Source of the DNA: Nannocystis radixulma
GTDB taxonomy: Bacteria; Myxococcota_A; Polyangia; Nannocystales; Nannocystaceae
Length of the DNA stretch: 64,000 nt
Assembly: GCF_028369095.1 (NCBI RefSeq)
Contig: NZ_JAQNDN010000024.1
Location: 153,350-217,349, forward strand
Direction of reading: 5' to 3'
Shown in pieces: positions 1 through 64,000 of this stretch. Position 1 is the stretch's first letter; every line of letters begins with the position of its first letter. The notes below the pieces were generated by a model, which did not search any database, was not told the DNA's origin, and saw only the letters and a program-made list of their open reading frames with translations. The position numbers were made by a program, and so were the translations under genes.

Positions 1-566
1 ACCGCTGGGTCGCCGAGGTGCTGCGACACGTGGTGTTCGCCAACCCCGACAGCGCGGCCGGCAAGGAGCTGCTGGCCGACGCCTACGAGCAATTGGGCTA
101 CCAGGCGGAGTCGGGGCCGTGGCGCGCGGAGTACCTGCAAGGCGCCTACGAGCTGCGCCATGGCGTGCCGAGCGGCTCGGCGGGCCAGACGGCCGGGCCG
201 GACACGCTGCGCGCGCTGCCGCCGTCGCTGCTGTTCGACCTCATGGCCGTCCGCCTCAACGGCGCGCGCGCGGCCGGGACGAAGCTCAAGCTCGACATCC
301 ACTTCACCGAGCCGAAGGAGCGCTACGAGCTGACCGTCGCGCGCGGGGTGCTGAACTACGGGCGACGGACGGCCGAGGTCGCCGGCGCCGACGCGAGCCT
401 GACGCTGTCGAAGATGACGCTGATCGAGCTGCAGGCCGGCGAGACGTCGCTCGACCAGGCGATCGCGGGCGGGGCGCTGAAGCTGCGCGGGAACCGGGCG
501 GCCGTCGAGGAGTTCCTCGGCCTGCTCGATCAGTTCCCGCAGGCGTTCAACATCGTCACGCCGTGA
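1..566 (+). CDS. MBL-fold alkyl/aryl sulfatase (SdsA1/YjcS family), C-terminal part; the 5' end lies upstream of the window
   Basis: The reading frame is open from base 3 with no upstream stop. The C-terminal region (VAEVLRHVVFANPD...LLADAYEQLGYQAESGPWR..YL.GA.ELR; KLDIHF..YELTV.RGVLNY) matches the conserved dimerisation and SCP2-like C-terminal domains of alkyl sulfatases, by recall. Confidence 0.7.
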   Translation, partial: RWVAEVLRHVVFANPDSAAGKELLADAYEQLGYQAESGPWRAEYLQGAYELRHGVPSGSAGQTAGPDTLRALPPSLLFDLMAVRLNGARAAGTKLKLDIHFTEPKERYELTVARGVLNYGRRTAEVAGADASLTLSKMTLIELQAGETSLDQAIAGGALKLRGNRAAVEEFLGLLDQFPQAFNIVTP

Positions 567-613
567 TGTCTTTCTGGACATGTCGCCATGGACATGTCCG
601 AATGAGCATTCAT
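562..613. repeat. 14-bp-period CATG-core palindromic repeat array, about 4 units (ggacatgtcg/ccat/ggacatgtcc/gaat/gagcattcat)
   Basis: Read directly from the sequence. CATG-type cores fall at 14-bp intervals. The array sits in the gap between convergent genes. Confidence 0.7.
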
Positions 614-1596
614 GCGAGCGGCGGCGCGGCGGCGCGGCTGCGGCGGAGCAGCGGCCAGCTGACGAGCACGAGCACGGCGAACGAGGCGGTCATGATGAGG
701 CGCGAGCTGAGGACGAACAGGGCGATCGCAGCGTCGTCGGCGCCGACCCACTTGAAGCCGCCGACCCACCCGGCCTCCTGGATCCCGAGGGCGCCCGGGG
801 TGAAGCCGAGCATGCCGGCGAACTGGCCGATCGGGGTGGCGGCGGCGATCTGGAAGAAGGTGAAGTCGACGCCGATCCCGGCGGCGGTCGACCAGAACAG
901 CAGCATGGCCGAGAGGTAGCGCAGCAGGCTGTAGGCGCCGATCTGCACGGCGAGGCGGCGGTCGACGACGGGCGGGTCGAGCTCGGCGTCGTCGACGGCG
1001 ACGCGGCGCAGGCGGGCCCGCAGCGCGCGCGCGGCCGCGTAGGCGCGCAGGGCCAGGCGCGTCAGCGGGGCCAGGAACACGGCCGCGAGCGCGGCGAACA
1101 GCAGGCACACGCCGGCGAACGAGCCGACCGCGACCGCGCCGGTGAAGCCACCGCGCCAGACGACCACCGCCCAGGCGAGCAGCATGACCGGGAGCACGAG
1201 GTCGAACACCCGCTCGAGCACGGCCTGGGTGATGGCGTGGCCGAGGCCCCGCTGCGAGCCGGCGGCCCGCAGCGCGACGCCGCGGCCGACGATGTCCATG
1301 ACGAACGCCGAGCTGACCTGGCCGAGGATCTTGGTCAGCGCCAGGCTGTGGAAGTAGGCGATGTGCGGCAGGCGGTTGCCGCCCATCGACTCGGCCATCA
1401 GCCGCCAGCGCGCGCTGGTGAAGAGGGTGGCCAGGAAGGTCGCCAGCAAGCACACGCCGAGCCACGCCGGCCGCAGCTGGGCGCGCGCGAACGCGGCCCG
1501 CAGCTCGTCGCCGCCGGGCACGAGCCACCACACCAGGCCGGCGAGCAGGCCGAGGCCGAGCAGCAGCTTGAGCGCGGTGCGCAGGCGCGGGCTCAC
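610..1596 (-). CDS. UPF0104 / lysylphosphatidylglycerol-synthase-TM-like (flippase-like) polytopic membrane protein
   Basis: The 328-aa ORF has multiple hydrophobic helices and Arg-rich loops. Its composition resembles the LPG_synthase_TM family. It is paralogous to the next gene. Confidence 0.5.
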   Translation of the reverse strand: MSPRLRTALKLLLGLGLLAGLVWWLVPGGDELRAAFARAQLRPAWLGVCLLATFLATLFTSARWRLMAESMGGNRLPHIAYFHSLALTKILGQVSSAFVMDIVGRGVALRAAGSQRGLGHAITQAVLERVFDLVLPVMLLAWAVVVWRGGFTGAVAVGSFAGVCLLFAALAAVFLAPLTRLALRAYAAARALRARLRRVAVDDAELDPPVVDRRLAVQIGAYSLLRYLSAMLLFWSTAAGIGVDFTFFQIAAATPIGQFAGMLGFTPGALGIQEAGWVGGFKWVGADDAAIALFVLSSRLIMTASFAVLVLVSWPLLRRSRAAAPPLA

Positions 1597-1610
1597 GAGG
1601 GGTTGGCTCC

Positions 1611-1682
1611 CGGGGACATGTTCGTGAGGTCATGCTCGAACAGACATGTTTCCTGGGGCATGGCCCAGGGAGCATGGTCGTT
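1611..1682. repeat. 14-bp-period CATG repeat array, 5 units (CATG at 1617, 1631, 1645, 1659, 1673)
   Basis: Exact 14-bp spacing of CATG, read from the sequence. The array lies between two tandem minus-strand genes. Confidence 0.8.
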
Positions 1683-1717
1683 CGAGCAGGAGAGGGCGAG
1701 GAGCATCGCGGGGGCGA

Positions 1718-2860
1718 TCATGGCCGGGCGGGCGGGCGGAGGTCGAGGGCGGCGCGCCAGCCGAGGCGCAGGCGCAGGCTGGCGGCGATGCCGAGCGCGG
1801 CGATCATGGCGAGCTGGCAGGTGTAGAGGAAGAAGGCGTAGGTCGAACCACCGGCGCGGACGACGTCGGGCGGGAGGAACAGGCCGAGCCCGGCGGCGAC
1901 GCCGAGCTGGAAGGTGCCGACGTGGGCCGGCGGGCCGGGCACGAGCAGGGTGAGGTTGAGGACGGCGAGGACGGCGAGCGCGTCGAGCAGGCCGAGGTCG
2001 AGGCCGCAGGCGCGCGCGAGCAGGGCCATGCCGAACACGTTGGTGCCCCAGTAGGCGACGGTGCCGAGCAGGAACAGCAGCAGCGGACGCAACGAGGGCA
2101 GGGCGCGCAGGCCTTCGGCGAGGCCGCGGGCGACGTCGGCGAGGATGGCGGCGGGCCGGGCGGCGATCCGCCCGAGGCCGCGTCGCAGCAGCAGCTCGAG
2201 CGCGGCCGGCCAGCGGGCGAGCACGACGAGCACGACGAGGGCGCTAGCGAACAGGGCGAAGGCGGCGGTGCAGGCGGCGTAGAGGCCGGTCAGCGCCGGG
2301 ACATCCGGCGCGCCGGCGGCCGCGACGAAGAAGGCCGCGCACACGCACAGGCCGTCGACGACGCGCTCGATGGCGACGGTGCCGAGCAGCTGACTGCCCG
2401 GGATGCCGCTGCGCCGGGCGAGCAGGGCCGGCCGCACCAGCTCGCCGAGCCGCCACGGGAGCGCGACGATCCACAGCGCGCCGGCGAGACCGACGAGCAT
2501 GACGTCGCCGAAGCGAACCTGTCCCAAAGGTCTGACGAGGAACCACCACCGCGCCGAGCGCAGGAAGGCGTAGAGCAGCAGGGTGGCGAGGTAGGCCGGC
2601 AGGCCCCAGGCGGCGATCTCGAGCTCGTCGGGCAGGGGATCGAGCTGGCGCTGGACCAGCCACAGCGCGAGCGCGGTGATCCCCAGCGACAGGCCGACGC
2701 GCAGCCACGCGCGCGCGGGTGCAGGCGCGACAGCGAGAGGCGCGGGAGCGGGCGAGGACGACACGCTGGCGAGAGTGTCCCCGGGGCGGCTGCGAAAGTC
2801 AGGACCCGCGTTCGGACCCGACGATCGGGCCGACGCACGCCATGCTCGCGTCCTGGCCAT
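1718..2860 (-). CDS. UPF0104 / LPG-synthase-TM-like membrane protein (paralog of 610-1596); start uncertain, ORF extends to 2989
   Basis: The region homologous to its neighbour (LRVGLSLGITALALWLVQRQLDPLPDEL versus LKLLLGLGLLAGLVWWLVPGGDEL) begins near residue 95 of the ORF. ATG at 2860 is the first plausible start. A polytopic hydrophobic profile follows. Confidence 0.45.
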   Translation of the reverse strand: MARTRAWRASARSSGPNAGPDFRSRPGDTLASVSSSPAPAPLAVAPAPARAWLRVGLSLGITALALWLVQRQLDPLPDELEIAAWGLPAYLATLLLYAFLRSARWWFLVRPLGQVRFGDVMLVGLAGALWIVALPWRLGELVRPALLARRSGIPGSQLLGTVAIERVVDGLCVCAAFFVAAAGAPDVPALTGLYAACTAAFALFASALVVLVVLARWPAALELLLRRGLGRIAARPAAILADVARGLAEGLRALPSLRPLLLFLLGTVAYWGTNVFGMALLARACGLDLGLLDALAVLAVLNLTLLVPGPPAHVGTFQLGVAAGLGLFLPPDVVRAGGSTYAFFLYTCQLAMIAALGIAASLRLRLGWRAALDLRPPARP

Positions 2861-3084
2861 CGACGAGGTCCGGCGCGCCGCGCCCGCAGCGGAGATCGCC
2901 GTGACCGCCGCAGCGAACACGGCTGCAGCGGGCGTCGATCCTCCGTGGCGCGGAGAGGGCGGATCCCCTGCTCGACAGCCGGTGATCACGTCGGACGAGG
3001 CGACGCGGAGGCGCGACCAACGCGAAGAGCGGCGCCGTGGCGCCGCCCTTCACAGGTCGATGCGGCGGGTCGCGCCGCGGTGGG

Positions 3085-3402
3085 TCACTTCTTCTTCGCG
3101 CTGCGGAACCGGCTCAGATCGCTGGGCAGGTCGGCGACGGCGGGGAAGCTCTTCTCGGGGTGCAGCTTGCGGGCGCGCTCGAGCAGGGTCTCCTCGGCCT
3201 CGCGGCGCTCCGGATCGGGGACGCAGCACTCGACGGGGCACACGGCCTGGCACGCCTCGTAATCGTGGAACCCGACGCACTCGGTGCAGAGGTTGGGGTC
3301 GATGACATACCGGTCGTCGCCCTCCGAGATCGCCTCGTTGGGGCACTCCGGCTCGCACGCGCCGCAGTTGATGCACTCTTCAGTGATGTGGGTCGCCATG
3401 GG
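3085..3402 (-). CDS. 4Fe-4S dicluster ferredoxin (YfhL-like)
   Basis: MATHITEECINCGACEPECPNEAI...CTECVGFHDYEACQAVCPVECC carries two Cys clusters of the CxxCxxCxxxCP type. The start ATG is at 3402 inside the longer ORF. Confidence 0.8.
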   Translation of the reverse strand, partial: PMATHITEECINCGACEPECPNEAISEGDDRYVIDPNLCTECVGFHDYEACQAVCPVECCVPDPERREAEETLLERARKLHPEKSFPAVADLPSDLSRFRSAKKK

Positions 3403-3536
3403 TAAAACTGGGCTCCTTCCGGGCCGGGGCCACGCGCCCGCAGTGTGCCACGCCTGGACGGCGGCGGCGCAGCGGGACTGAAGCGGCGAGATGTGACCTT
3501 GCGTCAAGATCGCGCACGCCCGGCAGGAAGTGGAGC

Positions 3537-3953
3537 TCAGGTGTCCAGCAGGGCCTCGATGTCACGGCGCAGCTCGCGGAAGCCCGCGAGCACCCGCTCG
3601 GCCTCGGTGGCGCGGGCTTCGTCGTCGCCGGCCGCCGGTTCGGAGAGGACGGCGAGCACGTAGGCGCCGCCGATGAACGCGCAGCAGAGGCGCCCGTGAC
3701 TTGCCTCAATCAAGATCTCACACGGGCCTCGGCCGCGATCTTGGAACCACGAGCTCAGTCGTTCGGCGGCCCGGTCGAGCTGGGCGCCGAGGATCTGGAC
3801 CTCGAGGGCGGAGGTACGGGCCTCGTCGAAAGCGAGGTCGACAGTGTCGCCCTCGTTGTCGCTGAGCACCGCGCCGCGGGCCGCGGCATCACGCGTGATG
3901 AAGTCGGCGAGCACGCGGCCGAACTCGCTGTAACCCGGAAAAATCTCGGCCAT
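3537..3953 (-). CDS. roadblock/LC7 (MglB-like) domain protein
   Basis: The 138-aa ORF matches the roadblock pattern (GAVLSDNEGDTV...ILIEASHGRLCCAFIGGAYVLAVL). Its start abuts the stop of the upstream lipoprotein gene. Confidence 0.45.
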   Translation of the reverse strand: MAEIFPGYSEFGRVLADFITRDAAARGAVLSDNEGDTVDLAFDEARTSALEVQILGAQLDRAAERLSSWFQDRGRGPCEILIEASHGRLCCAFIGGAYVLAVLSEPAAGDDEARATEAERVLAGFRELRRDIEALLDT

Positions 3954-3980
3954 GCAGTCCGGACATATTGCCGCTCGCGG

Positions 3981-5255
3981 CTACGTTTCGTCATCGCTGC
4001 CGGTGCAGGCGGCGATTCCGAGCAGCGTCTGGTACATGCAGGTGGCGTCGATGATCCGCTGGCTGATCTCCATGGCCGCCGCCTCGTCCTCACCCGTGCG
4101 CACAAGCTCCGCGTAATCCTCCCAATCGGCGAGGTAGGCCTCGGTGTTCAACATCGCCGAGGACATCCCGGCGACGATGAGCTTGGCATAGGTGCGCCCC
4201 TCGACCGCCCCCTTGTAGCTCGGCGGGATCCCGAGGCCCTCGCTGAACGCCTGGTCGGCGTAGTTGCGGGTGCGCTTGGCGAACGCCTTGTCCATTTCGA
4301 AGGCGACCGCCGTGCCGTTGATCATGGCCGGGTCGCCGGCCAGCATGCCCTCGATCACGGCGATCCCCGGGGTGTTGCGGTCCTGCAGCCGGTCGCGCAC
4401 GATCCCGAACACGCCGAGCGCGCGCGCGGCCCGGGTGGCGTCCGCCTCGTCGGCGGCGGCGATCGCCAGGCCGATGATGTCGCGGTGGGCGGCGCGGAAG
4501 AGGGTCTTCTCGATGATCTGCTTCTGCGGGGGGATCCGCCAGTCGTCGATGGCGGTGGCCGGGGCCTCGCCGCTGATGCCGTCGTGGCCGGCCGCGAAGG
4601 CGGCGTCGATGTCGGCGATCATCGGGTCGCCCTCGGCCTTCCAGCCCTCCTCCTGGGCCCGGGTGGCGAGCAGCCGCAGGCCGCCGTCCCACACGCAGTG
4701 GGCCTCGTCCCAGGCGGCGTACTTGTCCTCGGCGCCGGTCTCGACGGCCGAGAGGTTGGCCCGCAGCTGGAACATGAGGGCGGTGTAGAGGTGGCCCTCG
4801 GCGAGCGCGGCCCCGGGGGCGTCGTTCTGCATGAGCGCGGCCGTGATGGCGCTGTCGTCGTCGCGCATGTTGCCCGTGTCGATGCTCTGCACGTAGATCT
4901 TGAGCGCGTCGCCGTAGGCAGCGGTGGCCGCGGCGGCATCGGCGTCGGCGGTGGCGGCGAGGAAGGTCGCGGCCGCCGCCATGGCGTCCTTGCAGGCCTG
5001 GCTGGCGTGGTCGCCGAGGGTGTGCGGGTTCAGGTCGCCGCCCGGCTCGCCGGTGGTCCCGGCCGTCGGCTCGTCCTCGGTGGTCGTCGGGCCGGCCGTC
5101 TCGGTGCCGTCGGTCCCGGTGCCCGGGTCGGTCGCCGGCTCGTTGGTGGTGGGTCCGGCGGTCGAGGTGTCGGTGCCGTCGGTCTCGGATTCATTGCCCG
5201 GGCAGGCGGCCAGACCGAGCGAGAGGGCGAGTAGGGGAAGGCTGCGGAGGCGCAT
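3981..5255 (-). CDS. secreted lipoprotein with T/G/P/E-rich linker; family uncertain (possibly imelysin-like)
   Basis: Signal peptide with lipobox (MRLRSLPLLALSLGLAAC), then a Thr/Gly/Pro-rich low-complexity linker, then a helical domain of about 330 aa. It sits next to a TonB-dependent receptor cluster. Confidence 0.55.
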   Translation of the reverse strand: MRLRSLPLLALSLGLAACPGNESETDGTDTSTAGPTTNEPATDPGTGTDGTETAGPTTTEDEPTAGTTGEPGGDLNPHTLGDHASQACKDAMAAAATFLAATADADAAAATAAYGDALKIYVQSIDTGNMRDDDSAITAALMQNDAPGAALAEGHLYTALMFQLRANLSAVETGAEDKYAAWDEAHCVWDGGLRLLATRAQEEGWKAEGDPMIADIDAAFAAGHDGISGEAPATAIDDWRIPPQKQIIEKTLFRAAHRDIIGLAIAAADEADATRAARALGVFGIVRDRLQDRNTPGIAVIEGMLAGDPAMINGTAVAFEMDKAFAKRTRNYADQAFSEGLGIPPSYKGAVEGRTYAKLIVAGMSSAMLNTEAYLADWEDYAELVRTGEDEAAAMEISQRIIDATCMYQTLLGIAACTGSDDET

Positions 5256-5399
5256 GGAAATCTCCTGAAGGGCGGACTTGGGCGTGCGGCCGGGTCATAA
5301 TGAAAAGGAAAATCATTTGCAAGGTCATTGACGTCCTGTTTCTTGGGTGGAAGTACCTGCTTGACCCCCGGCGGAACGCGGTGTAGAGAACACCGATAA

Positions 5400-6572
5400 A
5401 TGAAAACGATTTTCAATATTGCCCTCGCCGGCGTGGCGACGGTCGCGTGGGGGTGCGTCGGCTACGAGCCGATGATGCCGGACACGTACGAGGGCGAGGG
5501 GCTGCCGCCGGAGGTCGACCTCTGCGAGGGCTGTCTCGAAGACCAGCCGCTCCGCGGCGAGCTGATGCTGCTCGTCAACACCAAGCCGACCGACGGCGAC
5601 GCCAACTTCACCGCCAACTTCCCGCTCGACGCCGAGGGCCGCTACGTCGGCAACGCGCTCTACCTCTACGACCCGTCGAAGCCGTGCAAGGACGGCGGCT
5701 GCCTGAGCAAGCTCGGCAACCTGTGGCTCGACGACGAGATGGGCCCGATCTCGATGTCCGATCAGTCGCTGCTTCGCTTCACCGTGCGCGACCTGGCCTG
5801 GCACGCCGAGAAGGGGCTGTGGGGCCTCAGCTACGACCCGCTCAACGACGAGTGGGGCCTGATGACCCTGGGCGTGCCCGACTGGACCCGCGCCGACAAC
5901 CGCATCGAGAGCGTCCGCTACGCCTTCAAGTACGGCGACGTGAAGGACCCGGCGACCGACGCCTGCTACTGGCGCCAGAGCATGACCGGCCTCGAGTTCG
6001 TCGGCGACACGCTGTTTGCCGCCTCGGCCGGCAAGCCCGGCAACGGCCTCGACGCCCGCGGGGCGCTGTTCGAGCTCGACCCCGCGTTCCTGGCCGAGCC
6101 CAAGCACTGCGTGCTGCCGAGCGACATCAGCAACGACCCGCTCTACTACGCCTGCGATCCGATCTGCTCGGTCCACGCGCAGTTCGAGGAGAAGGTGGGT
6201 GTCTCCGGGGACATGGTCCCGGGGCCAGACGGTGACGTGCTGGCGCTGGTCCGCGGCGAGATGTCGGAGACGTTCCCGGCCGGCCGCCACGAGCTGCTGC
6301 GGGTCGCCGCCACCGGCGAGATGCCCGAGCCGCGCGCGTACGGGCCGTTCATCGACGACATCCCCGCGGGCTCCGAGATCGAGGGCCTGGCCCGCGTCCA
6401 GGGGGCGATCTACGCCGTCGGCATCGGCGGCACGGTCTACAAGATCAGCGAGCCGACCGCCGATGCGCCCTCGGCCTGGCGCTTCGAGGTCCACGACGAG
6501 CTCGGGCCGCTGTTCACCGATCCCGATCGCAGCCTGCGGATCCGCGGGGCCACGGCCGTCGTCGTGCCCTGA
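5400..6572 (+). CDS. hypothetical secreted lipoprotein
   Basis: ATG start with signal/lipobox (MKTIFNIALAGVATVAWGC) and a globular composition. It is immediately upstream of the TonB-dependent receptor. Confidence 0.55.
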   Translation: MKTIFNIALAGVATVAWGCVGYEPMMPDTYEGEGLPPEVDLCEGCLEDQPLRGELMLLVNTKPTDGDANFTANFPLDAEGRYVGNALYLYDPSKPCKDGGCLSKLGNLWLDDEMGPISMSDQSLLRFTVRDLAWHAEKGLWGLSYDPLNDEWGLMTLGVPDWTRADNRIESVRYAFKYGDVKDPATDACYWRQSMTGLEFVGDTLFAASAGKPGNGLDARGALFELDPAFLAEPKHCVLPSDISNDPLYYACDPICSVHAQFEEKVGVSGDMVPGPDGDVLALVRGEMSETFPAGRHELLRVAATGEMPEPRAYGPFIDDIPAGSEIEGLARVQGAIYAVGIGGTVYKISEPTADAPSAWRFEVHDELGPLFTDPDRSLRIRGATAVVVP

Positions 6573-6578
6573 ACCGCC

Positions 6579-9032
6579 GTGCCGCCGTTCGCGTACAGCC
6601 TGGCCCTGCTCCTGGCCGCCGACCCGCGCGCGTACGACGGGCCCGACGCGGCCCCGGACGTGCCTGCTCCGGAGGACAGGTCCGATTGGACATTCTCTCG
6701 GGGGCCTGCTCCGAAGAGCATGCCCGAAGAGACAGGCAGTCCGACGGTGACCGCCCCGGCGGCGCCCGAGGCCGGGGAGCCGCCGCGGACCCCGGGCACC
6801 AAGGTGCTGCCGGGCGAGTCGCGCGACATCGAGGTGACGACCGACCTGCTCGGCCGTTCGACCCGCATCGACGCCCATCGCCACGCGGGCGGGCGCGCAG
6901 TGGTCGACGTCGACGACGCCAAGGCCGAGGGCGCCAGCGGGGTGGCCGAGCTGCTCGACAAGGTCCCGGGGGTGCGCGCGGTCGAGGGCGCGTCGGGGCT
7001 CGGGACGTCGGCGACCAAGCTCAACCTGGCGGTCCGCGGCGCCGACCCGCGGCTGTCGGAGCAGGCGACGATCCTGCTCGACGAGGTGCCGGTGGCGCCG
7101 GCCCCGTACGGCGCGCCGTCGATGGTGCTGTTCCCGCTGTCGCTGTTCCAGATCGCCCGCGTCGACACGGTGCGCGGCGGCTCGTCGGTGCGCTTCGGGC
7201 CGTGGACGTCGGGCGGCGTGTTCAACATGGTCTCGCACCCGATCCCGAAGAACCCGACGGTGTCGGTGTTCGCCCAGTCGGATCAGTTCGGCGACGCCGG
7301 GGCGGCGGCCTCGTACGGCGGCACGCACAAGGGCGTCGGCGTGTACGTCGAGTACGCGCCGCGGTTCGGCAAGACGTACCGCGAGCACAGCGAGTTTCAG
7401 AGCCACGGCGGGATCGTCAAGCTGCAGGTGCCGGTGACCAAGCGCATCGAGCTGCTGTCGAGCACGCACCTGTTCTGGGAGAAGACCAACCTGCCGGGCG
7501 GCCTCGACTCGGCCACCTACGCCGACGACCGGTACGCCAGCAACCGCCCGTTCGACACCTTCAACGGCCACCGCGAGGGCACCAGCCTCAAGCTGCGGTG
7601 GACGCCGAAGGCCGAGCACGAGCTGCAGGTGATCGCGTTCTACAGCCACACGCTGCGCCGCGTGGTCCAGGCGACCAACGAGGACCGCAACCTCGGCGCG
7701 GCGCCGACGTTCTTGCTCGTGCAGCCGCGGGCGTTCGACGTGGTCGGCATCGAGCCGCGCTACGCGTTCCGCGTGCGCCACCGCGGCGGCTTCCACGACA
7801 TCTCGATCGGCACGCGCGGCGTGTTCGAGGCGGCGCGGATCCGCGGCTTCCGCGTCGAGTTCCCCGGGCGCCCCGGCGACCCGCTGCAGGCCGACGGCGA
7901 CGCGCGCGTGTGCCCGCGCGGCGCGGTCCTGCCGGAGGGCTCGCCCAACGCGCTGCGCTGCTTCGACGGCCGGATCGGCGGCTACTCGCTGTACCTCGAG
8001 GACAAGATCTACCTGCTCGACACCAAGCTGGTGCTGACCGCGGGCGTGCGGCTCGAGCTGACCAAGCAGAGCTTTTACAACGTGCTCGAGGGCGTGAGCT
8101 ACCCGCGGCCGTTCTACGGCGGGCCATTGCCGGCGGCGTCGCTGTGGTACGGCGGCGATTACGTCGGGCTCTACCTCGGCTACGGGCGCTCGTTCGGCGC
8201 GCCGAGCTACCTGTCGGGGGCGATCCAGCCGATCAACCCCGGCGAGGCGATGGGCCGGGCGCTGCGCTTCATCAAGCCCGAGCTGGCCGACACGGTCGAG
8301 GCGGGCGTCAAGCTGATGGAGCTCGGCGGGGTGTATGCGACCGTCGACGGCTGGTACCGCTACTTCAACAACTTGCGCGACGAGGGCGAGAACGCGATCG
8401 ACGTCATCCCGGCGGCCCACACCTACGGCGCCGAGGTCGACGTCGAGTGGCTGCCCGGCGAGGTGTGGGAGAAGGTCGAGGGGCTCGAGTTCAACGCCGG
8501 CTACGCCTACAACGGCAGCCGCGTGCTGCGCGACCTCTACACCGGCAACCGCATGCCCTGGTACCCGGCGCACGAGGTGTGGGGCTCGGCCAGCTACGAG
8601 GCGCCGTTCGGGCTGCGCGTCGGCACCAAGATCGAGTGGGTCGACAAGCAGTACACCGACTACGCCAACTGGGACGCGCCGCGCGCGACCGGCGAGGTCG
8701 GGACGATGCCGGCCTACACCCTGATGGGCGCATGGCTCGGCTACCGCACCGCCCTGCCGCAGGGCTGGCGGCTCGAGGCGACCGTCGGCGTCAAGAACCT
8801 GCTGGGCGAGCAGTGGTTCACCCGCTCCGACGACATCAACGGCGGCATCCTGCCGATGCGCCCGCGCACGTTCTACTTCAACCTGGGCTTCGCCCACGAG
8901 TGGATCCGCGGCAAGGCCGGCGAACAGGCGCGCATGCGCTGGAAGGCCGGCAAGGTCAACCGCCGGGTCTGGATCGCGGGCGTGCGGCGGATCGAGCGGT
9001 GGTTCTGGCGCACCTGGGGGGCCATGCTGTGA
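6579..9032 (+). CDS. TonB-dependent outer-membrane receptor
   Basis: Plug domain (AELLDKVPGVRAV...LRGADPRLS..ILLDEVPV) and a barrel ending in ..FYFNLGFAHEW. The ORF continues 41 aa past that terminal strand and has a weak N-terminal signal. Confidence 0.75.
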   Translation: MPPFAYSLALLLAADPRAYDGPDAAPDVPAPEDRSDWTFSRGPAPKSMPEETGSPTVTAPAAPEAGEPPRTPGTKVLPGESRDIEVTTDLLGRSTRIDAHRHAGGRAVVDVDDAKAEGASGVAELLDKVPGVRAVEGASGLGTSATKLNLAVRGADPRLSEQATILLDEVPVAPAPYGAPSMVLFPLSLFQIARVDTVRGGSSVRFGPWTSGGVFNMVSHPIPKNPTVSVFAQSDQFGDAGAAASYGGTHKGVGVYVEYAPRFGKTYREHSEFQSHGGIVKLQVPVTKRIELLSSTHLFWEKTNLPGGLDSATYADDRYASNRPFDTFNGHREGTSLKLRWTPKAEHELQVIAFYSHTLRRVVQATNEDRNLGAAPTFLLVQPRAFDVVGIEPRYAFRVRHRGGFHDISIGTRGVFEAARIRGFRVEFPGRPGDPLQADGDARVCPRGAVLPEGSPNALRCFDGRIGGYSLYLEDKIYLLDTKLVLTAGVRLELTKQSFYNVLEGVSYPRPFYGGPLPAASLWYGGDYVGLYLGYGRSFGAPSYLSGAIQPINPGEAMGRALRFIKPELADTVEAGVKLMELGGVYATVDGWYRYFNNLRDEGENAIDVIPAAHTYGAEVDVEWLPGEVWEKVEGLEFNAGYAYNGSRVLRDLYTGNRMPWYPAHEVWGSASYEAPFGLRVGTKIEWVDKQYTDYANWDAPRATGEVGTMPAYTLMGAWLGYRTALPQGWRLEATVGVKNLLGEQWFTRSDDINGGILPMRPRTFYFNLGFAHEWIRGKAGEQARMRWKAGKVNRRVWIAGVRRIERWFWRTWGAML

Positions 9033-9085
9033 GGACATGTCGCAAGGGGCATGAACGAAGGAGCATGTCCGTATGAGCATGCGCC
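9019..9085. repeat. 14-bp-period CATG repeat array, 5 units (CATG at 9023, 9036, 9050, 9064, 9078); the last units provide AGGAG and the ATG of the PepSY gene
   Basis: Read from the sequence. Confidence 0.8.
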
Positions 9086-9555
9086 GAAGGCTGTTCAAAC
9101 TGCACCAGACGGTCGGGGCCGGGCTGGCGGCGGTGTTCGCGGTGATCGCGTTGACGGGGGCGATGCTGGTGTTCCGCGGCTGCGCGAAGGTGCCGCCGCC
9201 GACCGCGCCGGTGATCGACCAGCCGCTCGCGCTGGAGGCGCTGCTGGCGCGCGCGCAGCGCGAGGCCGGCGACGAGGTGATCACCGACATCGGCCTGGCC
9301 ACCGAACCCGACGCGCCGTGGGTGTTCTGGCTCGACGACGACGACGAGACGGTGCTCTACCTGGCCGGCGACGGCTCGCTGATCGAGCGCCGCCGCACCG
9401 CGGGCGGGCTGACGCAGCTGCTGTTCAAGCTGCACACCGGCGAGATCGTCGGTCTGCCGGGGCAGGCCGCCGCGCTGCTCGCGGGCCTCGGGATGCTGGC
9501 GCTGGTGGCCACCGGGCTCGGTATGATCGTCAGCCGCCGCCGGTCGCGCGGCTGA
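9073..9555 (+). CDS. PepSY-associated TM-helix protein (PiuB-like, short form)
   Basis: N- and C-terminal TM helices flank a soluble segment, typical of PepSY_TM proteins. It lies downstream of the TonB-dependent receptor. Confidence 0.55.
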   Translation: MSMRRRLFKLHQTVGAGLAAVFAVIALTGAMLVFRGCAKVPPPTAPVIDQPLALEALLARAQREAGDEVITDIGLATEPDAPWVFWLDDDDETVLYLAGDGSLIERRRTAGGLTQLLFKLHTGEIVGLPGQAAALLAGLGMLALVATGLGMIVSRRRSRG

Positions 9556-9570
9556 GCGAAAGGACAGACG

Positions 9571-10491
9571 ATGCACCTGGTGCTGCAAGAGCCCGAGATC
9601 GAGGGCGTGTCGATCCTGTACAGCGTCGAGCGCCTGGTCGCGCACGTGAAGACGCGCTACCAGGACGCGGTCGTCGCCGACACCAGCGCCTACGGGCGCA
9701 TGCTGTTCCTCGACGGGCTGGTGCAGTCGGCCGAGGCCGACGAGGCGCTCTACCACGAGGCGCTGGTCCACCCGGCGCTGGTGCTGCACGGGTCGCCGCG
9801 CCGGGTGCTGGTCGGAGGGACAGGCGAGGGGGCGTCGCTGCGGGAGATCCTGCGCCACGCGTCGGTCGAGAAGATCGTGTCGGTCGACCTCGACGCCGAG
9901 GTGGTCGAGCTCAGCCGGCGGTACCTCGAGCAGTGGCACGCCGGCAGCCTCGACGATCCGCGCGTCGAGCTGCGCACCGAGGACATCTTCGACACGCTGC
10001 GCCAGGCCGCGCCCGGCAGCTTCGACGCGATCGTCCTCGATGTCACCGACCCGACCGACGAGGGGCCGTCGGCAGCGCTGTTCTCGACCCAGTTCTTCGC
10101 CCTGGTGCTGCGCGCCCTGGCCGACGACGGGATCTGCGTGCTGCAGGCCGGCGAGCTCGACCCGCTCGACCTCAAGCTGGCCCGCACCGTCCGCAGCACG
10201 CTCGAGGCGGTGTTCCCCCACGTCCGTTTCGCTCACGGCTTCGTGCCGTCGTTCCACTGCCTGTGGGGCTTCGCCCTGATGTCGCGCCGGCCGCTCGACG
10301 CCGACCCGCCCGACCTGGCCCGCCGGATCGCCGCGCTCGGCGAGCTGCAGTGGTACACGCCGACGGCCCACCGCGCGGCGCTGGAGCTGCCGCCGATCCT
10401 GCGCCGCCGCCTGGCCCAGCCGGGGACCGTGATCACCGGCGAGGGCGAGCTGCTGTCGTATACGACAGGTCATAAAGGGCATGGCGATTGA
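9571..10491 (+). CDS. speE: polyamine aminopropyltransferase (spermidine synthase family)
   Basis: Full-length similarity to SpeE, including YHEALVHPAL, VLVGGTGEGASLREILRH and DAIVLDVTDP. The RBS is aaaggacagacgATG. Confidence 0.8.
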   Translation: MHLVLQEPEIEGVSILYSVERLVAHVKTRYQDAVVADTSAYGRMLFLDGLVQSAEADEALYHEALVHPALVLHGSPRRVLVGGTGEGASLREILRHASVEKIVSVDLDAEVVELSRRYLEQWHAGSLDDPRVELRTEDIFDTLRQAAPGSFDAIVLDVTDPTDEGPSAALFSTQFFALVLRALADDGICVLQAGELDPLDLKLARTVRSTLEAVFPHVRFAHGFVPSFHCLWGFALMSRRPLDADPPDLARRIAALGELQWYTPTAHRAALELPPILRRRLAQPGTVITGEGELLSYTTGHKGHGD

Positions 10492-10516
10492 GCCAGGTCC
10501 GGGAGGACATGTCCCG

Positions 10517-11539
10517 ATGGTCTGGAGCAGGACGAACCAGCTGATCGCCGCGGCTGCCGCCGAGCTCGGGGCGCGGGCCGAGCCGCTCGGGCGCGAGCAC
10601 ACCGACTACTTCATGCGCCTGTCGCACGGCGATCGTTCGGCGATCGTCAGCAAGACGCGCTCGCCGTTCCTGACGCAGGTGGCGCAGGGCCTGGCCAACA
10701 ACAAGCACCTGAGCCGCGAGCTGCTGCGCGCCCGCGGGCTGCCGTGCGCCGAGGGGGTGCTGGTCGACGAGGCCGGCGACATCGCCGGGCCGGCGGTGCG
10801 GGCCCTGCTGGCGCGTCACGGGCGGCTGGTGGTCAAGCCCAACTGGGGGAACCGCGGGGTCGGGGTGGCGACCGACGTGCGCGACCTGGCGACGCTGGCG
10901 CGCGCGCGCGAGCGGGCCCGCGCGATCGACCTCGACGAAGAGGTGCTGGTCGAGCCGTTCATCGCCGGGACCAACCTGCGCGTGGCGGTGATCGGAGGGC
11001 AGGCGCTGGCGGCCGTCGAGGTGGTGCGGCCGAAGCTGCAGGCGGGGCGCAGCGCGGCGGCGCAGGTGGCGGCGCTGAACCGCGACCCGCAGCGCGGGAC
11101 GTGGTCGGCGCCGAGCCTCTGTCCGATCGACCAGATCGAGGCGGACGAGGACCTCGCCGGTCACCTCGAGGTCTATGAACTCGACCTCGAGGCGGCGATC
11201 CCCGACGGTCGTGAGGTCGAGATCACGGGCGACGAGCTCGCCGTGATCGATCGGACCGACGCGGTGCACCCGGAGTGGCTGGCGGTCGCGGCGTCGGCGT
11301 GCGATCTGCTGGGGGTCGATGTCGGCGGGGTCGATCTCCGCGGGCCGCTGGCGGCGTTCGCGGGGCCGCCCGCGGCGGCGCAGGGCTCGGCGCTGCTGCT
11401 CGAGGTCAACGTGGTGCCGGCCCTGCACCTGCACGCGCTGCCGACCGAGGGGCGCGCGCGCCCGGTGTTCGCCGCGTTCGTCGCCTATTGCCTGCAGCTG
11501 CCCGGCGCGCCACCGCCCCGCGCTCAGGTCCGCGTGTAG
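10517..11539 (+). CDS. ATP-grasp ligase (RimK / glutathione-synthetase-like)
   Basis: ATP-grasp motifs (LVVKPNWGNRGVGV, EEVLVEPFIAGTNLRVAVIGGQALAAVE, ALLLEVNVVP). An alternative start at 10481 overlaps the speE stop. The GGAGGACATGTCC repeat sits just upstream of 10517. Confidence 0.7.
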   Translation: MVWSRTNQLIAAAAAELGARAEPLGREHTDYFMRLSHGDRSAIVSKTRSPFLTQVAQGLANNKHLSRELLRARGLPCAEGVLVDEAGDIAGPAVRALLARHGRLVVKPNWGNRGVGVATDVRDLATLARARERARAIDLDEEVLVEPFIAGTNLRVAVIGGQALAAVEVVRPKLQAGRSAAAQVAALNRDPQRGTWSAPSLCPIDQIEADEDLAGHLEVYELDLEAAIPDGREVEITGDELAVIDRTDAVHPEWLAVAASACDLLGVDVGGVDLRGPLAAFAGPPAAAQGSALLLEVNVVPALHLHALPTEGRARPVFAAFVAYCLQLPGAPPPRAQVRV

Positions 11540-11649
11540 TTTCACGAGCGGGCCCGGCCACGCGACGGCGTCGCTGGCTGCACGCGGCTGCGGGCGCCGC
11601 TTGTCGGGGTGAGGCCTGTCGGCTATGCCCGCGACGAAGGAGCTTACTT

Positions 11650-12522
11650 ATGAGGATCATGAACACGCAGAGTTGGATGGCGCGAGCAGCGAGTTGCGCG
11701 GCGCTGGTGCTCGGGCTGGGTTGCGGTCAGACCGGCGGCACGACCGAGGGCGGCGAGACCGGCCAGACCTCGGAGAGCACGGCGACGAGCGCCGACACGA
11801 GCTCCGGCAGCGCGACGCTGACGGGCTCCGGCGGGCCGACCGAGACGGGCGGCAGCGAGGGGCAGACCGAGTCGGCGACGGGCGAGACGACGAGCACGAG
11901 CGGCGAGACGACGACGACGAGTACGAGCGGCGAGACGACGACGACGAGCACGAGCGGTGAGACGACGACGACGGGCACCACCGCCGAGACGACGACCAGC
12001 ACCACCGGTCCGGACACGACCGGCGAGACCAGCACGGGCGGCAACCTGTGCGACGAATTCGAGCAGCCGGGGTGCATCGACAAGGGCTGTCCCGAGGGAC
12101 AGACGTGCGAGATCGGGCTCGACTGCGTGCCGTCGGCCTGCGTCTGCGATCCGGTCACGGAACAGATCAACTGCACGCCGGACTGCGGCGGCGGCACCTG
12201 CGTCGCGTCCTTGTGCGACCCGGTGGTCTGCAACCTGTTCTGCGAGTTCGGGTTCCAGAAGGACGAGCAGGGCTGCGAGATCTGCGCCTGCAACGAGCCG
12301 CCGGCGCCCGACTGCGGCTGCGAGTCCGACGCCGACTGCGTCAAGGCCAGCCCCGGCTGCTGCTCGTGCAACATGGGCGGGGCCGAGGTGGCGGTCGCGA
12401 CCGCGTGCCTCGACCAGCTCGAGCCGTGCCCGTTCCCGCCCGGCGAGGTGGTGTGCCCGGCAGTGTACCTGTGCACCGACGCCCAGGCGGTCTGCATGCA
12501 GGGGGAGTGCGTGCTGCAGTGA
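11650..12522 (+). CDS. secreted lipoprotein with T/S/G/E-rich linker and a roughly 150-aa Cys-rich (TIL/EGF-like) C-terminal domain
   Basis: Strong RBS GAAGGAG. Signal/lipobox AALVLGLGC. Repeats of the SGETTTTSTSGETTTT type. About 26 Cys in patterns such as C..GFQKDEQGCEICAC. Confidence 0.7.
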   Translation: MRIMNTQSWMARAASCAALVLGLGCGQTGGTTEGGETGQTSESTATSADTSSGSATLTGSGGPTETGGSEGQTESATGETTSTSGETTTTSTSGETTTTSTSGETTTTGTTAETTTSTTGPDTTGETSTGGNLCDEFEQPGCIDKGCPEGQTCEIGLDCVPSACVCDPVTEQINCTPDCGGGTCVASLCDPVVCNLFCEFGFQKDEQGCEICACNEPPAPDCGCESDADCVKASPGCCSCNMGGAEVAVATACLDQLEPCPFPPGEVVCPAVYLCTDAQAVCMQGECVLQ

Positions 12523-12528
12523 CGCTCC

Positions 12529-12596
12529 AGGACATGTCGTGACGGACATGTCTTGAGGAGAATGTCCGAAGGATCATGGTCCTTCGGACATGGGCC
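12529..12596. repeat. 14-bp-period CATG repeat array, 5 units (12533, 12547, 12561, 12575, 12589)
   Basis: Exact 14-bp period, read from the sequence. Confidence 0.8.
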
Positions 12597-12758
12597 AAGG
12601 CCCGGACCGCTGCGGGCGGTCCGCCGCGCGTCGGCGGGGCGGGCGAGCAGCGGGCCGAGCCGACAAGTCGCCGCCGGGCGCTCGCAGGAGTCGGTCGCCC
12701 GGTTCGCCGATTTGCGCGCGGGGGCGTCCGGACCACGCTGACCGGAAGGAGCGTGGTC

Positions 12759-13391
12759 ATGCGATCTCTGCCATTGGCGGTGGTGTTGCTGGGGGCGGCG
12801 CTCGGGCCGGCGTGCGACGTCCTGCCGCCCGGCGTGCCGGTGCGGACGGCCCAGGTGCCGCTCGTGCCGGCCAATCCGGGCGAGGATACGGACGTCGCCG
12901 AGGACCCGTGCGAGGGGTTCCGGCAGCCGGGCTGCGTGCAGACCGGGTGTCCGGAAGGACAGGTGTGCCAGAAGGGCCAGGAGTGCGTGCCGTCGCTGTG
13001 CAGCTGCGATCCCGCGACGGGTCAGTCGGTCTGCAGCCTCGACTGCGGCGGCGGGACCTGCGTCGACGTGGCTGCCGTGTGCGAGCCGGTGCCGTGCACC
13101 CTCCTGTGCCCGTTCGGGTTCCAACGCGACGAGCGCGGCTGCGAGATCTGCCGCTGCCGGACCGAACCGCGCTGCGGCTGCACCGACGACGAGGACTGCC
13201 AGAAGGTGGTCCCGGGCTGCTGCCCGTGCGACCTGGGCGGCCACGAGATGGCGATCGCCAACGATTGTGTCGACCAGCTGGCGCAGTGCCCGGTGCCGCC
13301 CGACGAGGTGCCCTGCATCGCCATCGACCAGTGCACCGCGAAGGTGGCCCGCTGCGTGGCCGGGGAGTGCGTGCTGCAGAACTCGCTGTGA
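12759..13391 (+). CDS. secreted Cys-rich lipoprotein, paralog of 11650-12522 but lacking the Thr-rich linker
   Basis: RBS GGAAGGAG. Signal MRSLPLAVVLLGAALGPAC. The Cys-rich domain aligns residue by residue with its neighbour (CEGFRQPGCVQTGCPEGQVC... versus CDEFEQPGCIDKGCPEGQTC...). Confidence 0.7.
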   Translation: MRSLPLAVVLLGAALGPACDVLPPGVPVRTAQVPLVPANPGEDTDVAEDPCEGFRQPGCVQTGCPEGQVCQKGQECVPSLCSCDPATGQSVCSLDCGGGTCVDVAAVCEPVPCTLLCPFGFQRDERGCEICRCRTEPRCGCTDDEDCQKVVPGCCPCDLGGHEMAIANDCVDQLAQCPVPPDEVPCIAIDQCTAKVARCVAGECVLQNSL

Positions 13392-13435
13392 GGCCGGGGC
13401 TGAGGGCCTGCGCGCGCGGGCGGCGAGGGGACGCC

Positions 13436-13489
13436 GTTACATGCTTGAATGGACATGTCGATTGGGGCATGTCTGAACAGGCATGGTGG
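13436..13489. repeat. 14-bp-period CATG repeat array, 4 units (13440, 13454, 13468, 13482)
   Basis: Read from the sequence. Confidence 0.75.
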
Positions 13490-13645
13490 AACAGATACGA
13501 TCGTCGTGACCACGGCCGTGCGCGCTGGCGCGCGGCCGTGTCGGGGCGGCCGTGCGCGGATGCGGACGCGCGGTTCAGCGCGGCGGATCGATCCCCCGCG
13601 AGGCGGCGCGGCGGTCTACTGTGGACCGATGGCAGAGGGCAGCCG

Positions 13646-14893
13646 ATGACGGAGGCGAGCGGGCGCCGGCCCGCCGGCGAGTCGGTGCTCGGCGCGCTGC
13701 GCGAGCGTCCCGAAGACCAGGACCTCTGGGACAGGTTGCGCGTGCGCCAATTTCCGGGGGCGCGCATCAACCTCGACCCGGGATCGATCGCCACGCCGGC
13801 GCAGGCGGTGCGCGCGGCGATGCAGGGGTTCTGGGACGACGAGCTGTTCGCCTATCCCGAAGGACAGGTGCAGCGCGGGCGGGCCGAGCGGCGGCGGGCC
13901 CGGGCGCTGGCGGCCGCGCTGTGGGGCGGCGATCCGCCGGCGCTGACGGCCGGGACGAGCGAGGCGCTGCGCACGATCGCGTCGGCGCTGCGCGAGCGGC
14001 TGGGCGGGAGCGAGGCGCCGCTGGTCCTCACCAGCGGGCACGAGCATCCGGGGGCGACGGCGGCGTTCGAGCCGGGGTTCCGCGCGGTGATCCTGCCCGA
14101 TGCGGCGCTGCGCGATCCGGCGGCGGCGGGGGCGATCGCGGCGGCACAGCGGCCGGCGATCCTGCTGCTGTCGCAGGTGACCTATACGATCGGACAGGTG
14201 ATTCCCGTGCGGGAGATCGCGGCTGCGGTCCGCGCGGCGGCGCCGGAGGTGTTCGTGATCGTCGACGCGGCGCAGGCGCTGGGGCTGGTGCCGCCGGCGC
14301 TGACGGGGGCCGACTTCGTGGTCGCCAGCGGGCACAAGTGGTTGTTCGGGCCGCCGGGGGTGGGCCTGGCGTGGGCCTCGCCGCGCGCGCGCTCGGAGCT
14401 GCCGCTGCTGACCGCGGGCGAGACCAGCGAGGAGGGCGGCTGCGCGGGGCTCGAGCGGCGAGGGGCGCACGACTTCTCGGTCTACGCGGGGCTGGCTGCG
14501 GCGCTCGATCTGCACGCGGCGCTCGGACAGGTCGCGCTGAAGCGGAGCCGCACGCTGGCGGCCTGGCTGGCGCGCGAGCTCCACGAGCGACTGCTGGCGG
14601 CCGGCGTGGCGCATCAGTTCTTCGATCCGGTGACGGGCGAGGAGCGCGAGACGCCGCCGACCGCGGAGGGGTTGCTGGCGACGGTGAGCGTGACGCTGCC
14701 CGCTGTCGACGTCGAGGCGGTGTGCGCGTCGCTGCAACCCGCGGGGATCCACGTACGCTGCGTGCGCGAGCGAAGAGCCGGCAAGCGCACGTCGCTGCTG
14801 CGGCTGGGCGCCCCCTGCTACGAGAGTACGGCGCGGGTGCGTCGCGCCGTCGATGCGCTGGTCGCCGCGGTGCCGCACGCGGGACGGGCGTGA
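13646..14893 (+). CDS. class V aminotransferase / cysteine-desulfurase-like PLP enzyme
   Basis: Fold-type I PLP motifs (VIVDAAQALGLVP, ASGHKWLFGPPGVGLAW with the PLP lysine). ATG at 13646 sits inside a longer artefactual ORF. Confidence 0.7.
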   Translation: MTEASGRRPAGESVLGALRERPEDQDLWDRLRVRQFPGARINLDPGSIATPAQAVRAAMQGFWDDELFAYPEGQVQRGRAERRRARALAAALWGGDPPALTAGTSEALRTIASALRERLGGSEAPLVLTSGHEHPGATAAFEPGFRAVILPDAALRDPAAAGAIAAAQRPAILLLSQVTYTIGQVIPVREIAAAVRAAAPEVFVIVDAAQALGLVPPALTGADFVVASGHKWLFGPPGVGLAWASPRARSELPLLTAGETSEEGGCAGLERRGAHDFSVYAGLAAALDLHAALGQVALKRSRTLAAWLARELHERLLAAGVAHQFFDPVTGEERETPPTAEGLLATVSVTLPAVDVEAVCASLQPAGIHVRCVRERRAGKRTSLLRLGAPCYESTARVRRAVDALVAAVPHAGRA

Positions 14894-15037
14894 GGCTGTG
14901 AGGTCGCTAGCCGCGAAGTGGTTCGCGTCGCGCGGACGAAGCGACCATGGCGATGAAGTTGTTGGCGTGAGCTCGACGGCGAATCATTCTCGGGGATCTC
15001 GGGGCACGATCGACTCGCCGAGGAGAGGCGCGAGTCG

Positions 15038-15634
15038 TCAGCCGAACATGAACGAGAGGCCGAGGACGAAGATGCCGCGGCGGCGCTTGTCGGCGAGGAT
15101 CCGCAGGTCGTAGTCGGCGCCGAGGGCGAGCGCGATGCCCTTGCCCTTGCCCTTGTCCTTGTCGCCGAGCTTGAACGCGTAACCGAGGCCGATCTGGCCG
15201 CCGTAGCCGGGGGTGCGTGTGGTGATCTCGCGGGCGATCGGGACGTGGCTGATCGCGCCGGCGCCGGCGCGGAGATAGAAGCCGCGACTGACGTTCACCT
15301 GGATCATGGCGTCGAGGCCGGCGCCGACCTTCTGGTCCTTGTCGAAGTAGATCGTCAGGTGGCCCATGGTGCCGAGCGTGACCGCGGGCGAGATGCGGGC
15401 GCCGAACATCATGTGCGTGCGGGCGGCGGGCATGACGTCGTTGCGCAGGGGGACGACGGCGGGGCGCCACGCGAACTCGGCGAAGGGGCCGCGCTTGAAG
15501 TCGGTCGCTACCTCGCCCTCGCTCGCGCGTGCGGGCCGGGGAGCGATCACGGCGAGGGCGGCGAGGAGAGCGAGGAGGGCGAGCTTGGCGGTGGTCGGCA
15601 AGCGGACGGGGCGGGGATAGGCGAGGGCGGTCAT
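15038..15634 (-). CDS. small outer-membrane beta-barrel protein (hypothetical)
   Basis: Signal peptide ending ..PARASEG. Alternating amphipathic beta-strand pattern. C-terminus GLSFMFG. Confidence 0.45.
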   Translation of the reverse strand: MTALAYPRPVRLPTTAKLALLALLAALAVIAPRPARASEGEVATDFKRGPFAEFAWRPAVVPLRNDVMPAARTHMMFGARISPAVTLGTMGHLTIYFDKDQKVGAGLDAMIQVNVSRGFYLRAGAGAISHVPIAREITTRTPGYGGQIGLGYAFKLGDKDKGKGKGIALALGADYDLRILADKRRRGIFVLGLSFMFG

Positions 15635-15835
15635 GGCATGCCTGGGGGACCCGCAGCGCCGTGAACCGATTTCACGGGCGGTGCGGGCCGCTGCGCCCCC
15701 AACGATGCGGCCGCGGGTCGACTTACAGGCCAGTGCCGCGACCGGGCATTCCGACCTTGCTCGCTTGCCCTCCTCGCGCCTTGCCGGCCTGTCGGATCCC
15801 GGCGCGAGGAAGGATCGAAATGCTGCGGCCGCGGA

Positions 15836-16192
15836 CTACGCGAGCGCGCGCGCGTAGGCGTCTGCGGAGAAGCCGACCAGCGCGAGCGCGTCGCGGGTGA
15901 AGATCGGGCGCTTGACGAGCAGGCCGTCGGCCGTCAGCGCGGCGATCATCGCGTCGTCGTCCATGGTCTTCAGCCGCTCGCCGAAGCCGCCGGCGCGGTA
16001 GGCCTGGCCGGAGGTGTTGAACAGCTTGCGCGCCGGCAGGCCGGAGTTCCGCAGGACCGCGCGCAGCTCGGCGGAGGTCGGCGCGCGGACGGTGAGGTCG
16101 ACGACATCGTAGGGGACGTGGTGGGCGTCGAGCCAGCGCCGCGCGTTGCGGCAGGTGTCGCATCGAGGATGGGCGAAGAGGACGGCCGTCAT
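15836..16192 (-). CDS. ArsC/Spx-family thioredoxin-fold protein (YffB-like)
   Basis: MTAVLFAHPRCDTCRNARRWLDAHHVPY with a CxxC-like N-terminal motif. Length of 118 aa is typical of the ArsC family. Confidence 0.65.
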   Translation of the reverse strand: MTAVLFAHPRCDTCRNARRWLDAHHVPYDVVDLTVRAPTSAELRAVLRNSGLPARKLFNTSGQAYRAGGFGERLKTMDDDAMIAALTADGLLVKRPIFTRDALALVGFSADAYARALA

Positions 16193-16407
16193 GGCGCGCG
16201 GGACCGTACCACGCATGGGCGCTGGCGCGCGCGGGTCTCGGGCGACACCGGCCCGCGCCTGTCCGAACAAGCAGGCGCGAGCAGGCCTGCGGAGAGCCCC
16301 TCAGGCGCCATGCGGGGGCTGCCGCTGCCTAGGCAACGCCGACGAACGCATGTACAAGTTGTCTTGCCGCCTCACGACGAGGCGGCGCTTCCCCACGGGT
16401 CCGCACC

Positions 16408-17874
16408 ATGTCCAAGCTCTCGCTCCCCGTCGCTGCCGCTGTGGTCCTCTCGTCGCTCTCGCTGCCTGCAGCGGCGCAGGAACCCGAGGGCGCGAAGGCG
16501 GAGGGGTCGGTCTCGCTGTCGCCGGCGGGGGCGTCGGCCACGGGCGACGCGAAGGCCGGCAAGAAGAAGCGCGAGAAGAAGGCCAGGAGCGGCGACCAGA
16601 AGGGCGTGCCGTGGATCAAGCGCTACCGGCCGACGGCGATGTCGGCGGAGTTCGGGATCTTCGCCGGCCTGTTCTTCCCGGCCCGCGACCACGAGCTGTA
16701 CCTGCCGCCGCAGCCGGGCGAGCCGAACAACTGGCAGCCGTACAAGAAGGTCGCGCCCGACATCGGCCTGCGCGCCGGCTTCTATCCGCTGTCGTTCCTC
16801 GGCGTCGAGCTCGAGGGCGCGATCGTCCCGACCAAGACCGAGAACGACAACAAGGGCGCGGTGCTCGGCGGCTTCCGCGGCTACGCGATCGCACAGCTGC
16901 CGTACCGGATCTCGCCGTTCGTGCTGATCGGCCCCGGCCTGCTCGGCACGTCGGGGCTCGGCGGCGACGTCGACCCGGCGATCCACTTCGGCGGCGGCGT
17001 GAAGTTCTACATCAACAACTACCTGGCGCTGCGCCTCGACGTCCGCGACAACGCGACCGCCCAGTACGCGATCGACGGCGGCCGCACGCACCACGTCGAG
17101 GTGCTGCTCGGCCTGTCGTTCGTGCTGCGCAAGAAGCAGAAGCAGAAGGACGACCCGGACAGCGACGGCGACGGGTTCAAGGACTCGGTCGACAAGTGCC
17201 CGACGGTGCCGGGCGTGGCGCCCGACGGCTGCCCGGTGGCGGTCGAGGGCGACGCCGACGGCGACGGCTTCCTCGACTCGGTCGACGCCTGCCCGCAAGA
17301 GCCGGGTATCGCGCCCGACGGCTGCCCCGAGAAGGACCGCGACGGCGACGGCTTCGTCGACAGCAAGGACAAGTGCCCCGACGAGAAGGGCATCGCGCCC
17401 GACGGCTGCCCGCTGCCCGACAAGGACAAGGACGGGATCCCCGACCGCGACGACAAGTGCCCGGCGATCCCGGAGACCCGCAACAACTACCAGGACGACG
17501 ACGGCTGCGCCGACGAGGTCCCGCGCGCCGTCACCAAGTTCACCGGCGTCATCAAGGGCATCTTCTTCGACAGCGACAAGGACTCGATCAAGAAGGCTTC
17601 GAAGTCGACGCTCGACAACGCGGTCAAGGTGCTGAAGGACTTCCCGTCGGTGAAGGTCGAGATCAGCGGCCACACCGACGCCTCCGGCGACCGCGACCAC
17701 AACATCGACCTGTCGAAGCGGCGCGCCGACGCGGTCAAGAAGTACCTGGTCGACAAGGGGATCGACTCCGCGCGGATCACGACCCGCGGCGCCGGCCCCG
17801 ACGAGCCGATCGCCGACAACAACACCAAGGACGGCAAGGCGAAGAACCGCCGCATCGAGTTCAAGCTGCAGTGA
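16408..17874 (+). CDS. OmpA-family outer-membrane protein with thrombospondin type-3 (DxDxDGxxDxxD) repeats
   Basis: Signal peptide, N-terminal beta-barrel, four TSP3 repeats (DSDGDGFKDSVDKCP...), and a C-terminal OmpA domain (ISGHTDASGDRDHNIDLSKRRADAV). Confidence 0.8.
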   Translation: MSKLSLPVAAAVVLSSLSLPAAAQEPEGAKAEGSVSLSPAGASATGDAKAGKKKREKKARSGDQKGVPWIKRYRPTAMSAEFGIFAGLFFPARDHELYLPPQPGEPNNWQPYKKVAPDIGLRAGFYPLSFLGVELEGAIVPTKTENDNKGAVLGGFRGYAIAQLPYRISPFVLIGPGLLGTSGLGGDVDPAIHFGGGVKFYINNYLALRLDVRDNATAQYAIDGGRTHHVEVLLGLSFVLRKKQKQKDDPDSDGDGFKDSVDKCPTVPGVAPDGCPVAVEGDADGDGFLDSVDACPQEPGIAPDGCPEKDRDGDGFVDSKDKCPDEKGIAPDGCPLPDKDKDGIPDRDDKCPAIPETRNNYQDDDGCADEVPRAVTKFTGVIKGIFFDSDKDSIKKASKSTLDNAVKVLKDFPSVKVEISGHTDASGDRDHNIDLSKRRADAVKKYLVDKGIDSARITTRGAGPDEPIADNNTKDGKAKNRRIEFKLQ

Positions 17875-17953
17875 GCCGCGGCACTGGCCGCGGGCGCCTG
17901 GGCCCGCCGCGCGGCGGGCGGCGCGAGGCCGGGGATCGGGTATCGTCCCCGCC

Positions 17954-20845
17954 ATGCCCGACACGCCCCCGGCCCCCGGCCCGATCGAGGAGGCGACGGT
18001 CCTCGCCGTCGTCGGTGAGCTCATCTCCGCCGTCGGCGACGGGCGCGGCCTCGGCAACCTCCGCCTCGACGCCTCGCTCGAGCGCGAGCTCGGCCTCGGC
18101 AGCCTCGAGCGCGTCGAGCTGCTCGGCCGCCTCGAGGCCCGCCTCGGCGTGGTGTTCCCCGAGGAGGCGCTGAGCGAGGCCGACACCCCGCGCCAGCTGG
18201 TCGCGCTGGCCCGCAAGGCCCGCGGGGAGGGCGCTTCGGACATGTCCCCGAGCGCAGCTCCGAAGGAGCATGTCCGAGAGGACCTGTCCCTCCCGACAGA
18301 CGCGCCGCCGCCGGCCCCGGCCGCGGCGCAGACGCTGATCGAGGCGCTCGACTGGCACGTCGCGCACGCGCCGGGGCGGGTCCACATCATGCTGCTGCGC
18401 GAGGACGGGCGCGAGGAGCCGATCACCTACGCGGCGCTGCGGCGCGACGCCGGGCGGGTGGCGGCGGGGCTGCGGCGGCGCGGGCTCAAGCCGGGCGGCA
18501 AGGTGGCGATCATGCTGCCGACGTCGCGCGGCTACTTCGCGGCGTTCATGGGCGCGCTGCTGGCCGGCGGGGTGCCGGTGCCGTTGTACCCGCCGTTCCG
18601 CCTCGACCGGATCGCCGAGTACATCCAGCGCGAGGCGAAGATCCTGGCCAACGCCGAGGCCGAGGTGCTGATCACGTTCGCCCGCGCGGCCCGGGTCGCC
18701 GAGCTGATCCGCGACCAGGTGCCGGCGCTCGGGCAGGTGCTCGACGTCGACGAGGCGCTGGCCGACGCCAGCCTCGACACGGCGGTGGCGGCCGACCTGC
18801 GCGGCGAGGACACGGCGCTGCTGCAGTACACGTCGGGCAGCACCGGCGACCCGAAGGGCGTCGAGCTGACGCACGCCAACGTCCTCGCCAACATCCGCGC
18901 GGCGGCCGAGGGCTGCGCGCTGCGGGCCGGCGACGTGATGGTCAGCTGGCTGCCGCTCTACCACGACATGGGGCTCGTCGGCGGGTGGCTGATGAACCTG
19001 TACTTCGGGACACCCACGGTGATCCTGTCGCCGGTGACCTTCCTGGCCCGGCCGGAGCGGTGGCTGCAGGCGTTCTCGAGCTACCACGGCACGATCGCGT
19101 GCGCGCCGAACTTCGCGTTCGACCTGTGCGTCAAGCGGGTCGCGCCCGAGGCGATCGCGCCGCTGCAGCTGGGCCAGGTCCGGGCGCTGCTCAACGGCTC
19201 CGAGCCGATCCTGCCGGCCACCCTCGACCGCTTCGCCGAGCACCTGGCGCCGGCGGGCTTCCACCGCGAGGCGCTGTTCTGCGCCTACGGTCTGGCCGAG
19301 AACATGGTCGCGGTGACGTTCCCGCCGCCGGGCCGCGGGCCGCTTGTCGATCGCGTCGAGCGCACGACCTTCGAGGCGACGGGCGAGGCGCGGCAGGCCG
19401 CCGCCGACGCGCCCGAGGGCGAGGTGCTGCACTTCGTCGGCTGCGGCGCGGCGGTGCCGAAGCACGAGGTGCGGATCGCCGACGAGGCCGGCGCCGCGCT
19501 GCCCGATCGGCAGCAGGGCCGGATCCTGTTCCGCGGGCCGTCGACGTTCAAGGGCTACTACGGCAACCCGGAGGCGACCGCGAAGGTCAAGCTCGAGGGC
19601 GGCTGGGTCGACTCGGGCGACCTCGGGTACATGGTGAACGGCGAGCTGTTCATCTCGGGTCGCGTCAAGGACCTGATCATCAAGGGCGGCCGCAACTACT
19701 ACCCGCACGAGCTCGAGGCCGCGGCGGGCGCGGTCGCGGGGGTGCGGCAGGGCTGCGTGGCGGCGTTCGCCGTGCGCGACGAGGCGGCCGGGACCGAGTC
19801 GATCGTGGTGGTCGCCGAGACGAAGGAGGAGCGGCCGGCCGCCCGCGCGGCGCTGCAGCAGAAGATCGGCGAGGCGATCGCGGCGTCGGTCGGGATCCCG
19901 CCGGACCGCGTGGTGTTGACGGCGCCCGGCGCGGTGCCGAAGACGTCGAGCGGCAAGATCCGCCGCGGCGACACCCGCAAGCTCTACCTCGCCGGCGAGC
20001 TCGGGCGCGGCCACGGCTCGTTCGCCCGCCAGGCCGCCGGGCTGTACTTGCGCGGGCTGCCGCGCCGAGCTCGCGCGCTGGCCGGGCGCGCTGGCGAGGT
20101 CGCGTACGGCGGCTTCGCCCTCGGCACCTTCGGCGGCATGCTCGCCGCCTCGACCGCGGCCGGCCGGCTGATCCCGTCGGGCGCGCCGCTGCGGAAGTTC
20201 TCGCGCCAGGTCGCCCGCGCGACGATGGCGACGATCGGCCTGCGCCCGAACGTGACTGGCCTCGAGAACATGCCCCAAGGGCCATGTATCCTCGCGCCCA
20301 ACCACTGCAGCTACCTCGACCCGTTCGTGCTGCTGGCGGCGCTGCCCGACACGATCCGCTTCGTGGTCAAGGGCGAGTGCCGCGACAACCGGGCGTTCGG
20401 ACCGCTGATCCGCCGGGCCGGTCACGTGCTGATCGAGCGGCTGCAGGCAGAGCGGGCGCTGGCCGGGCTCGAGGCCGTGGCGGAGGTGCTGCGCGCGGGC
20501 GCGCCGGTGGTGGTGTTCCCGGAGGGCACGTTCAGCCGCGAGGCCGGGCTGCGGCCGTTCAAGCTCGGCGCGTTCCGCCTGGCCGCCGAGACCGGCGTGC
20601 CGGTGGTGCCGATCGCGCTGCGGGGCACCCGCAACGCGCTGCACGACGGCACCTGGCTCCCGCGACATGTCCAGATCGATGTCCAGGTGCTCCCGCCGAT
20701 CACGCCCGAGGGCAAGACGCTGGTCGACATCGTCCGCCTGCGCGACCTCACCGCCGACGCGATCGCGGCCCACATCGACGAGCCCCGCCTGCACGCGGTG
20801 ATGGTGGCGGGGATCCAGGGCCTCGACCCGAGCGAGCGCGGCTGA
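17954..20845 (+). CDS. tri-domain fusion: acyl carrier protein, fatty-acyl-AMP ligase and 1-acyl-sn-glycerol-3-phosphate acyltransferase (ElbD/Aas-like lipid-modifying enzyme)
   Basis: One 963-codon frame with no internal stop. ACP site LGLGSLERVEL. AMP-binding motifs TSGSTGDPKGVELTH, YGLAEN and GELFISGRVKDLI. Acyltransferase HxxxxD (NHCSYLDPF) and FPEGTFS. Confidence 0.7.
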   Translation: MPDTPPAPGPIEEATVLAVVGELISAVGDGRGLGNLRLDASLERELGLGSLERVELLGRLEARLGVVFPEEALSEADTPRQLVALARKARGEGASDMSPSAAPKEHVREDLSLPTDAPPPAPAAAQTLIEALDWHVAHAPGRVHIMLLREDGREEPITYAALRRDAGRVAAGLRRRGLKPGGKVAIMLPTSRGYFAAFMGALLAGGVPVPLYPPFRLDRIAEYIQREAKILANAEAEVLITFARAARVAELIRDQVPALGQVLDVDEALADASLDTAVAADLRGEDTALLQYTSGSTGDPKGVELTHANVLANIRAAAEGCALRAGDVMVSWLPLYHDMGLVGGWLMNLYFGTPTVILSPVTFLARPERWLQAFSSYHGTIACAPNFAFDLCVKRVAPEAIAPLQLGQVRALLNGSEPILPATLDRFAEHLAPAGFHREALFCAYGLAENMVAVTFPPPGRGPLVDRVERTTFEATGEARQAAADAPEGEVLHFVGCGAAVPKHEVRIADEAGAALPDRQQGRILFRGPSTFKGYYGNPEATAKVKLEGGWVDSGDLGYMVNGELFISGRVKDLIIKGGRNYYPHELEAAAGAVAGVRQGCVAAFAVRDEAAGTESIVVVAETKEERPAARAALQQKIGEAIAASVGIPPDRVVLTAPGAVPKTSSGKIRRGDTRKLYLAGELGRGHGSFARQAAGLYLRGLPRRARALAGRAGEVAYGGFALGTFGGMLAASTAAGRLIPSGAPLRKFSRQVARATMATIGLRPNVTGLENMPQGPCILAPNHCSYLDPFVLLAALPDTIRFVVKGECRDNRAFGPLIRRAGHVLIERLQAERALAGLEAVAEVLRAGAPVVVFPEGTFSREAGLRPFKLGAFRLAAETGVPVVPIALRGTRNALHDGTWLPRHVQIDVQVLPPITPEGKTLVDIVRLRDLTADAIAAHIDEPRLHAVMVAGIQGLDPSERG
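18237..18290. repeat. 14-bp-period repeat array, 4 units, embedded in-frame in the linker between the carrier and ligase domains
   Basis: ggacatgtcc / gcgcagctcc / gagcatgtcc / ggacctgtcc at 14-bp spacing. Confidence 0.6.
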
Positions 20846-21270
20846 CCGGGCGGACGAGCGACGGCCTCGACTTCCCCGCCGCCGCGAGGAAGTGATCGGC
20901 TCGTCGCGTACGTCGCGTCCGCCGGTCGATGTCCGGCGGGTCGACGTCCTGGTGCACCCGGCGCGTGCCGATGAGCTCGGGTCGTGCCCGGGTCGTCCGC
21001 GGCGTCTCGTGGCGCCAGCAGGATGCGGCCGGAGGTGCGGATGATTGGAAGTTGCAGGAGATGTGCGGCTGGCTCGTGTCTTGCTGTCACACTCGAGTCC
21101 TGTGTTTGTGCCGGCTCGAGGTCGTGTCGACTGGTTCCAGGGCGCTGCTGGCGGCGGTCGGCGGACACGCCGCGGCGGACACATGACCGATCGGTCAGGC
21201 CGCCGACGCGTGACATGAGGCGCATCGCCAGGAGGTTGAAACCGTGTGCGCGCGGGACTAGCGTCAGGGC

Positions 21271-22209
21271 GTGTCACCGACGCGTCGCGCGCTCTTGAAG
21301 GCCGCTCCCGCTCTGATCTTCGCTGGTTGTACGCCGCCGTCGATCACGACGCCGGTGGTGAAGAAGAGCGCGAAGCTGCGAGAGGTGACGGCGATGCATC
21401 CGTTCCAGCCGTCGCGCGACGGGGCAGGCGTGACGATCCGGCGCGCCCTCGGTCACCGCGGCTTGCCGGACCTCGACCCGTTCCTGCTGCTCGACGAGAT
21501 CCGCAGCGACCGCCCCGACGAGTACCAGGCGGGGTTTCCCGAGCATCCGCACCGCGGCTTCGAGACCGTCTCGTACGTGCTCGCGGGGGCGTTCGAGCAC
21601 CGCGACAGCGTCGGCAACCACGGGCGGATCGGCGCCGGGGCGACGCAGTGGATGACGGCCGGCCGCGGGATCGTGCACGAGGAGATGCCGCGCCAGCAGG
21701 ACGGCGGCAAGCTGTGGGCCTTCCAGCTGTGGGTGAACCTGCCGGCGGCGGAGAAGATGACCAAGCCCCGCTACCAGGAGCTGGGGCCGGAGACGATCCC
21801 GATGCTGACCGTCGACGACGCGCAGGTGCGGCTGGTCGCCGGCGAGCTGGCCGGGCAGCGCGGGCCGGTCGACGGGGTGACGGTCCGGCCGCTGCTGATG
21901 GACGTGACGCTCGAGCCCGGGGCGGGTCTGCGCCAGCCGATCGCCTGCGACCTGGCCGCGTTCGCCTACGTGCTCGAGGGCGCGGCCCGGTTCGGCGGCG
22001 AGGGCCGCGAATTGCTCAAGGGACAGGTCGGCGTGCTCGGCCAGGGCAACACGCTGGCGCTGTCCAGCGACGCTGGGGCGCGCCTCCTGCTGCTCGCCGG
22101 CCGGCCGCTGCGCGAGCCGGTGGCCCGCCGCGGGCCGTTCGTGATGAACACGGAAGACGAGCTGCGCCAGGCGTTCGCCGACTACCGCTCGGGCCGGCTG
22201 ATCGGCTGA
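21271..22209 (+). CDS. pirin-family cupin protein; N-terminus looks like a Tat signal plus lipobox (alternative cytoplasmic start at ATG 21394)
   Basis: Pirin motifs (VTIRRALG, HPHRGFETVSYVLAGAFEHRDS). The N-terminus TRRALLKAAPALIFAGC is twin-arginine-like. Confidence 0.75.
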   Translation: MSPTRRALLKAAPALIFAGCTPPSITTPVVKKSAKLREVTAMHPFQPSRDGAGVTIRRALGHRGLPDLDPFLLLDEIRSDRPDEYQAGFPEHPHRGFETVSYVLAGAFEHRDSVGNHGRIGAGATQWMTAGRGIVHEEMPRQQDGGKLWAFQLWVNLPAAEKMTKPRYQELGPETIPMLTVDDAQVRLVAGELAGQRGPVDGVTVRPLLMDVTLEPGAGLRQPIACDLAAFAYVLEGAARFGGEGRELLKGQVGVLGQGNTLALSSDAGARLLLLAGRPLREPVARRGPFVMNTEDELRQAFADYRSGRLIG

Positions 22210-22229
22210 GGCTCGGAAGAGTGTCGTTT

Positions 22230-22296
22230 CGGGCATGTCCGGGAGGGCATGTCCCAGGATGTATGCTCGAAGGGACATGCCCCTCGGCGCATGTCC
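22230..22296. repeat. 14-bp-period CATG repeat array, 5 units (22234, 22248, 22262, 22276, 22290)
   Basis: Read from the sequence. It lies between convergent genes. Confidence 0.8.
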
Positions 22297-22302
22297 GCTG
22301 GT

Positions 22303-24258
22303 TCACTCGGCGGCTTCGACGCGGGACAGCGCGATCGGCAGGGTGACGGTGAAGGTCGAGCCCAGGCCGGGGGAGCTGCGGGCGTCGATCCGGCCGTGCA
22401 TCATCTCGGCGTAGTGGCGGCTGATCGACAGGCCGAGGCCGGTGCCGCCGTACTTGCGGGTGGTGGACTCGTCGGCCTGGCGGAACGGCTGGAACAGCTC
22501 CTCGAGGCGGGCGGGGTCGATGCCGATGCCGGTGTCCTGGACGGCGAGGACGAGCTGTTCGCCATGGGTGCCGACCTCGCGGGAGACGCGGAGGCCGACG
22601 ACGCCGCGGTGGGTGAACTTGCAGGCGTTGCTGAGCAGGTTGATGGCGATCTGCTTGACCTTGGTGCGGTCGAGGCTGACGAGGCCGAGGCCGGGGCGGG
22701 CGACGATGTCGAGCCGGTTGGCGTTCTTGTGGACGAGCGGCTCGATGGTGGCGACGACCTCCTGGACCAGCTCGTCGACCGCGAAGTCCTCGACGAACAG
22801 CTCCATCTTGCCGGCCTCGATCTTGGAGACGTCGAGGATGTCGTTGATGAGGTCGAGGAGGTGGCGAGCAGCGCCGCGGATCTTGCCGAGGTCGCCGAGG
22901 TCGAGCCGGCGGCCGTCCTCGACGCTCTCGTCCTCGAGCAGCTCGCTGTAGCCGATGATGGCGTTGAGCGGGGTCCGCAGCTCGTGGCTCATGTTGGCCA
23001 GAAAGGCGCTCTTGGCCTTGCTGGCGTCGATCGCCGAGTCGCGGGCCGAGACGAGCTGGCCGTTGAGGAGGTGCAGCTGCTGATTCAGCCGCTCGAGCTC
23101 GGCGGTGCGCTCGCGGACCCGCTGCTCGAGCTCGTCGTGGGCCCTGCGCAGCGCCAGCTGGGCCCGCTTCTGCTCGGTGATGTCGGTGAGCACGGCGAGC
23201 AGGTGGTCGCGGTTCTGCAGGCGGAAGCGGGCGCCCCGCAGCTCGACGACGAAGGTCTCGCCGTCGCGGGCGGTGGCGATCCCCTCGGACAGGAAGTAGC
23301 CGAGCTCGTGGACGGCGGCGCGCATGCGGGCGAACAGGTCGGCGCCGCCGGAGGCCTCGAGCAGCTCGGCGAAGCGGCACCGGCCGAGGTCGGCGCGCGA
23401 GCAGCGGAACAGCTGCGAGGCGGCCGGGTTGGCCTCGACGACCACGCCGGTGTGGTCGTCGAGGATCAAGAGCGCGTTGGTGCCGGCCTCGAAGATCCCG
23501 CGGTACTGCTCCTCGCGGCTGCGCAGCTCGTCCTCCTGCTGCTTGCGCGAGAAGAAGCCCGGGATCTCGTAGCGCGTGACGTGGCTGGCGAGGTGCGGCC
23601 GGCCGTGCAAGTAGTCGTGGATGTAGCCCTCGATGCGCGAGGGGTGGGCCATGATGAAGCGACAGTGCTCGTCGCCCTTGGCCCGGCAGAGGATCTCCGA
23701 GGCGACCAGCGGGACCCCGAAGCTGGCTTCGCACCACCCCGACGAGTAGCCCGCGTTCATCACGCACACCGGAAAGTCCGTGCGCTTGCCGGCGTCGATC
23801 CACGAGTCCGACTCGAACGAGTAGGGGTGATCGTAGATGAGGTAGAAGCTCTCGTTGGGTACGGGCCGACTCTCGGGCGAGATGTCGACGAAGGCCCACC
23901 CCGAGTGCGAGAAGTGGATCGGACCGGCCGACAGCCGCGCGATCGGATCTTGCAACTGCATGCGATCGGCGAGGTCGTTGGCGTCGGCCAGACCCATGGC
24001 GTGTGCGATGTCGAACAACAGGCTACGGGCGACCCCCAGGGCCTCGTCCTGGCCCTTGTCGCGGTACAGGCGCTGGACCATCTCGAAGAACTCGACCGAC
24101 ATGGCCCGCGCCCGCACCAGCATGTAGCGCTGGCCGAAGACCTCGATGGTGGCCTTGTCAGGGACGTCACGACGCTCGGCGAAGAAGCGTCCGACGTCCT
24201 CTTGCGCCTGCTCGAACAGCGGCTCGAGCTCCGGCGGCACCCGTACGGTCTTCAACAC
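22303..24258 (-). CDS. sensor histidine kinase: V4R/XylR-N-like sensor domain, PAS, HisKA, HATPase_c
   Basis: H-box MSHELRTPLNAI. N/G-box motifs LLSNACKFT and DTGIGI. C-terminal GGTGLGLSI. Cys-containing V4R-like N-terminal region. Confidence 0.8.
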   Translation of the reverse strand: MLKTVRVPPELEPLFEQAQEDVGRFFAERRDVPDKATIEVFGQRYMLVRARAMSVEFFEMVQRLYRDKGQDEALGVARSLLFDIAHAMGLADANDLADRMQLQDPIARLSAGPIHFSHSGWAFVDISPESRPVPNESFYLIYDHPYSFESDSWIDAGKRTDFPVCVMNAGYSSGWCEASFGVPLVASEILCRAKGDEHCRFIMAHPSRIEGYIHDYLHGRPHLASHVTRYEIPGFFSRKQQEDELRSREEQYRGIFEAGTNALLILDDHTGVVVEANPAASQLFRCSRADLGRCRFAELLEASGGADLFARMRAAVHELGYFLSEGIATARDGETFVVELRGARFRLQNRDHLLAVLTDITEQKRAQLALRRAHDELEQRVRERTAELERLNQQLHLLNGQLVSARDSAIDASKAKSAFLANMSHELRTPLNAIIGYSELLEDESVEDGRRLDLGDLGKIRGAARHLLDLINDILDVSKIEAGKMELFVEDFAVDELVQEVVATIEPLVHKNANRLDIVARPGLGLVSLDRTKVKQIAINLLSNACKFTHRGVVGLRVSREVGTHGEQLVLAVQDTGIGIDPARLEELFQPFRQADESTTRKYGGTGLGLSISRHYAEMMHGRIDARSSPGLGSTFTVTLPIALSRVEAAE

Positions 24259-24390
24259 GCTGCGCGATCATACGCATCGGCGATCGGCGTCGGCAAGCGA
24301 GGCTGCCAGGCCGCACCGGGTCCGCGTTCGGGGTCGGAAGGCCGCGCACGGGGGCGACACGGCCTTACACGTCGACGCGAGGACGCGCGG

Positions 24391-25348
24391 TCAGTCGGTG
24401 TTCAGCGAGGCCTGCATCGCCCGCGCGCTCGGGTAACGACGCGCGGGGTCCTTGGCGCACGCGCGGCTGAAGATCCAGTCGAGCCTGTCCGCAAGTTCAG
24501 GTGGCGTGCCGGCCGGCAGGCGCGAGCTCGGCGGCGGCGGCGTCAGGTCGCGCTGGGCGATCAGCAGCTCGTGCAGCGGCGCGCTCGTCAGCTCCTCGAA
24601 GGGGAGCACGCCGGTGGCGAGCTCGTAGAGGCTGACGCCGACGGCGTAGACGTCGGTCCGCGGATCGATGACGCCACCGTGCACGGTCTGCTCGGGGGCG
24701 ATGTAGTTGGGATCGCCACAGAGCGGGTCGGTGGGGCCGGGCCGCGGGCCGTCGAGGTCGTAGGCGATGCCGAGGTCGAGCAGCTTGGTGGTCAAGAAGC
24801 GCGTGTTCGGATCGCGGGTCACGAACATGTTGGCCGGCTTCACATCGCAGTGGACGATCCGGCAGTCGTGGAGGTACTGCAGGGCCATCAGCACCTGCGA
24901 CAGGCCGCGTACGAGCGCCGGCCAGGGGACCACCCGGCCGCGCGCGCGCGTGGCGTCGAGCAGGCGCAGCATGTCGGTGCCGGGCAGGTACTCCATCGCC
25001 ATCCACTCGGTCTGGCCGCGCTCGTCGACGCCCATGTCGTAGACGCGGACCAGGCAGGGGTGGAGGAGGCGCGCGCCGAGGATGGCCTCGCGGCGGAAGC
25101 GTCGCTGCTCGCGCGCCGGGACGTCGGTGTGCATGACCTTGAGCGCGACGTTCCGCTCGAGCAGGCTGTCGTAAGCCTGGTAGATCTTACCCATCCCGCC
25201 GGCCCCGATCAGGCGCAGGACGGTGTAGCGCTCGAGGTGCTCGAGTGGGCTGTCGATCTCGACCGGGAGCTCGATGACCTCGCCCCCCGGCAAGTGGTCG
25301 CCGAGGTCGGAGAGGGTCGGGCGCTGCGCGGTAGCGAGTTCCACGGTT
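24391..25348 (-). CDS. Ser/Thr protein kinase (Hanks-type), kinase domain only
   Basis: LIGAGGMGKIYQAYD, VALKVM, HCDVKPANMF, DLGIA and GDPNYIAPE. Start assigned to GTG 25348 just before the Gly loop. Confidence 0.7.
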
Positions 25349-25639
25349 CGAGAGCGTAGACCGGTCGTCGAGGTCGACCAAAAAACCGACGAAAGCGCGC
25401 GCGCGACCGCGATGCCGCTGTTCGGCTCGCGTGCTGGACATGTTTGAACGGCTATGTTCGGGTCGCTCGCCGCAATTTCGGGCGGAACCGCCCCGTACGC
25501 CCGGCCGAGCGGCGTTTCATTGCGCATGAGGCCGCTGGCGACGGCGGCGAACGCGGCTCGCAGCGCAGCGCACGGACTGCGGCGCGTGCCCCCCAGCGTG
25601 CTTGACACCCTACACCCTCAGTCGTGATCCTGAGCGCGC

Positions 25640-28600
25640 TTGGTCGGGGGCAGCAGCACGAGGTTCTTGTCGGAGGCCCAGGGACGCGTGGGCCGGTGGC
25701 TGCGCAACAAGTGGCACCTCGACGGCCTGATCGCCATCGGCGGCATGGCGTCGGTGTACGCGGCGACGCATCGCAACGGCAACCGCGCCGCGCTCAAGGT
25801 GCTGCACACGCTCTTCCTGCGCAACGAGCAGGCGCGCCGTCGCTTTCTGCGCGAGGGCTACGCGGCCAACAGCGTCGGCCATCGCAACGCGGTCCACGTC
25901 CTCGACGACGACATCACCGAAGAGGGCGACGTGTACCTGGTGATGGAGCTGCTCGAGGGCGAGTCGCTCGAGGGGCGCCTGGAGCGACTCGGCCAGCTGC
26001 CGCCGATGGCGGTGCTGGAGATGACGGACGCGCTGCTCGAGGTGCTCGCGGCCGCCCACTCGAAGGGCATCCTCCACCGCGACATCAAGCCGGCCAACAT
26101 CTTCCTGTGCCGCGACGGCAGCGTGAAGCTGCTGGACTTCGGGCTCGCCCGCGTGCGCGAGCTGTCGGCCGAGGCGCTCGACCAGAGCGACGGCATCGTG
26201 TTCGGGACGGTCTCGTACATCGCGCCCGAGCAGGCCCGCGCCGACAACGAGAACCTCGATGCGCGCAGCGACCTGTGGTCGATCGCGGCGACGATCTTCC
26301 GCGCGCTGTCGGGCGAGACGGTCTTCCCGGCGGTGGGCCCGGTGATCGAGCGCCTGCTGGCGGTGGCCCGCACGCCGGCGCGTTCGCTGGCGACGCTGCG
26401 ACCCGACTTGCCCAGGCCGCTCATCGAGCTGGTCGACCGCGCGCTGGCGTTCGAGCCGGTGGCCCGCTGGCCGAGCGCCAACGTGATGCGCGTGGTGGTC
26501 CAGGATGTCCTCAACCAGCTGAGCGAGCAGGACGACTGGGAGGAGCCGAGCGCGTCGCCGCTGCGTCCGGTCGTGGCGCCCACGGCGAGCGGCCCGCGGC
26601 CCAAGACCGACCCCATGGCGGGCTCGTTCCGCCCGCGCAGCCTGCCCGCGCCGCCGCCCCCGGTCCAGAAGTCGCCGGCGCGCGTGAGCGGGCCGTTCGC
26701 CAACCTGGCCGATGGGACAGGGGGGGAAGAGTTCGAGATCAACGTCGACGAGACGCTGCGCAACAAGGCGCTGGCGGCCGGCGGCGGACCGAGCGCGAGC
26801 GTCAGCGAGACGCCCAAGGGGCGCTCGCGCACGCTGCTGACCCGCGAGGGGCGGGCCGAGCTGCGCAAGATCCTCGAGGAGCGTCGCTCCTCGCTGGGGA
26901 TCCCCGAGCGGCCCGCAGACCGGCCGGAGTCGAAGCCGGTCAAGGCCGCCGAGCCGGTGAAGTCCGAGGAGGAGATCGCCGAGGAGCTCGAGTGGGAGCG
27001 CCTGCGCGCCGCGGCTGTCGCTGCGTCCGCGCCCGCGCCTGCGCCGGAATCGGCGAGTGAGCCCGACGAGCCGGAGATCGATCAGGACGCTGCGGCTGCG
27101 GAGACGATCGCCGCGGCCGCGGCCGAGGACGAGGAGCCGCTGGCCGAGAGCGGGTCTTATCCCAGCGAGGGCACGGAGGCCGGCGAGGGCGAGGCCGGCG
27201 AGGGCGAGGGCGACGAGGGCGGGTACGCGGAGGTCGAAGAATTCGACGAGGCCGAGGTCGACGAGCTCGAGGACGGCGAACCCGATCCCAACGAGGACAC
27301 CGTCCAGATGACGATGCCCGCCGAGCTGCCGGTCCCGGAGAGCGTGCGGGCGGCGCAAGCGGCAGGTTCGTCCGGACATGTCGGATCGGACATGTCGCGC
27401 GGTGCAGGTCCTTTGGGGCCTGTCCCGGGGGTCGTGCGACCCGGACCGCTCCCACCCGGCGCGTCGGGGCCGCTGCCGGTGGCGGCGCGACCGGCGGGGC
27501 AGACGGTGGTCGGGCCGGCCCCGCTGCCGCCCGGGGTCTCGGGGCCAGCCCCGCGGGCCGGGCTTGGGACCGCGACGCCCGGCCTCGCGCGGGGCGCGTC
27601 CGGGCCCGTGCCGGCCACGCCGGCAGCGCCGCGGCAGCCGCTCGGGACAGGTCTTTCGGGACCTGTTCCAACGGCCAGCCGACCGCCGACGCAGGGGCCG
27701 CCGCCGGGCGTGGGAGTTTCGGGTCCGGTGCCGGGAGCGCGGCCGGCGACGCCGGCGCAGGGGCAGCCTGCCGTGGGGATCCCGGGCCTTGGAGCGCGAC
27801 CGGCCGCACCGGCGCAGGGGCAACCTGCCGTGGGAGCGCCGGGTCCGGCGCGGCCGGCGACGCCGGCGCAGGGGCAGCCTATCGTCGGAGTTTCGCCGGC
27901 GACGCCGGCGCGCGGACAACCGGCGGTGGCGCCCGGGCTGGCCGGCGGGACAGGTACTTCCGAACCTGTCCCTGCGGGCACGAGCGCGCCTGTTGGTAGT
28001 TCGCCCGCGGCACCGCGCGGCGGGCCGGTCCCGGGACAGGGTACGCCGGCGACAGGACGCACGTTCGTGCCGCCAGGCGGCTCGCTGCCGACACGTCCCG
28101 CAGCCGAGCCGACCGGTGCAGGCAAGCCTGGTGAGGCGCCCCGCTGGAGCAGCCCCACCGCAGGTCGTCCGCCGCTCGGCTTGGGCACGACGGTCTCGGC
28201 CGCGGCCGGGCGCAGCGGCTCGGGGCCTGTGCCCGCAGCTAGCGATGCGCCGCAGTCCGCGAGCGCAGCGGGGCGCAGCGAGCCCAGCAAGGCTGCGGCG
28301 GGCGGTTCGATCGGGCAGGCTTCGGCGCGTCCGGCGAGCGGGCCGGCGAAGGCGGCGAGCGGGCCGGCGAAGGCCGCGAGCGCGGTGGCTGGGCCGGCTG
28401 CGCCGCCTCCGTCGGCGAGCGGGCCGGCGAAGGCTGCGGGCGTCGGAGCTCCGTCGGTGAGCGGGCCGGCGAAGGCGGCGAGCGCCGGGACGGCCGGTGC
28501 GATGAAGCCGGCTGGTATGACGGACAGGTCCCCCGGGACAGCCGCGCAGGCGGGCCCAGGCGCCGGTGGGTCGAGCCCGAGCGCCGCGGCGGCTGGTCCT

Positions 28601-29518
28601 GCAGACAGGTCCTCGCGGACAGGCACGCCGGCCGGCATCGAGGCGCTGAAGCCGGCCGCAGCTGGTGCCGCGGACAGGTCCGCGGGGACAGCCCCGGCGA
28701 AGGCTCCTGGGGCTGGCCTGACGGACAGGTCCCCCGGGACAGCTGGGCCCGGTGCACCCGCCGGCACGAAGCCGGCAGGCGCGCCGGCCGCTGCGAGCGG
28801 AGCGATTGCTGGGAAGTCGACGCCGGCCCCGGGTGTGAACCGGCCGGCGACGAGCGGACCGGCGAGCGCGGCGAAGCCGGAGACGCCTGCAGGTGCGAGC
28901 GGGGGAGCCGCAAGCGCGAGCCCGACGACCGGTGCCTCGACGGGCACGAGCGCGTCGAAGACGCCCGCGGCAGGCCCGGGCACCACTCCGGCGAAGTCCA
29001 GTACCGCGTCGGGCCCGGGCGCGACGAAGCCCGCGTCGTCGACGAGCGCGACGCCAGGCGGTGCAACTGCAAAGGCCGCCGAACCGGCCAGGCCGGCGAG
29101 CGCTGGTACTTCGGGTATGTCCTCGGGAGCAGGTAGCAAGACGGCGCCCGCAAGCGCCGCGACCGGCGGTCCCAAGTCGGCCGCGGTGCCCGCTGCTGCC
29201 GCGCCCACGAGCGCGACGACGGCGACCACCCCGGCAGCCGCGAGCGTTCCGGCGCCCGAGCCCCCGGCGGCTCCTGCGGAGGCGCCTCCCGCTTCCGCCG
29301 CCGAGCCGACGCCGGTCCCGGCGCCGAAGCCGATCTTCGAGCCGCTCGGACCGGTCGGTACCAGCGCACGCCCGCGGGGCAAGTCGGCGCTGTTCGACAT
29401 CCCCGGACCGGGCGCGGGCGGCCTGGTGCCGCGCCCCTCGGGCGCGAAGCGCCCGGCGTCGGAGCCGAACGACGCAGCCAAGCCGACGAGCAGCGACCCG
29501 GCCGACAAGAAGGCCTGA
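25640..29518 (+). CDS. Ser/Thr protein kinase with a C-terminal low-complexity tail of about 1000 aa rich in P/A/G/S/T; start is probably at 25667 or 25688
   Basis: Kinase motifs IGGMASVYAA, HRDIKPANIF, DFGLA, SYIAPE. Tail repeats such as PAQGQPAVG and SGPAKAA. The frame has no stop up to 29518. Confidence 0.65.
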   Translation: MVGGSSTRFLSEAQGRVGRWLRNKWHLDGLIAIGGMASVYAATHRNGNRAALKVLHTLFLRNEQARRRFLREGYAANSVGHRNAVHVLDDDITEEGDVYLVMELLEGESLEGRLERLGQLPPMAVLEMTDALLEVLAAAHSKGILHRDIKPANIFLCRDGSVKLLDFGLARVRELSAEALDQSDGIVFGTVSYIAPEQARADNENLDARSDLWSIAATIFRALSGETVFPAVGPVIERLLAVARTPARSLATLRPDLPRPLIELVDRALAFEPVARWPSANVMRVVVQDVLNQLSEQDDWEEPSASPLRPVVAPTASGPRPKTDPMAGSFRPRSLPAPPPPVQKSPARVSGPFANLADGTGGEEFEINVDETLRNKALAAGGGPSASVSETPKGRSRTLLTREGRAELRKILEERRSSLGIPERPADRPESKPVKAAEPVKSEEEIAEELEWERLRAAAVAASAPAPAPESASEPDEPEIDQDAAAAETIAAAAAEDEEPLAESGSYPSEGTEAGEGEAGEGEGDEGGYAEVEEFDEAEVDELEDGEPDPNEDTVQMTMPAELPVPESVRAAQAAGSSGHVGSDMSRGAGPLGPVPGVVRPGPLPPGASGPLPVAARPAGQTVVGPAPLPPGVSGPAPRAGLGTATPGLARGASGPVPATPAAPRQPLGTGLSGPVPTASRPPTQGPPPGVGVSGPVPGARPATPAQGQPAVGIPGLGARPAAPAQGQPAVGAPGPARPATPAQGQPIVGVSPATPARGQPAVAPGLAGGTGTSEPVPAGTSAPVGSSPAAPRGGPVPGQGTPATGRTFVPPGGSLPTRPAAEPTGAGKPGEAPRWSSPTAGRPPLGLGTTVSAAAGRSGSGPVPAASDAPQSASAAGRSEPSKAAAGGSIGQASARPASGPAKAASGPAKAASAVAGPAAPPPSASGPAKAAGVGAPSVSGPAKAASAGTAGAMKPAGMTDRSPGTAAQAGPGAGGSSPSAAAAGPADRSSRTGTPAGIEALKPAAAGAADRSAGTAPAKAPGAGLTDRSPGTAGPGAPAGTKPAGAPAAASGAIAGKSTPAPGVNRPATSGPASAAKPETPAGASGGAASASPTTGASTGTSASKTPAAGPGTTPAKSSTASGPGATKPASSTSATPGGATAKAAEPARPASAGTSGMSSGAGSKTAPASAATGGPKSAAVPAAAAPTSATTATTPAAASVPAPEPPAAPAEAPPASAAEPTPVPAPKPIFEPLGPVGTSARPRGKSALFDIPGPGAGGLVPRPSGAKRPASEPNDAAKPTSSDPADKKA

Positions 29519-29930
29519 TCCGCTGCGGATCGACCGACGCCGAACCTGGCCGCGACGCCAGGTCCGGCGCTGCCGATGGGTCGAGGTCGGAGCTCGATCG
29601 CCTGTAGCGAGCGATCGAGCTCGGCCTGGCGCGGTCGAAGTCGCGGGCGCCTTCCGCTCGCCGGACAGGAAGCACTCGGTCGATGACGGCGCGAGCCGGC
29701 CCGAAGCCGGATCTGCCAGGCAGGTACGGGCGTTGGCCTTCGCCGAGCCGTCGTGCGGCGATCTGTCCGAAGCGTCAGGCCGTTACGGGCGCACGTCTCC
29801 GTCGAGACGTCGTCTGGCGACCCCGCCGCCGACCTGTCCGAAGCGCCAGGTCACTCCGGGATCTGGGCGCCCGCGGATCCCCGACGACCTGTCCCAAAGA
29901 GCAGCCCGACGCGACGCGTCGTCGGTCGCA

Positions 29931-29965
29931 GAAAAGAGAAAAGCCCGCTCCCTGACGGGGCGGGC
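29931..29965 (-). terminator. intrinsic terminator downstream of the tRNA (agcccgc-cccgtcaggga-gcgggct then UUUCUCUUUUCU on the minus strand)
   Basis: GC-rich hairpin followed by a U-rich tract, directly 3' of the tRNA on the minus strand. Confidence 0.55.
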
Positions 29966-30042
<77 letters not shown>

Positions 30043-30311
30043 GACGAAGGGGCCACGCTCGTACCCGATCTGTGCGGCGATCGTCAACCGCAAAGCTCAA
30101 GGGTCGGGTGGGCATGGCGTTATTTCCCCGAAGTCATGCGGATGCGCCAGCGCAGTGAGTCAGCGCAAAGGTCGCGCCGTGGGCGCGCCCGGCTCCAGGG
30201 CTTCAGATCTTGCATCTCCGCGTGCTAAGCGAACTTGCGAGCTTTCCGGCAGCCGTGACGACGCCGCGTCGCCGCGCGCCCCGCCGGCAGCTGCGCAAAA
30301 GGAGTTTCGTG

Positions 30312-31490
<1,179 letters not shown>

Positions 31491-31528
31491 ACTTTCGAGC
31501 ATGACCTCTAGGACACCGGAGATCGGAC

Positions 31529-32425
<897 letters not shown>

Positions 32426-32431
32426 GCGGCC

Positions 32432-33226
32432 ATGCTCGGCACCGACACGCTTCTCGTCACCGACGACGCTGGCGTCCTCGTCGTCACCATCAACCGGCCC
32501 AAGGCGCTGAACGCCCTCAACCAGGCGGTGATCGCCGGCCTGCAGCACGTGCTCGACGAGGCGGCCGAGGCCGCCCGCGCCGGCCGGGTGCGCGCGCTGG
32601 TGCTGACCGGCGCCGGCGAGAAAGCGTTCGTCGCCGGGGCCGACATCGCGGCGATGGCCGACATGTCCGTTGGGACAGCCCGCGAGTTCGCCCGCAGCGG
32701 CCACGCCGTCGGCGACGCGCTGGCCTCGCTGCCGATCCCGACGATCGCCGCCGTCAACGGCTTCGCGCTCGGCGGCGGCTGCGAGCTGGCGCTGGCCTGC
32801 GACTTCATCTACGCCGCGGAGAACGCCAAGTTCGGTCAGCCCGAGGTCAAGCTCGGCGTGATCCCCGGCTTCGGCGGGACCCAGCGGCTGGCCCGCCGCG
32901 TCGGCCTGGCCCGCGCGATCGAGCTGTGCCTCACCGGCGACACCATCGACGCCGCCGAGGCGGCGCGGATCGGCCTGGCCAACCGCGTGCTGCCGGCGGC
33001 CGAGCTGCTGCCGGCGACGATCGCCACCGCCCGCAAGATCGCCGAGATGGGCCCCGTGGCCGTCGCCGAGGCCAAGCGGGTGCTGTACGCCGGCGCCGGC
33101 CTGCCGCTTTCGCAGGCCAACGCGCTCGAGGTCGAGGCGTTCGCCGGGCTGTTCGACACCGCCGATCAGAAGGAGGGCATGGCGGCCTTCCTCGGCAAGC
33201 GCAAGCCCGAGTTCAAGGGCCAGTGA
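32432..33226 (+). CDS. enoyl-CoA hydratase (crotonase)
   Basis: Crotonase fold with catalytic Glu residues (AAVNGFALGGGCELALACD, FGQPEVKLGVIPGFGGTQRL). Confidence 0.85.
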   Translation: MLGTDTLLVTDDAGVLVVTINRPKALNALNQAVIAGLQHVLDEAAEAARAGRVRALVLTGAGEKAFVAGADIAAMADMSVGTAREFARSGHAVGDALASLPIPTIAAVNGFALGGGCELALACDFIYAAENAKFGQPEVKLGVIPGFGGTQRLARRVGLARAIELCLTGDTIDAAEAARIGLANRVLPAAELLPATIATARKIAEMGPVAVAEAKRVLYAGAGLPLSQANALEVEAFAGLFDTADQKEGMAAFLGKRKPEFKGQ

Positions 33227-33245
33227 GAAGGGGAGCGAGAGCGCG

Positions 33246-34391
<1,146 letters not shown>

Positions 34392-34461
34392 CCGCCGGGC
34401 TCCGGCGCGCTATCATGCCCCGGATCGCCCCGGCTCCCCCACGAGCCTCCCGAGGAACCAC

Positions 34462-35008
34462 CATGCGAACCACGACCGTGATCCTGCTCGCCGCCGCCCT
34501 CGCCGGCCCGGGGTGTGCCAAGCGCCACCTCAACAAGATGGACAACAACGAGGACGCCATGTACGCCGAGTACACCAAGACGGAGTACGACAAGGACATG
34601 GTGAAGTCCGAGGAGGGCCTCGACGAGTACGACCGCACCACGCAGGCCGCCGTCTCGCCGAAGACCCTCGCGTCGATCCAGGACACCATGGAGAGCGTGT
34701 ACGAGCGCGACTTCGGCCGCTGCCTGCAGCGCGACATGGAGGCCTACGAGAACCGCTGGATCGCCGGCACCTTCTCGGTCGAGGTGACCATCGCCACCAG
34801 CGGCAAGGTGGTCAAGGTCAACATGCCGGCCGAGGACATCAAGGAGCGCCGGCCGCCCAAGGGCGTGCCGAAGGACAAGTTCCAGCCGCGCGAGGCCAAG
34901 CTGTTCGCCCCCTGCGTCGAGGAGTCGGCCTTCAAGTGGGAGTTCGACCCGGCGCCCGAGGTCGAGTACGTCTACACGTACACCGGCAAGGTCGGCGAGG
35001 CCTACTGA
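34462..35008 (+). CDS. hypothetical lipoprotein embedded in the beta-oxidation operon
   Basis: ATG at 34462. Signal/lipobox ILLAAALAGPGC. Charged globular domain of 182 aa. Confidence 0.55.
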
Positions 35009-35022
35009 GTCGTCTGCCCGGA

Positions 35023-35076
35023 GGAGCATGTCCTTCGGGCCATTCCTTTTCGGGCATGTCCTTCGGGGCATGCCCT
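35023..35076. repeat. 14-bp-period CATG repeat array, 4 units (gagcatgtcc / ggccattcct / gggcatgtcc / gggcatgccc, each followed by ttcg)
   Basis: Read from the sequence. Confidence 0.75.
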
Positions 35077-35089
35077 TCGAGACACCACG

Positions 35090-36253
35090 ATGATCGACTT
35101 CACCCCGACCGAGAGCCAGGAGCTCATCGTCGCCACCGCGCGGCAGTTCGCCCAGCGCACGTTGGCGCCGCGGGCGGCCGAGCTCGACGTCACGGGCGGG
35201 TTCCCGCGCGAGAGCCTGACCGAGGCGGCGCAGCTCGGGCTGCTCGGCATCAACGTGCCGGAGCGGCTCGGCGGGGTCGAGGCCGGGGCGGTCGCCTACG
35301 CCCTGGCGGTCATCGAGCTGGCGCGGGCGTGCGCCGGCACCACGGTGGCGATGACGGTCAGCAACATGGTGGCCGAGGTCGTCACCAAATTCGGCACGCC
35401 GGAGCAGCAGGAGGAGCACGTGCCGCGGCTGTGCTCGGGCGAGTACGTGGTCGGCGGGTTCGCCCTGTCGGAGGCCGGCGCCGGCAGCGACCCGGCCGGC
35501 ATGCGCACGCGGGCCACGCCGAACGGCCGCGGCTGGGTGCTGAGCGGGCAGAAGCTGTGGATCACGAGCGGCACCGACGCCGGGCTGTTCGTGGTGTGGG
35601 CGCGCACCAGCGACGCCCCCGGCTCGCAGGGCATCAGCGCCTTCCTGGTCCGCGGCGACGCGCCGGGGCTGGTCCGCGGCAAGCCGGAGCACAAGACCGG
35701 GCAGCACGCGAGCACCACCACGCCGCTCGAGTTCAACGACGTCGAGCTCGGGCCCGAGGCGCTGCTCGGCGAGGTCGGCAAGGGCTTTCGCGTGGCGATG
35801 ATGGCGCTCGACGGCGGCCGGATCGGCATCGCCGGCCTGGCGCTCGGCTGCGGCCTGGCCGCCACCGACTTCGCCCGCGGCTACGCGCTCGAGCGGCAGC
35901 AGTTCGGCAGCCCGATCGCCGACTACCAGGCGATCCAGTGGATGCTCGCCGACAGCGCCACCGAGCTCGAGGCGGCCCGTTTGCTCACGCTGCGCGCCGC
36001 CTGGCTCAAAGAACAGGGCCGATCCTTCTCGCAGGAGGCGTCGATGGCCAAGCTGGCGGCCAGCGAGCGCGGCTGGGCCGCCTGCGACCGGGCCGTGCAG
36101 ATCCTCGGCGGTTTCGGCTATACCCGTGAATTCCCGGTCGAGCGCTACCTCCGCGACGTCCGCGTGACCCGCATCTTCGAGGGCACCAGCGAGATCCAGC
36201 GCATCGTCATCAGCCGCGAGATCGCCCGTCGCTTCGCTCGCGTCGCCGGCTAG
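35090..36253 (+). CDS. acyl-CoA dehydrogenase (second paralog)
   Basis: ACAD domains; ends ..RIFEGTSEIQRIVIS. Confidence 0.85.
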   Translation: MIDFTPTESQELIVATARQFAQRTLAPRAAELDVTGGFPRESLTEAAQLGLLGINVPERLGGVEAGAVAYALAVIELARACAGTTVAMTVSNMVAEVVTKFGTPEQQEEHVPRLCSGEYVVGGFALSEAGAGSDPAGMRTRATPNGRGWVLSGQKLWITSGTDAGLFVVWARTSDAPGSQGISAFLVRGDAPGLVRGKPEHKTGQHASTTTPLEFNDVELGPEALLGEVGKGFRVAMMALDGGRIGIAGLALGCGLAATDFARGYALERQQFGSPIADYQAIQWMLADSATELEAARLLTLRAAWLKEQGRSFSQEASMAKLAASERGWAACDRAVQILGGFGYTREFPVERYLRDVRVTRIFEGTSEIQRIVISREIARRFARVAG

Positions 36254-36302
36254 CACTGCTAGGCTGAGGACGCACGCGACGCAGCAGCACCACGAAAGCA
36301 CC

Positions 36303-36899
36303 ATGGCCCAAGTCCCGCCCCAGATGCCCTTCGACCTCAGCAAGCTCCCGCCCGACGCGATGAGCCTGATGAAGAAGGAGATGCAGCGGCGCTTCTCGCT
36401 GTTCCTCGTCGGCGCCGTGGTCGTCATCGTCGGCCTGTTCGTCAACGGGCCGCCGGTCTACCTGCCCACGGTGGTGATGGTCGGCGGCGGCGCGCTGGCG
36501 ATCCTCGGCCTGTTCGGCCTGGCCCGCGGAGCCGGCTGCTTCGCCATCGTCCTGTTCTTCTTCTGGCTCGGCGCGGTCGCCTGCGGCGTGTCGCGCGGGT
36601 CCGATCCGACGGTCTACATCCTCGGCCTCGGGGCCCTCGGCTTCGCGCTGCTGGCCCAGTTCGCGCCCAAGCCCAAGGCCACCGGCCCGCTCGCCAACCT
36701 GCAGGCGGCGATGCAGGCGATGCAGCAGGCCCAGCAACAGGCCCAGCAGCAGGGTCGCGGCGGCCCCGGTGGTCCGGCAGGCGGTGGCGGCCCGGGCTTC
36801 GGCAGCTTCCCGTTCGCGCAGATGGGCGACGGCAAGCAGCGGCCGGCGCGCGAGCGGGTCATCGATGTCAACGCCGAAGAGACCAAGAAGAAGAAGTGA
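36303..36899 (+). CDS. hypothetical membrane protein with Q/G-rich C-terminus
   Basis: Three or four hydrophobic helices, then QAMQQAQQQAQQQGRGGPGGPAGGGGPG. Its stop overlaps the next gene's start (GTGATGA). Confidence 0.45.
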   Translation: MAQVPPQMPFDLSKLPPDAMSLMKKEMQRRFSLFLVGAVVVIVGLFVNGPPVYLPTVVMVGGGALAILGLFGLARGAGCFAIVLFFFWLGAVACGVSRGSDPTVYILGLGALGFALLAQFAPKPKATGPLANLQAAMQAMQQAQQQAQQQGRGGPGGPAGGGGPGFGSFPFAQMGDGKQRPARERVIDVNAEETKKKK

Positions 36900-38266
36900 T
36901 GAAGACGACCGAGGCCAAGGAGGCCGCGGCCGGCGAGCCCGTCGAGATCCGCGGGATCGCCCACGGCGGCGAGGGTGTCGGCCGGGCGGTGGGCGAGGGC
37001 GCCGACACGCGCACATGGCTGGTCGAAGGGGCATTGCCCGGAGAACAGGTCCTTGCGGTCAGGTCGGAGGAGCGCCGGCGGATGATCCGTGGGCGCACCT
37101 TGCAGGTGCTGACGGCCAGCCCCGACCGCGTCGTGCCCCCGTGCCCGGTCGAGGGCGTGTGCGGCGGCTGCGGCCTGCAGCACGCGCGGGCGGCCGCGCA
37201 GGCCGAGCTCAAGCGCCAGATCGCCGAGGGCGCGCTGCGCCGGCTCGGGATCGCGGTGCCGCAGGCCCTGGCGAGCCCGCGGGCGCTCGGCTACCGCCGG
37301 CGCGCCCGCCTGCACGTCGAGCGCGTCGGCGACGCGCTACGGCTCGGCCTGCACCGCCGGCAGTCGCACGACGTCCTCGACCTCGCGCACTGCCCCGTGT
37401 TCGACGCCCCGCTCAACCACGCGCTGGCGCGCCTGCACGCGCTGGCCGGCGCGGGCGGGGCGTTCGCGCAGGTGCTGCGGCTGCTGCGGCGCGGCGAGCT
37501 GCACCTGCTGTCCGACGGCGCCGCGGTGGTGGTCGGGATCCCCGGCCTCGCGCCGCGCGAGGGTGACGACGGCGAGGCGGGCCTGCGGGCCGCGCTGGGC
37601 GAGGCGCTCGACAGCGTGGTCGTCGGCGTGATCGCCCGCGGCGGGCGGCGCGAGTTGGTGGTCGGGCGCGGGCGCCTGGCGCTGGCCGATGCTGGCCCCG
37701 AGGACATGGCCATTCCGACAGGTCCCTTCGAGTTCGCGCAGGCCCAGGCGGCGCAGAACCAGGTCCTGGTCGAGCGGGTGGTCGCGCTGGCCGACGCGCG
37801 CGGCGGCCAGGTGCTCGAGCTGTTCGCCGGCGGCGGCAACTTCACGCGCGCGCTGGCCCGCGAGGCCGCCGAGGTGGTCGCGGTCGAGGACGATCGCGGC
37901 TCGGCGGCGGCGCTGCTGCGCCTGGCCAAAAAGACAGGTGCCAGCCGACAGGCGAAGGTCGAGGTGCGCCGGCTCGACGCCACGCGGGCGCTGGTCCGCT
38001 ACGCCGCCGAGGGCCGCGGCTTCGACCGCGTGGTGCTCGACCCACCCCGCGCCGGCCTCGGCCTGCAGGGGGCGCGGGCGCTGGCCCAGGTGGCCCGCGG
38101 GCGCACGGTGTTCGTCGCCTGCGACCCGGCCACGCTGGCCCGCGACCTCGAGCCGCTGCTGGAGGCCGGTCACCGCGCCAGCGCGGCGCTGGCGATCGAC
38201 ATGATGCCGATGACGCCGGAGGTCGAGGTGATCGTGGCCCTGGATGCCCCGAGGGACAGGTCATGA
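36896..38266 (+). CDS. TRAM-domain 23S rRNA (uracil-C5)-methyltransferase, RumA/RlmD family
   Basis: N-terminal TRAM domain, 4Fe-4S Cys cluster (CPVEGVCGGCGLQH), SAM-MTase motifs (LELFAGGGNFT, VLDPPRAGL), and catalytic Cys in FVACDPATLARD. Confidence 0.75.
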   Translation: MMKTTEAKEAAAGEPVEIRGIAHGGEGVGRAVGEGADTRTWLVEGALPGEQVLAVRSEERRRMIRGRTLQVLTASPDRVVPPCPVEGVCGGCGLQHARAAAQAELKRQIAEGALRRLGIAVPQALASPRALGYRRRARLHVERVGDALRLGLHRRQSHDVLDLAHCPVFDAPLNHALARLHALAGAGGAFAQVLRLLRRGELHLLSDGAAVVVGIPGLAPREGDDGEAGLRAALGEALDSVVVGVIARGGRRELVVGRGRLALADAGPEDMAIPTGPFEFAQAQAAQNQVLVERVVALADARGGQVLELFAGGGNFTRALAREAAEVVAVEDDRGSAAALLRLAKKTGASRQAKVEVRRLDATRALVRYAAEGRGFDRVVLDPPRAGLGLQGARALAQVARGRTVFVACDPATLARDLEPLLEAGHRASAALAIDMMPMTPEVEVIVALDAPRDRS

Positions 38267-39339
38267 GCGACGACGTCCGCGCGCTCGAGCGAGCGATCGC
38301 GGCCGGCAAGCTCGACCCGGTGTACGTGCTGTACGGCGACGAGCCGGCGGCGATCCGGGCGGTCATCACGGCGCTGCGCAAGGTCGTGGTCCCGCCCGAC
38401 GACCCGACCGCGCAGGCGATGGCGGCCTTCAACCACGAGCGCTTCGACGGCGTCGACCTCAGCGGCGCCGGGCCGGTGCTGTCGGCCTGTGCCCAGATCC
38501 CGATGATGAGCAAGTGGCGGCTGGTCGAGCTCGCCAACCCCGACGACCTCGGCAAGGGCCCCGAGGCCGAGAGCACCGCGGCGGCGGCGATGGACGCGCT
38601 CGCGGCCTACATCAAGGCGCCGAGCCCGAGCTCGGTGCTGGTGATCAGCGGCGGCGGCATCGACGGCCGCTCGAAGCTGGTGAGCGCCTGCAAGGCGAAC
38701 GGGTGGGCCCACAAGTTCGAGGCGTACAAGCGCGACGACGAGGCGGTCGGGTTCGTCGTCGGCGAGGCGCAGGCGCAGGGCCGCAAGATCAGCCGCGACG
38801 CCGCGGCCGCGCTGGTGGCCTCCGTGGGCACCGGGCGCAGCGAATTGCTGGGGGCCCTCGAGCAGGCGCTGCTGCACGCCGGCGACGGCCCGGTCGGGCT
38901 CGCCGACGTCGAGGCGATCGTGGCGCATACCCGCGAGGCGCGGATCTTCGACCTCACCGACGCCGTCGGGCGCGGCGAGGCCAGCGCTGCCCTGGCCGTG
39001 CTGGCGCGCATGTTCGCCGCGGGCGAGAAGGACGCCGGCGTGTCGATGCAGGTGCTGGCGATGCTCACGCGGCAGATCCGCCTGATCTTCACCGCCAAGG
39101 TCAACCCGGGGCGGGTGGCCGAGGCGACCAAGCTGCCGCCGTTCCTGGTGCGCGGGCTAGAGGCCCAGGCGCGCGGGTTCAGCGAGCCGCGCCTGCGCTC
39201 GGCCTACGCCGCGCTGGTCCGCCTCGACCAGGACCTCAAGGGCGGCTCGCACGTCGCCTACGCCTCGCCGTACATGGCGCTGCAGCGGTGGATCCTCGAC
39301 ACCTGCCGGGCTCTGCCGGGCGTCGACGCGCGCACGTGA
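38263..39339 (+). CDS. holA: DNA polymerase III subunit delta
   Basis: HolA-like N-terminus (VYVLYGDEP) and length. Its ATGA start overlaps the methyltransferase stop. Confidence 0.7.
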   Translation: MSDDVRALERAIAAGKLDPVYVLYGDEPAAIRAVITALRKVVVPPDDPTAQAMAAFNHERFDGVDLSGAGPVLSACAQIPMMSKWRLVELANPDDLGKGPEAESTAAAAMDALAAYIKAPSPSSVLVISGGGIDGRSKLVSACKANGWAHKFEAYKRDDEAVGFVVGEAQAQGRKISRDAAAALVASVGTGRSELLGALEQALLHAGDGPVGLADVEAIVAHTREARIFDLTDAVGRGEASAALAVLARMFAAGEKDAGVSMQVLAMLTRQIRLIFTAKVNPGRVAEATKLPPFLVRGLEAQARGFSEPRLRSAYAALVRLDQDLKGGSHVAYASPYMALQRWILDTCRALPGVDART

Positions 39340-39438
39340 GCGCGTGAACTCGAACCTGTCTCCACGGACAGGAAGTGAGCGACCCGTGGGCGGCCGGTCG
39401 GCGTGCTAGCGTCCTGCCGCAACCAAGGAGTGCTCGTG

Positions 39439-40050
39439 ATGCGCACGTTCTCGTTCCTCGCCGCGATCGCGGCGGCGTCGTTCATCGGCTGCGACTCGAA
39501 GCCCGCCGCGGAGGCGGAGCAGAAGGCCGCCGCGCCCGCCGTGACCGCGCCGGCGACGGCGGTGTCGGTCAAGCCGGGCGAGGTCGACGTCAAGGCCGGG
39601 CCGGTCGGCGTGGAGGTCCGGCCCGGCGACGTCAAGATCAGCGGCACCGAGGTCGGCGACGTCACGGTCAACGCGAAGGGCGTCAAGGCCGGCGAGGTCG
39701 AGGTCGGGGCCGACGGCACGATCAAGCTGCCGGGCGGCGCAGTGCAGCTCGGCGCGCTCGCCGACGGCGACGAGGAGGCCAGGCCGGCCGGCGGCAAGGA
39801 CTGCCCCGACGGCGCCTGCGTGCAGACGTGCAGTGGCGGCGCCTGCGAGCACACCTGCGCCGGCGGCTCGTGCACGCAGACCTGCGAGGCCGGCGCGACC
39901 TGCAAGTTCACCTGCGGCGGCGGGACGTGCAGCCAGACGTGCAAGGCCGGCTCCGACTGCGACCTGACCTGCTCGGGCGGGGTCTGCTCGCGCAGCTGCG
40001 ACGGCGCGAAGTGCAAGAAGACCTGCTCGGGCGGGACCTGCAGCGGCTGA
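39439..40050 (+). CDS. lipoprotein with C-terminal octad Cys repeats (about 9 copies of C-x(3)-C-x(2)-T/S, GG(A/T)C..TC)
   Basis: Signal MRTFSFLAAIAAASFIGC, an Ala/Val/Gly-rich spacer, then CPDGACVQTCSGGACEHTCAGGSCTQTCEAGATCKFTCGGGTCSQTCKAGSDCDLTCSGGVCSRSCDGAKCKKTCSGGTCSG. Confidence 0.6.
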   Translation: MRTFSFLAAIAAASFIGCDSKPAAEAEQKAAAPAVTAPATAVSVKPGEVDVKAGPVGVEVRPGDVKISGTEVGDVTVNAKGVKAGEVEVGADGTIKLPGGAVQLGALADGDEEARPAGGKDCPDGACVQTCSGGACEHTCAGGSCTQTCEAGATCKFTCGGGTCSQTCKAGSDCDLTCSGGVCSRSCDGAKCKKTCSGGTCSG

Positions 40051-40104
40051 AGGCAGGCGCGCCGGGGCGACATGTCCTCGGCGACAGGCCCGAACGCACA
40101 TGCA

Positions 40105-40138
40105 CGAACGGGCAGGTCCCAAGGAACCTGCCCGTTCG
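40105..40138. terminator. 13-bp-stem hairpin (cgaacgggcaggt-cccaagga-acctgcccgttcg) between convergent genes; putative bidirectional terminator
   Basis: Perfect inverted repeat read from the sequence. It sits between the stops at 40050 (+) and 40151 (-). There is no clear U-tract. Confidence 0.45.
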
Positions 40139-40150
40139 CTCAGGCGCGGC

Positions 40151-40660
40151 TCAGATGCCCTTGGTGATCAGCCAGGAGTCGCCCTCGCGGATCAGCTCGA
40201 ACTTGGCGTAGTCCTGCTTGGGCACCACGCGCGGCGGGAAGCGGGGCATGCCGTCCTCGCCGAGGATCGGCTTGAGGCGGAAGGTCGCGTCGATCCACAC
40301 GTTCACGGTGGCGCGGTCGCGGCGCATGTAGATGTCGAGGTACTCGATGGTGAAGCGGACCGACTCGAGCTGGGCGATCCGGCGGCGGAGGATCGGGCCG
40401 AGCTCCTCGTAGACGATGTCGTCGCTGGGGTCGTCGGTGCCGGACTCGTCGTAGTAGGTCGGGTGGGCGGTGGCGAGGATGCCGGCCGGGTCCTGGCGCA
40501 CGAAGCTGGTCCGGAAGCGCTCGATGACCTGCAGGATCTCGCGGTTGTCGGGCGTGTCGGGGATCTCGGTCCCCGGGATGATCGTGGTGTTCTTGCAGCC
40601 GAGGGCGGCGGGCGCGGCGAGCACCGTGGCGAGTGCGAGGGCGAGAGAGCGTCCGGGCAT
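40151..40660 (-). CDS. lipoprotein, NTF2/SnoaL-like fold candidate
   Basis: Signal/lipobox LALALATVLAAPAALGC followed by a 150-aa globular domain. Confidence 0.55.
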   Translation of the reverse strand: MPGRSLALALATVLAAPAALGCKNTTIIPGTEIPDTPDNREILQVIERFRTSFVRQDPAGILATAHPTYYDESGTDDPSDDIVYEELGPILRRRIAQLESVRFTIEYLDIYMRRDRATVNVWIDATFRLKPILGEDGMPRFPPRVVPKQDYAKFELIREGDSWLITKGI

Positions 40661-40866
40661 GGGTCGATCGAGGCGCATTGTGCAAGCACGCGGCCACGCG
40701 CGCCAGCTTTCAAAGTCGCTTCTTGGAACAAGGACTTAGCGCACGGCTTGGGAGCACGGCCAGGGGGCCTTGCGTGCCAATTTGGCACGCCGGGCACGAC
40801 CGGCGTGCCAGCGCGTCCCGTCGCGGCGACAGGTCGTCCACACGTCCGGACGGCTATCATCGCGCG

Positions 40867-41187
40867 GTGACGGACGCCCGCTTCCATCCCCGCCTGCGGA
40901 TCCACGCCCACGCCGACATCATCGGCTCCGAGGTGGTCCTGGCCCGCGCCCTCGACGACCTCAGCCTCGGCGGCTGCAAGTTCGGCGGCCCGGCGTGGGA
41001 GGAGGCGGGGCAGCAGGTCGCGCTCGTGCTCAGCTTCCCGGCCCTGTCGGCCAGCCTGCCGCTGACCGGGATGGTCGTCCGCGGCGGCGACAGCGACATG
41101 GCGATCCGCTTCGTCAACATCAGCGACGAGCAGAAGAGCGCGCTGCGCAAGCACATCCTCGACAGCCAGGAGGCTGCGAGCGCCTGA
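40867..41187 (+). CDS. PilZ-domain protein (c-di-GMP binding candidate)
   Basis: RxxxR-like HPRLRIH and DxSxGG (DDLSLGGCKF). GTG start assigned because the upstream part of the ORF is junk-like. Confidence 0.5.
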   Translation: MTDARFHPRLRIHAHADIIGSEVVLARALDDLSLGGCKFGGPAWEEAGQQVALVLSFPALSASLPLTGMVVRGGDSDMAIRFVNISDEQKSALRKHILDSQEAASA

Positions 41188-41215
41188 GCCGCTGCTGTCT
41201 GCGAGGACATGTCGC

Positions 41216-41944
41216 ATGAGTCAGCCTCACGATGAGGTCGTCTGCGGCGTCGAAGAGGACGCCTCGTTCGCACCCGACGCCGCGCCGGCGCGCGGCCCGG
41301 GCCTGTCGCCGGAGCAGCGCGCGCGCGTCGAGGCGTTCGCGCCGCGGGTGCCGGGCATCGCGCGCAGCCTGCGGCGGGTCGTCGGGATCGCGCCCGACGA
41401 GTGCGAGAGCGCCGGCTACGAGGCGCTGGCGCGCGCGGCCCTGCGCTACGACCCGGCCGCCGGGGTGCCGTTCGCGGCGTACGCGTTCTACCGGGTGCGC
41501 GGGGCGATGATCGACGCCGCCCGCAACGCCTTCCCCGACCACAAGCGGGCGCGCCGGCTGCTCAACACGCTCGAGGTGACGCAGGAGCTTGCGGAGATCC
41601 GGCTGCGCCCCGGCGACGACCCGCGCCGGATCGGCGAGCGCTTTGGCGACGCGGCCGAGCTGGTCCGCGAGGTCACGGCGGCGGCGGTGCTGTCGCGCCT
41701 GTTCGCCAGCGACGACGACGACGCGTTCGGCCCCGAGGTCCGGCTGTCGCTGCGCGCGCTCGTCGAGCGCTGCGACGCCGACGAGCGGGCCCTGATCGAC
41801 GCGGTCTACGTGCGCGGGCTGACGATGACCGAGGTCGCGGCCGACCTGGCGATCAGCGTCAGCACGATCTCGCGCCGCCACCAGCGGCTGCTGCGGCGCC
41901 TCGCCGACCTGCTCGGCGGGAGTCCGCCCGAGGTCGGGCCGTGA
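41216..41944 (+). CDS. sigma-70 family RNA polymerase sigma factor (group 3/FliA-like)
   Basis: Region 2 (YEALARAALRYDPAAGVPFAAYAFYRVRGAMID) and region 4 HTH (LTMTEVAADLAISVSTISRRHQRLLRRL). Confidence 0.7.
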   Translation: MSQPHDEVVCGVEEDASFAPDAAPARGPGLSPEQRARVEAFAPRVPGIARSLRRVVGIAPDECESAGYEALARAALRYDPAAGVPFAAYAFYRVRGAMIDAARNAFPDHKRARRLLNTLEVTQELAEIRLRPGDDPRRIGERFGDAAELVREVTAAAVLSRLFASDDDDAFGPEVRLSLRALVERCDADERALIDAVYVRGLTMTEVAADLAISVSTISRRHQRLLRRLADLLGGSPPEVGP

Positions 41945-41950
41945 TATCTC

Positions 41951-42020
41951 GGGACATGCCGTATGAGACATGACCTCAGGGCCATGAGGATTTACGGACA
42001 TGTCGCATGGTGCATGTTCC
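41951..42020. repeat. CATG-core repeat array, about 6 units (period 14, then 7)
   Basis: gggacatgcc / gagacatgac / ggccatgagg / ggacatgtcg / catggtg / catgttcc. Confidence 0.65.
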
Positions 42021-42502
42021 TGGGGACAGCCCTGGCGGCGTGCGCGTGCGATCGGCCGCGCGCGCCGGAGGTCCGCGGGGTCCGCGGCAAGCGCGAGCTG
42101 TTCGGCGATCCCGCGCTGGTGCCGACGCGCGCCGGCGAGCGCGCGCGCGACGAGCTGGCCCTGGCGGACGCGGTGACGGCGGCCCTGCGCGGGCTCGGGG
42201 CCGAGGCGCTGGCGGTCGAGGTGCGATTGCCGGACGCGGGCGACCCGGGCGGGGTGGTGGTGACCGGGCAGGGGCCGCCCGGGTGGAACGAGGCCGCGAC
42301 GGCGTCGCTGGTCGGCGAGCTGTGCGGGCCGTGGAGCGCGGGCGTGGTGCGCGTGGCCTGGCGCGCAGCGGCCCCGGCCGGCCCTCCGGGGCGCACGGGC
42401 GATCTGCCGCTGTTTTGCGCGCTGGTCGGCCTGGGCGCCGCGGCCGGGGTGACGATCGACCGACTTCTGCGCCGCCGCGCTCGCTCCGCGCTGCGAGGCT
42501 GA
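42017..42502 (+). CDS. hypothetical lipoprotein downstream of the sigma factor (possible anti-sigma or cognate partner)
   Basis: MFLGTALAACAC lipobox start just after the repeat array. Composition is moderately Arg/Ala/Gly-rich. Confidence 0.35.
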   Translation, partial: FLGTALAACACDRPRAPEVRGVRGKRELFGDPALVPTRAGERARDELALADAVTAALRGLGAEALAVEVRLPDAGDPGGVVVTGQGPPGWNEAATASLVGELCGPWSAGVVRVAWRAAAPAGPPGRTGDLPLFCALVGLGAAAGVTIDRLLRRRARSALRG

Positions 42503-42527
42503 GGACGCCCGGGTACACTTGCCCGCC

Positions 42528-44987
<2,460 letters not shown>

Positions 44988-45030
44988 GCTGTCTGTTCGG
45001 CCATGTCGTAAAGGACCTGGGGGGAACGCC

Positions 45031-45399
45031 ATGTCGCAAAAGTCAGACGAATACGAGCCACTGGCCGACAACCCGTTCCACGTGCTCGGGCTGCGGCCCG
45101 ACTGCACCCGGGTCGACGTCGAGCGCGAGGGCCAGAAGCTGCTCGGCATGCTCGGGCTCAAGCTCAAGTCGGCCGCGACCTACATGAGCCCGCTCGGGCC
45201 GCGCGCGCGCACCGAGGACAAGGTGCGCGCGGCGATGGCGGCCCTGCGCGACCACGAGAAGCGCCTGGGACATGAATTTTGGGCCAGCTTGCCGCCGCCC
45301 GTGGCCCCGCCCAAGCCGCCGCCGGCGCCGGAGACGAAGGGTCCGGGGCCGGCACCGCTGTCCGGGGCATTCGCGGCGCTGGGATGGAGGCGGTCGTGA
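45031..45399 (+). CDS. small J-domain-like protein lacking the HPD motif, with a proline-rich C-terminus
   Basis: NPFHVLGLRPDCTRVDVEREGQKLLGMLGL resembles J-domain helices I-II but has no HPD. The C-terminus is PPPVAPPKPPPAPE. Confidence 0.35.
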   Translation: MSQKSDEYEPLADNPFHVLGLRPDCTRVDVEREGQKLLGMLGLKLKSAATYMSPLGPRARTEDKVRAAMAALRDHEKRLGHEFWASLPPPVAPPKPPPAPETKGPGPAPLSGAFAALGWRRS

Positions 45400-46967
45400 G
45401 TTCGGGGGTCCACGCCGCGGTTGCGGTGCTCGTGGCGGTGTTGGTGCTGGGCCGGCGCGCGCCGCGGACGGCGGCTGCGATCGTGGTATCGGTCGTCGCG
45501 ATGCGAGCCCTCGCCGAGGTGCCGCTCGTCGTCGAGCAGGCGCACGCGATCGCCAGCGTGCTCGGGGTGCTCATCCTGCTGGTCGCGCTCGGCGGGTGGA
45601 TGGTGGCGCTGCTCGACCTGATCGGCGGGATCGTGTGGCCGGTGCTGCGCCGCACGGTGATCGCCGCCGGGCTCGTGCGCGCCAGCTACTGGTTGTCGCT
45701 GCTGGCCCGCTCGAGCTGGGAGCGCGACCGCGAGGGCGGCAAGGTCGTGGCGGCCGCGCTGGCGCTGCTGCACCGCCCGCATGACGCGGCGCTGGCGACC
45801 TGGCTCGAAGGCAAGATCCACGCGAACGCCAAGACCGGGCTCGGCGGGATCGTGGCGACCGGGCTGCTGGCGGCCAGCCGCGGCGATCGCGACGGAGCGC
45901 GCGACATCCTCGCCGGCGCCGACGCGTTCGACCCCGACTTCGCGCCCGCGGCCGCGCGCCGGGCCGCCAACGACTGGCTGGTGGCCGACGCGGCCAGCCG
46001 CGGCGACTGGATCACGGTGATCCGCCGCGGCGTGCTGCCGGGCCAGGCGACCGCGTACACCCGCTTCCTCGCCCGCGCCGCCGCGCGGATCCGCGGCGAG
46101 GCGCTGCCCGGCGAGCCCAACCCGACCGACTTCGGGCTGTGGGTCTCCTGGCTGTTAGCACCTGGCCGAAAGGTCATGCGCCCGCTGCTCGCCGAGGCGC
46201 GCGCGGCCACGCGGGTGCTGCACCAGCGCAAGCCGCCGCCGCCGCAGCCGGCGCCGACGGTGCCGCTGGTCGACCCTGCCGCCCACGCCGACGATCCGGT
46301 GGCCCACGCCCAGGCGCTGCACGCGACGTGGCTGGCGCTGCGGCCGAAGACGCCTGGGCAGGCCGGCACGGAGCTCGAGCAGCGGCTGTCGGCCACGCGC
46401 ATGCAGGAGCTCTGCCGCGCGTGGGAGGACTCGTGGCCGCACGCCGAGCGGCGGATGCGGCAGCGGGTCGCGGTGTTGACGACGCAGACGCGCGCCGAGG
46501 AGGCGCTGGCGGGCATCCGTCGCGCCGTCGCGCGCGAGCTGGCCGAGCTGGCGCGCGCGGCCAGGCTGCCGCTGGCGACGTTCGAGGCCGAGGTGCTGCC
46601 GACGGCCGCGCTGGCGGTCGAGGAGCTGCGCGCGGAGCTGCTGACCGGCGTCGAGACCGGCTCCGAGGAGCTGCGCGCGCGCACGGCCGCCGACCGCCGC
46701 CTGCCGCCGGCCGAGGAGTCGCGGGCGTGGAACCAGTTCCGCCGCCGCTACGAGGAAGCGGTCCTGCTCGGCGGGATGCCGCTGCGCTACCTGCTGTTCC
46801 CGCAGGTCCACCGCGACGTGTGCGGCTACGCGGTGTGGCTGTGGAACGACCGCAAGGAGTACGGCCTGTCGGGCCCGATGTTCCGCTGGCTGCTGGCCGA
46901 GGCGGAAGCGGTCGGCGACGTCGAGGCGATCGAGCTCCAGCGCAAGAACGTCGGCGCGAAGAAGTGA
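45384..46967 (+). CDS. polytopic membrane protein with a large cytoplasmic Arg/Ala-rich helical domain (hypothetical)
   Basis: Four or five hydrophobic helices in the first 130 aa, then a helical domain of about 400 aa. Its start overlaps the J-like gene by 16 nt. Confidence 0.45.
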   Translation: MEAVVSSGVHAAVAVLVAVLVLGRRAPRTAAAIVVSVVAMRALAEVPLVVEQAHAIASVLGVLILLVALGGWMVALLDLIGGIVWPVLRRTVIAAGLVRASYWLSLLARSSWERDREGGKVVAAALALLHRPHDAALATWLEGKIHANAKTGLGGIVATGLLAASRGDRDGARDILAGADAFDPDFAPAAARRAANDWLVADAASRGDWITVIRRGVLPGQATAYTRFLARAAARIRGEALPGEPNPTDFGLWVSWLLAPGRKVMRPLLAEARAATRVLHQRKPPPPQPAPTVPLVDPAAHADDPVAHAQALHATWLALRPKTPGQAGTELEQRLSATRMQELCRAWEDSWPHAERRMRQRVAVLTTQTRAEEALAGIRRAVARELAELARAARLPLATFEAEVLPTAALAVEELRAELLTGVETGSEELRARTAADRRLPPAEESRAWNQFRRRYEEAVLLGGMPLRYLLFPQVHRDVCGYAVWLWNDRKEYGLSGPMFRWLLAEAEAVGDVEAIELQRKNVGAKK

Positions 46968-47022
46968 ACGCGATGCGGTGTGAGCTGGCCGAAAGGCCAG
47001 GCGACGCGCAGCGCTGCCCCAT

Positions 47023-47100
47023 ATGACATGCTCGAATCAGCATGTCCATGAGAACATGTCGTGACGAGCATGCTCGGGAGGACATGTCGGAACGATCACG
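47023..47100. repeat. 14-bp-period CATG repeat array, 6 units (47027, 47041, 47055, 47069, 47083, 47097)
   Basis: Exact 14-bp period. It lies between convergent genes. Confidence 0.8.
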
Positions 47101-47842
47101 TGGCCGCTGCGTCGGCGACCAGGCGAGCGAGAGAGCCGGGTCCGGGCAGGGCGATCCAGCCCTCTTCGCGGGCCTGCGCGAGCTCCTCGTCGCGCGGGAG
47201 CGCGGTCAGGCCGAGCGCCGCGGCGCGGGCGATCAGCGCGGCGAGCAGGGCGTCGAGGCAGTCGTCGCTGGCCTCGCAGCGGGCCTGCAGCGGCGGCGGG
47301 AGTTCGAGCCAGGGCGCGGCATGCGTGAGAGCGGCGAGCAGGGCGACGCGCGCGGGCCGACGGTCGTCCTTGTAGCTGGCGACGGGCAGGCCCCAGCTGG
47401 CCAGGGCGGCCGCCGGGTAGACCTCGAACACGCGCCCGTCGCCGGCGCGGTCGCGGACGCCGAGGCGGACCAGCAGCGTGGCGCAGCGCATCGCCGGGAC
47501 GCCGATCAGGTCGGACGAGACCGACAGCGGCCAGCGGCCGGTGTGGGCGCGGACTTTATGGTCGGTGAGGCGGAAGCGCAGCGCGTCGCGGTGGGGGTCG
47601 GACCACGGCGTCGGCGGCAGCGTGCTGCCGTGGTGGGCGCTCACGAACTCGAGGAACCGGCGCGGCCAGCCGAACGGCGCGTCGATGCCGATCGCGCCGG
47701 CGTCCCTGGCCAGGGCGACGAGGTCGTCGTCGGCGGCGCCGCAGCGTACCTCGGTGACGACGGCCTTGCCGGGGCTCCACGAGATCTGCGCGACGCCGGT
47801 CTTCTTCGGCTGGCTGGCGAGATCGACGCCGAGGCTCTGCAT
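47096..47842 (-). CDS. DUF429-family protein (predicted RNase-H-like nuclease fold)
   Basis: MQSLGVDLAS...IGIDAPFGWP, as seen in DUF429 proteins. Confidence 0.55.
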   Translation of the reverse strand: MQSLGVDLASQPKKTGVAQISWSPGKAVVTEVRCGAADDDLVALARDAGAIGIDAPFGWPRRFLEFVSAHHGSTLPPTPWSDPHRDALRFRLTDHKVRAHTGRWPLSVSSDLIGVPAMRCATLLVRLGVRDRAGDGRVFEVYPAAALASWGLPVASYKDDRRPARVALLAALTHAAPWLELPPPLQARCEASDDCLDALLAALIARAAALGLTALPRDEELAQAREEGWIALPGPGSLARLVADAAAT

Positions 47843-47977
47843 CGCGCCAGACTATCACGACGAGGATGCGCGGCCGAGTGGCCGGGGCGGCGAGCTGGCG
47901 CGAGTTTGGTCAGAACAGCGCCAGTGAACCGAGGGGTCGACGTGGCGAGCGGCCAGCACCGATGCAGGACGCCGTCG

Positions 47978-48059
47978 TCGCCATGGTCCATCAAACATGC
48001 TTTTTATAACATATCCAAATGGGCATGTCCTGGAGAGCATGCCCCTTGTAACATGTTCA
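47978..48059. repeat. 14-bp-period CATG repeat array, 6 units (47982, 47996, 48010, 48024, 48038, 48052), including an unusually AT-rich unit
   Basis: Exact period, read from the sequence. Confidence 0.8.
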
Positions 48060-48500
48060 ATCGAGCGGTCGCGTCATCAGCACCCGCGGCGGGGCGGAGA
48101 AGCCGGCGTTGCGGTAGAGCTGGAGGGCGGGGGTGTTGTCGGTGCGGACCATGAGGTGGATGGCGCGGGCGTCGTGGGCCCGGGCGGTCGCCAGGGCGGC
48201 GTCGAGGATCAGGCGGCCGCGGCCGCCGCCGCGGAACTTGGCGCGGAGGTACAGCTCGGTCAGGAAGGCGTCGCGGCCGCCCCACTCGAGGTCGAAGCCC
48301 CAGGTGAGGATGTAGTAGCCGAGCGCAGCGTCGCCCTCGGCGGCGAGGCCGACGGTGCCGAGCGCGGGCGAGCCGATCAGCGTGCGCAGGGGCGCCTCGC
48401 CCGGGCCGCGCTGCCACGGGATGTGCTCCAGGCGGTTGAAGTCCTCCATCATGTCGAGGATCGCGGGGACGTCGGAGCTCGTGGCCGGGCGAAAGTGCAT
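48057..48500 (-). CDS. GNAT-family N-acetyltransferase
   Basis: 147-aa protein with acetyl-CoA-binding motif (RGGGRGRLILDAAL) and GNAT topology. ATG at 48500. Confidence 0.7.
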   Translation of the reverse strand: MHFRPATSSDVPAILDMMEDFNRLEHIPWQRGPGEAPLRTLIGSPALGTVGLAAEGDAALGYYILTWGFDLEWGGRDAFLTELYLRAKFRGGGRGRLILDAALATARAHDARAIHLMVRTDNTPALQLYRNAGFSAPPRVLMTRPLD

Positions 48501-48668
48501 CGCGGGGACTATAGGTCGCACCGCGGACCTTGCGCGCTCGGGTCGGGTTCGCGGCGTTGCGGGCCCCCGGGGCCCAACACACGAAGATCCGTGCGCGGAG
48601 GGCGGCGGCGCGCAGGCGCGTGCGCGGGCGTTGTCGCCGGCCGGCGTTGCCGGCACCATTGCTGGGGC

Positions 48669-50471
<1,803 letters not shown>

Positions 50472-50573
50472 GCGGGGCGAGGGGCACAGGTGCGGCGATA
50501 CGGCGCGGGGCTTCGGCTCGCCGCGGAGCAGGGTGGGGGGCCGGAGCGGGCCGGTGAGAGAAGGTGATGTTCA

Positions 50574-50745
50574 GGGCATGTCCGTAAAGCCAGGCGTCGC
50601 GGCGACCTGCCATCGCGCGGCGCGAATCGTGGAAGATGAGCTTCAGGACATGTCCGTGAAGCCATGCGTCGCAGCGACCTGTCATCGCGCGCCGTGGCAT
50701 GGTGCTCGAAGGGACATGTCCACACGGGCATCCAGTACGAAGGGG
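50574..50745. repeat. two direct repeat units of about 70 bp (50574-50644 and 50645-50713, about 85% identical over the first 51 bp), each beginning GGRCATGTCCGT, followed by a third GGGACATGTCC unit
   Basis: Read from the sequence: cagggcatgtccgtaaagccaggcgtcgcggcgacctgccatcgcgcggcg versus caggacatgtccgtgaagccatgcgtcgcagcgacctgtcatcgcgcgccg. Confidence 0.75.
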
Positions 50746-50750
50746 CGGCG

Positions 50751-53141
50751 GTGACCCGGAAGCGCGGCTTCGGCTGGGCGGTCGCGGCGCTGCTGCTGGC
50801 CGGCTGCTCCCCGCGGGCGCCGACGACGGCGACGGTGCGTGCGCCTCAGGACATGTCCGTCGCGCCATCCGCCGGGCCGAGCCTGGCGGCCTGCGAGGAG
50901 CAGGCGAGCACGGTCCAGGACGGGCTGGTGCGGCTGGCCGATCGCTACCTGTGGGAGGAGATCGACAAGCTCGTGCGGGCCTACGCCGCCGCGGGCGCGG
51001 GCGCGGGCGAGCCCTGCGCCGAGGCGACGCGCGAGGCGCTGACGACGGTGACGCTGCGCTGGGCCGAGCAGGGGGCCGAGTCGGGCGGGGCGCAGAGCCA
51101 CACGCTGGCCCGGCAGGCCTATGCGGCGCTGCGCCAGCACTTCCCGGCGGCCGCCGACACGCCGCAGATGCACCACGCGATGGGCCGGCTCGAGTGGGCC
51201 CGCGCCGAAAAACTGACGCTCGAGATCGGCGAGCGCACGCTGACCGACGACGCGCTGCGCGAGGCCCACGCCCACCACCGCGCCGCGCTCGCCGGCGGGC
51301 TGCCGGCCGATCAGGCGGCCCGCTCGGCGCGCGCGCAGCTCGACGCGGTCCGCCGCGTGTACGACGGCCCGCCGCGCCGATGGGTCATGTCCGAACAGAC
51401 ATGTCTCCCGGATCCACGCGGCCGCTGCACCGATCCGGTCCCGCGCGTCGCCCCGGGCGAGCTGACGACGGCCGACCGCGAGTGGTTGGCCGCCTACGAC
51501 GCGTTCCTGGCCGAGCCGGGCCTGCAGGGCGCGACCGACCACGGCCAGGTGGCGGTCGAGCGGGCCGAGTTGCTGATGCTGTACCGCCGCTGGGACGAGG
51601 CCGAGGCCGGCCTGCGCGCGGTCACCGGGCCGGCGCGCGAGCAGGCCCGGGTGCTGCTGGTCGGCCTGTTGCTGGCACGCTGGATGGAGTCGGCCAGCGC
51701 CGGCGAGCGCTCGACCGCCCGCGTCGCGCTGGTCACCGCCGCGACCGAGGTCGAGGCCGCCGGGGCGCCGCAGGCGGCCCAGGTCGCGGCCCTGCGGCGG
51801 GCGGCGCTGTGGGCCCAGGCCGAGGAGTCGGAGGCGGCCGGCGACGACGCGGGCTGCGGCGCCGCCTTCGAGGCGCTGTACGCCGACCTCGGCGCCGACG
51901 TCGACGCCGCGGCCGAGGCGGCCGACGGGGCCGGTCGCTGCTACGAGCGCGCCGGCATGACGCAGAAGGCGATCGACTGGCTCGAGCGCATGGCTGACGT
52001 CCACCGCGAGGACGCGCGGGCGCCCGACGCGGTGCTGCAGCTGGCGCGGCTGCACGAGCGGATCTTGAACGACGAGCAGGCGCGCGACCGCTACCTCGAC
52101 CTCGTCGCCCGCGCGCCGCGCCACCGCGCCGCGGCCACGGCCCGGCGCCGCTCGCTGATCTTGAGCCTGCGCGCCGGGACATTGCCCGAAGGACAGCTCG
52201 ATGCGCTGATCCGCGGCCGCCCGGAGGAGCGCACGCTGGCGGCGGCGATCCAGTTCCGCGCGGTGATCCGCCCCGGCGTCGCGCCCGAGGCGGCGGAGAA
52301 GTACATCGAGCGGTTCGGCAAGGAGGGCGGACCGCGGCGGCTGGCGATCGCGTACACGCGGGCGGCCGAGGCGTATTTGCGGGCGTCGTGCCCGGTCCAC
52401 GGCGCCGAGGGCCTGTGCGTCGAGTTCGGCCGCGACCGCACGCCGGCCCGCGTGGTCCCGCGCCTGGCCAAGCCGCTGGCGAAGGCCCGCGAGCACCTCG
52501 ACCGCGCGGAGAAGCTGCTGCCCGAGGTCAGCGCCGGCGAGCCCGACAAGCTCGAGGCGCCGCTCGCCGTCGACGTCGACGAGGCGCGCGCGGCCAGCCG
52601 TCAGGTCGCGCTGCTGCTCGGCGACCTCAAGGCCGAGTCGGCGCTCACCAGCCAGCCGCCCAAGAGCCTCGACCCGACCCGCTCGCGCGCGTGGCTCGAC
52701 GTGCGCAAGGACGAGGTCGAGCGCATGAGCGCGGTCTACGAGGGCGCCACCGCGGGCGCGGCCGGCGGGCGCGACCAGGCCGCCGCGCTGATCGAGACCC
52801 GCAAGGCCCAGGTCTACGAGTCCGACCTGGCGCTGCTCGACGAGGTCGCCGCCGCCGTCGAGCAGGCCGGTGACATCGGCCTGGCCCAGCAGATGCGCGA
52901 CCTGGCCGCCCAGCGCCGCGAGGCGGTGTTCACCGCCTACGCCCGCTGCCTCGACCACGTCGCCGCGTGGGGCCACGACCCCTCCGGCCAGAGCGCCCTG
53001 TGCCGCGCCGGCCTCGGCCGCCTGGTCGGCCGCTACGAGGAGCCGCTCGAGTACGCCCCCGACATCGACGGCCGCGTCCTCGTCGGCGCCGGCGCCACCG
53101 GCCGCAGCCAGACCGCCGTGCCGGTGCTGCCGTCGCGCTGA
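50751..53141 (+). CDS. large helical-repeat (TPR-like) lipoprotein
   Basis: GTG start with lipobox AVAALLLAGCS. All-alpha Ala/Arg/Glu/Leu-rich composition of about 800 aa. It contains an internal 2-unit CATG repeat at about 51385-51410. Confidence 0.5.
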   Translation: MTRKRGFGWAVAALLLAGCSPRAPTTATVRAPQDMSVAPSAGPSLAACEEQASTVQDGLVRLADRYLWEEIDKLVRAYAAAGAGAGEPCAEATREALTTVTLRWAEQGAESGGAQSHTLARQAYAALRQHFPAAADTPQMHHAMGRLEWARAEKLTLEIGERTLTDDALREAHAHHRAALAGGLPADQAARSARAQLDAVRRVYDGPPRRWVMSEQTCLPDPRGRCTDPVPRVAPGELTTADREWLAAYDAFLAEPGLQGATDHGQVAVERAELLMLYRRWDEAEAGLRAVTGPAREQARVLLVGLLLARWMESASAGERSTARVALVTAATEVEAAGAPQAAQVAALRRAALWAQAEESEAAGDDAGCGAAFEALYADLGADVDAAAEAADGAGRCYERAGMTQKAIDWLERMADVHREDARAPDAVLQLARLHERILNDEQARDRYLDLVARAPRHRAAATARRRSLILSLRAGTLPEGQLDALIRGRPEERTLAAAIQFRAVIRPGVAPEAAEKYIERFGKEGGPRRLAIAYTRAAEAYLRASCPVHGAEGLCVEFGRDRTPARVVPRLAKPLAKAREHLDRAEKLLPEVSAGEPDKLEAPLAVDVDEARAASRQVALLLGDLKAESALTSQPPKSLDPTRSRAWLDVRKDEVERMSAVYEGATAGAAGGRDQAAALIETRKAQVYESDLALLDEVAAAVEQAGDIGLAQQMRDLAAQRREAVFTAYARCLDHVAAWGHDPSGQSALCRAGLGRLVGRYEEPLEYAPDIDGRVLVGAGATGRSQTAVPVLPSR

Positions 53142-53145
53142 GCGC

Positions 53146-53240
53146 GGTGTCCGATGCGACATGTCGCATCGAGCATGTCCAGGGCGACATGCCTGATCGA
53201 GCATGTCTACAGGGGCATGTCGCCGAGCCTGGCGAGATGT
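53146..53240. repeat. 14-bp-period CATG repeat array, 5-6 units (53160, 53174, 53188, 53202, 53216)
   Basis: Exact period. It lies between convergent genes. Confidence 0.8.
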
Positions 53241-53248
53241 CCGATGGG

Positions 53249-54364
53249 TCAGTCGCCGAGCTCGCGCAGCAAGATCCGCGCGCGCAGACGGCGGCGGTCG
53301 TCGGCGCGGGGGTCGGCCGCGTAGGCCCGCAGCAGCCCGCGCGCCTCGGTCCGCGCGGCAGGGTCGTTGGTGTCGGCCAGCAGCGCGCCGAGGTTGAACG
53401 ACAGCTCGGGCGGCAGCCGGTCGGGCGCGGCGGTATCGAGGCCGCGGACGGCGGCGGCGCTGCGGTAGGCGGCCTCGGCGGCGTCACGCTCGTGGCGGCG
53501 GGCGTGCGTCACCCCGAGCCCGAGGAAGGCGGCGTAGCGCAGCCGCGGGGACGGGGCTTCGGTCGCCAGCTCGTACAGCCGCAGCGCCTCGGCGAGGTTG
53601 CCGGCCGCGAGCTCGGCGGCGGCCCAGGCGATCGCGGCGGCGTGATGGCGCGGCGAGAGCTCGAGCGCGCGGGCGAACCGGCGCCGGCCGTCGATCGGCT
53701 CGCCCGAGCGAAAGGCGATCCGGCCGCAGGCCGCGGCCAGCACGGCTGCCCCCTCGCGGTCGCGCAGGCGCGCGAGCAGTGGGTCGGCGCGGTCGCGGCA
53801 GATCGGGGCGGCGCGCTCGCGCGGGTCGGCGTCGTGCAGGGCGGTGAAGCGCAGCGCGAGGCTCAGCGCATAGGGATCGTCGGCGGCGACCGCCAGCGCG
53901 GCGGCGACGTCGCGGGCCAGGCTGCCGGCCTCGACGCCCGGGTCGCCCCGCTTGCCTGTCTCTTCGGTCAGCCGTGCGACGTTGTCGAGATAGATGGAGA
54001 CGTCGCGGGTCAGGCGATAGACGGCCCGCGCGGCGGCGGTCAACGGCAGGTCGGCGACGGTGGCGTCGAACTCGGGGCCCTGCCCGGACTCGTGGGCCAG
54101 CACCGCGAGCGCGTAGGCGCGCGCGGTCGAGCCGTAGTCGCGCCGCAGCAGGGCGAAGCGGACGGCCAGCGCGCCGGCGTCGTCGCCGCAGCGAAGCAGC
54201 ACGTCGGCCCGCGCGAGCGCCTTGGTGCTGTCCCCGGGGACAGGTGCCGCGGCGCACGGATCGACCGCCGCGGGCGCGGGCGCGGACGGGGGCGCGGGTT
54301 CGTCCGGCGCGGCCTGGTGCGCGCAGGCGAGCAGGAGCGCGCAGAGGAGCGAGGCGCGAGGCAC
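53249..54364 (-). CDS. TPR-repeat lipoprotein
   Basis: Signal/lipobox MPRASLLCALLLAC followed by tetratricopeptide-like helical repeats. Confidence 0.55.
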   Translation of the reverse strand: MPRASLLCALLLACAHQAAPDEPAPPSAPAPAAVDPCAAAPVPGDSTKALARADVLLRCGDDAGALAVRFALLRRDYGSTARAYALAVLAHESGQGPEFDATVADLPLTAAARAVYRLTRDVSIYLDNVARLTEETGKRGDPGVEAGSLARDVAAALAVAADDPYALSLALRFTALHDADPRERAAPICRDRADPLLARLRDREGAAVLAAACGRIAFRSGEPIDGRRRFARALELSPRHHAAAIAWAAAELAAGNLAEALRLYELATEAPSPRLRYAAFLGLGVTHARRHERDAAEAAYRSAAAVRGLDTAAPDRLPPELSFNLGALLADTNDPAARTEARGLLRAYAADPRADDRRRLRARILLRELGD

Positions 54365-54379
54365 GGAGCGGCGAGGATA

Positions 54380-55231
54380 TCAGTGCAGGGCGAAGTTCTC
54401 CACGAACCGCGAATTGTCGGCCTCGCCCAGCACGTAGCCGAGCATCGACGAGTCGGCGACCGCCAGCACTTCGCCGGCGCCGATCGTCTCGAGCGCGACG
54501 ACGACGTCGCCGCCGGAGATCCGTCCGACGGCGACGCTGTCCGGGCCCATGACGACGTGCCCGGAGTAGTAGGCGATGAGCGAGCCGACGCCGTCGGTGA
54601 GCGGCGGCGTCGGTGTGACGTCGAGGACGGTCGACTCGAGCTCCGCGCCGCCGTCGCCGGCGAGCCGCAGGCCGGCCCCGAGCGCGGCGAGCAGCATGTT
54701 GTGGCCGTCGGCGTTGCTCCAACAGCCGTTCTTGCAGTGCTCCATCACCAGCACGAGCCGCCCGCCGCCGTTCACCAGCGCCGACGCGGCCGCGTCGACC
54801 TCGGCCGGGAACACGGTCTGCGGGTTCATGTACACCAGCGTGCCGTACAGCTGGGCGAAGCCGTCCGGCAGCTCGGTCCCCTGAGCGACGGGGACGCCGG
54901 CGCCGGTGAGCACGTCCACGACCGCGTCGACGTACAGATCGGTGGCGGGGCCACCACCGCTCGCACCTGTCCACAAGAACACCCCATCCGGGACGTCGAG
55001 CGGCGCCGCGGTGGTGGCGTCGGTGCTCACGTCGGTGCTGGTCGGCGCGGGCTCGGTGGCCGTCGCGTCGGTGCTCTCGCTGCCGGCCTCGCCGGGCTCG
55101 GTGGTGCCGCCCGCGGTGGGCGAGCTGCTCGCCGTGACGGCGGCCGTGAGGGGCGAGGCGCCGTCGTCGCCGCAGGCGCTCAGCGCGAGGACCACGGCCG
55201 TGACGTGTCGGAGGTGCGCGGGGTGGTGCAT
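54380..55231 (-). CDS. hypothetical lipoprotein
   Basis: VTAVVLALSACGDDG lipobox with a Thr/Ala/Glu-rich linker and a globular domain. The ORF extends to 55270 but the signal starts at M 55231. Confidence 0.5.
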   Translation of the reverse strand: MHHPAHLRHVTAVVLALSACGDDGASPLTAAVTASSSPTAGGTTEPGEAGSESTDATATEPAPTSTDVSTDATTAAPLDVPDGVFLWTGASGGGPATDLYVDAVVDVLTGAGVPVAQGTELPDGFAQLYGTLVYMNPQTVFPAEVDAAASALVNGGGRLVLVMEHCKNGCWSNADGHNMLLAALGAGLRLAGDGGAELESTVLDVTPTPPLTDGVGSLIAYYSGHVVMGPDSVAVGRISGGDVVVALETIGAGEVLAVADSSMLGYVLGEADNSRFVENFALH

Positions 55232-55494
55232 GGGGCGCGCATGATGGGCCCGAGGCCGGTGCGAGCGCAACGGGTCGCGGAGGCCCCAGCTTGCAGTCGC
55301 CTCCGGTCGAGGTCGCTGGCGCGGACACGCAGACGAGATGTCTCTCGGGTCATGTCATGACATTGGCCTTCGAATCACCGCACCAGGCGCCGGCGGCCGC
55401 GACGCCGTGAGCAGAGGCCGATCTGCGGCGAGCGGCGATCGCCTGAATAGGCGAAGTCGACGCGCGTCCGTGCGCACCGAGGTTTTAAAAACAA

Positions 55495-56013
55495 ATGCAC
55501 AAGCTCATCGTGACCCTGTTGGCGCTCCTCTTCAGCGTGACCGGTTGCAGCTTCACGCTCGCGTCGTCCGGCGGGTGGGGGGCGGACGGCCCCGCGCCAC
55601 TCGTGGCCAGCCGGGGCCACGGCTCGTCGTTCAACGGCGACTCGGTGCGCCACGGCTTCGGTAAGCCGGCCCGGCGCGTCGATGCCGATCGACCGGCGAA
55701 GCCGCCGAAGGCGAACAAGCCGGCGATCGAGTGGGCGGGGGAGGTGCCGACGAAGATGAAGAAGCCGGCGATCGAGTGGGCCGGGGAGGTGCCGAAGAAG
55801 ATGAAGAAGCCGGCGATCGAGTGGGTGGGGGAGGCGCCGACGAAGGCGAAGCAGCCCGCGATCACGTGGGCGGGGAAGGTGCCGCAGAAGCAGAAGCAGC
55901 CGGCGATCGAGTGGGCGGGGAAGGTGCCGGCGAAGCTGAAGAAGACCGCGAAGAAGCCGGCGAAGCAGCCGGAGATCACGTGGGCCGGCACCGTCCCGCC
56001 GGTCCCGCAATGA
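55495..56013 (+). CDS. lipoprotein with six 14-aa (42-bp) tandem repeats [K]KPAIEWAGEVPxKx
   Basis: ATG preceded by an unusually AT-rich leader (gaggttttaaaaacaaATG). Lipobox LLFSVTGC. Repeats span 55716-55970. Confidence 0.6.
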   Translation: MHKLIVTLLALLFSVTGCSFTLASSGGWGADGPAPLVASRGHGSSFNGDSVRHGFGKPARRVDADRPAKPPKANKPAIEWAGEVPTKMKKPAIEWAGEVPKKMKKPAIEWVGEAPTKAKQPAITWAGKVPQKQKQPAIEWAGKVPAKLKKTAKKPAKQPEITWAGTVPPVPQ

Positions 56014-56042
56014 GGTCGAGCGCGGCGCCGATCTCGCTCACA

Positions 56043-56124
56043 CGGCCATGTCCACGGGGACATGGCCGTTTTTCTATGTCCGGAACGACATGCTCAGGAG
56101 GACATTTCCTTCAGGGCATGTCAG
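56043..56124. repeat. 14-bp-period CATG repeat array, 6 units (56047, 56061, 56075, 56089, 56103, 56117)
   Basis: Exact period. It lies between convergent genes. Confidence 0.8.
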
Positions 56125-57245
56125 GGCGGGAAGCTCGAGCAGGCCGCGTCGACCAGGGTGGTCAGCGCCTCGGTGAAGGCGTCGCCGATCGGGTCGTCGC
56201 CGCGCTTCTTGCACATCGTGCGATACATGCCGTGCGCGCCGAAGGCGTCGGCGACCTCGCGCAGCACCTTGGAGTCGGCGACCTCGCCGCCGCCGTAGGC
56301 GTTGTCGCAGCTGCCGTCGTCGCCGCCGATGCCGAGGAACACGACGCGCCCGGCGTCACCCTTGGCGGCGAGGATGGCGTCGTGGATCTCCGCGACGTCG
56401 TCGGGGTCGACCAGCGCCTCGTCCTCGTCGGTGATGGCGACCACGAACAACACCGAGTCGGGGCGCGAGAAGCCGGCGTTGACGGCGACGTCGGGGGACA
56501 GCGCGCGAGCGGCCGTCCACGCCGGCTGCTCGTCCTCGTCGTCGCCGTCGTCGCAGGTGTCGGGGATCGAGTTGTAGCCGCCGTTGTCGCCGCCGTTGCC
56601 CGCGAGCGCCTCGTCCTGGTACGGCAGCTGGACCACGCAGGCGAACTTCTGCGCGACCCCGGGGTCGTCCGAGGCCAGCCAGTTGCGGCCGTCGGGGAAC
56701 TCGCAGTCGGTGTCGCCCGCGCCGTAGTTGTGAAAGTTGGGCGGCGCCGGGCAGGCGTTGATGACGGCGATGTGGAAATCGTCGATGCCCTCGCCGACCT
56801 CGAGCGCCAGCGTGGCCTGGATCTCGGCGAAGGTCGCGGGCAGCGAGGCGAGCGCGTCGGCCATGCTCGCCGAGGCGTCGACGACCAGCAGCACGTCGAC
56901 CTTGGTGCACACCTCGAACTCGCCGGGCATGTCCGCGGTGGGCGGCAACGAGGTGGCGTCGTCGCTGGTGGCCGGCGAGGAGTCGCCGCCCGTGCTGCCC
57001 GGCGGGGCGGTGGTGGTCGGCGCGTCGCCGGTGGTCTCGCCGGCGCTGGCGCTGCCTTCGGTCGGCACCTGCGAGTCGCTGCCGGTCGAGGTCGTGGTCG
57101 CGGTGGAGGTCGCGGTCGCGCTGGCCGTCGCAGTCGTGACGCCGCTGCCGAAGCCGCCGGCGTCGCCCTCGTCGCCGCTCGCACAGGCGCCCACCAGAAC
57201 AAGATGGCTCAAGAGACAGATGGCTGGCCGCGAGGTCTTCACGGG
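56121..57245 (-). CDS. vWA-domain lipoprotein with Thr/Ser/Gly-rich linker
   Basis: Lipobox LVLVGAC, low-complexity linker, then a von Willebrand A domain (VDVLLVVDASASM, MIDAS-like DxSxS). Start is probably a non-ATG codon near 57245; the ORF runs to 57281. Confidence 0.55.
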   Translation of the reverse strand, partial: PVKTSRPAICLLSHLVLVGACASGDEGDAGGFGSGVTTATASATATSTATTTSTGSDSQVPTEGSASAGETTGDAPTTTAPPGSTGGDSSPATSDDATSLPPTADMPGEFEVCTKVDVLLVVDASASMADALASLPATFAEIQATLALEVGEGIDDFHIAVINACPAPPNFHNYGAGDTDCEFPDGRNWLASDDPGVAQKFACVVQLPYQDEALAGNGGDNGGYNSIPDTCDDGDDEDEQPAWTAARALSPDVAVNAGFSRPDSVLFVVAITDEDEALVDPDDVAEIHDAILAAKGDAGRVVFLGIGGDDGSCDNAYGGGEVADSKVLREVADAFGAHGMYRTMCKKRGDDPIGDAFTEALTTLVDAACSSFPP

Positions 57246-57384
57246 CGCGACGTTAGGCGCGCAATTGCACGCGCGCGTCACAGCCCGGTCGCAGGTCGGC
57301 TGCGGCGGCGCTCAGCGGTCGCGAGGGGTGGCTGCGGCAATCGACGATGGGAATGGCGAGTGCCGGTTGGAACTTCGCCGCCGG

Positions 57385-58287
57385 TCAGGAGGCGAGAGGT
57401 CGCGGGTCCCAGGCGGCCAGCGCCGCGTAGAAATCGGCGGGGTCGAGCGACGGGGGCAGCCCGGCGACCTGACCGTCGCCCAGCTCGATCGCGGTCCAGC
57501 CACCGGCCTGGCGCTCGGCGAGATCGAGGCTGAAGAAGCGGCTCGGGACGCGGCGCGCGAGCTCATCGAATGCGGGCGGAGCGGTCGCGTCGGCGATCTC
57601 CCACGCGGGCGCCTCGACGAGGACGCGACCGTCGGCGACGAAGCGCCGCCACTCGCGAGGGAGCGGCATGCCGCTCCTCGGGTGGATCCCGAGCGGCACC
57701 AGGGGTTCGTAGACGCGGAACACAAGCCCGCCGACGAGGTCGTCGCCCTGACGCTCGAGGAAGTTGCCGACCACGCGCCGCACCTCGAGGTGGTCGTCGG
57801 CGGCGCGGATGAAACAAGCGTCGTTCCACTCGTGCTTGCGCGATTTGACGTAGTCCTTGACGACGAGCGCACGCCCGCCGAATCGCGCCAGCGCGGCCTC
57901 GATGTGCGGCCACTCGAGGCCGGCCTCGCGGGGGAGCACGACGCTGTCGGGCGTGTCGTCGCCGAGGAAGGGCAGCGCGGCGGGCAGCAGGTGGGCGCTG
58001 CGATAGGCGGCCGGGTCGTTGACCAATTGCAGGCCCCGCGCGAGGAGGCCGGAGTACAGCGTGTCGTAGTGTTCGACCCGCAACATCCAGCCGCGGTATA
58101 CGACGACCTCCGCCGCCTCACCGGGCCGCACTCGACGTAGCGCCGCGGTGACGTCACCGGCGGCCAGCGCCTCGAAATCGACGCACGACCACGCGAGCCC
58201 GACCGCGTCCGCGGCCGCGACCTCGAGCGCGAATGCGCGATCGGGACGCGATGCGACGAGTGGATCGGTGCAGAAGAGGACGCGCAT
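57385..58287 (-). CDS. ATP-grasp domain protein (real C-terminal 300 aa of a 1180-aa artefactual antisense ORF)
   Basis: MRVLFCTDPL... with ATP-grasp-like motifs (ALVVKDYVKSRKHEW, GLVFRVYEPL, ELGDGQVAGLP). Start ATG at 58287 located by reverse complement. Diverges from vgrG. Confidence 0.55.
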   Translation of the reverse strand: MRVLFCTDPLVASRPDRAFALEVAAADAVGLAWSCVDFEALAAGDVTAALRRVRPGEAAEVVVYRGWMLRVEHYDTLYSGLLARGLQLVNDPAAYRSAHLLPAALPFLGDDTPDSVVLPREAGLEWPHIEAALARFGGRALVVKDYVKSRKHEWNDACFIRAADDHLEVRRVVGNFLERQGDDLVGGLVFRVYEPLVPLGIHPRSGMPLPREWRRFVADGRVLVEAPAWEIADATAPPAFDELARRVPSRFFSLDLAERQAGGWTAIELGDGQVAGLPPSLDPADFYAALAAWDPRPLAS

Positions 58288-58413
58288 GCGGACATCATAG
58301 CGAGCGCGTACGCGCGCCGCTGCATACCCCTGCAGATCGAGTATGCGCGACATCGGCCGGCAGCGGCCGCTCGACCCTCTGTTACGATGGCTCCTTCCGG
58401 GGGGTGGTAGGGG

Positions 58414-60543
58414 TTGATCGCCAACTTGATCTCGGCGCTGACCGGTAACGCGGCGCTGTTCACGTTCACGGCCGACGCGGGGGAGCTCGATGTGGTCCGC
58501 TTCGCCGGCTTCGAGGCGGTGTCCTCGCTGTTCGAGCTGCGCATCGAACTCGCCGGCGGCGAGCTCGATCTGGCGGCGCTGGTCGACAAGCCGGCGATGC
58601 TGATGATCGGCGGCATCGATTCGCCGCGGCACATCCACGGCCTGATATGCGGCGCGGAGTACCACGGCGAGCTGCGCCAGCACCACGTGTACGAGGTGAC
58701 GCTGGTGCCGCGGGTGTGGCGGCTGACGCGGCGCCAGGACAGCCGGATCTTCCAGCGCAAGACGACGCAGACGATCGTCGGCGAGGTGCTCGAGAAGGCC
58801 GGGATCCCGCGCGACTGGTTCCGCTTCGACCTGTTCTCCTCGTACAACCCGCGCGACTACTGCGTGCAGTACCACGAGTCGGACTGGGATTTCGTCAGCC
58901 GGCTGCTCGAGGAGGACGGCATCTACTATTCCTTCGAGCACACCGCCGAGAAGCACGTATTGGTGATGAGCGACAAGCCGGCGGCGCCGAAGATCGCCGG
59001 CAAGACCGAGGTGTGGTGGGCGCCGCCGCACGGGTTCGTGCGCGACCAGGAGCACATCACCCGCTTCCGCCTGGTCGAGGGCGTGCGCACCGGCAAGTCC
59101 TCGCTGCGCGACCACAACCTGCACAAGCCCGACGCGCAGATGGACGCCTCCGAGACGGCCGCTGTGGCGACCGACCTCGAGGTCTACGACTTCCCGGGCG
59201 AGTACCAGGACACCAGCGGCCGCACCTCCGACCAGGGCCCCGGGCTGGCGAAGATCCGCCTCGAGGCGATGCAGCACGATCGCCGGCGCGGCCTCGGCGA
59301 GAGCGACTGTCCGCGCCTCGTGCCCGGCTACGCGTTCACGCAGGCCGGCCACCAGCGCGGCGACCTCGACGGCGACTACAAGCTGCTGCGCGTCGAACAC
59401 AGGGGCGAGCAGTCGCAGGTGCTCGAGCAGGACGCGAGCACCGCGTTCTTCTACAAGAACAACTTCGTGTGCATCGAGGCGAAGACGCCGTATCGACCGC
59501 CGCGCGTGACGCCCCGGCCGACGGTGAAGGGCGTGCAGACGGCGACGGTGGTCGGGCCGCCGAACGAGGAGATCTACGTCGACGAGCACGCGCGGGTGAA
59601 GGTGCAGTTCCACTGGGACCGCAGCGACGGGTTCAACGAGGACTCGTCGTGCTGGGTCCGCGTCAGTCAGCTGTGGGCCGGCAACTCGTGGGGGGCGATG
59701 TTCATCCCGCGGATCGGCCACGAGGTGCTGGTCGACTTCATCGAGGGCGACCCCGATCGCCCGGTGATCGTCGGCCGGATCTACCACGGCCTCAACCTGC
59801 CGCCGTACCCGCTGCCGGAGCAGAAGACCAAGAGCACCATCAAGTCCGACACCTACCAGGGAGCCGGATACAACGAGCTGCGCTTCGAGGACCAGAAGGG
59901 GATCGAGCAGGTCTTCATGCACGCGCAGCGCAACCTCGACATCCGCGTCCTGCACGACCGGATGGAGAGCGTGCTGCACAACCGCCACCTGACCGTCGGC
60001 AGCAACGACGGTGGGTCGAAGATCGGCGACTACTTCGAGAACATCTGGCGCGACCACCACTGGCGCATCGATCGCAACCGCAACGAGCACGTCGGGGCCG
60101 ACCTGCGGATCCGCGTCGGCGGCATCGACGGCGTCGGCCACGTCGACACCATCATCGAGGGCAACCGCCGCGAGCTGGTGATGCAGAGCCAGAGCCTCGA
60201 GATCAAGGGCGACCTCAAGATCAAGGTCGGCGGCGGCCACCACGAGCAGGTCCTGGGCGACGTCCACCGCAAGGTCACCGGCCTGCTGTCGGTCGAGGCG
60301 ATGCAGGAGGTCCACTACAAGTCGGCCAAGGTCGTGGTCGAGGCGTCGCAGGGCCTGACCATCCGCGGCCCCGGCGGGTTCATCACGATCCACGCCGGCG
60401 GCATCGACATCGTCGGCACGCTGGTGAAGATCAACAGCGGCGGGCGAGCGCTCACCGGCACCCCGGCGGGCCCGCAGGACCCCGACGAGGCCAAGCCGAT
60501 CGACCCGACCAAGCCCGACCCGGCCGACAGCGGCGGTATCTGA
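58414..60543 (+). CDS. vgrG: type VI secretion VgrG spike protein (gp27/gp5-like domains, no C-terminal effector domain)
   Basis: Conserved N-terminal FTFTADAGELDVVRFAGFEAVSSLFELRIEL. gp5 OB and beta-helix regions (GRIYHGLNLPPYPLP...KSDTYQGAGYNELRFEDQKGIEQVFMHAQ). Start is TTG at 58414, and an in-frame TAG lies 6 nt upstream. Confidence 0.85.
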   Translation: MIANLISALTGNAALFTFTADAGELDVVRFAGFEAVSSLFELRIELAGGELDLAALVDKPAMLMIGGIDSPRHIHGLICGAEYHGELRQHHVYEVTLVPRVWRLTRRQDSRIFQRKTTQTIVGEVLEKAGIPRDWFRFDLFSSYNPRDYCVQYHESDWDFVSRLLEEDGIYYSFEHTAEKHVLVMSDKPAAPKIAGKTEVWWAPPHGFVRDQEHITRFRLVEGVRTGKSSLRDHNLHKPDAQMDASETAAVATDLEVYDFPGEYQDTSGRTSDQGPGLAKIRLEAMQHDRRRGLGESDCPRLVPGYAFTQAGHQRGDLDGDYKLLRVEHRGEQSQVLEQDASTAFFYKNNFVCIEAKTPYRPPRVTPRPTVKGVQTATVVGPPNEEIYVDEHARVKVQFHWDRSDGFNEDSSCWVRVSQLWAGNSWGAMFIPRIGHEVLVDFIEGDPDRPVIVGRIYHGLNLPPYPLPEQKTKSTIKSDTYQGAGYNELRFEDQKGIEQVFMHAQRNLDIRVLHDRMESVLHNRHLTVGSNDGGSKIGDYFENIWRDHHWRIDRNRNEHVGADLRIRVGGIDGVGHVDTIIEGNRRELVMQSQSLEIKGDLKIKVGGGHHEQVLGDVHRKVTGLLSVEAMQEVHYKSAKVVVEASQGLTIRGPGGFITIHAGGIDIVGTLVKINSGGRALTGTPAGPQDPDEAKPIDPTKPDPADSGGI

Positions 60544-60558
60544 CCCGAGGGACATGTC

Positions 60559-61179
60559 ATGCCGCCCGCAGCACGCATCACAGACATGCACGTGTGCCCG
60601 GTGCCGACCCACGTCGGCGGTCCGGTGGCCGTCGGCGAGACCTCCGTGATCATCGGCATGATGCCGGCCGCGCGCGAGGGCGACAAGCTGGTGTGCGCCA
60701 CCGGCCCCGACAGCGTCGCCCGCGGCGAGCCGACGGTGCTCATCGGCAACAAGCCGGCCGCGCGCCTCGGTGACCCGACCACCCACGGCGGTACGATCGT
60801 CGTCGGCTGCCCGACGGTGATCATCGGCTCGTCGGCCCAGGTCGAGGCGCTGCGCACCGACAAGCCGTTCTGCGAGGAGTGCGAGAAGGCCCGCAACACG
60901 GTGCTGCTGCTCGAGCACAGGTACCACGACGACGAGCCGGTGCAGAACGCCGAGTACGAGGTGGAGCTGCGCGACGGGACGATCCTCAAGGGCAAGCTCG
61001 ACGCCGAGGGCAAGGCCCGCATCGAGGGCGTGCCGCCCGAGCGCGCCCGCGTGCGCTACGGCCCCGACACGCGCAATTGGGAGCGCAAGGAGCAGACGCC
61101 CAACCCGCAGTTCAAGGAGTCGTTCTCGAGCGAGGACGCCGACGCGCTGATCGACGCCGTCATGGGTGGGGGGCGATGA
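60559..61179 (+). CDS. PAAR-domain protein with a C-terminal extension of about 110 aa
   Basis: PAAR repeats (MPPAARITDMHVCP...MPAAREGDKLVC...KPAARLGDPTTHGG). ATG is preceded by gagggacatgtc. Confidence 0.8.
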   Translation: MPPAARITDMHVCPVPTHVGGPVAVGETSVIIGMMPAAREGDKLVCATGPDSVARGEPTVLIGNKPAARLGDPTTHGGTIVVGCPTVIIGSSAQVEALRTDKPFCEECEKARNTVLLLEHRYHDDEPVQNAEYEVELRDGTILKGKLDAEGKARIEGVPPERARVRYGPDTRNWERKEQTPNPQFKESFSSEDADALIDAVMGGGR

Positions 61180-62594
61180 GCGGCGGCGAGTACATGCGCC
61201 TCGTCACCGACGCCGGTGACTGGATCTGGGGCCTGGTGATCGGCGGCTTCAACGAGCAGCAGACGGTCAGCCAGATCATCGTCGACGCGATCATCGGCAT
61301 GATCCCCGTCGTCGGCGACGTCACTGCCGTGCGCGACCTGCTGGCGGTGACGATCCGCCTGGCCGACCAGCCCGAGAAGCGCGAGGACCCGATGCAGTGG
61401 GTCGAGCTGGTGATCGGCCTGCTCGCGCTGATCCCGGTCGCGGGCGGGGCGATCAAGGGCGTCGGCAAGCTGCTGATGCGGGTCGGCAGGGAGGCGGCGC
61501 AGCACCCGGGGATCCTCCGCGAGGCGATCCAGCTGCTGAACCGGCTCGGGGCCGGCGACGCGGTCCGCTTCATGCGCGAGCTCGATCTCCTGCAGTACAT
61601 CCCGAACCTGCAGGCCAACTTCCGCGAGCTCGTGCGCCGCGTCGGTGCAGTCATCGACCGCGTCAAGCAGCGCACGCGGTGGGTCATGCCCGACTCGATG
61701 AAGCAGCGCCTCGACCAGCTCAAGACCAGGATGAACGAGCTGCTGGCGATCGCCGACCGCATGATCCCGCGGGCGGTCCGCGATCTCAACGACCGCCTGA
61801 AGCTGATCCAGCGCCACCTCTATCAGGGCGACTGGAACGCGATCCCGTCGAGCCTGCGGGCCAGCACGCGCGAGGCCGAGGCGGGGCTGGTCAACTTCCG
61901 CCGGTTGCCGCTGGACAACGAGCTGGTTCATCGCTCGTCGACGATCGCCAACTACCGCCACCGCGCGGGCTGGCCCGACCTGCGCCGCGGGCGGCACACC
62001 GCCGGCGGTCGCTATCAGTCGATCTCGACCTTCAGCGGCACCCTGCGGGCGGTCGAGCTCAAGTCCGGCGACGAGATCTATCGCATCGTCAACAACAGCG
62101 CCAGCCGCCCGTACACGATGACCGGCGACTGCTGGACGCGCACGCGACCGGCGAGCGGCCGCCGGTGGCGCGAGGACTACGCCGTGCTCGAGTCGTGGAA
62201 CAGCAACGGCGAGATCATCGTGTTCCGGATCCCACACAACCCCGACGGCAGCGTGATGACGCTGCGCGCGTGGGAGGGCACGGTCGCCAGTCAGGTCCAG
62301 CGCGACGCGTCGCGGCACGACTTCGGCCAGGTGCTCAACGGCGGCGCCGATCAGCTGTTCATCGACTTCAGTCACCCGCACAACCAGCTCGTCGCGCCCC
62401 ACGCCCGGAACGCGCGGGTGGAACAGACCGGCTGGACCGATCACCTCGGCGTCAACCTCCCGACGGCCCAGCACCGTGCCATCCTGCTCGAGGAGGCCGA
62501 GCGCGCCGAGAAGACCGGCAGCTTCCAGGACGTCACCCGCGTCACCGCGGCCACGGCGCGCGCGAACCGCCAGGAGGAGCAGCCGCGACAATGA
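61176..62594 (+). CDS. putative T6SS cargo effector: N-terminal hydrophobic/Gly-zipper region plus an uncharacterized C-terminal toxin domain
   Basis: ATGA overlap with the PAAR stop. N-terminus WIWGLVIGGFNEQQTVSQIIVDAIIGMIPVVGDVTAVRDL is membrane- or chaperone-binding-like. The C-terminal domain of about 200 aa has no motif I can assign. Confidence 0.5.
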   Translation: MSGGEYMRLVTDAGDWIWGLVIGGFNEQQTVSQIIVDAIIGMIPVVGDVTAVRDLLAVTIRLADQPEKREDPMQWVELVIGLLALIPVAGGAIKGVGKLLMRVGREAAQHPGILREAIQLLNRLGAGDAVRFMRELDLLQYIPNLQANFRELVRRVGAVIDRVKQRTRWVMPDSMKQRLDQLKTRMNELLAIADRMIPRAVRDLNDRLKLIQRHLYQGDWNAIPSSLRASTREAEAGLVNFRRLPLDNELVHRSSTIANYRHRAGWPDLRRGRHTAGGRYQSISTFSGTLRAVELKSGDEIYRIVNNSASRPYTMTGDCWTRTRPASGRRWREDYAVLESWNSNGEIIVFRIPHNPDGSVMTLRAWEGTVASQVQRDASRHDFGQVLNGGADQLFIDFSHPHNQLVAPHARNARVEQTGWTDHLGVNLPTAQHRAILLEEAERAEKTGSFQDVTRVTAATARANRQEEQPRQ

Positions 62595-63499
62595 GCGAAG
62601 AGTACCCCGCGCCGCTGGTGCGCCCGTGCGACCCGGACGAGCTGATCGTCACCGACGCCATGCGCGCCGAGGTGTTCTGGTGCCTGCGCCGCTACTCGTC
62701 GCTGGCCTACGCCAACCGGGCCGCCGAGCTGCTGCGCGGCTTCCTCGGCGGGTTCGAGGCGTGGGCCCGCCAGGCGCCGCCCGCGAGGACAGGTTTCTCG
62801 AGACAGGTCCTGAAGACCATGTACGCGTACCTCGCGGCGTTCGAGGAGGCGCCGGGCGAGCTGCTCGGCAACCGCGCCAGCCGCGGCTACGACGCGCTCG
62901 AGCGGGCGGCGTTCCTGTGCGAGATCGAGGGGCCGGCGTTCGACGGCGGCGGCCCGTGGTTCGAGTTCGGCTACGGCGGCCGGGTGCGGCCGTCGACCGG
63001 GCTTTACGCGTGGGCCGAGCGGGCGGTCGACATGGCGACGCGGATCCGCTTCACGGTGCGGGCCGAGTGGGCCTACACGCGGATCCTGTCCGAAGGGCCA
63101 CCCGAGGCGTTCCGCCCGCGCCGCTTCCCGCCGGGGCTCGAGCCGCTGCCCGCGCCGCACGGGCCGACGATCGCTACCGGCGAGGTCGTGCCGATCACCG
63201 GGGTGTGGGTGCCGGTCCACGTGGCGAACGGCTGCCCCAACTTCCTCGTCGCCAACAACCGCGCGCCCGAACTGACGGTCGAGGCCCAGCGCGTCGACAC
63301 GGCCGCGTGGCCGGGCAGCCCCGAGGAGCCGGCGCGCCCGGCCACCGTCGAGTACGTCCATGCGACCCGCCCGACCAGCTGGCGCCTGGCCTGGGAGGAC
63401 ATCCGCTACCGCGCCGGCGTCGAGCCCGACGAGTCCGAGTTCCTCGACGAGGACAACGCCTTGCCGGCGTGGCGCCCGGTCCACCCGCTGCCGTCATGA
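62591..63499 (+). CDS. putative cognate immunity protein
   Basis: ATGA overlap with the effector stop. 302-aa acidic soluble protein. The position is the classic effector-immunity arrangement. Confidence 0.4.
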   Translation: MSEEYPAPLVRPCDPDELIVTDAMRAEVFWCLRRYSSLAYANRAAELLRGFLGGFEAWARQAPPARTGFSRQVLKTMYAYLAAFEEAPGELLGNRASRGYDALERAAFLCEIEGPAFDGGGPWFEFGYGGRVRPSTGLYAWAERAVDMATRIRFTVRAEWAYTRILSEGPPEAFRPRRFPPGLEPLPAPHGPTIATGEVVPITGVWVPVHVANGCPNFLVANNRAPELTVEAQRVDTAAWPGSPEEPARPATVEYVHATRPTSWRLAWEDIRYRAGVEPDESEFLDEDNALPAWRPVHPLPS

Positions 63500-64000
63500 T
63501 GGCCACCGACCGCGCGACGCTCGTGCAGGACGGACCGCCGCGCCTCGACGAGGCAGACGGGCCCCGGCTCGTCGTCGAGGTGCTGTGGGGCCCGGAGCAG
63601 GGCAGGAAGGCCGTGCTCGAGCCGGGCGGGGTGATCACGGTCGGCTCGGGCGAGCGCGCCGGGCTGCGCCTCGCCCACGACGAGGCGCTGGCGCCGATCC
63701 ACTTCTCGCTGGTGTGGGACGGCGAGGTAGCGACGCTGCGCGCGGCCGTGACCGATCCGACATGTCTCGACGGACAGCCGGTGCGCGAGGGCCGGAGCGG
63801 CCACGGCGGGTGGATCCGGGCCGGCGCGTCCGACCTGGCGCTGGCGATCGAGCGCCACACGGCGCCCGAGACGCCGCCGACGCCCGAGACCGTGGCCGCG
63901 GCGGCGCCGGCGATCGCGGCGCTGCGCGGGCAGCCGGGCCGGTTGTTCGCCGTCGTCGACGCCTCGCGCGACGAGCGGGTGGGCGTGCTCCTGCGCGAGT
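63496..64000 (+). CDS. FHA-domain protein (T6SS Fha/TagH-like candidate), 5' part; continues beyond the window
   Basis: ATGA overlap with the previous stop. FHA core (ITVGSGERAGLRLAHDEALAPIHFSLVWDGEVATLRA...DGQPV). The frame is open to the window end. Confidence 0.6.
   Translation, partial: MMATDRATLVQDGPPRLDEADGPRLVVEVLWGPEQGRKAVLEPGGVITVGSGERAGLRLAHDEALAPIHFSLVWDGEVATLRAAVTDPTCLDGQPVREGRSGHGGWIRAGASDLALAIERHTAPETPPTPETVAAAAPAIAALRGQPGRLFAVVDASRDERVGVLLRE

Follow-up and report, generated by a model that had tools for sequence, protein, structure and literature searches.

A single open reading frame of Nannocystis radixulma joins an acyl-carrier domain, a fatty-acyl-AMP ligase (FAAL) and a lipid acyltransferase. 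What does such a protein do, and how is it related to known enzymes that combine similar parts? The gene lies at 17954-20845 in a stretch of 64,000 nucleotides, called the window here, and is read on the forward (+) strand, as are all features described below. It comprises 963 codons and a stop, and encodes a full ACP-FAAL-LPLAT fusion in the order carrier, adenylation domain, acyltransferase (T-A-AT). Judging from its sequence, the product is probably a self-sufficient, membrane-associated acyltransferase that incorporates fatty acids. Most likely it is an analogue of E. coli Aas that is self-contained and does not depend on CoA.

Domain architecture

All three domains exceed their Pfam cut-offs. 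PP-binding (PF00550) is matched at residues 36-85 (E=3e-7; 30.9 bits, cut-off 20.8), AMP-binding at 133-536 (9e-70) and Acyltransferase (PF01553) at 765-889 (6e-33). The motifs quoted in the original prediction are all found in the translation: LGLGSLERVEL at residues 46-56, NHCSYLDPF at 783-791 and FPEGTFS at 855-861. Its claim that a carrier, a FAAL and a PlsC-type acyltransferase share one polypeptide is borne out by the Pfam matches and intact motifs. Conservation is given below for 121 divergent family representatives (35-58% identity) and for a separate alignment of 24 sequences.

The N-terminal acyl-carrier (PP-binding) domain, at residues ~11-89 (17984-18220), is a four-helix bundle in the AF2 model (pLDDT ~70-84), with helices at residues 11-27, 31-35, 50-64, 72-75 and 79-89. 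Ser50, whose AGC codon lies at 18101-18103, is the predicted attachment site for 4'-phosphopantetheine. In the model this residue marks the N-terminus of helix II. It is kept in 24 of 24 aligned sequences and in all 121 representatives. The local sequence here is G49-S50-L51. The family usually has DSL; Asp comes before the serine in 75% of members and Gly in 17% (n=121). The conserved (D/G)S(L/I) context for 4'-phosphopantetheinylation is therefore present. A PPTase would have to act in trans, and no PPTase gene was found within the window, which counts against the self-contained reading.

The carrier is followed by a disordered linker, residues ~90-125 (18221-18328), with pLDDT below 50 for residues 93-110. 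Its length varies within the family, from 12 to 73 residues with a median of 27 (n=121); here it is 35. The segment between adenylation domain and acyltransferase (residues 684-764) is helical and has no PP-binding match. The pTM of the model is 0.60, so that the relative placement of the domains is uncertain.

A FAAL-type adenylation domain

The adenylation domain covers residues 125-683 (18326-20002) and is matched by Pfam, NCBIfam and PDB entries. Motifs A3, A5, A7, A8 and A10 are intact. T293-SGSTG-PKG, YGLAE, D556, R570 and K668 (98%) are conserved in the 24-sequence alignment and among the 121 representatives.

The nearest relatives of this domain are FAALs. The top PDB sequence matches are all FAALs (E=1e-89 to 1e-68), and acyl-CoA ligases follow at 1e-39 or weaker. 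The top 27 Foldseek matches are likewise FAALs, except for one McyG A-PCP chain at rank 25. Fold, insertion and FAAL-specific helix are shared with FAAL and FAAL-ACP modules such as EcFAAL (3PBK), FadD32/Pks13 and the Synechococcus olefin-synthase FAAL (7R7E). Identity to known FAALs is 29-34%, and TM-scores reach 0.91, the value for the best fold match, 3PBK (rmsd 2.6 Å); 7R7E and FadD32 are further best matches. The best NCBIfam match of the whole protein is also a FAAL, PRK09192, at 428.7 bits against a cut-off of 600. Every NCBIfam match of the protein falls under its curated cut-off, and therefore it is not an equivalog of any named enzyme.

Two features distinguish the subfamily. The first is the FAAL-specific insertion, residues ~455-497 (19316-19444), which aligns through EcFAAL, FadD32 and the olefin-synthase FAAL. 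In BLASTP, E. coli Aas has gaps of ~30 residues facing 463-492 and thus no such insertion. Other non-FAAL ANL enzymes align as two stretches, one of which stops at or before residue ~460. The Pfam AMP-binding match itself covers 404 residues against 383 model positions. The second is the FAAL-specific helix region, SPVTFLARP at residues 359-367 (19028-19054), which aligns without gaps to RTQDFAMRP of EcFAAL. A helix is predicted at 360-365 within it, and P360, P367 and W370 are 100% conserved (n=121). In FAALs, as defined in PMC8460268, this helix occludes the canonical CoA pocket. Insertion, helix and nearest sequence and structure relatives all point to the FAAL subfamily, and rejection of CoA is predicted.

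Acyltransferase domain and probable membrane anchor

The C-terminal domain is a PlsC/LPLAT-type acyltransferase (PF01553, TIGR00530, 5KYM) at residues ~765-940 (20246-20773). Blocks I-IV are intact. Block I, N783-H784-x4-D789 (20300-20320), holds the catalytic His/Asp pair and is invariant in the 24-sequence alignment, as is PEGTF of block III, F855-P-E-G-T859 (20516-20530). The other two blocks, L826-I-E-R829 and V882-PVVP886, show no variation in that alignment either. Among the 121 representatives the His is kept in 94%, the Asp in 95%, R829 in 91%, E857 in 93%, G858 in 89% and P886 in 99%.

Membership of the LPLAT/AGPAT superfamily is certain; PF01553 does not reveal the acceptor. The domain is matched best by the AGPAT domain model (TIGR00530, 94.8 bits, cut-off 102.95), by T. 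maritima PlsC (5KYM, E=4e-18 over 160 residues) and by the acyltransferase module of Aas-type proteins. The PlsC equivalog PRK15018 gives 45 bits against a cut-off of 501. A PlsB-type glycerol-3-phosphate acyltransferase was considered and rejected (NF002886, E=0.002, 16.7 bits, cut-off 721). The original prediction had named the domain a glycerol-3-phosphate acyltransferase; this name does not hold, as the domain is AGPAT/LPLAT-like rather than PlsB-like and nothing supports it over a lysolipid acyltransferase.

With T. maritima PlsC the domain shares NHx4D, an FxxR-like motif, FPEGT, a proline-rich block IV and helices before the catalytic core. PlsC itself, of ~250 aa, stands alone and draws acyl-ACP or acyl-CoA from solution, whereas the donor of the fusion protein is presumably tethered in cis. 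The long helices before the core, at residues 690-700, 702-737 and 744-760 in the AF2 model (20021-20233), probably form a PlsC-type monotopic membrane anchor. Hydropathy is only moderate (maximum KD19 = 1.49), and a classical transmembrane helix is not predicted.

Distribution and genomic context

The protein is far from rare. Its family is very large: more than 120 separate clusters at 50% identity share the T-A-AT architecture. They come from at least ten phyla, and the cultured genera Cupriavidus, Halomonas and Methylocystis are represented. The domain order is the same in all of these divergent clusters, and co-inheritance in a fixed order argues that the three domains work together.

The gene stands alone throughout. 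Across 85 loci no neighbour is conserved, which fits a self-contained enzyme. Its neighbours in N. radixulma encode an OmpA-family protein and a pirin, and no PKS or NRPS context was found at the gene in the window or at related loci.

Fusions of FAALs to lysophospholipid acyltransferases have been noted before, as an unexplained architecture (PMC8460268). No functional study of any T-A-AT member was found in the searchable literature, which holds passing mentions only. The family is very widespread and apparently unstudied.

A proposed mechanism and its relation to Aas

The original prediction suggested that the enzyme activates a fatty acid, loads it on its own carrier and transfers it to a lysolipid. 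This is the most economical reading of the conserved catalytic residues of all three domains. First, the FAAL domain would adenylate a free long-chain fatty acid with ATP, as its intact A3, A5, A7, A8 and A10 motifs suggest. Second, it would reject CoA and pass the acyl group to 4'-phosphopantetheine on Ser50 of its own carrier, a step to which the FAAL-specific helix, the insertion and the invariant serine point. FAALs load holo-ACP rather than CoA (PMC8460268), and a phosphopantetheinyl carrier is likewise the expected acyl acceptor here. Third, the carrier would swing on its ~35-residue disordered linker and hand the acyl thioester to the PlsC-type domain, where His784 and Asp789, to judge from their motifs, would esterify it onto a membrane lysolipid. 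As a guess, the likeliest acceptor is a lysophospholipid, for instance 1-acyl-G3P or lyso-PE/PG.

The closest functional parallel is E. coli Aas (b2836, 2-acyl-GPE acyltransferase / acyl-ACP synthetase). Aas relies on soluble ACP in trans. Both proteins unite an ANL fatty-acid-activating module and a PF01553 lysophospholipid acyltransferase in one polypeptide, and both Aas modules are detected here by direct BLASTP. In Aas the acyl group travels as an ACP thioester, CoA is unused and the enzyme is membrane-associated; the same is predicted for the fusion protein.

The differences are equally clear. The original prediction noted an order unlike that of Aas, and BLASTP agrees: the acyltransferase of Aas aligns at its residues 2-167 and the synthetase at 365-701 (AT-AAS), while the acyltransferase here is C-terminal (T-A-AT). 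The carrier is fused here. The adenylation module is of the FAAL type, with insertion and helix, and is 24% identical to that of Aas, which has neither; the acyltransferase modules are 27% identical. Membership of the Aas family was rejected: the order is reversed, a carrier is added and the Aas equivalog NF005959 gives 34.6 bits against a cut-off of 886. The protein nonetheless probably works like Aas from outside the Aas family. By analogy it would be, with the better part of the probability, an Aas with its ACP hard-wired in cis and a FAAL-type module in place of the Aas-type one.

Aas acylates lysophospholipids delivered by LplT (PMC11416262). No lplT lies adjacent to the T-A-AT genes; an MFS gene is a neighbour in only 7 of the 85 loci, and is of the ATG22 type. 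In LplT-Aas triple fusions (PRK08633 / PRK06814, ~1,140 aa), lysophospholipid handling, acyltransferase and acyl-activating module are likewise united, and they are the second-best NCBIfam match of the acyltransferase domain (81 bits). These proteins, however, are arranged MFS-AT-AAS, with an N-terminal MFS transporter and no carrier domain, and the whole protein scores 193 against their cut-off of 1221.

Known FAALs differ in what they serve and where their carrier lies. They feed PKS/NRPS lines or mycolate condensation, whereas the partner here is a lipid acyltransferase on the same chain. Their fused carrier is C-terminal; here it is N-terminal, which is atypical for a cognate carrier.

A possible other acceptor

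The same activation and carrier chemistry could serve an acceptor that is not a glycerophospholipid, for instance a lyso-ornithine lipid, another lyso-aminolipid, or a hydroxylated lipid or envelope molecule. The product would then be a specialised lipid rather than a repaired phospholipid. Such a role would suit FAALs, which classically divert fatty acids to specialised products (PMC8460268), and the LPLAT superfamily takes in aminolipid and LPS acyltransferases (PMC11631085). Models of OlsA-type lyso-ornithine-lipid O-acyltransferases do match the domain, weakly (~1e-13), and the upstream neighbour in Nannocystis encodes an OmpA-family envelope protein. AGPAT and PlsC/Aas models, however, match far better (95 and 81 bits against ~49), no OlsB-like or other aminolipid gene lies nearby in the window or at related loci, and a very broad distribution without cluster context suits a housekeeping membrane function better. 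A different acceptor is thus unlikely, while being the strongest of the rival readings.

Comparison with ElbD

The original prediction also likened the protein to the myxobacterial ether-lipid enzyme ElbD, with the reductase missing. The missing reductase is correct; the resemblance in architecture proves superficial, since the carrier precedes the adenylation domain and there is no elb context. Like the fusion protein, ElbD of Myxococcus xanthus (MXAN_1528, Q1DC43) comes from a myxobacterium and has an acyl-activating domain, a carrier and an AGPAT-like acyltransferase in one chain (PMC9131029). In PMC9426513 the domains of ElbD appear in the order Re, ACS, T, AT, that is Re-A-T-AT; the carrier thus follows the adenylation domain in ElbD and precedes it here, an order taken for ElbD from text descriptions rather than from its sequence. 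ElbD bears an N-terminal FAR1-like reductase that is essential to the ether-lipid logic, and it is encoded within the elbA-E operon.

The protein could still be an ElbD-type ether-lipid enzyme if its reductase were encoded elsewhere. The carrier-bound acyl group would be reduced to the aldehyde or alcohol in trans, and the acyltransferase would acylate an alkyl-glycerol-phosphate or DHAP intermediate. In favour of this, besides the shared domains, organisms other than myxobacteria are reported to have ElbD-like homologues that lack FAR1 (PMC9131029), and split variants of elbD exist. The genomic evidence runs the other way. Pfam finds no NAD_binding_4/FAR reductase domain in the protein or in seven longer relatives. 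The best 150 representatives, each at 523 bits or above, include neither a reductase-bearing relative nor a protein of ElbD size, and every full-length relative of up to ~1,100 aa among them aligns from near its own N-terminus. No reductase, elbB (HAD), elbC or elbE (NAD epimerase/dehydratase) recurs as a neighbour in the window or the 85 related loci. The T-A-AT family also spans many phyla without ether-lipid reports in the literature examined, and Pontiella has 'ElbD homologues' yet no ether lipids (PMC11868695). An ether-lipid role is accordingly quite improbable, more so than a different acceptor for an Aas-like enzyme.

A dispersed repeat in the linker

Part of the linker, at about residues 95-112 (SDMSPSAAPKEHVREDLS), is encoded by an in-frame array of four 14-bp units (GGRCATGTCC-N4) at 18238-18289, which belongs to a dispersed palindromic repeat. 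Of the 10 positions of GGACATGTCC, the units beginning at 18238, 18252, 18266 and 18280 match 10, 6, 8 and 9, respectively. Scored together in phase, the four units reach 33 of 40, the joint best within the window; 2000 codon shuffles of the frame gave a mean of 20.5 and a maximum of 25. Tandem Repeats Finder did not call the array because two of its units are degenerate. The four-unit, 14-bp array that had been claimed for this linker is thus real. That it is a dispersed repeat translated as a linker is also confirmed: the window contains 41 copies of the 10-mer with at most one mismatch, where 1.7 would be expected, and the array encodes the one disordered segment of the predicted structure. 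The window holds 21 such arrays, and this is the only one clearly within a gene. A genome-wide 14-bp palindromic repeat would then encode part of the linker, and it may be tolerated there because only the length and flexibility of the segment matter to the protein.

Could the array itself have a function as nucleic acid, in addition to the enzyme's proposed role? It might form an RNA hairpin that pauses translation between domains, bind a protein or provide an internal start. In the last case, the in-frame ATG in unit 1 (M96), with GGGGAGGG before it and GGAGG 11 nt upstream, would give a carrier-less isoform. Relatives with as little as 66% protein identity still have the array in phase, and its RNA fold is more stable than those of shuffled sequences (z=-3.2). 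Homologous arrays are present in N. pusilla and at locus L002; loci L003 and L004, and all members outside the Nannocystaceae, do without. Met96 is not conserved, being missing from P0004, P0005, P0007, P0009 and P0020, and a search for a promoter-like site found none. A neutral insertion that decays slowly in a linker under no constraint would explain these observations equally well. The chance is therefore small, somewhat below that of an ether-lipid role, that a REP-like intergenic element was recruited into the linker and is kept by selection on both nucleic acid (DNA/RNA) and protein. Such an array might pace translation from carrier to ligase as a hairpin, or bind whatever recognises the other ~20 arrays of the window. 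Dispersed bacterial repeats that are nucleic-acid signal and coding sequence at once have rarely been documented, and this would be one.

Integrity of the reading frame

The function proposed here, an Aas-like enzyme with its own carrier, presupposes one gene. ORF listing and translation show a single frame from ATG to TGA with no internal stops, and the ATG is the first start codon past the upstream in-frame stop. The orthologue of N. pusilla is also 963 aa long and 92% identical, in keeping with the uninterrupted 963-codon frame first claimed. Stops and frameshifts were looked for around the domain junctions at 18230-18310 and 19980-20010 by sequence comparison, and none was found: both are colinear with homologues of equal length, and S689, Q693 and L697 are invariant across the second; there is therefore no frameshift.

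Long spurious ORFs are common in high-GC genomes, overlapping ORFs are listed on both strands and the first junction holds a repeat that is otherwise intergenic, but the idea that the frame is a chance ORF, or two or three genes joined by sequencing or assembly error, is effectively refuted by full-length colinear homologues with the three domains in one frame in hundreds of independent assemblies from many phyla, by conservation of both junctions, by the absence of stop codons and by a GC3 of 0.94, similarly high in adjacent genes.

Biological meaning

The T-A-AT family may form a third route of fatty-acid incorporation, independent of CoA and of soluble ACP, in many bacterial phyla. The case for this is about evenly balanced, and it is ranked as more probable than a dual function of the linker repeat. 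If the enzyme works as proposed, free fatty acids could be salvaged or lysophospholipids repaired while both the CoA pool and the soluble ACP pool are spared.

A single gene for carrier, ligase and acyltransferase

The gene at 17954-20845 (+) runs unbroken for 963 codons between its ATG start and a TGA stop, with no in-frame start codon further upstream. It has a G+C content of 73%, and its GC3 in this frame (0.94) is similar to that of neighbouring genes. Every peptide string quoted in the original prediction is found in the protein, and the three predicted domains all exceed the curated Pfam cut-offs: PP-binding at residues 36-85 (E 3e-7), AMP-binding at residues 133-536 (E 9e-70) and Acyltransferase (PF01553) at residues 765-889 (E 6e-33). 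Residues 574-683 weakly match a DIP2-like AMP C-terminal model.

The fusion is genuine and not a frameshift artefact. Both domain junctions that had been flagged for checking are colinear with full-length homologues, and the orthologue in Nannocystis pusilla has the same length (963 aa, 92% identical) and the same neighbourhood (OmpA, the fusion gene, pirin, histidine kinase). Three separate genes, or one frame broken by a frameshift, are ruled out by the single open frame and the colinear homologues.

The carrier domain

In the AlphaFold model (mean pLDDT 81.5) the carrier folds as a bundle of four helices, and Ser50 begins helix II, the canonical place for attachment. The stretch G49-S50-L-E-R-V-E-L is unchanged across an alignment of 24 sequences (47-92% identity). 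A wider comparison used 121 representatives, family members from separate 50%-identity clusters that are 35-58% identical to the query. All of them keep Ser50, the predicted site of 4'-phosphopantetheinylation. The preceding residue is Asp in 75% of these representatives, as in the canonical "DSL" of acyl carrier proteins, and Gly in the clade of Nannocystis radixulma.

The adenylation domain

The adenylation domain belongs to the fatty acyl-AMP ligase (FAAL) subfamily. Its best NCBIfam, PDB-sequence and fold matches are fatty acyl-AMP ligases, namely EcFAAL (3PBK), the Synechococcus olefin-synthase FAAL (7R7E), FadD32, FadD23 and the L. pneumophila FAAL. Against the 3PBK fold the TM-score is 0.91 and the rmsd 2.6 A. 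Three features define FAALs (Patil et al., PMC8460268): a FAAL-specific insertion, a FAAL-specific helix that blocks the usual pocket for CoA, and an alternative pocket lined with prolines. The helix region SPVTFLARP (residues 359-367) aligns without gaps to RTQDFAMRP of EcFAAL, with P360, P367 and W370 invariant (100%) across the family. The insertion, at about residues 455-497, aligns through every solved FAAL compared; in the alignment with E. coli Aas, about 30 residues of this stretch have no counterpart. The core adenylation motifs are conserved, including the A10 lysine, K668.

The acyltransferase domain

Blocks I-IV of the PlsC/LPLAT superfamily are whole and conserved (N783-H784-x4-D789, LIER829, FPEGT859 and VPVVP886). 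The original prediction called this domain a glycerol-3-phosphate acyltransferase, a name that is not supported: the PlsB-type model in NCBIfam has essentially no match to the domain. Taken alone, the domain scores highest with the AGPAT model TIGR00530 (94.8 bits, just under the cut-off of 102.95). The next-best matches are an Aas-type acyltransferase module (81 bits) and T. maritima PlsC (5KYM, E=4e-18), and OlsA lyso-ornithine-lipid models reach about 49 bits. The AGPAT, Aas and PlsC matches, with PlsB essentially unmatched, mark it as a lysolipid-type O-acyltransferase, whose acceptor is not readable from sequence. In the model three helices (690-700, 702-737 and 744-760) stand before the catalytic core in a PlsC-like manner; no classical transmembrane helix is predicted in the protein by Kyte-Doolittle analysis.

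Distribution of the family

The gene is an ordinary orthologue inside a large family. A word-indexed search returned more than 100 full-length matches that share the three Pfam domains; they belong to Nannocystaceae, other Myxococcota and NC10/Methylomirabilota. An exhaustive HMMER search of 1.84 billion representatives listed over 120 clusters, 880-1,100 aa in length, with end-to-end alignments. In clusters of slightly greater length the layout is again PP-binding, AMP-binding and Acyltransferase, and no reductase domain was found in them. A scan of species-representative genomes places the family in at least 10 phyla, a measure of taxonomic breadth and not of completeness, since the closest Nannocystis genomes are not among the matches listed. 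Among those matches, full-length copies occur in Methylomirabilota, Acidobacteriota, Nitrospirota, Anaeromyxobacter, Entotheonella, Alpha-, Beta- and Gammaproteobacteria, Planctomycetota, Actinomycetota, Thermodesulfobacteriota and Bdellovibrionota; cultured carriers listed include Cupriavidus, Paraburkholderia, Halomonas and Methylocystis, which are easy to grow, as well as Thiocystis violacea, Imhoffiella, Zobellella and Neptuniibacter.

Homologues bear generic database names ("AMP-binding protein", "1-acyl-sn-glycerol-3-phosphate acyltransferase", "fatty-acyl-CoA synthase"). Several wordings of a literature search found no functional study of the fusion. FAAL "fusion with lysophospholipid acyltransferases" is mentioned in passing (PMC8460268), in a paper whose supplements do not list the fusion proteins; "ElbD-like homologues lacking FAR1" are likewise mentioned in passing, and a 2025 FAAL review does not cover the fusion. 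The family is an uncharacterised variant of the Aas/ElbD type of multidomain lipid enzyme.

Relationship to ElbD

ElbD of Myxococcus xanthus has an N-terminal FAR1-like reductase together with acyl-CoA synthetase, ACP and AGPAT-like domains, and is encoded in the elbA-E operon (PMC9131029). Its domain order is listed as reductase, synthetase, thiolation, acyltransferase (PMC9426513). The likeness to ElbD that had been proposed stands in part. The Nannocystis protein does lack the reductase domain, as predicted, but its carrier lies upstream of the adenylation domain whereas that of ElbD lies downstream, and it has no elb gene context. No ElbD-like architecture was found in the best 150 matches of the exhaustive HMMER search. 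By its published description, ElbD is a useful analogy but not a member of this family.

The distinction matters for surveys that score "ElbD homologues" by BLAST (E<1e-30, identity >=30%; PMC11868695; bioRxiv 10.64898/2026.06.23.733905). The reductase-less family is abundant in the phyla that these surveys cover, and its members may pass such filters, raising estimates of ether-lipid potential. Pontiella is reported to have "ElbD homologues" and to lack ether lipids (PMC11868695), which would fit reductase-less proteins having been counted as ElbD homologues.

Genomic context

The gene lies between an OmpA/TSP3 protein gene upstream and a pirin gene downstream, with a PAS histidine kinase and a Ser/Thr kinase beyond them. 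Among the related loci compared, this synteny is kept in N. pusilla only. When 2,189 flanking ORFs of 85 loci were clustered all against all, no conserved operon partner emerged. The most frequent neighbour, an ABC ATPase, occurs in 9 of the 85; an acyl-CoA synthetase and an ATG22/MFS transporter follow with 7 each, and then an OMP beta-barrel with 6. The window was found to contain neither a PPTase nor a reductase or elb-like gene, and Rfam has no match in or near the fusion gene, which behaves as a self-contained unit.

The ATG22/MFS-type transporters (L026, L032, L037, L044, L052, L063 and L071) lie next to the homologue, mostly no more than a few hundred bases away. The pairing recalls lplT-aas of E. 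coli, but the MFS subfamily is different and the pairing far from universal. In one locus only (L002, with a 66%-identical homologue), a patatin-like phospholipase gene (14587-15732) lies 3.7 kb downstream; together, a phospholipase A and an enzyme that re-acylates lysolipids would form a Lands-cycle pair.

Several other features of the window were recorded. A strong AT skew (+0.31) at 17000-18000 coincides with the 3' half of the upstream OmpA/thrombospondin-type-3-repeat gene and presumably stems from the codon bias of Asp-rich repeats. A tRNA gene at 29969-30042 (-), a thiolase and 3-hydroxyacyl-CoA dehydrogenase pair at 30159-32425 (+), about 10 kb downstream, and a VgrG-like gene (phage GPD / gp5) at 58411-60543 (+) are unlinked to the fusion gene.

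A repeat-encoded linker

The repeat GGACATGTCC occurs 41 times in the window with at most one mismatch, against 1.7 expected. The occurrences group into 21 arrays of 3-6 units with an exact 14-bp period and the consensus GGRCATGTCC-N4. Examples are found at 562-599, 12530-12595, 22231-22296, 27360-27425, 47024-47089, 53143-53222 and 56044-56123. The arrays are REP/BIME-like in that 18 are intergenic, several of them between convergent genes. Two others lie within about 100 nt of an uncertain start codon, and one, at 18238-18289, falls between two conserved protein domains. Because the repeat core is palindromic, adjacent units can pair, with 10-bp stems and 4-nt loops. The repeat family has no Rfam match.

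One probably over-extended ORF, of 767 codons at 12590-14893 (+), takes its upstream ATG from the array at 12530-12595. Its class-V aminotransferase domain covers residues 453-723 only. In N. pusilla the orthologue is annotated with 412 aa, and antistasin-domain genes fill the region in front of the aminotransferase.

The array at 18238-18289 lies in the linker between carrier and ligase. On a custom phased-unit measure it scores 33/40, the joint highest in the window, and 2000 codon shuffles of the ORF gave a maximum of 25; Tandem Repeats Finder, run on 17500-21300, did not report it. It encodes approximately residues 95-112, inside the model's only long disordered stretch (93-110, pLDDT <50). 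Nowhere does the family alignment vary more in length than in this linker (12-73 residues, with a median of 27 and 35 here).

That a dispersed repeat became a coding linker, as first proposed, is supported by the size of the repeat family, the phased score and the relatives. N. pusilla has both the same linker array and the dispersed repeat. At the corresponding position L002 carries a homologous array of a CAGG variant, and the dispersed repeat is found in that genome too. L003 (59% identity) and L004 (47%) have neither. This pattern places the gain of the array within the repeat-carrying Nannocystaceae lineage.

A function of the array at the nucleic-acid level is possible but unproven. Folding of the region is more stable than that of shuffled sequences (z=-3.2). 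Unit 1 contains an in-frame ATG (Met96); an internal start there, with GGAGG upstream, was rejected as a conserved feature, as the Met is absent from many close relatives and a search for promoter-like sites found none. About 70 nt downstream of the stop codon lies a 15-bp tandem repeat (20912-20949, 2.7 copies, GTCGACGTCCGGCCG) with GATGTCC/GACGTCC cores, which may be related, in degenerate form, to the 14-bp family.

The linker illustrates how repeat DNA from between genes can, in nature, be translated into a disordered tether, and it draws attention to a striking 14-bp repeat family of Nannocystaceae genomes that is uncharacterised.

Proposed mechanism and significance

The three domains are inherited together, in one fixed order, and none has lost its catalytic or attachment residues. 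The most economical reading is the one originally predicted, in which a single protein would activate a fatty acid, load it on itself and transfer it to a lysolipid. The FAAL domain would convert fatty acid and ATP to acyl-AMP. The carrier within the same protein would then receive the acyl group on the phosphopantetheine of Ser50; FAALs reject CoA. Finally, the His784/Asp789 acyltransferase would hand it to a lysolipid at the membrane. The analysis establishes the identity of the domains, their conserved residues, the architecture and the distribution; each catalytic step, the membrane association and the acceptor are inferred.

The reaction logic would be that of E. coli Aas, an enzyme that re-acylates the lysophospholipids which LplT delivers (PMC11416262). 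Unlike Aas, the fusion has its ACP in cis, a FAAL-type adenylation module and, as predicted, a different domain order, which is reversed; BLASTP identity is 24% in the adenylation region and 27% in the acyltransferase.

The predicted chemistry is unsurprising. The family is notable for its broad distribution, the absence of any study, its bearing on ElbD-based surveys and its repeat-encoded linker. If it performs one-protein fatty-acid salvage or lysophospholipid repair, it would fill a gap alongside FadD, Aas and FakAB in the incorporation of free fatty acids, and FAALs would gain a role in primary membrane metabolism, beyond PKS and NRPS pathways.
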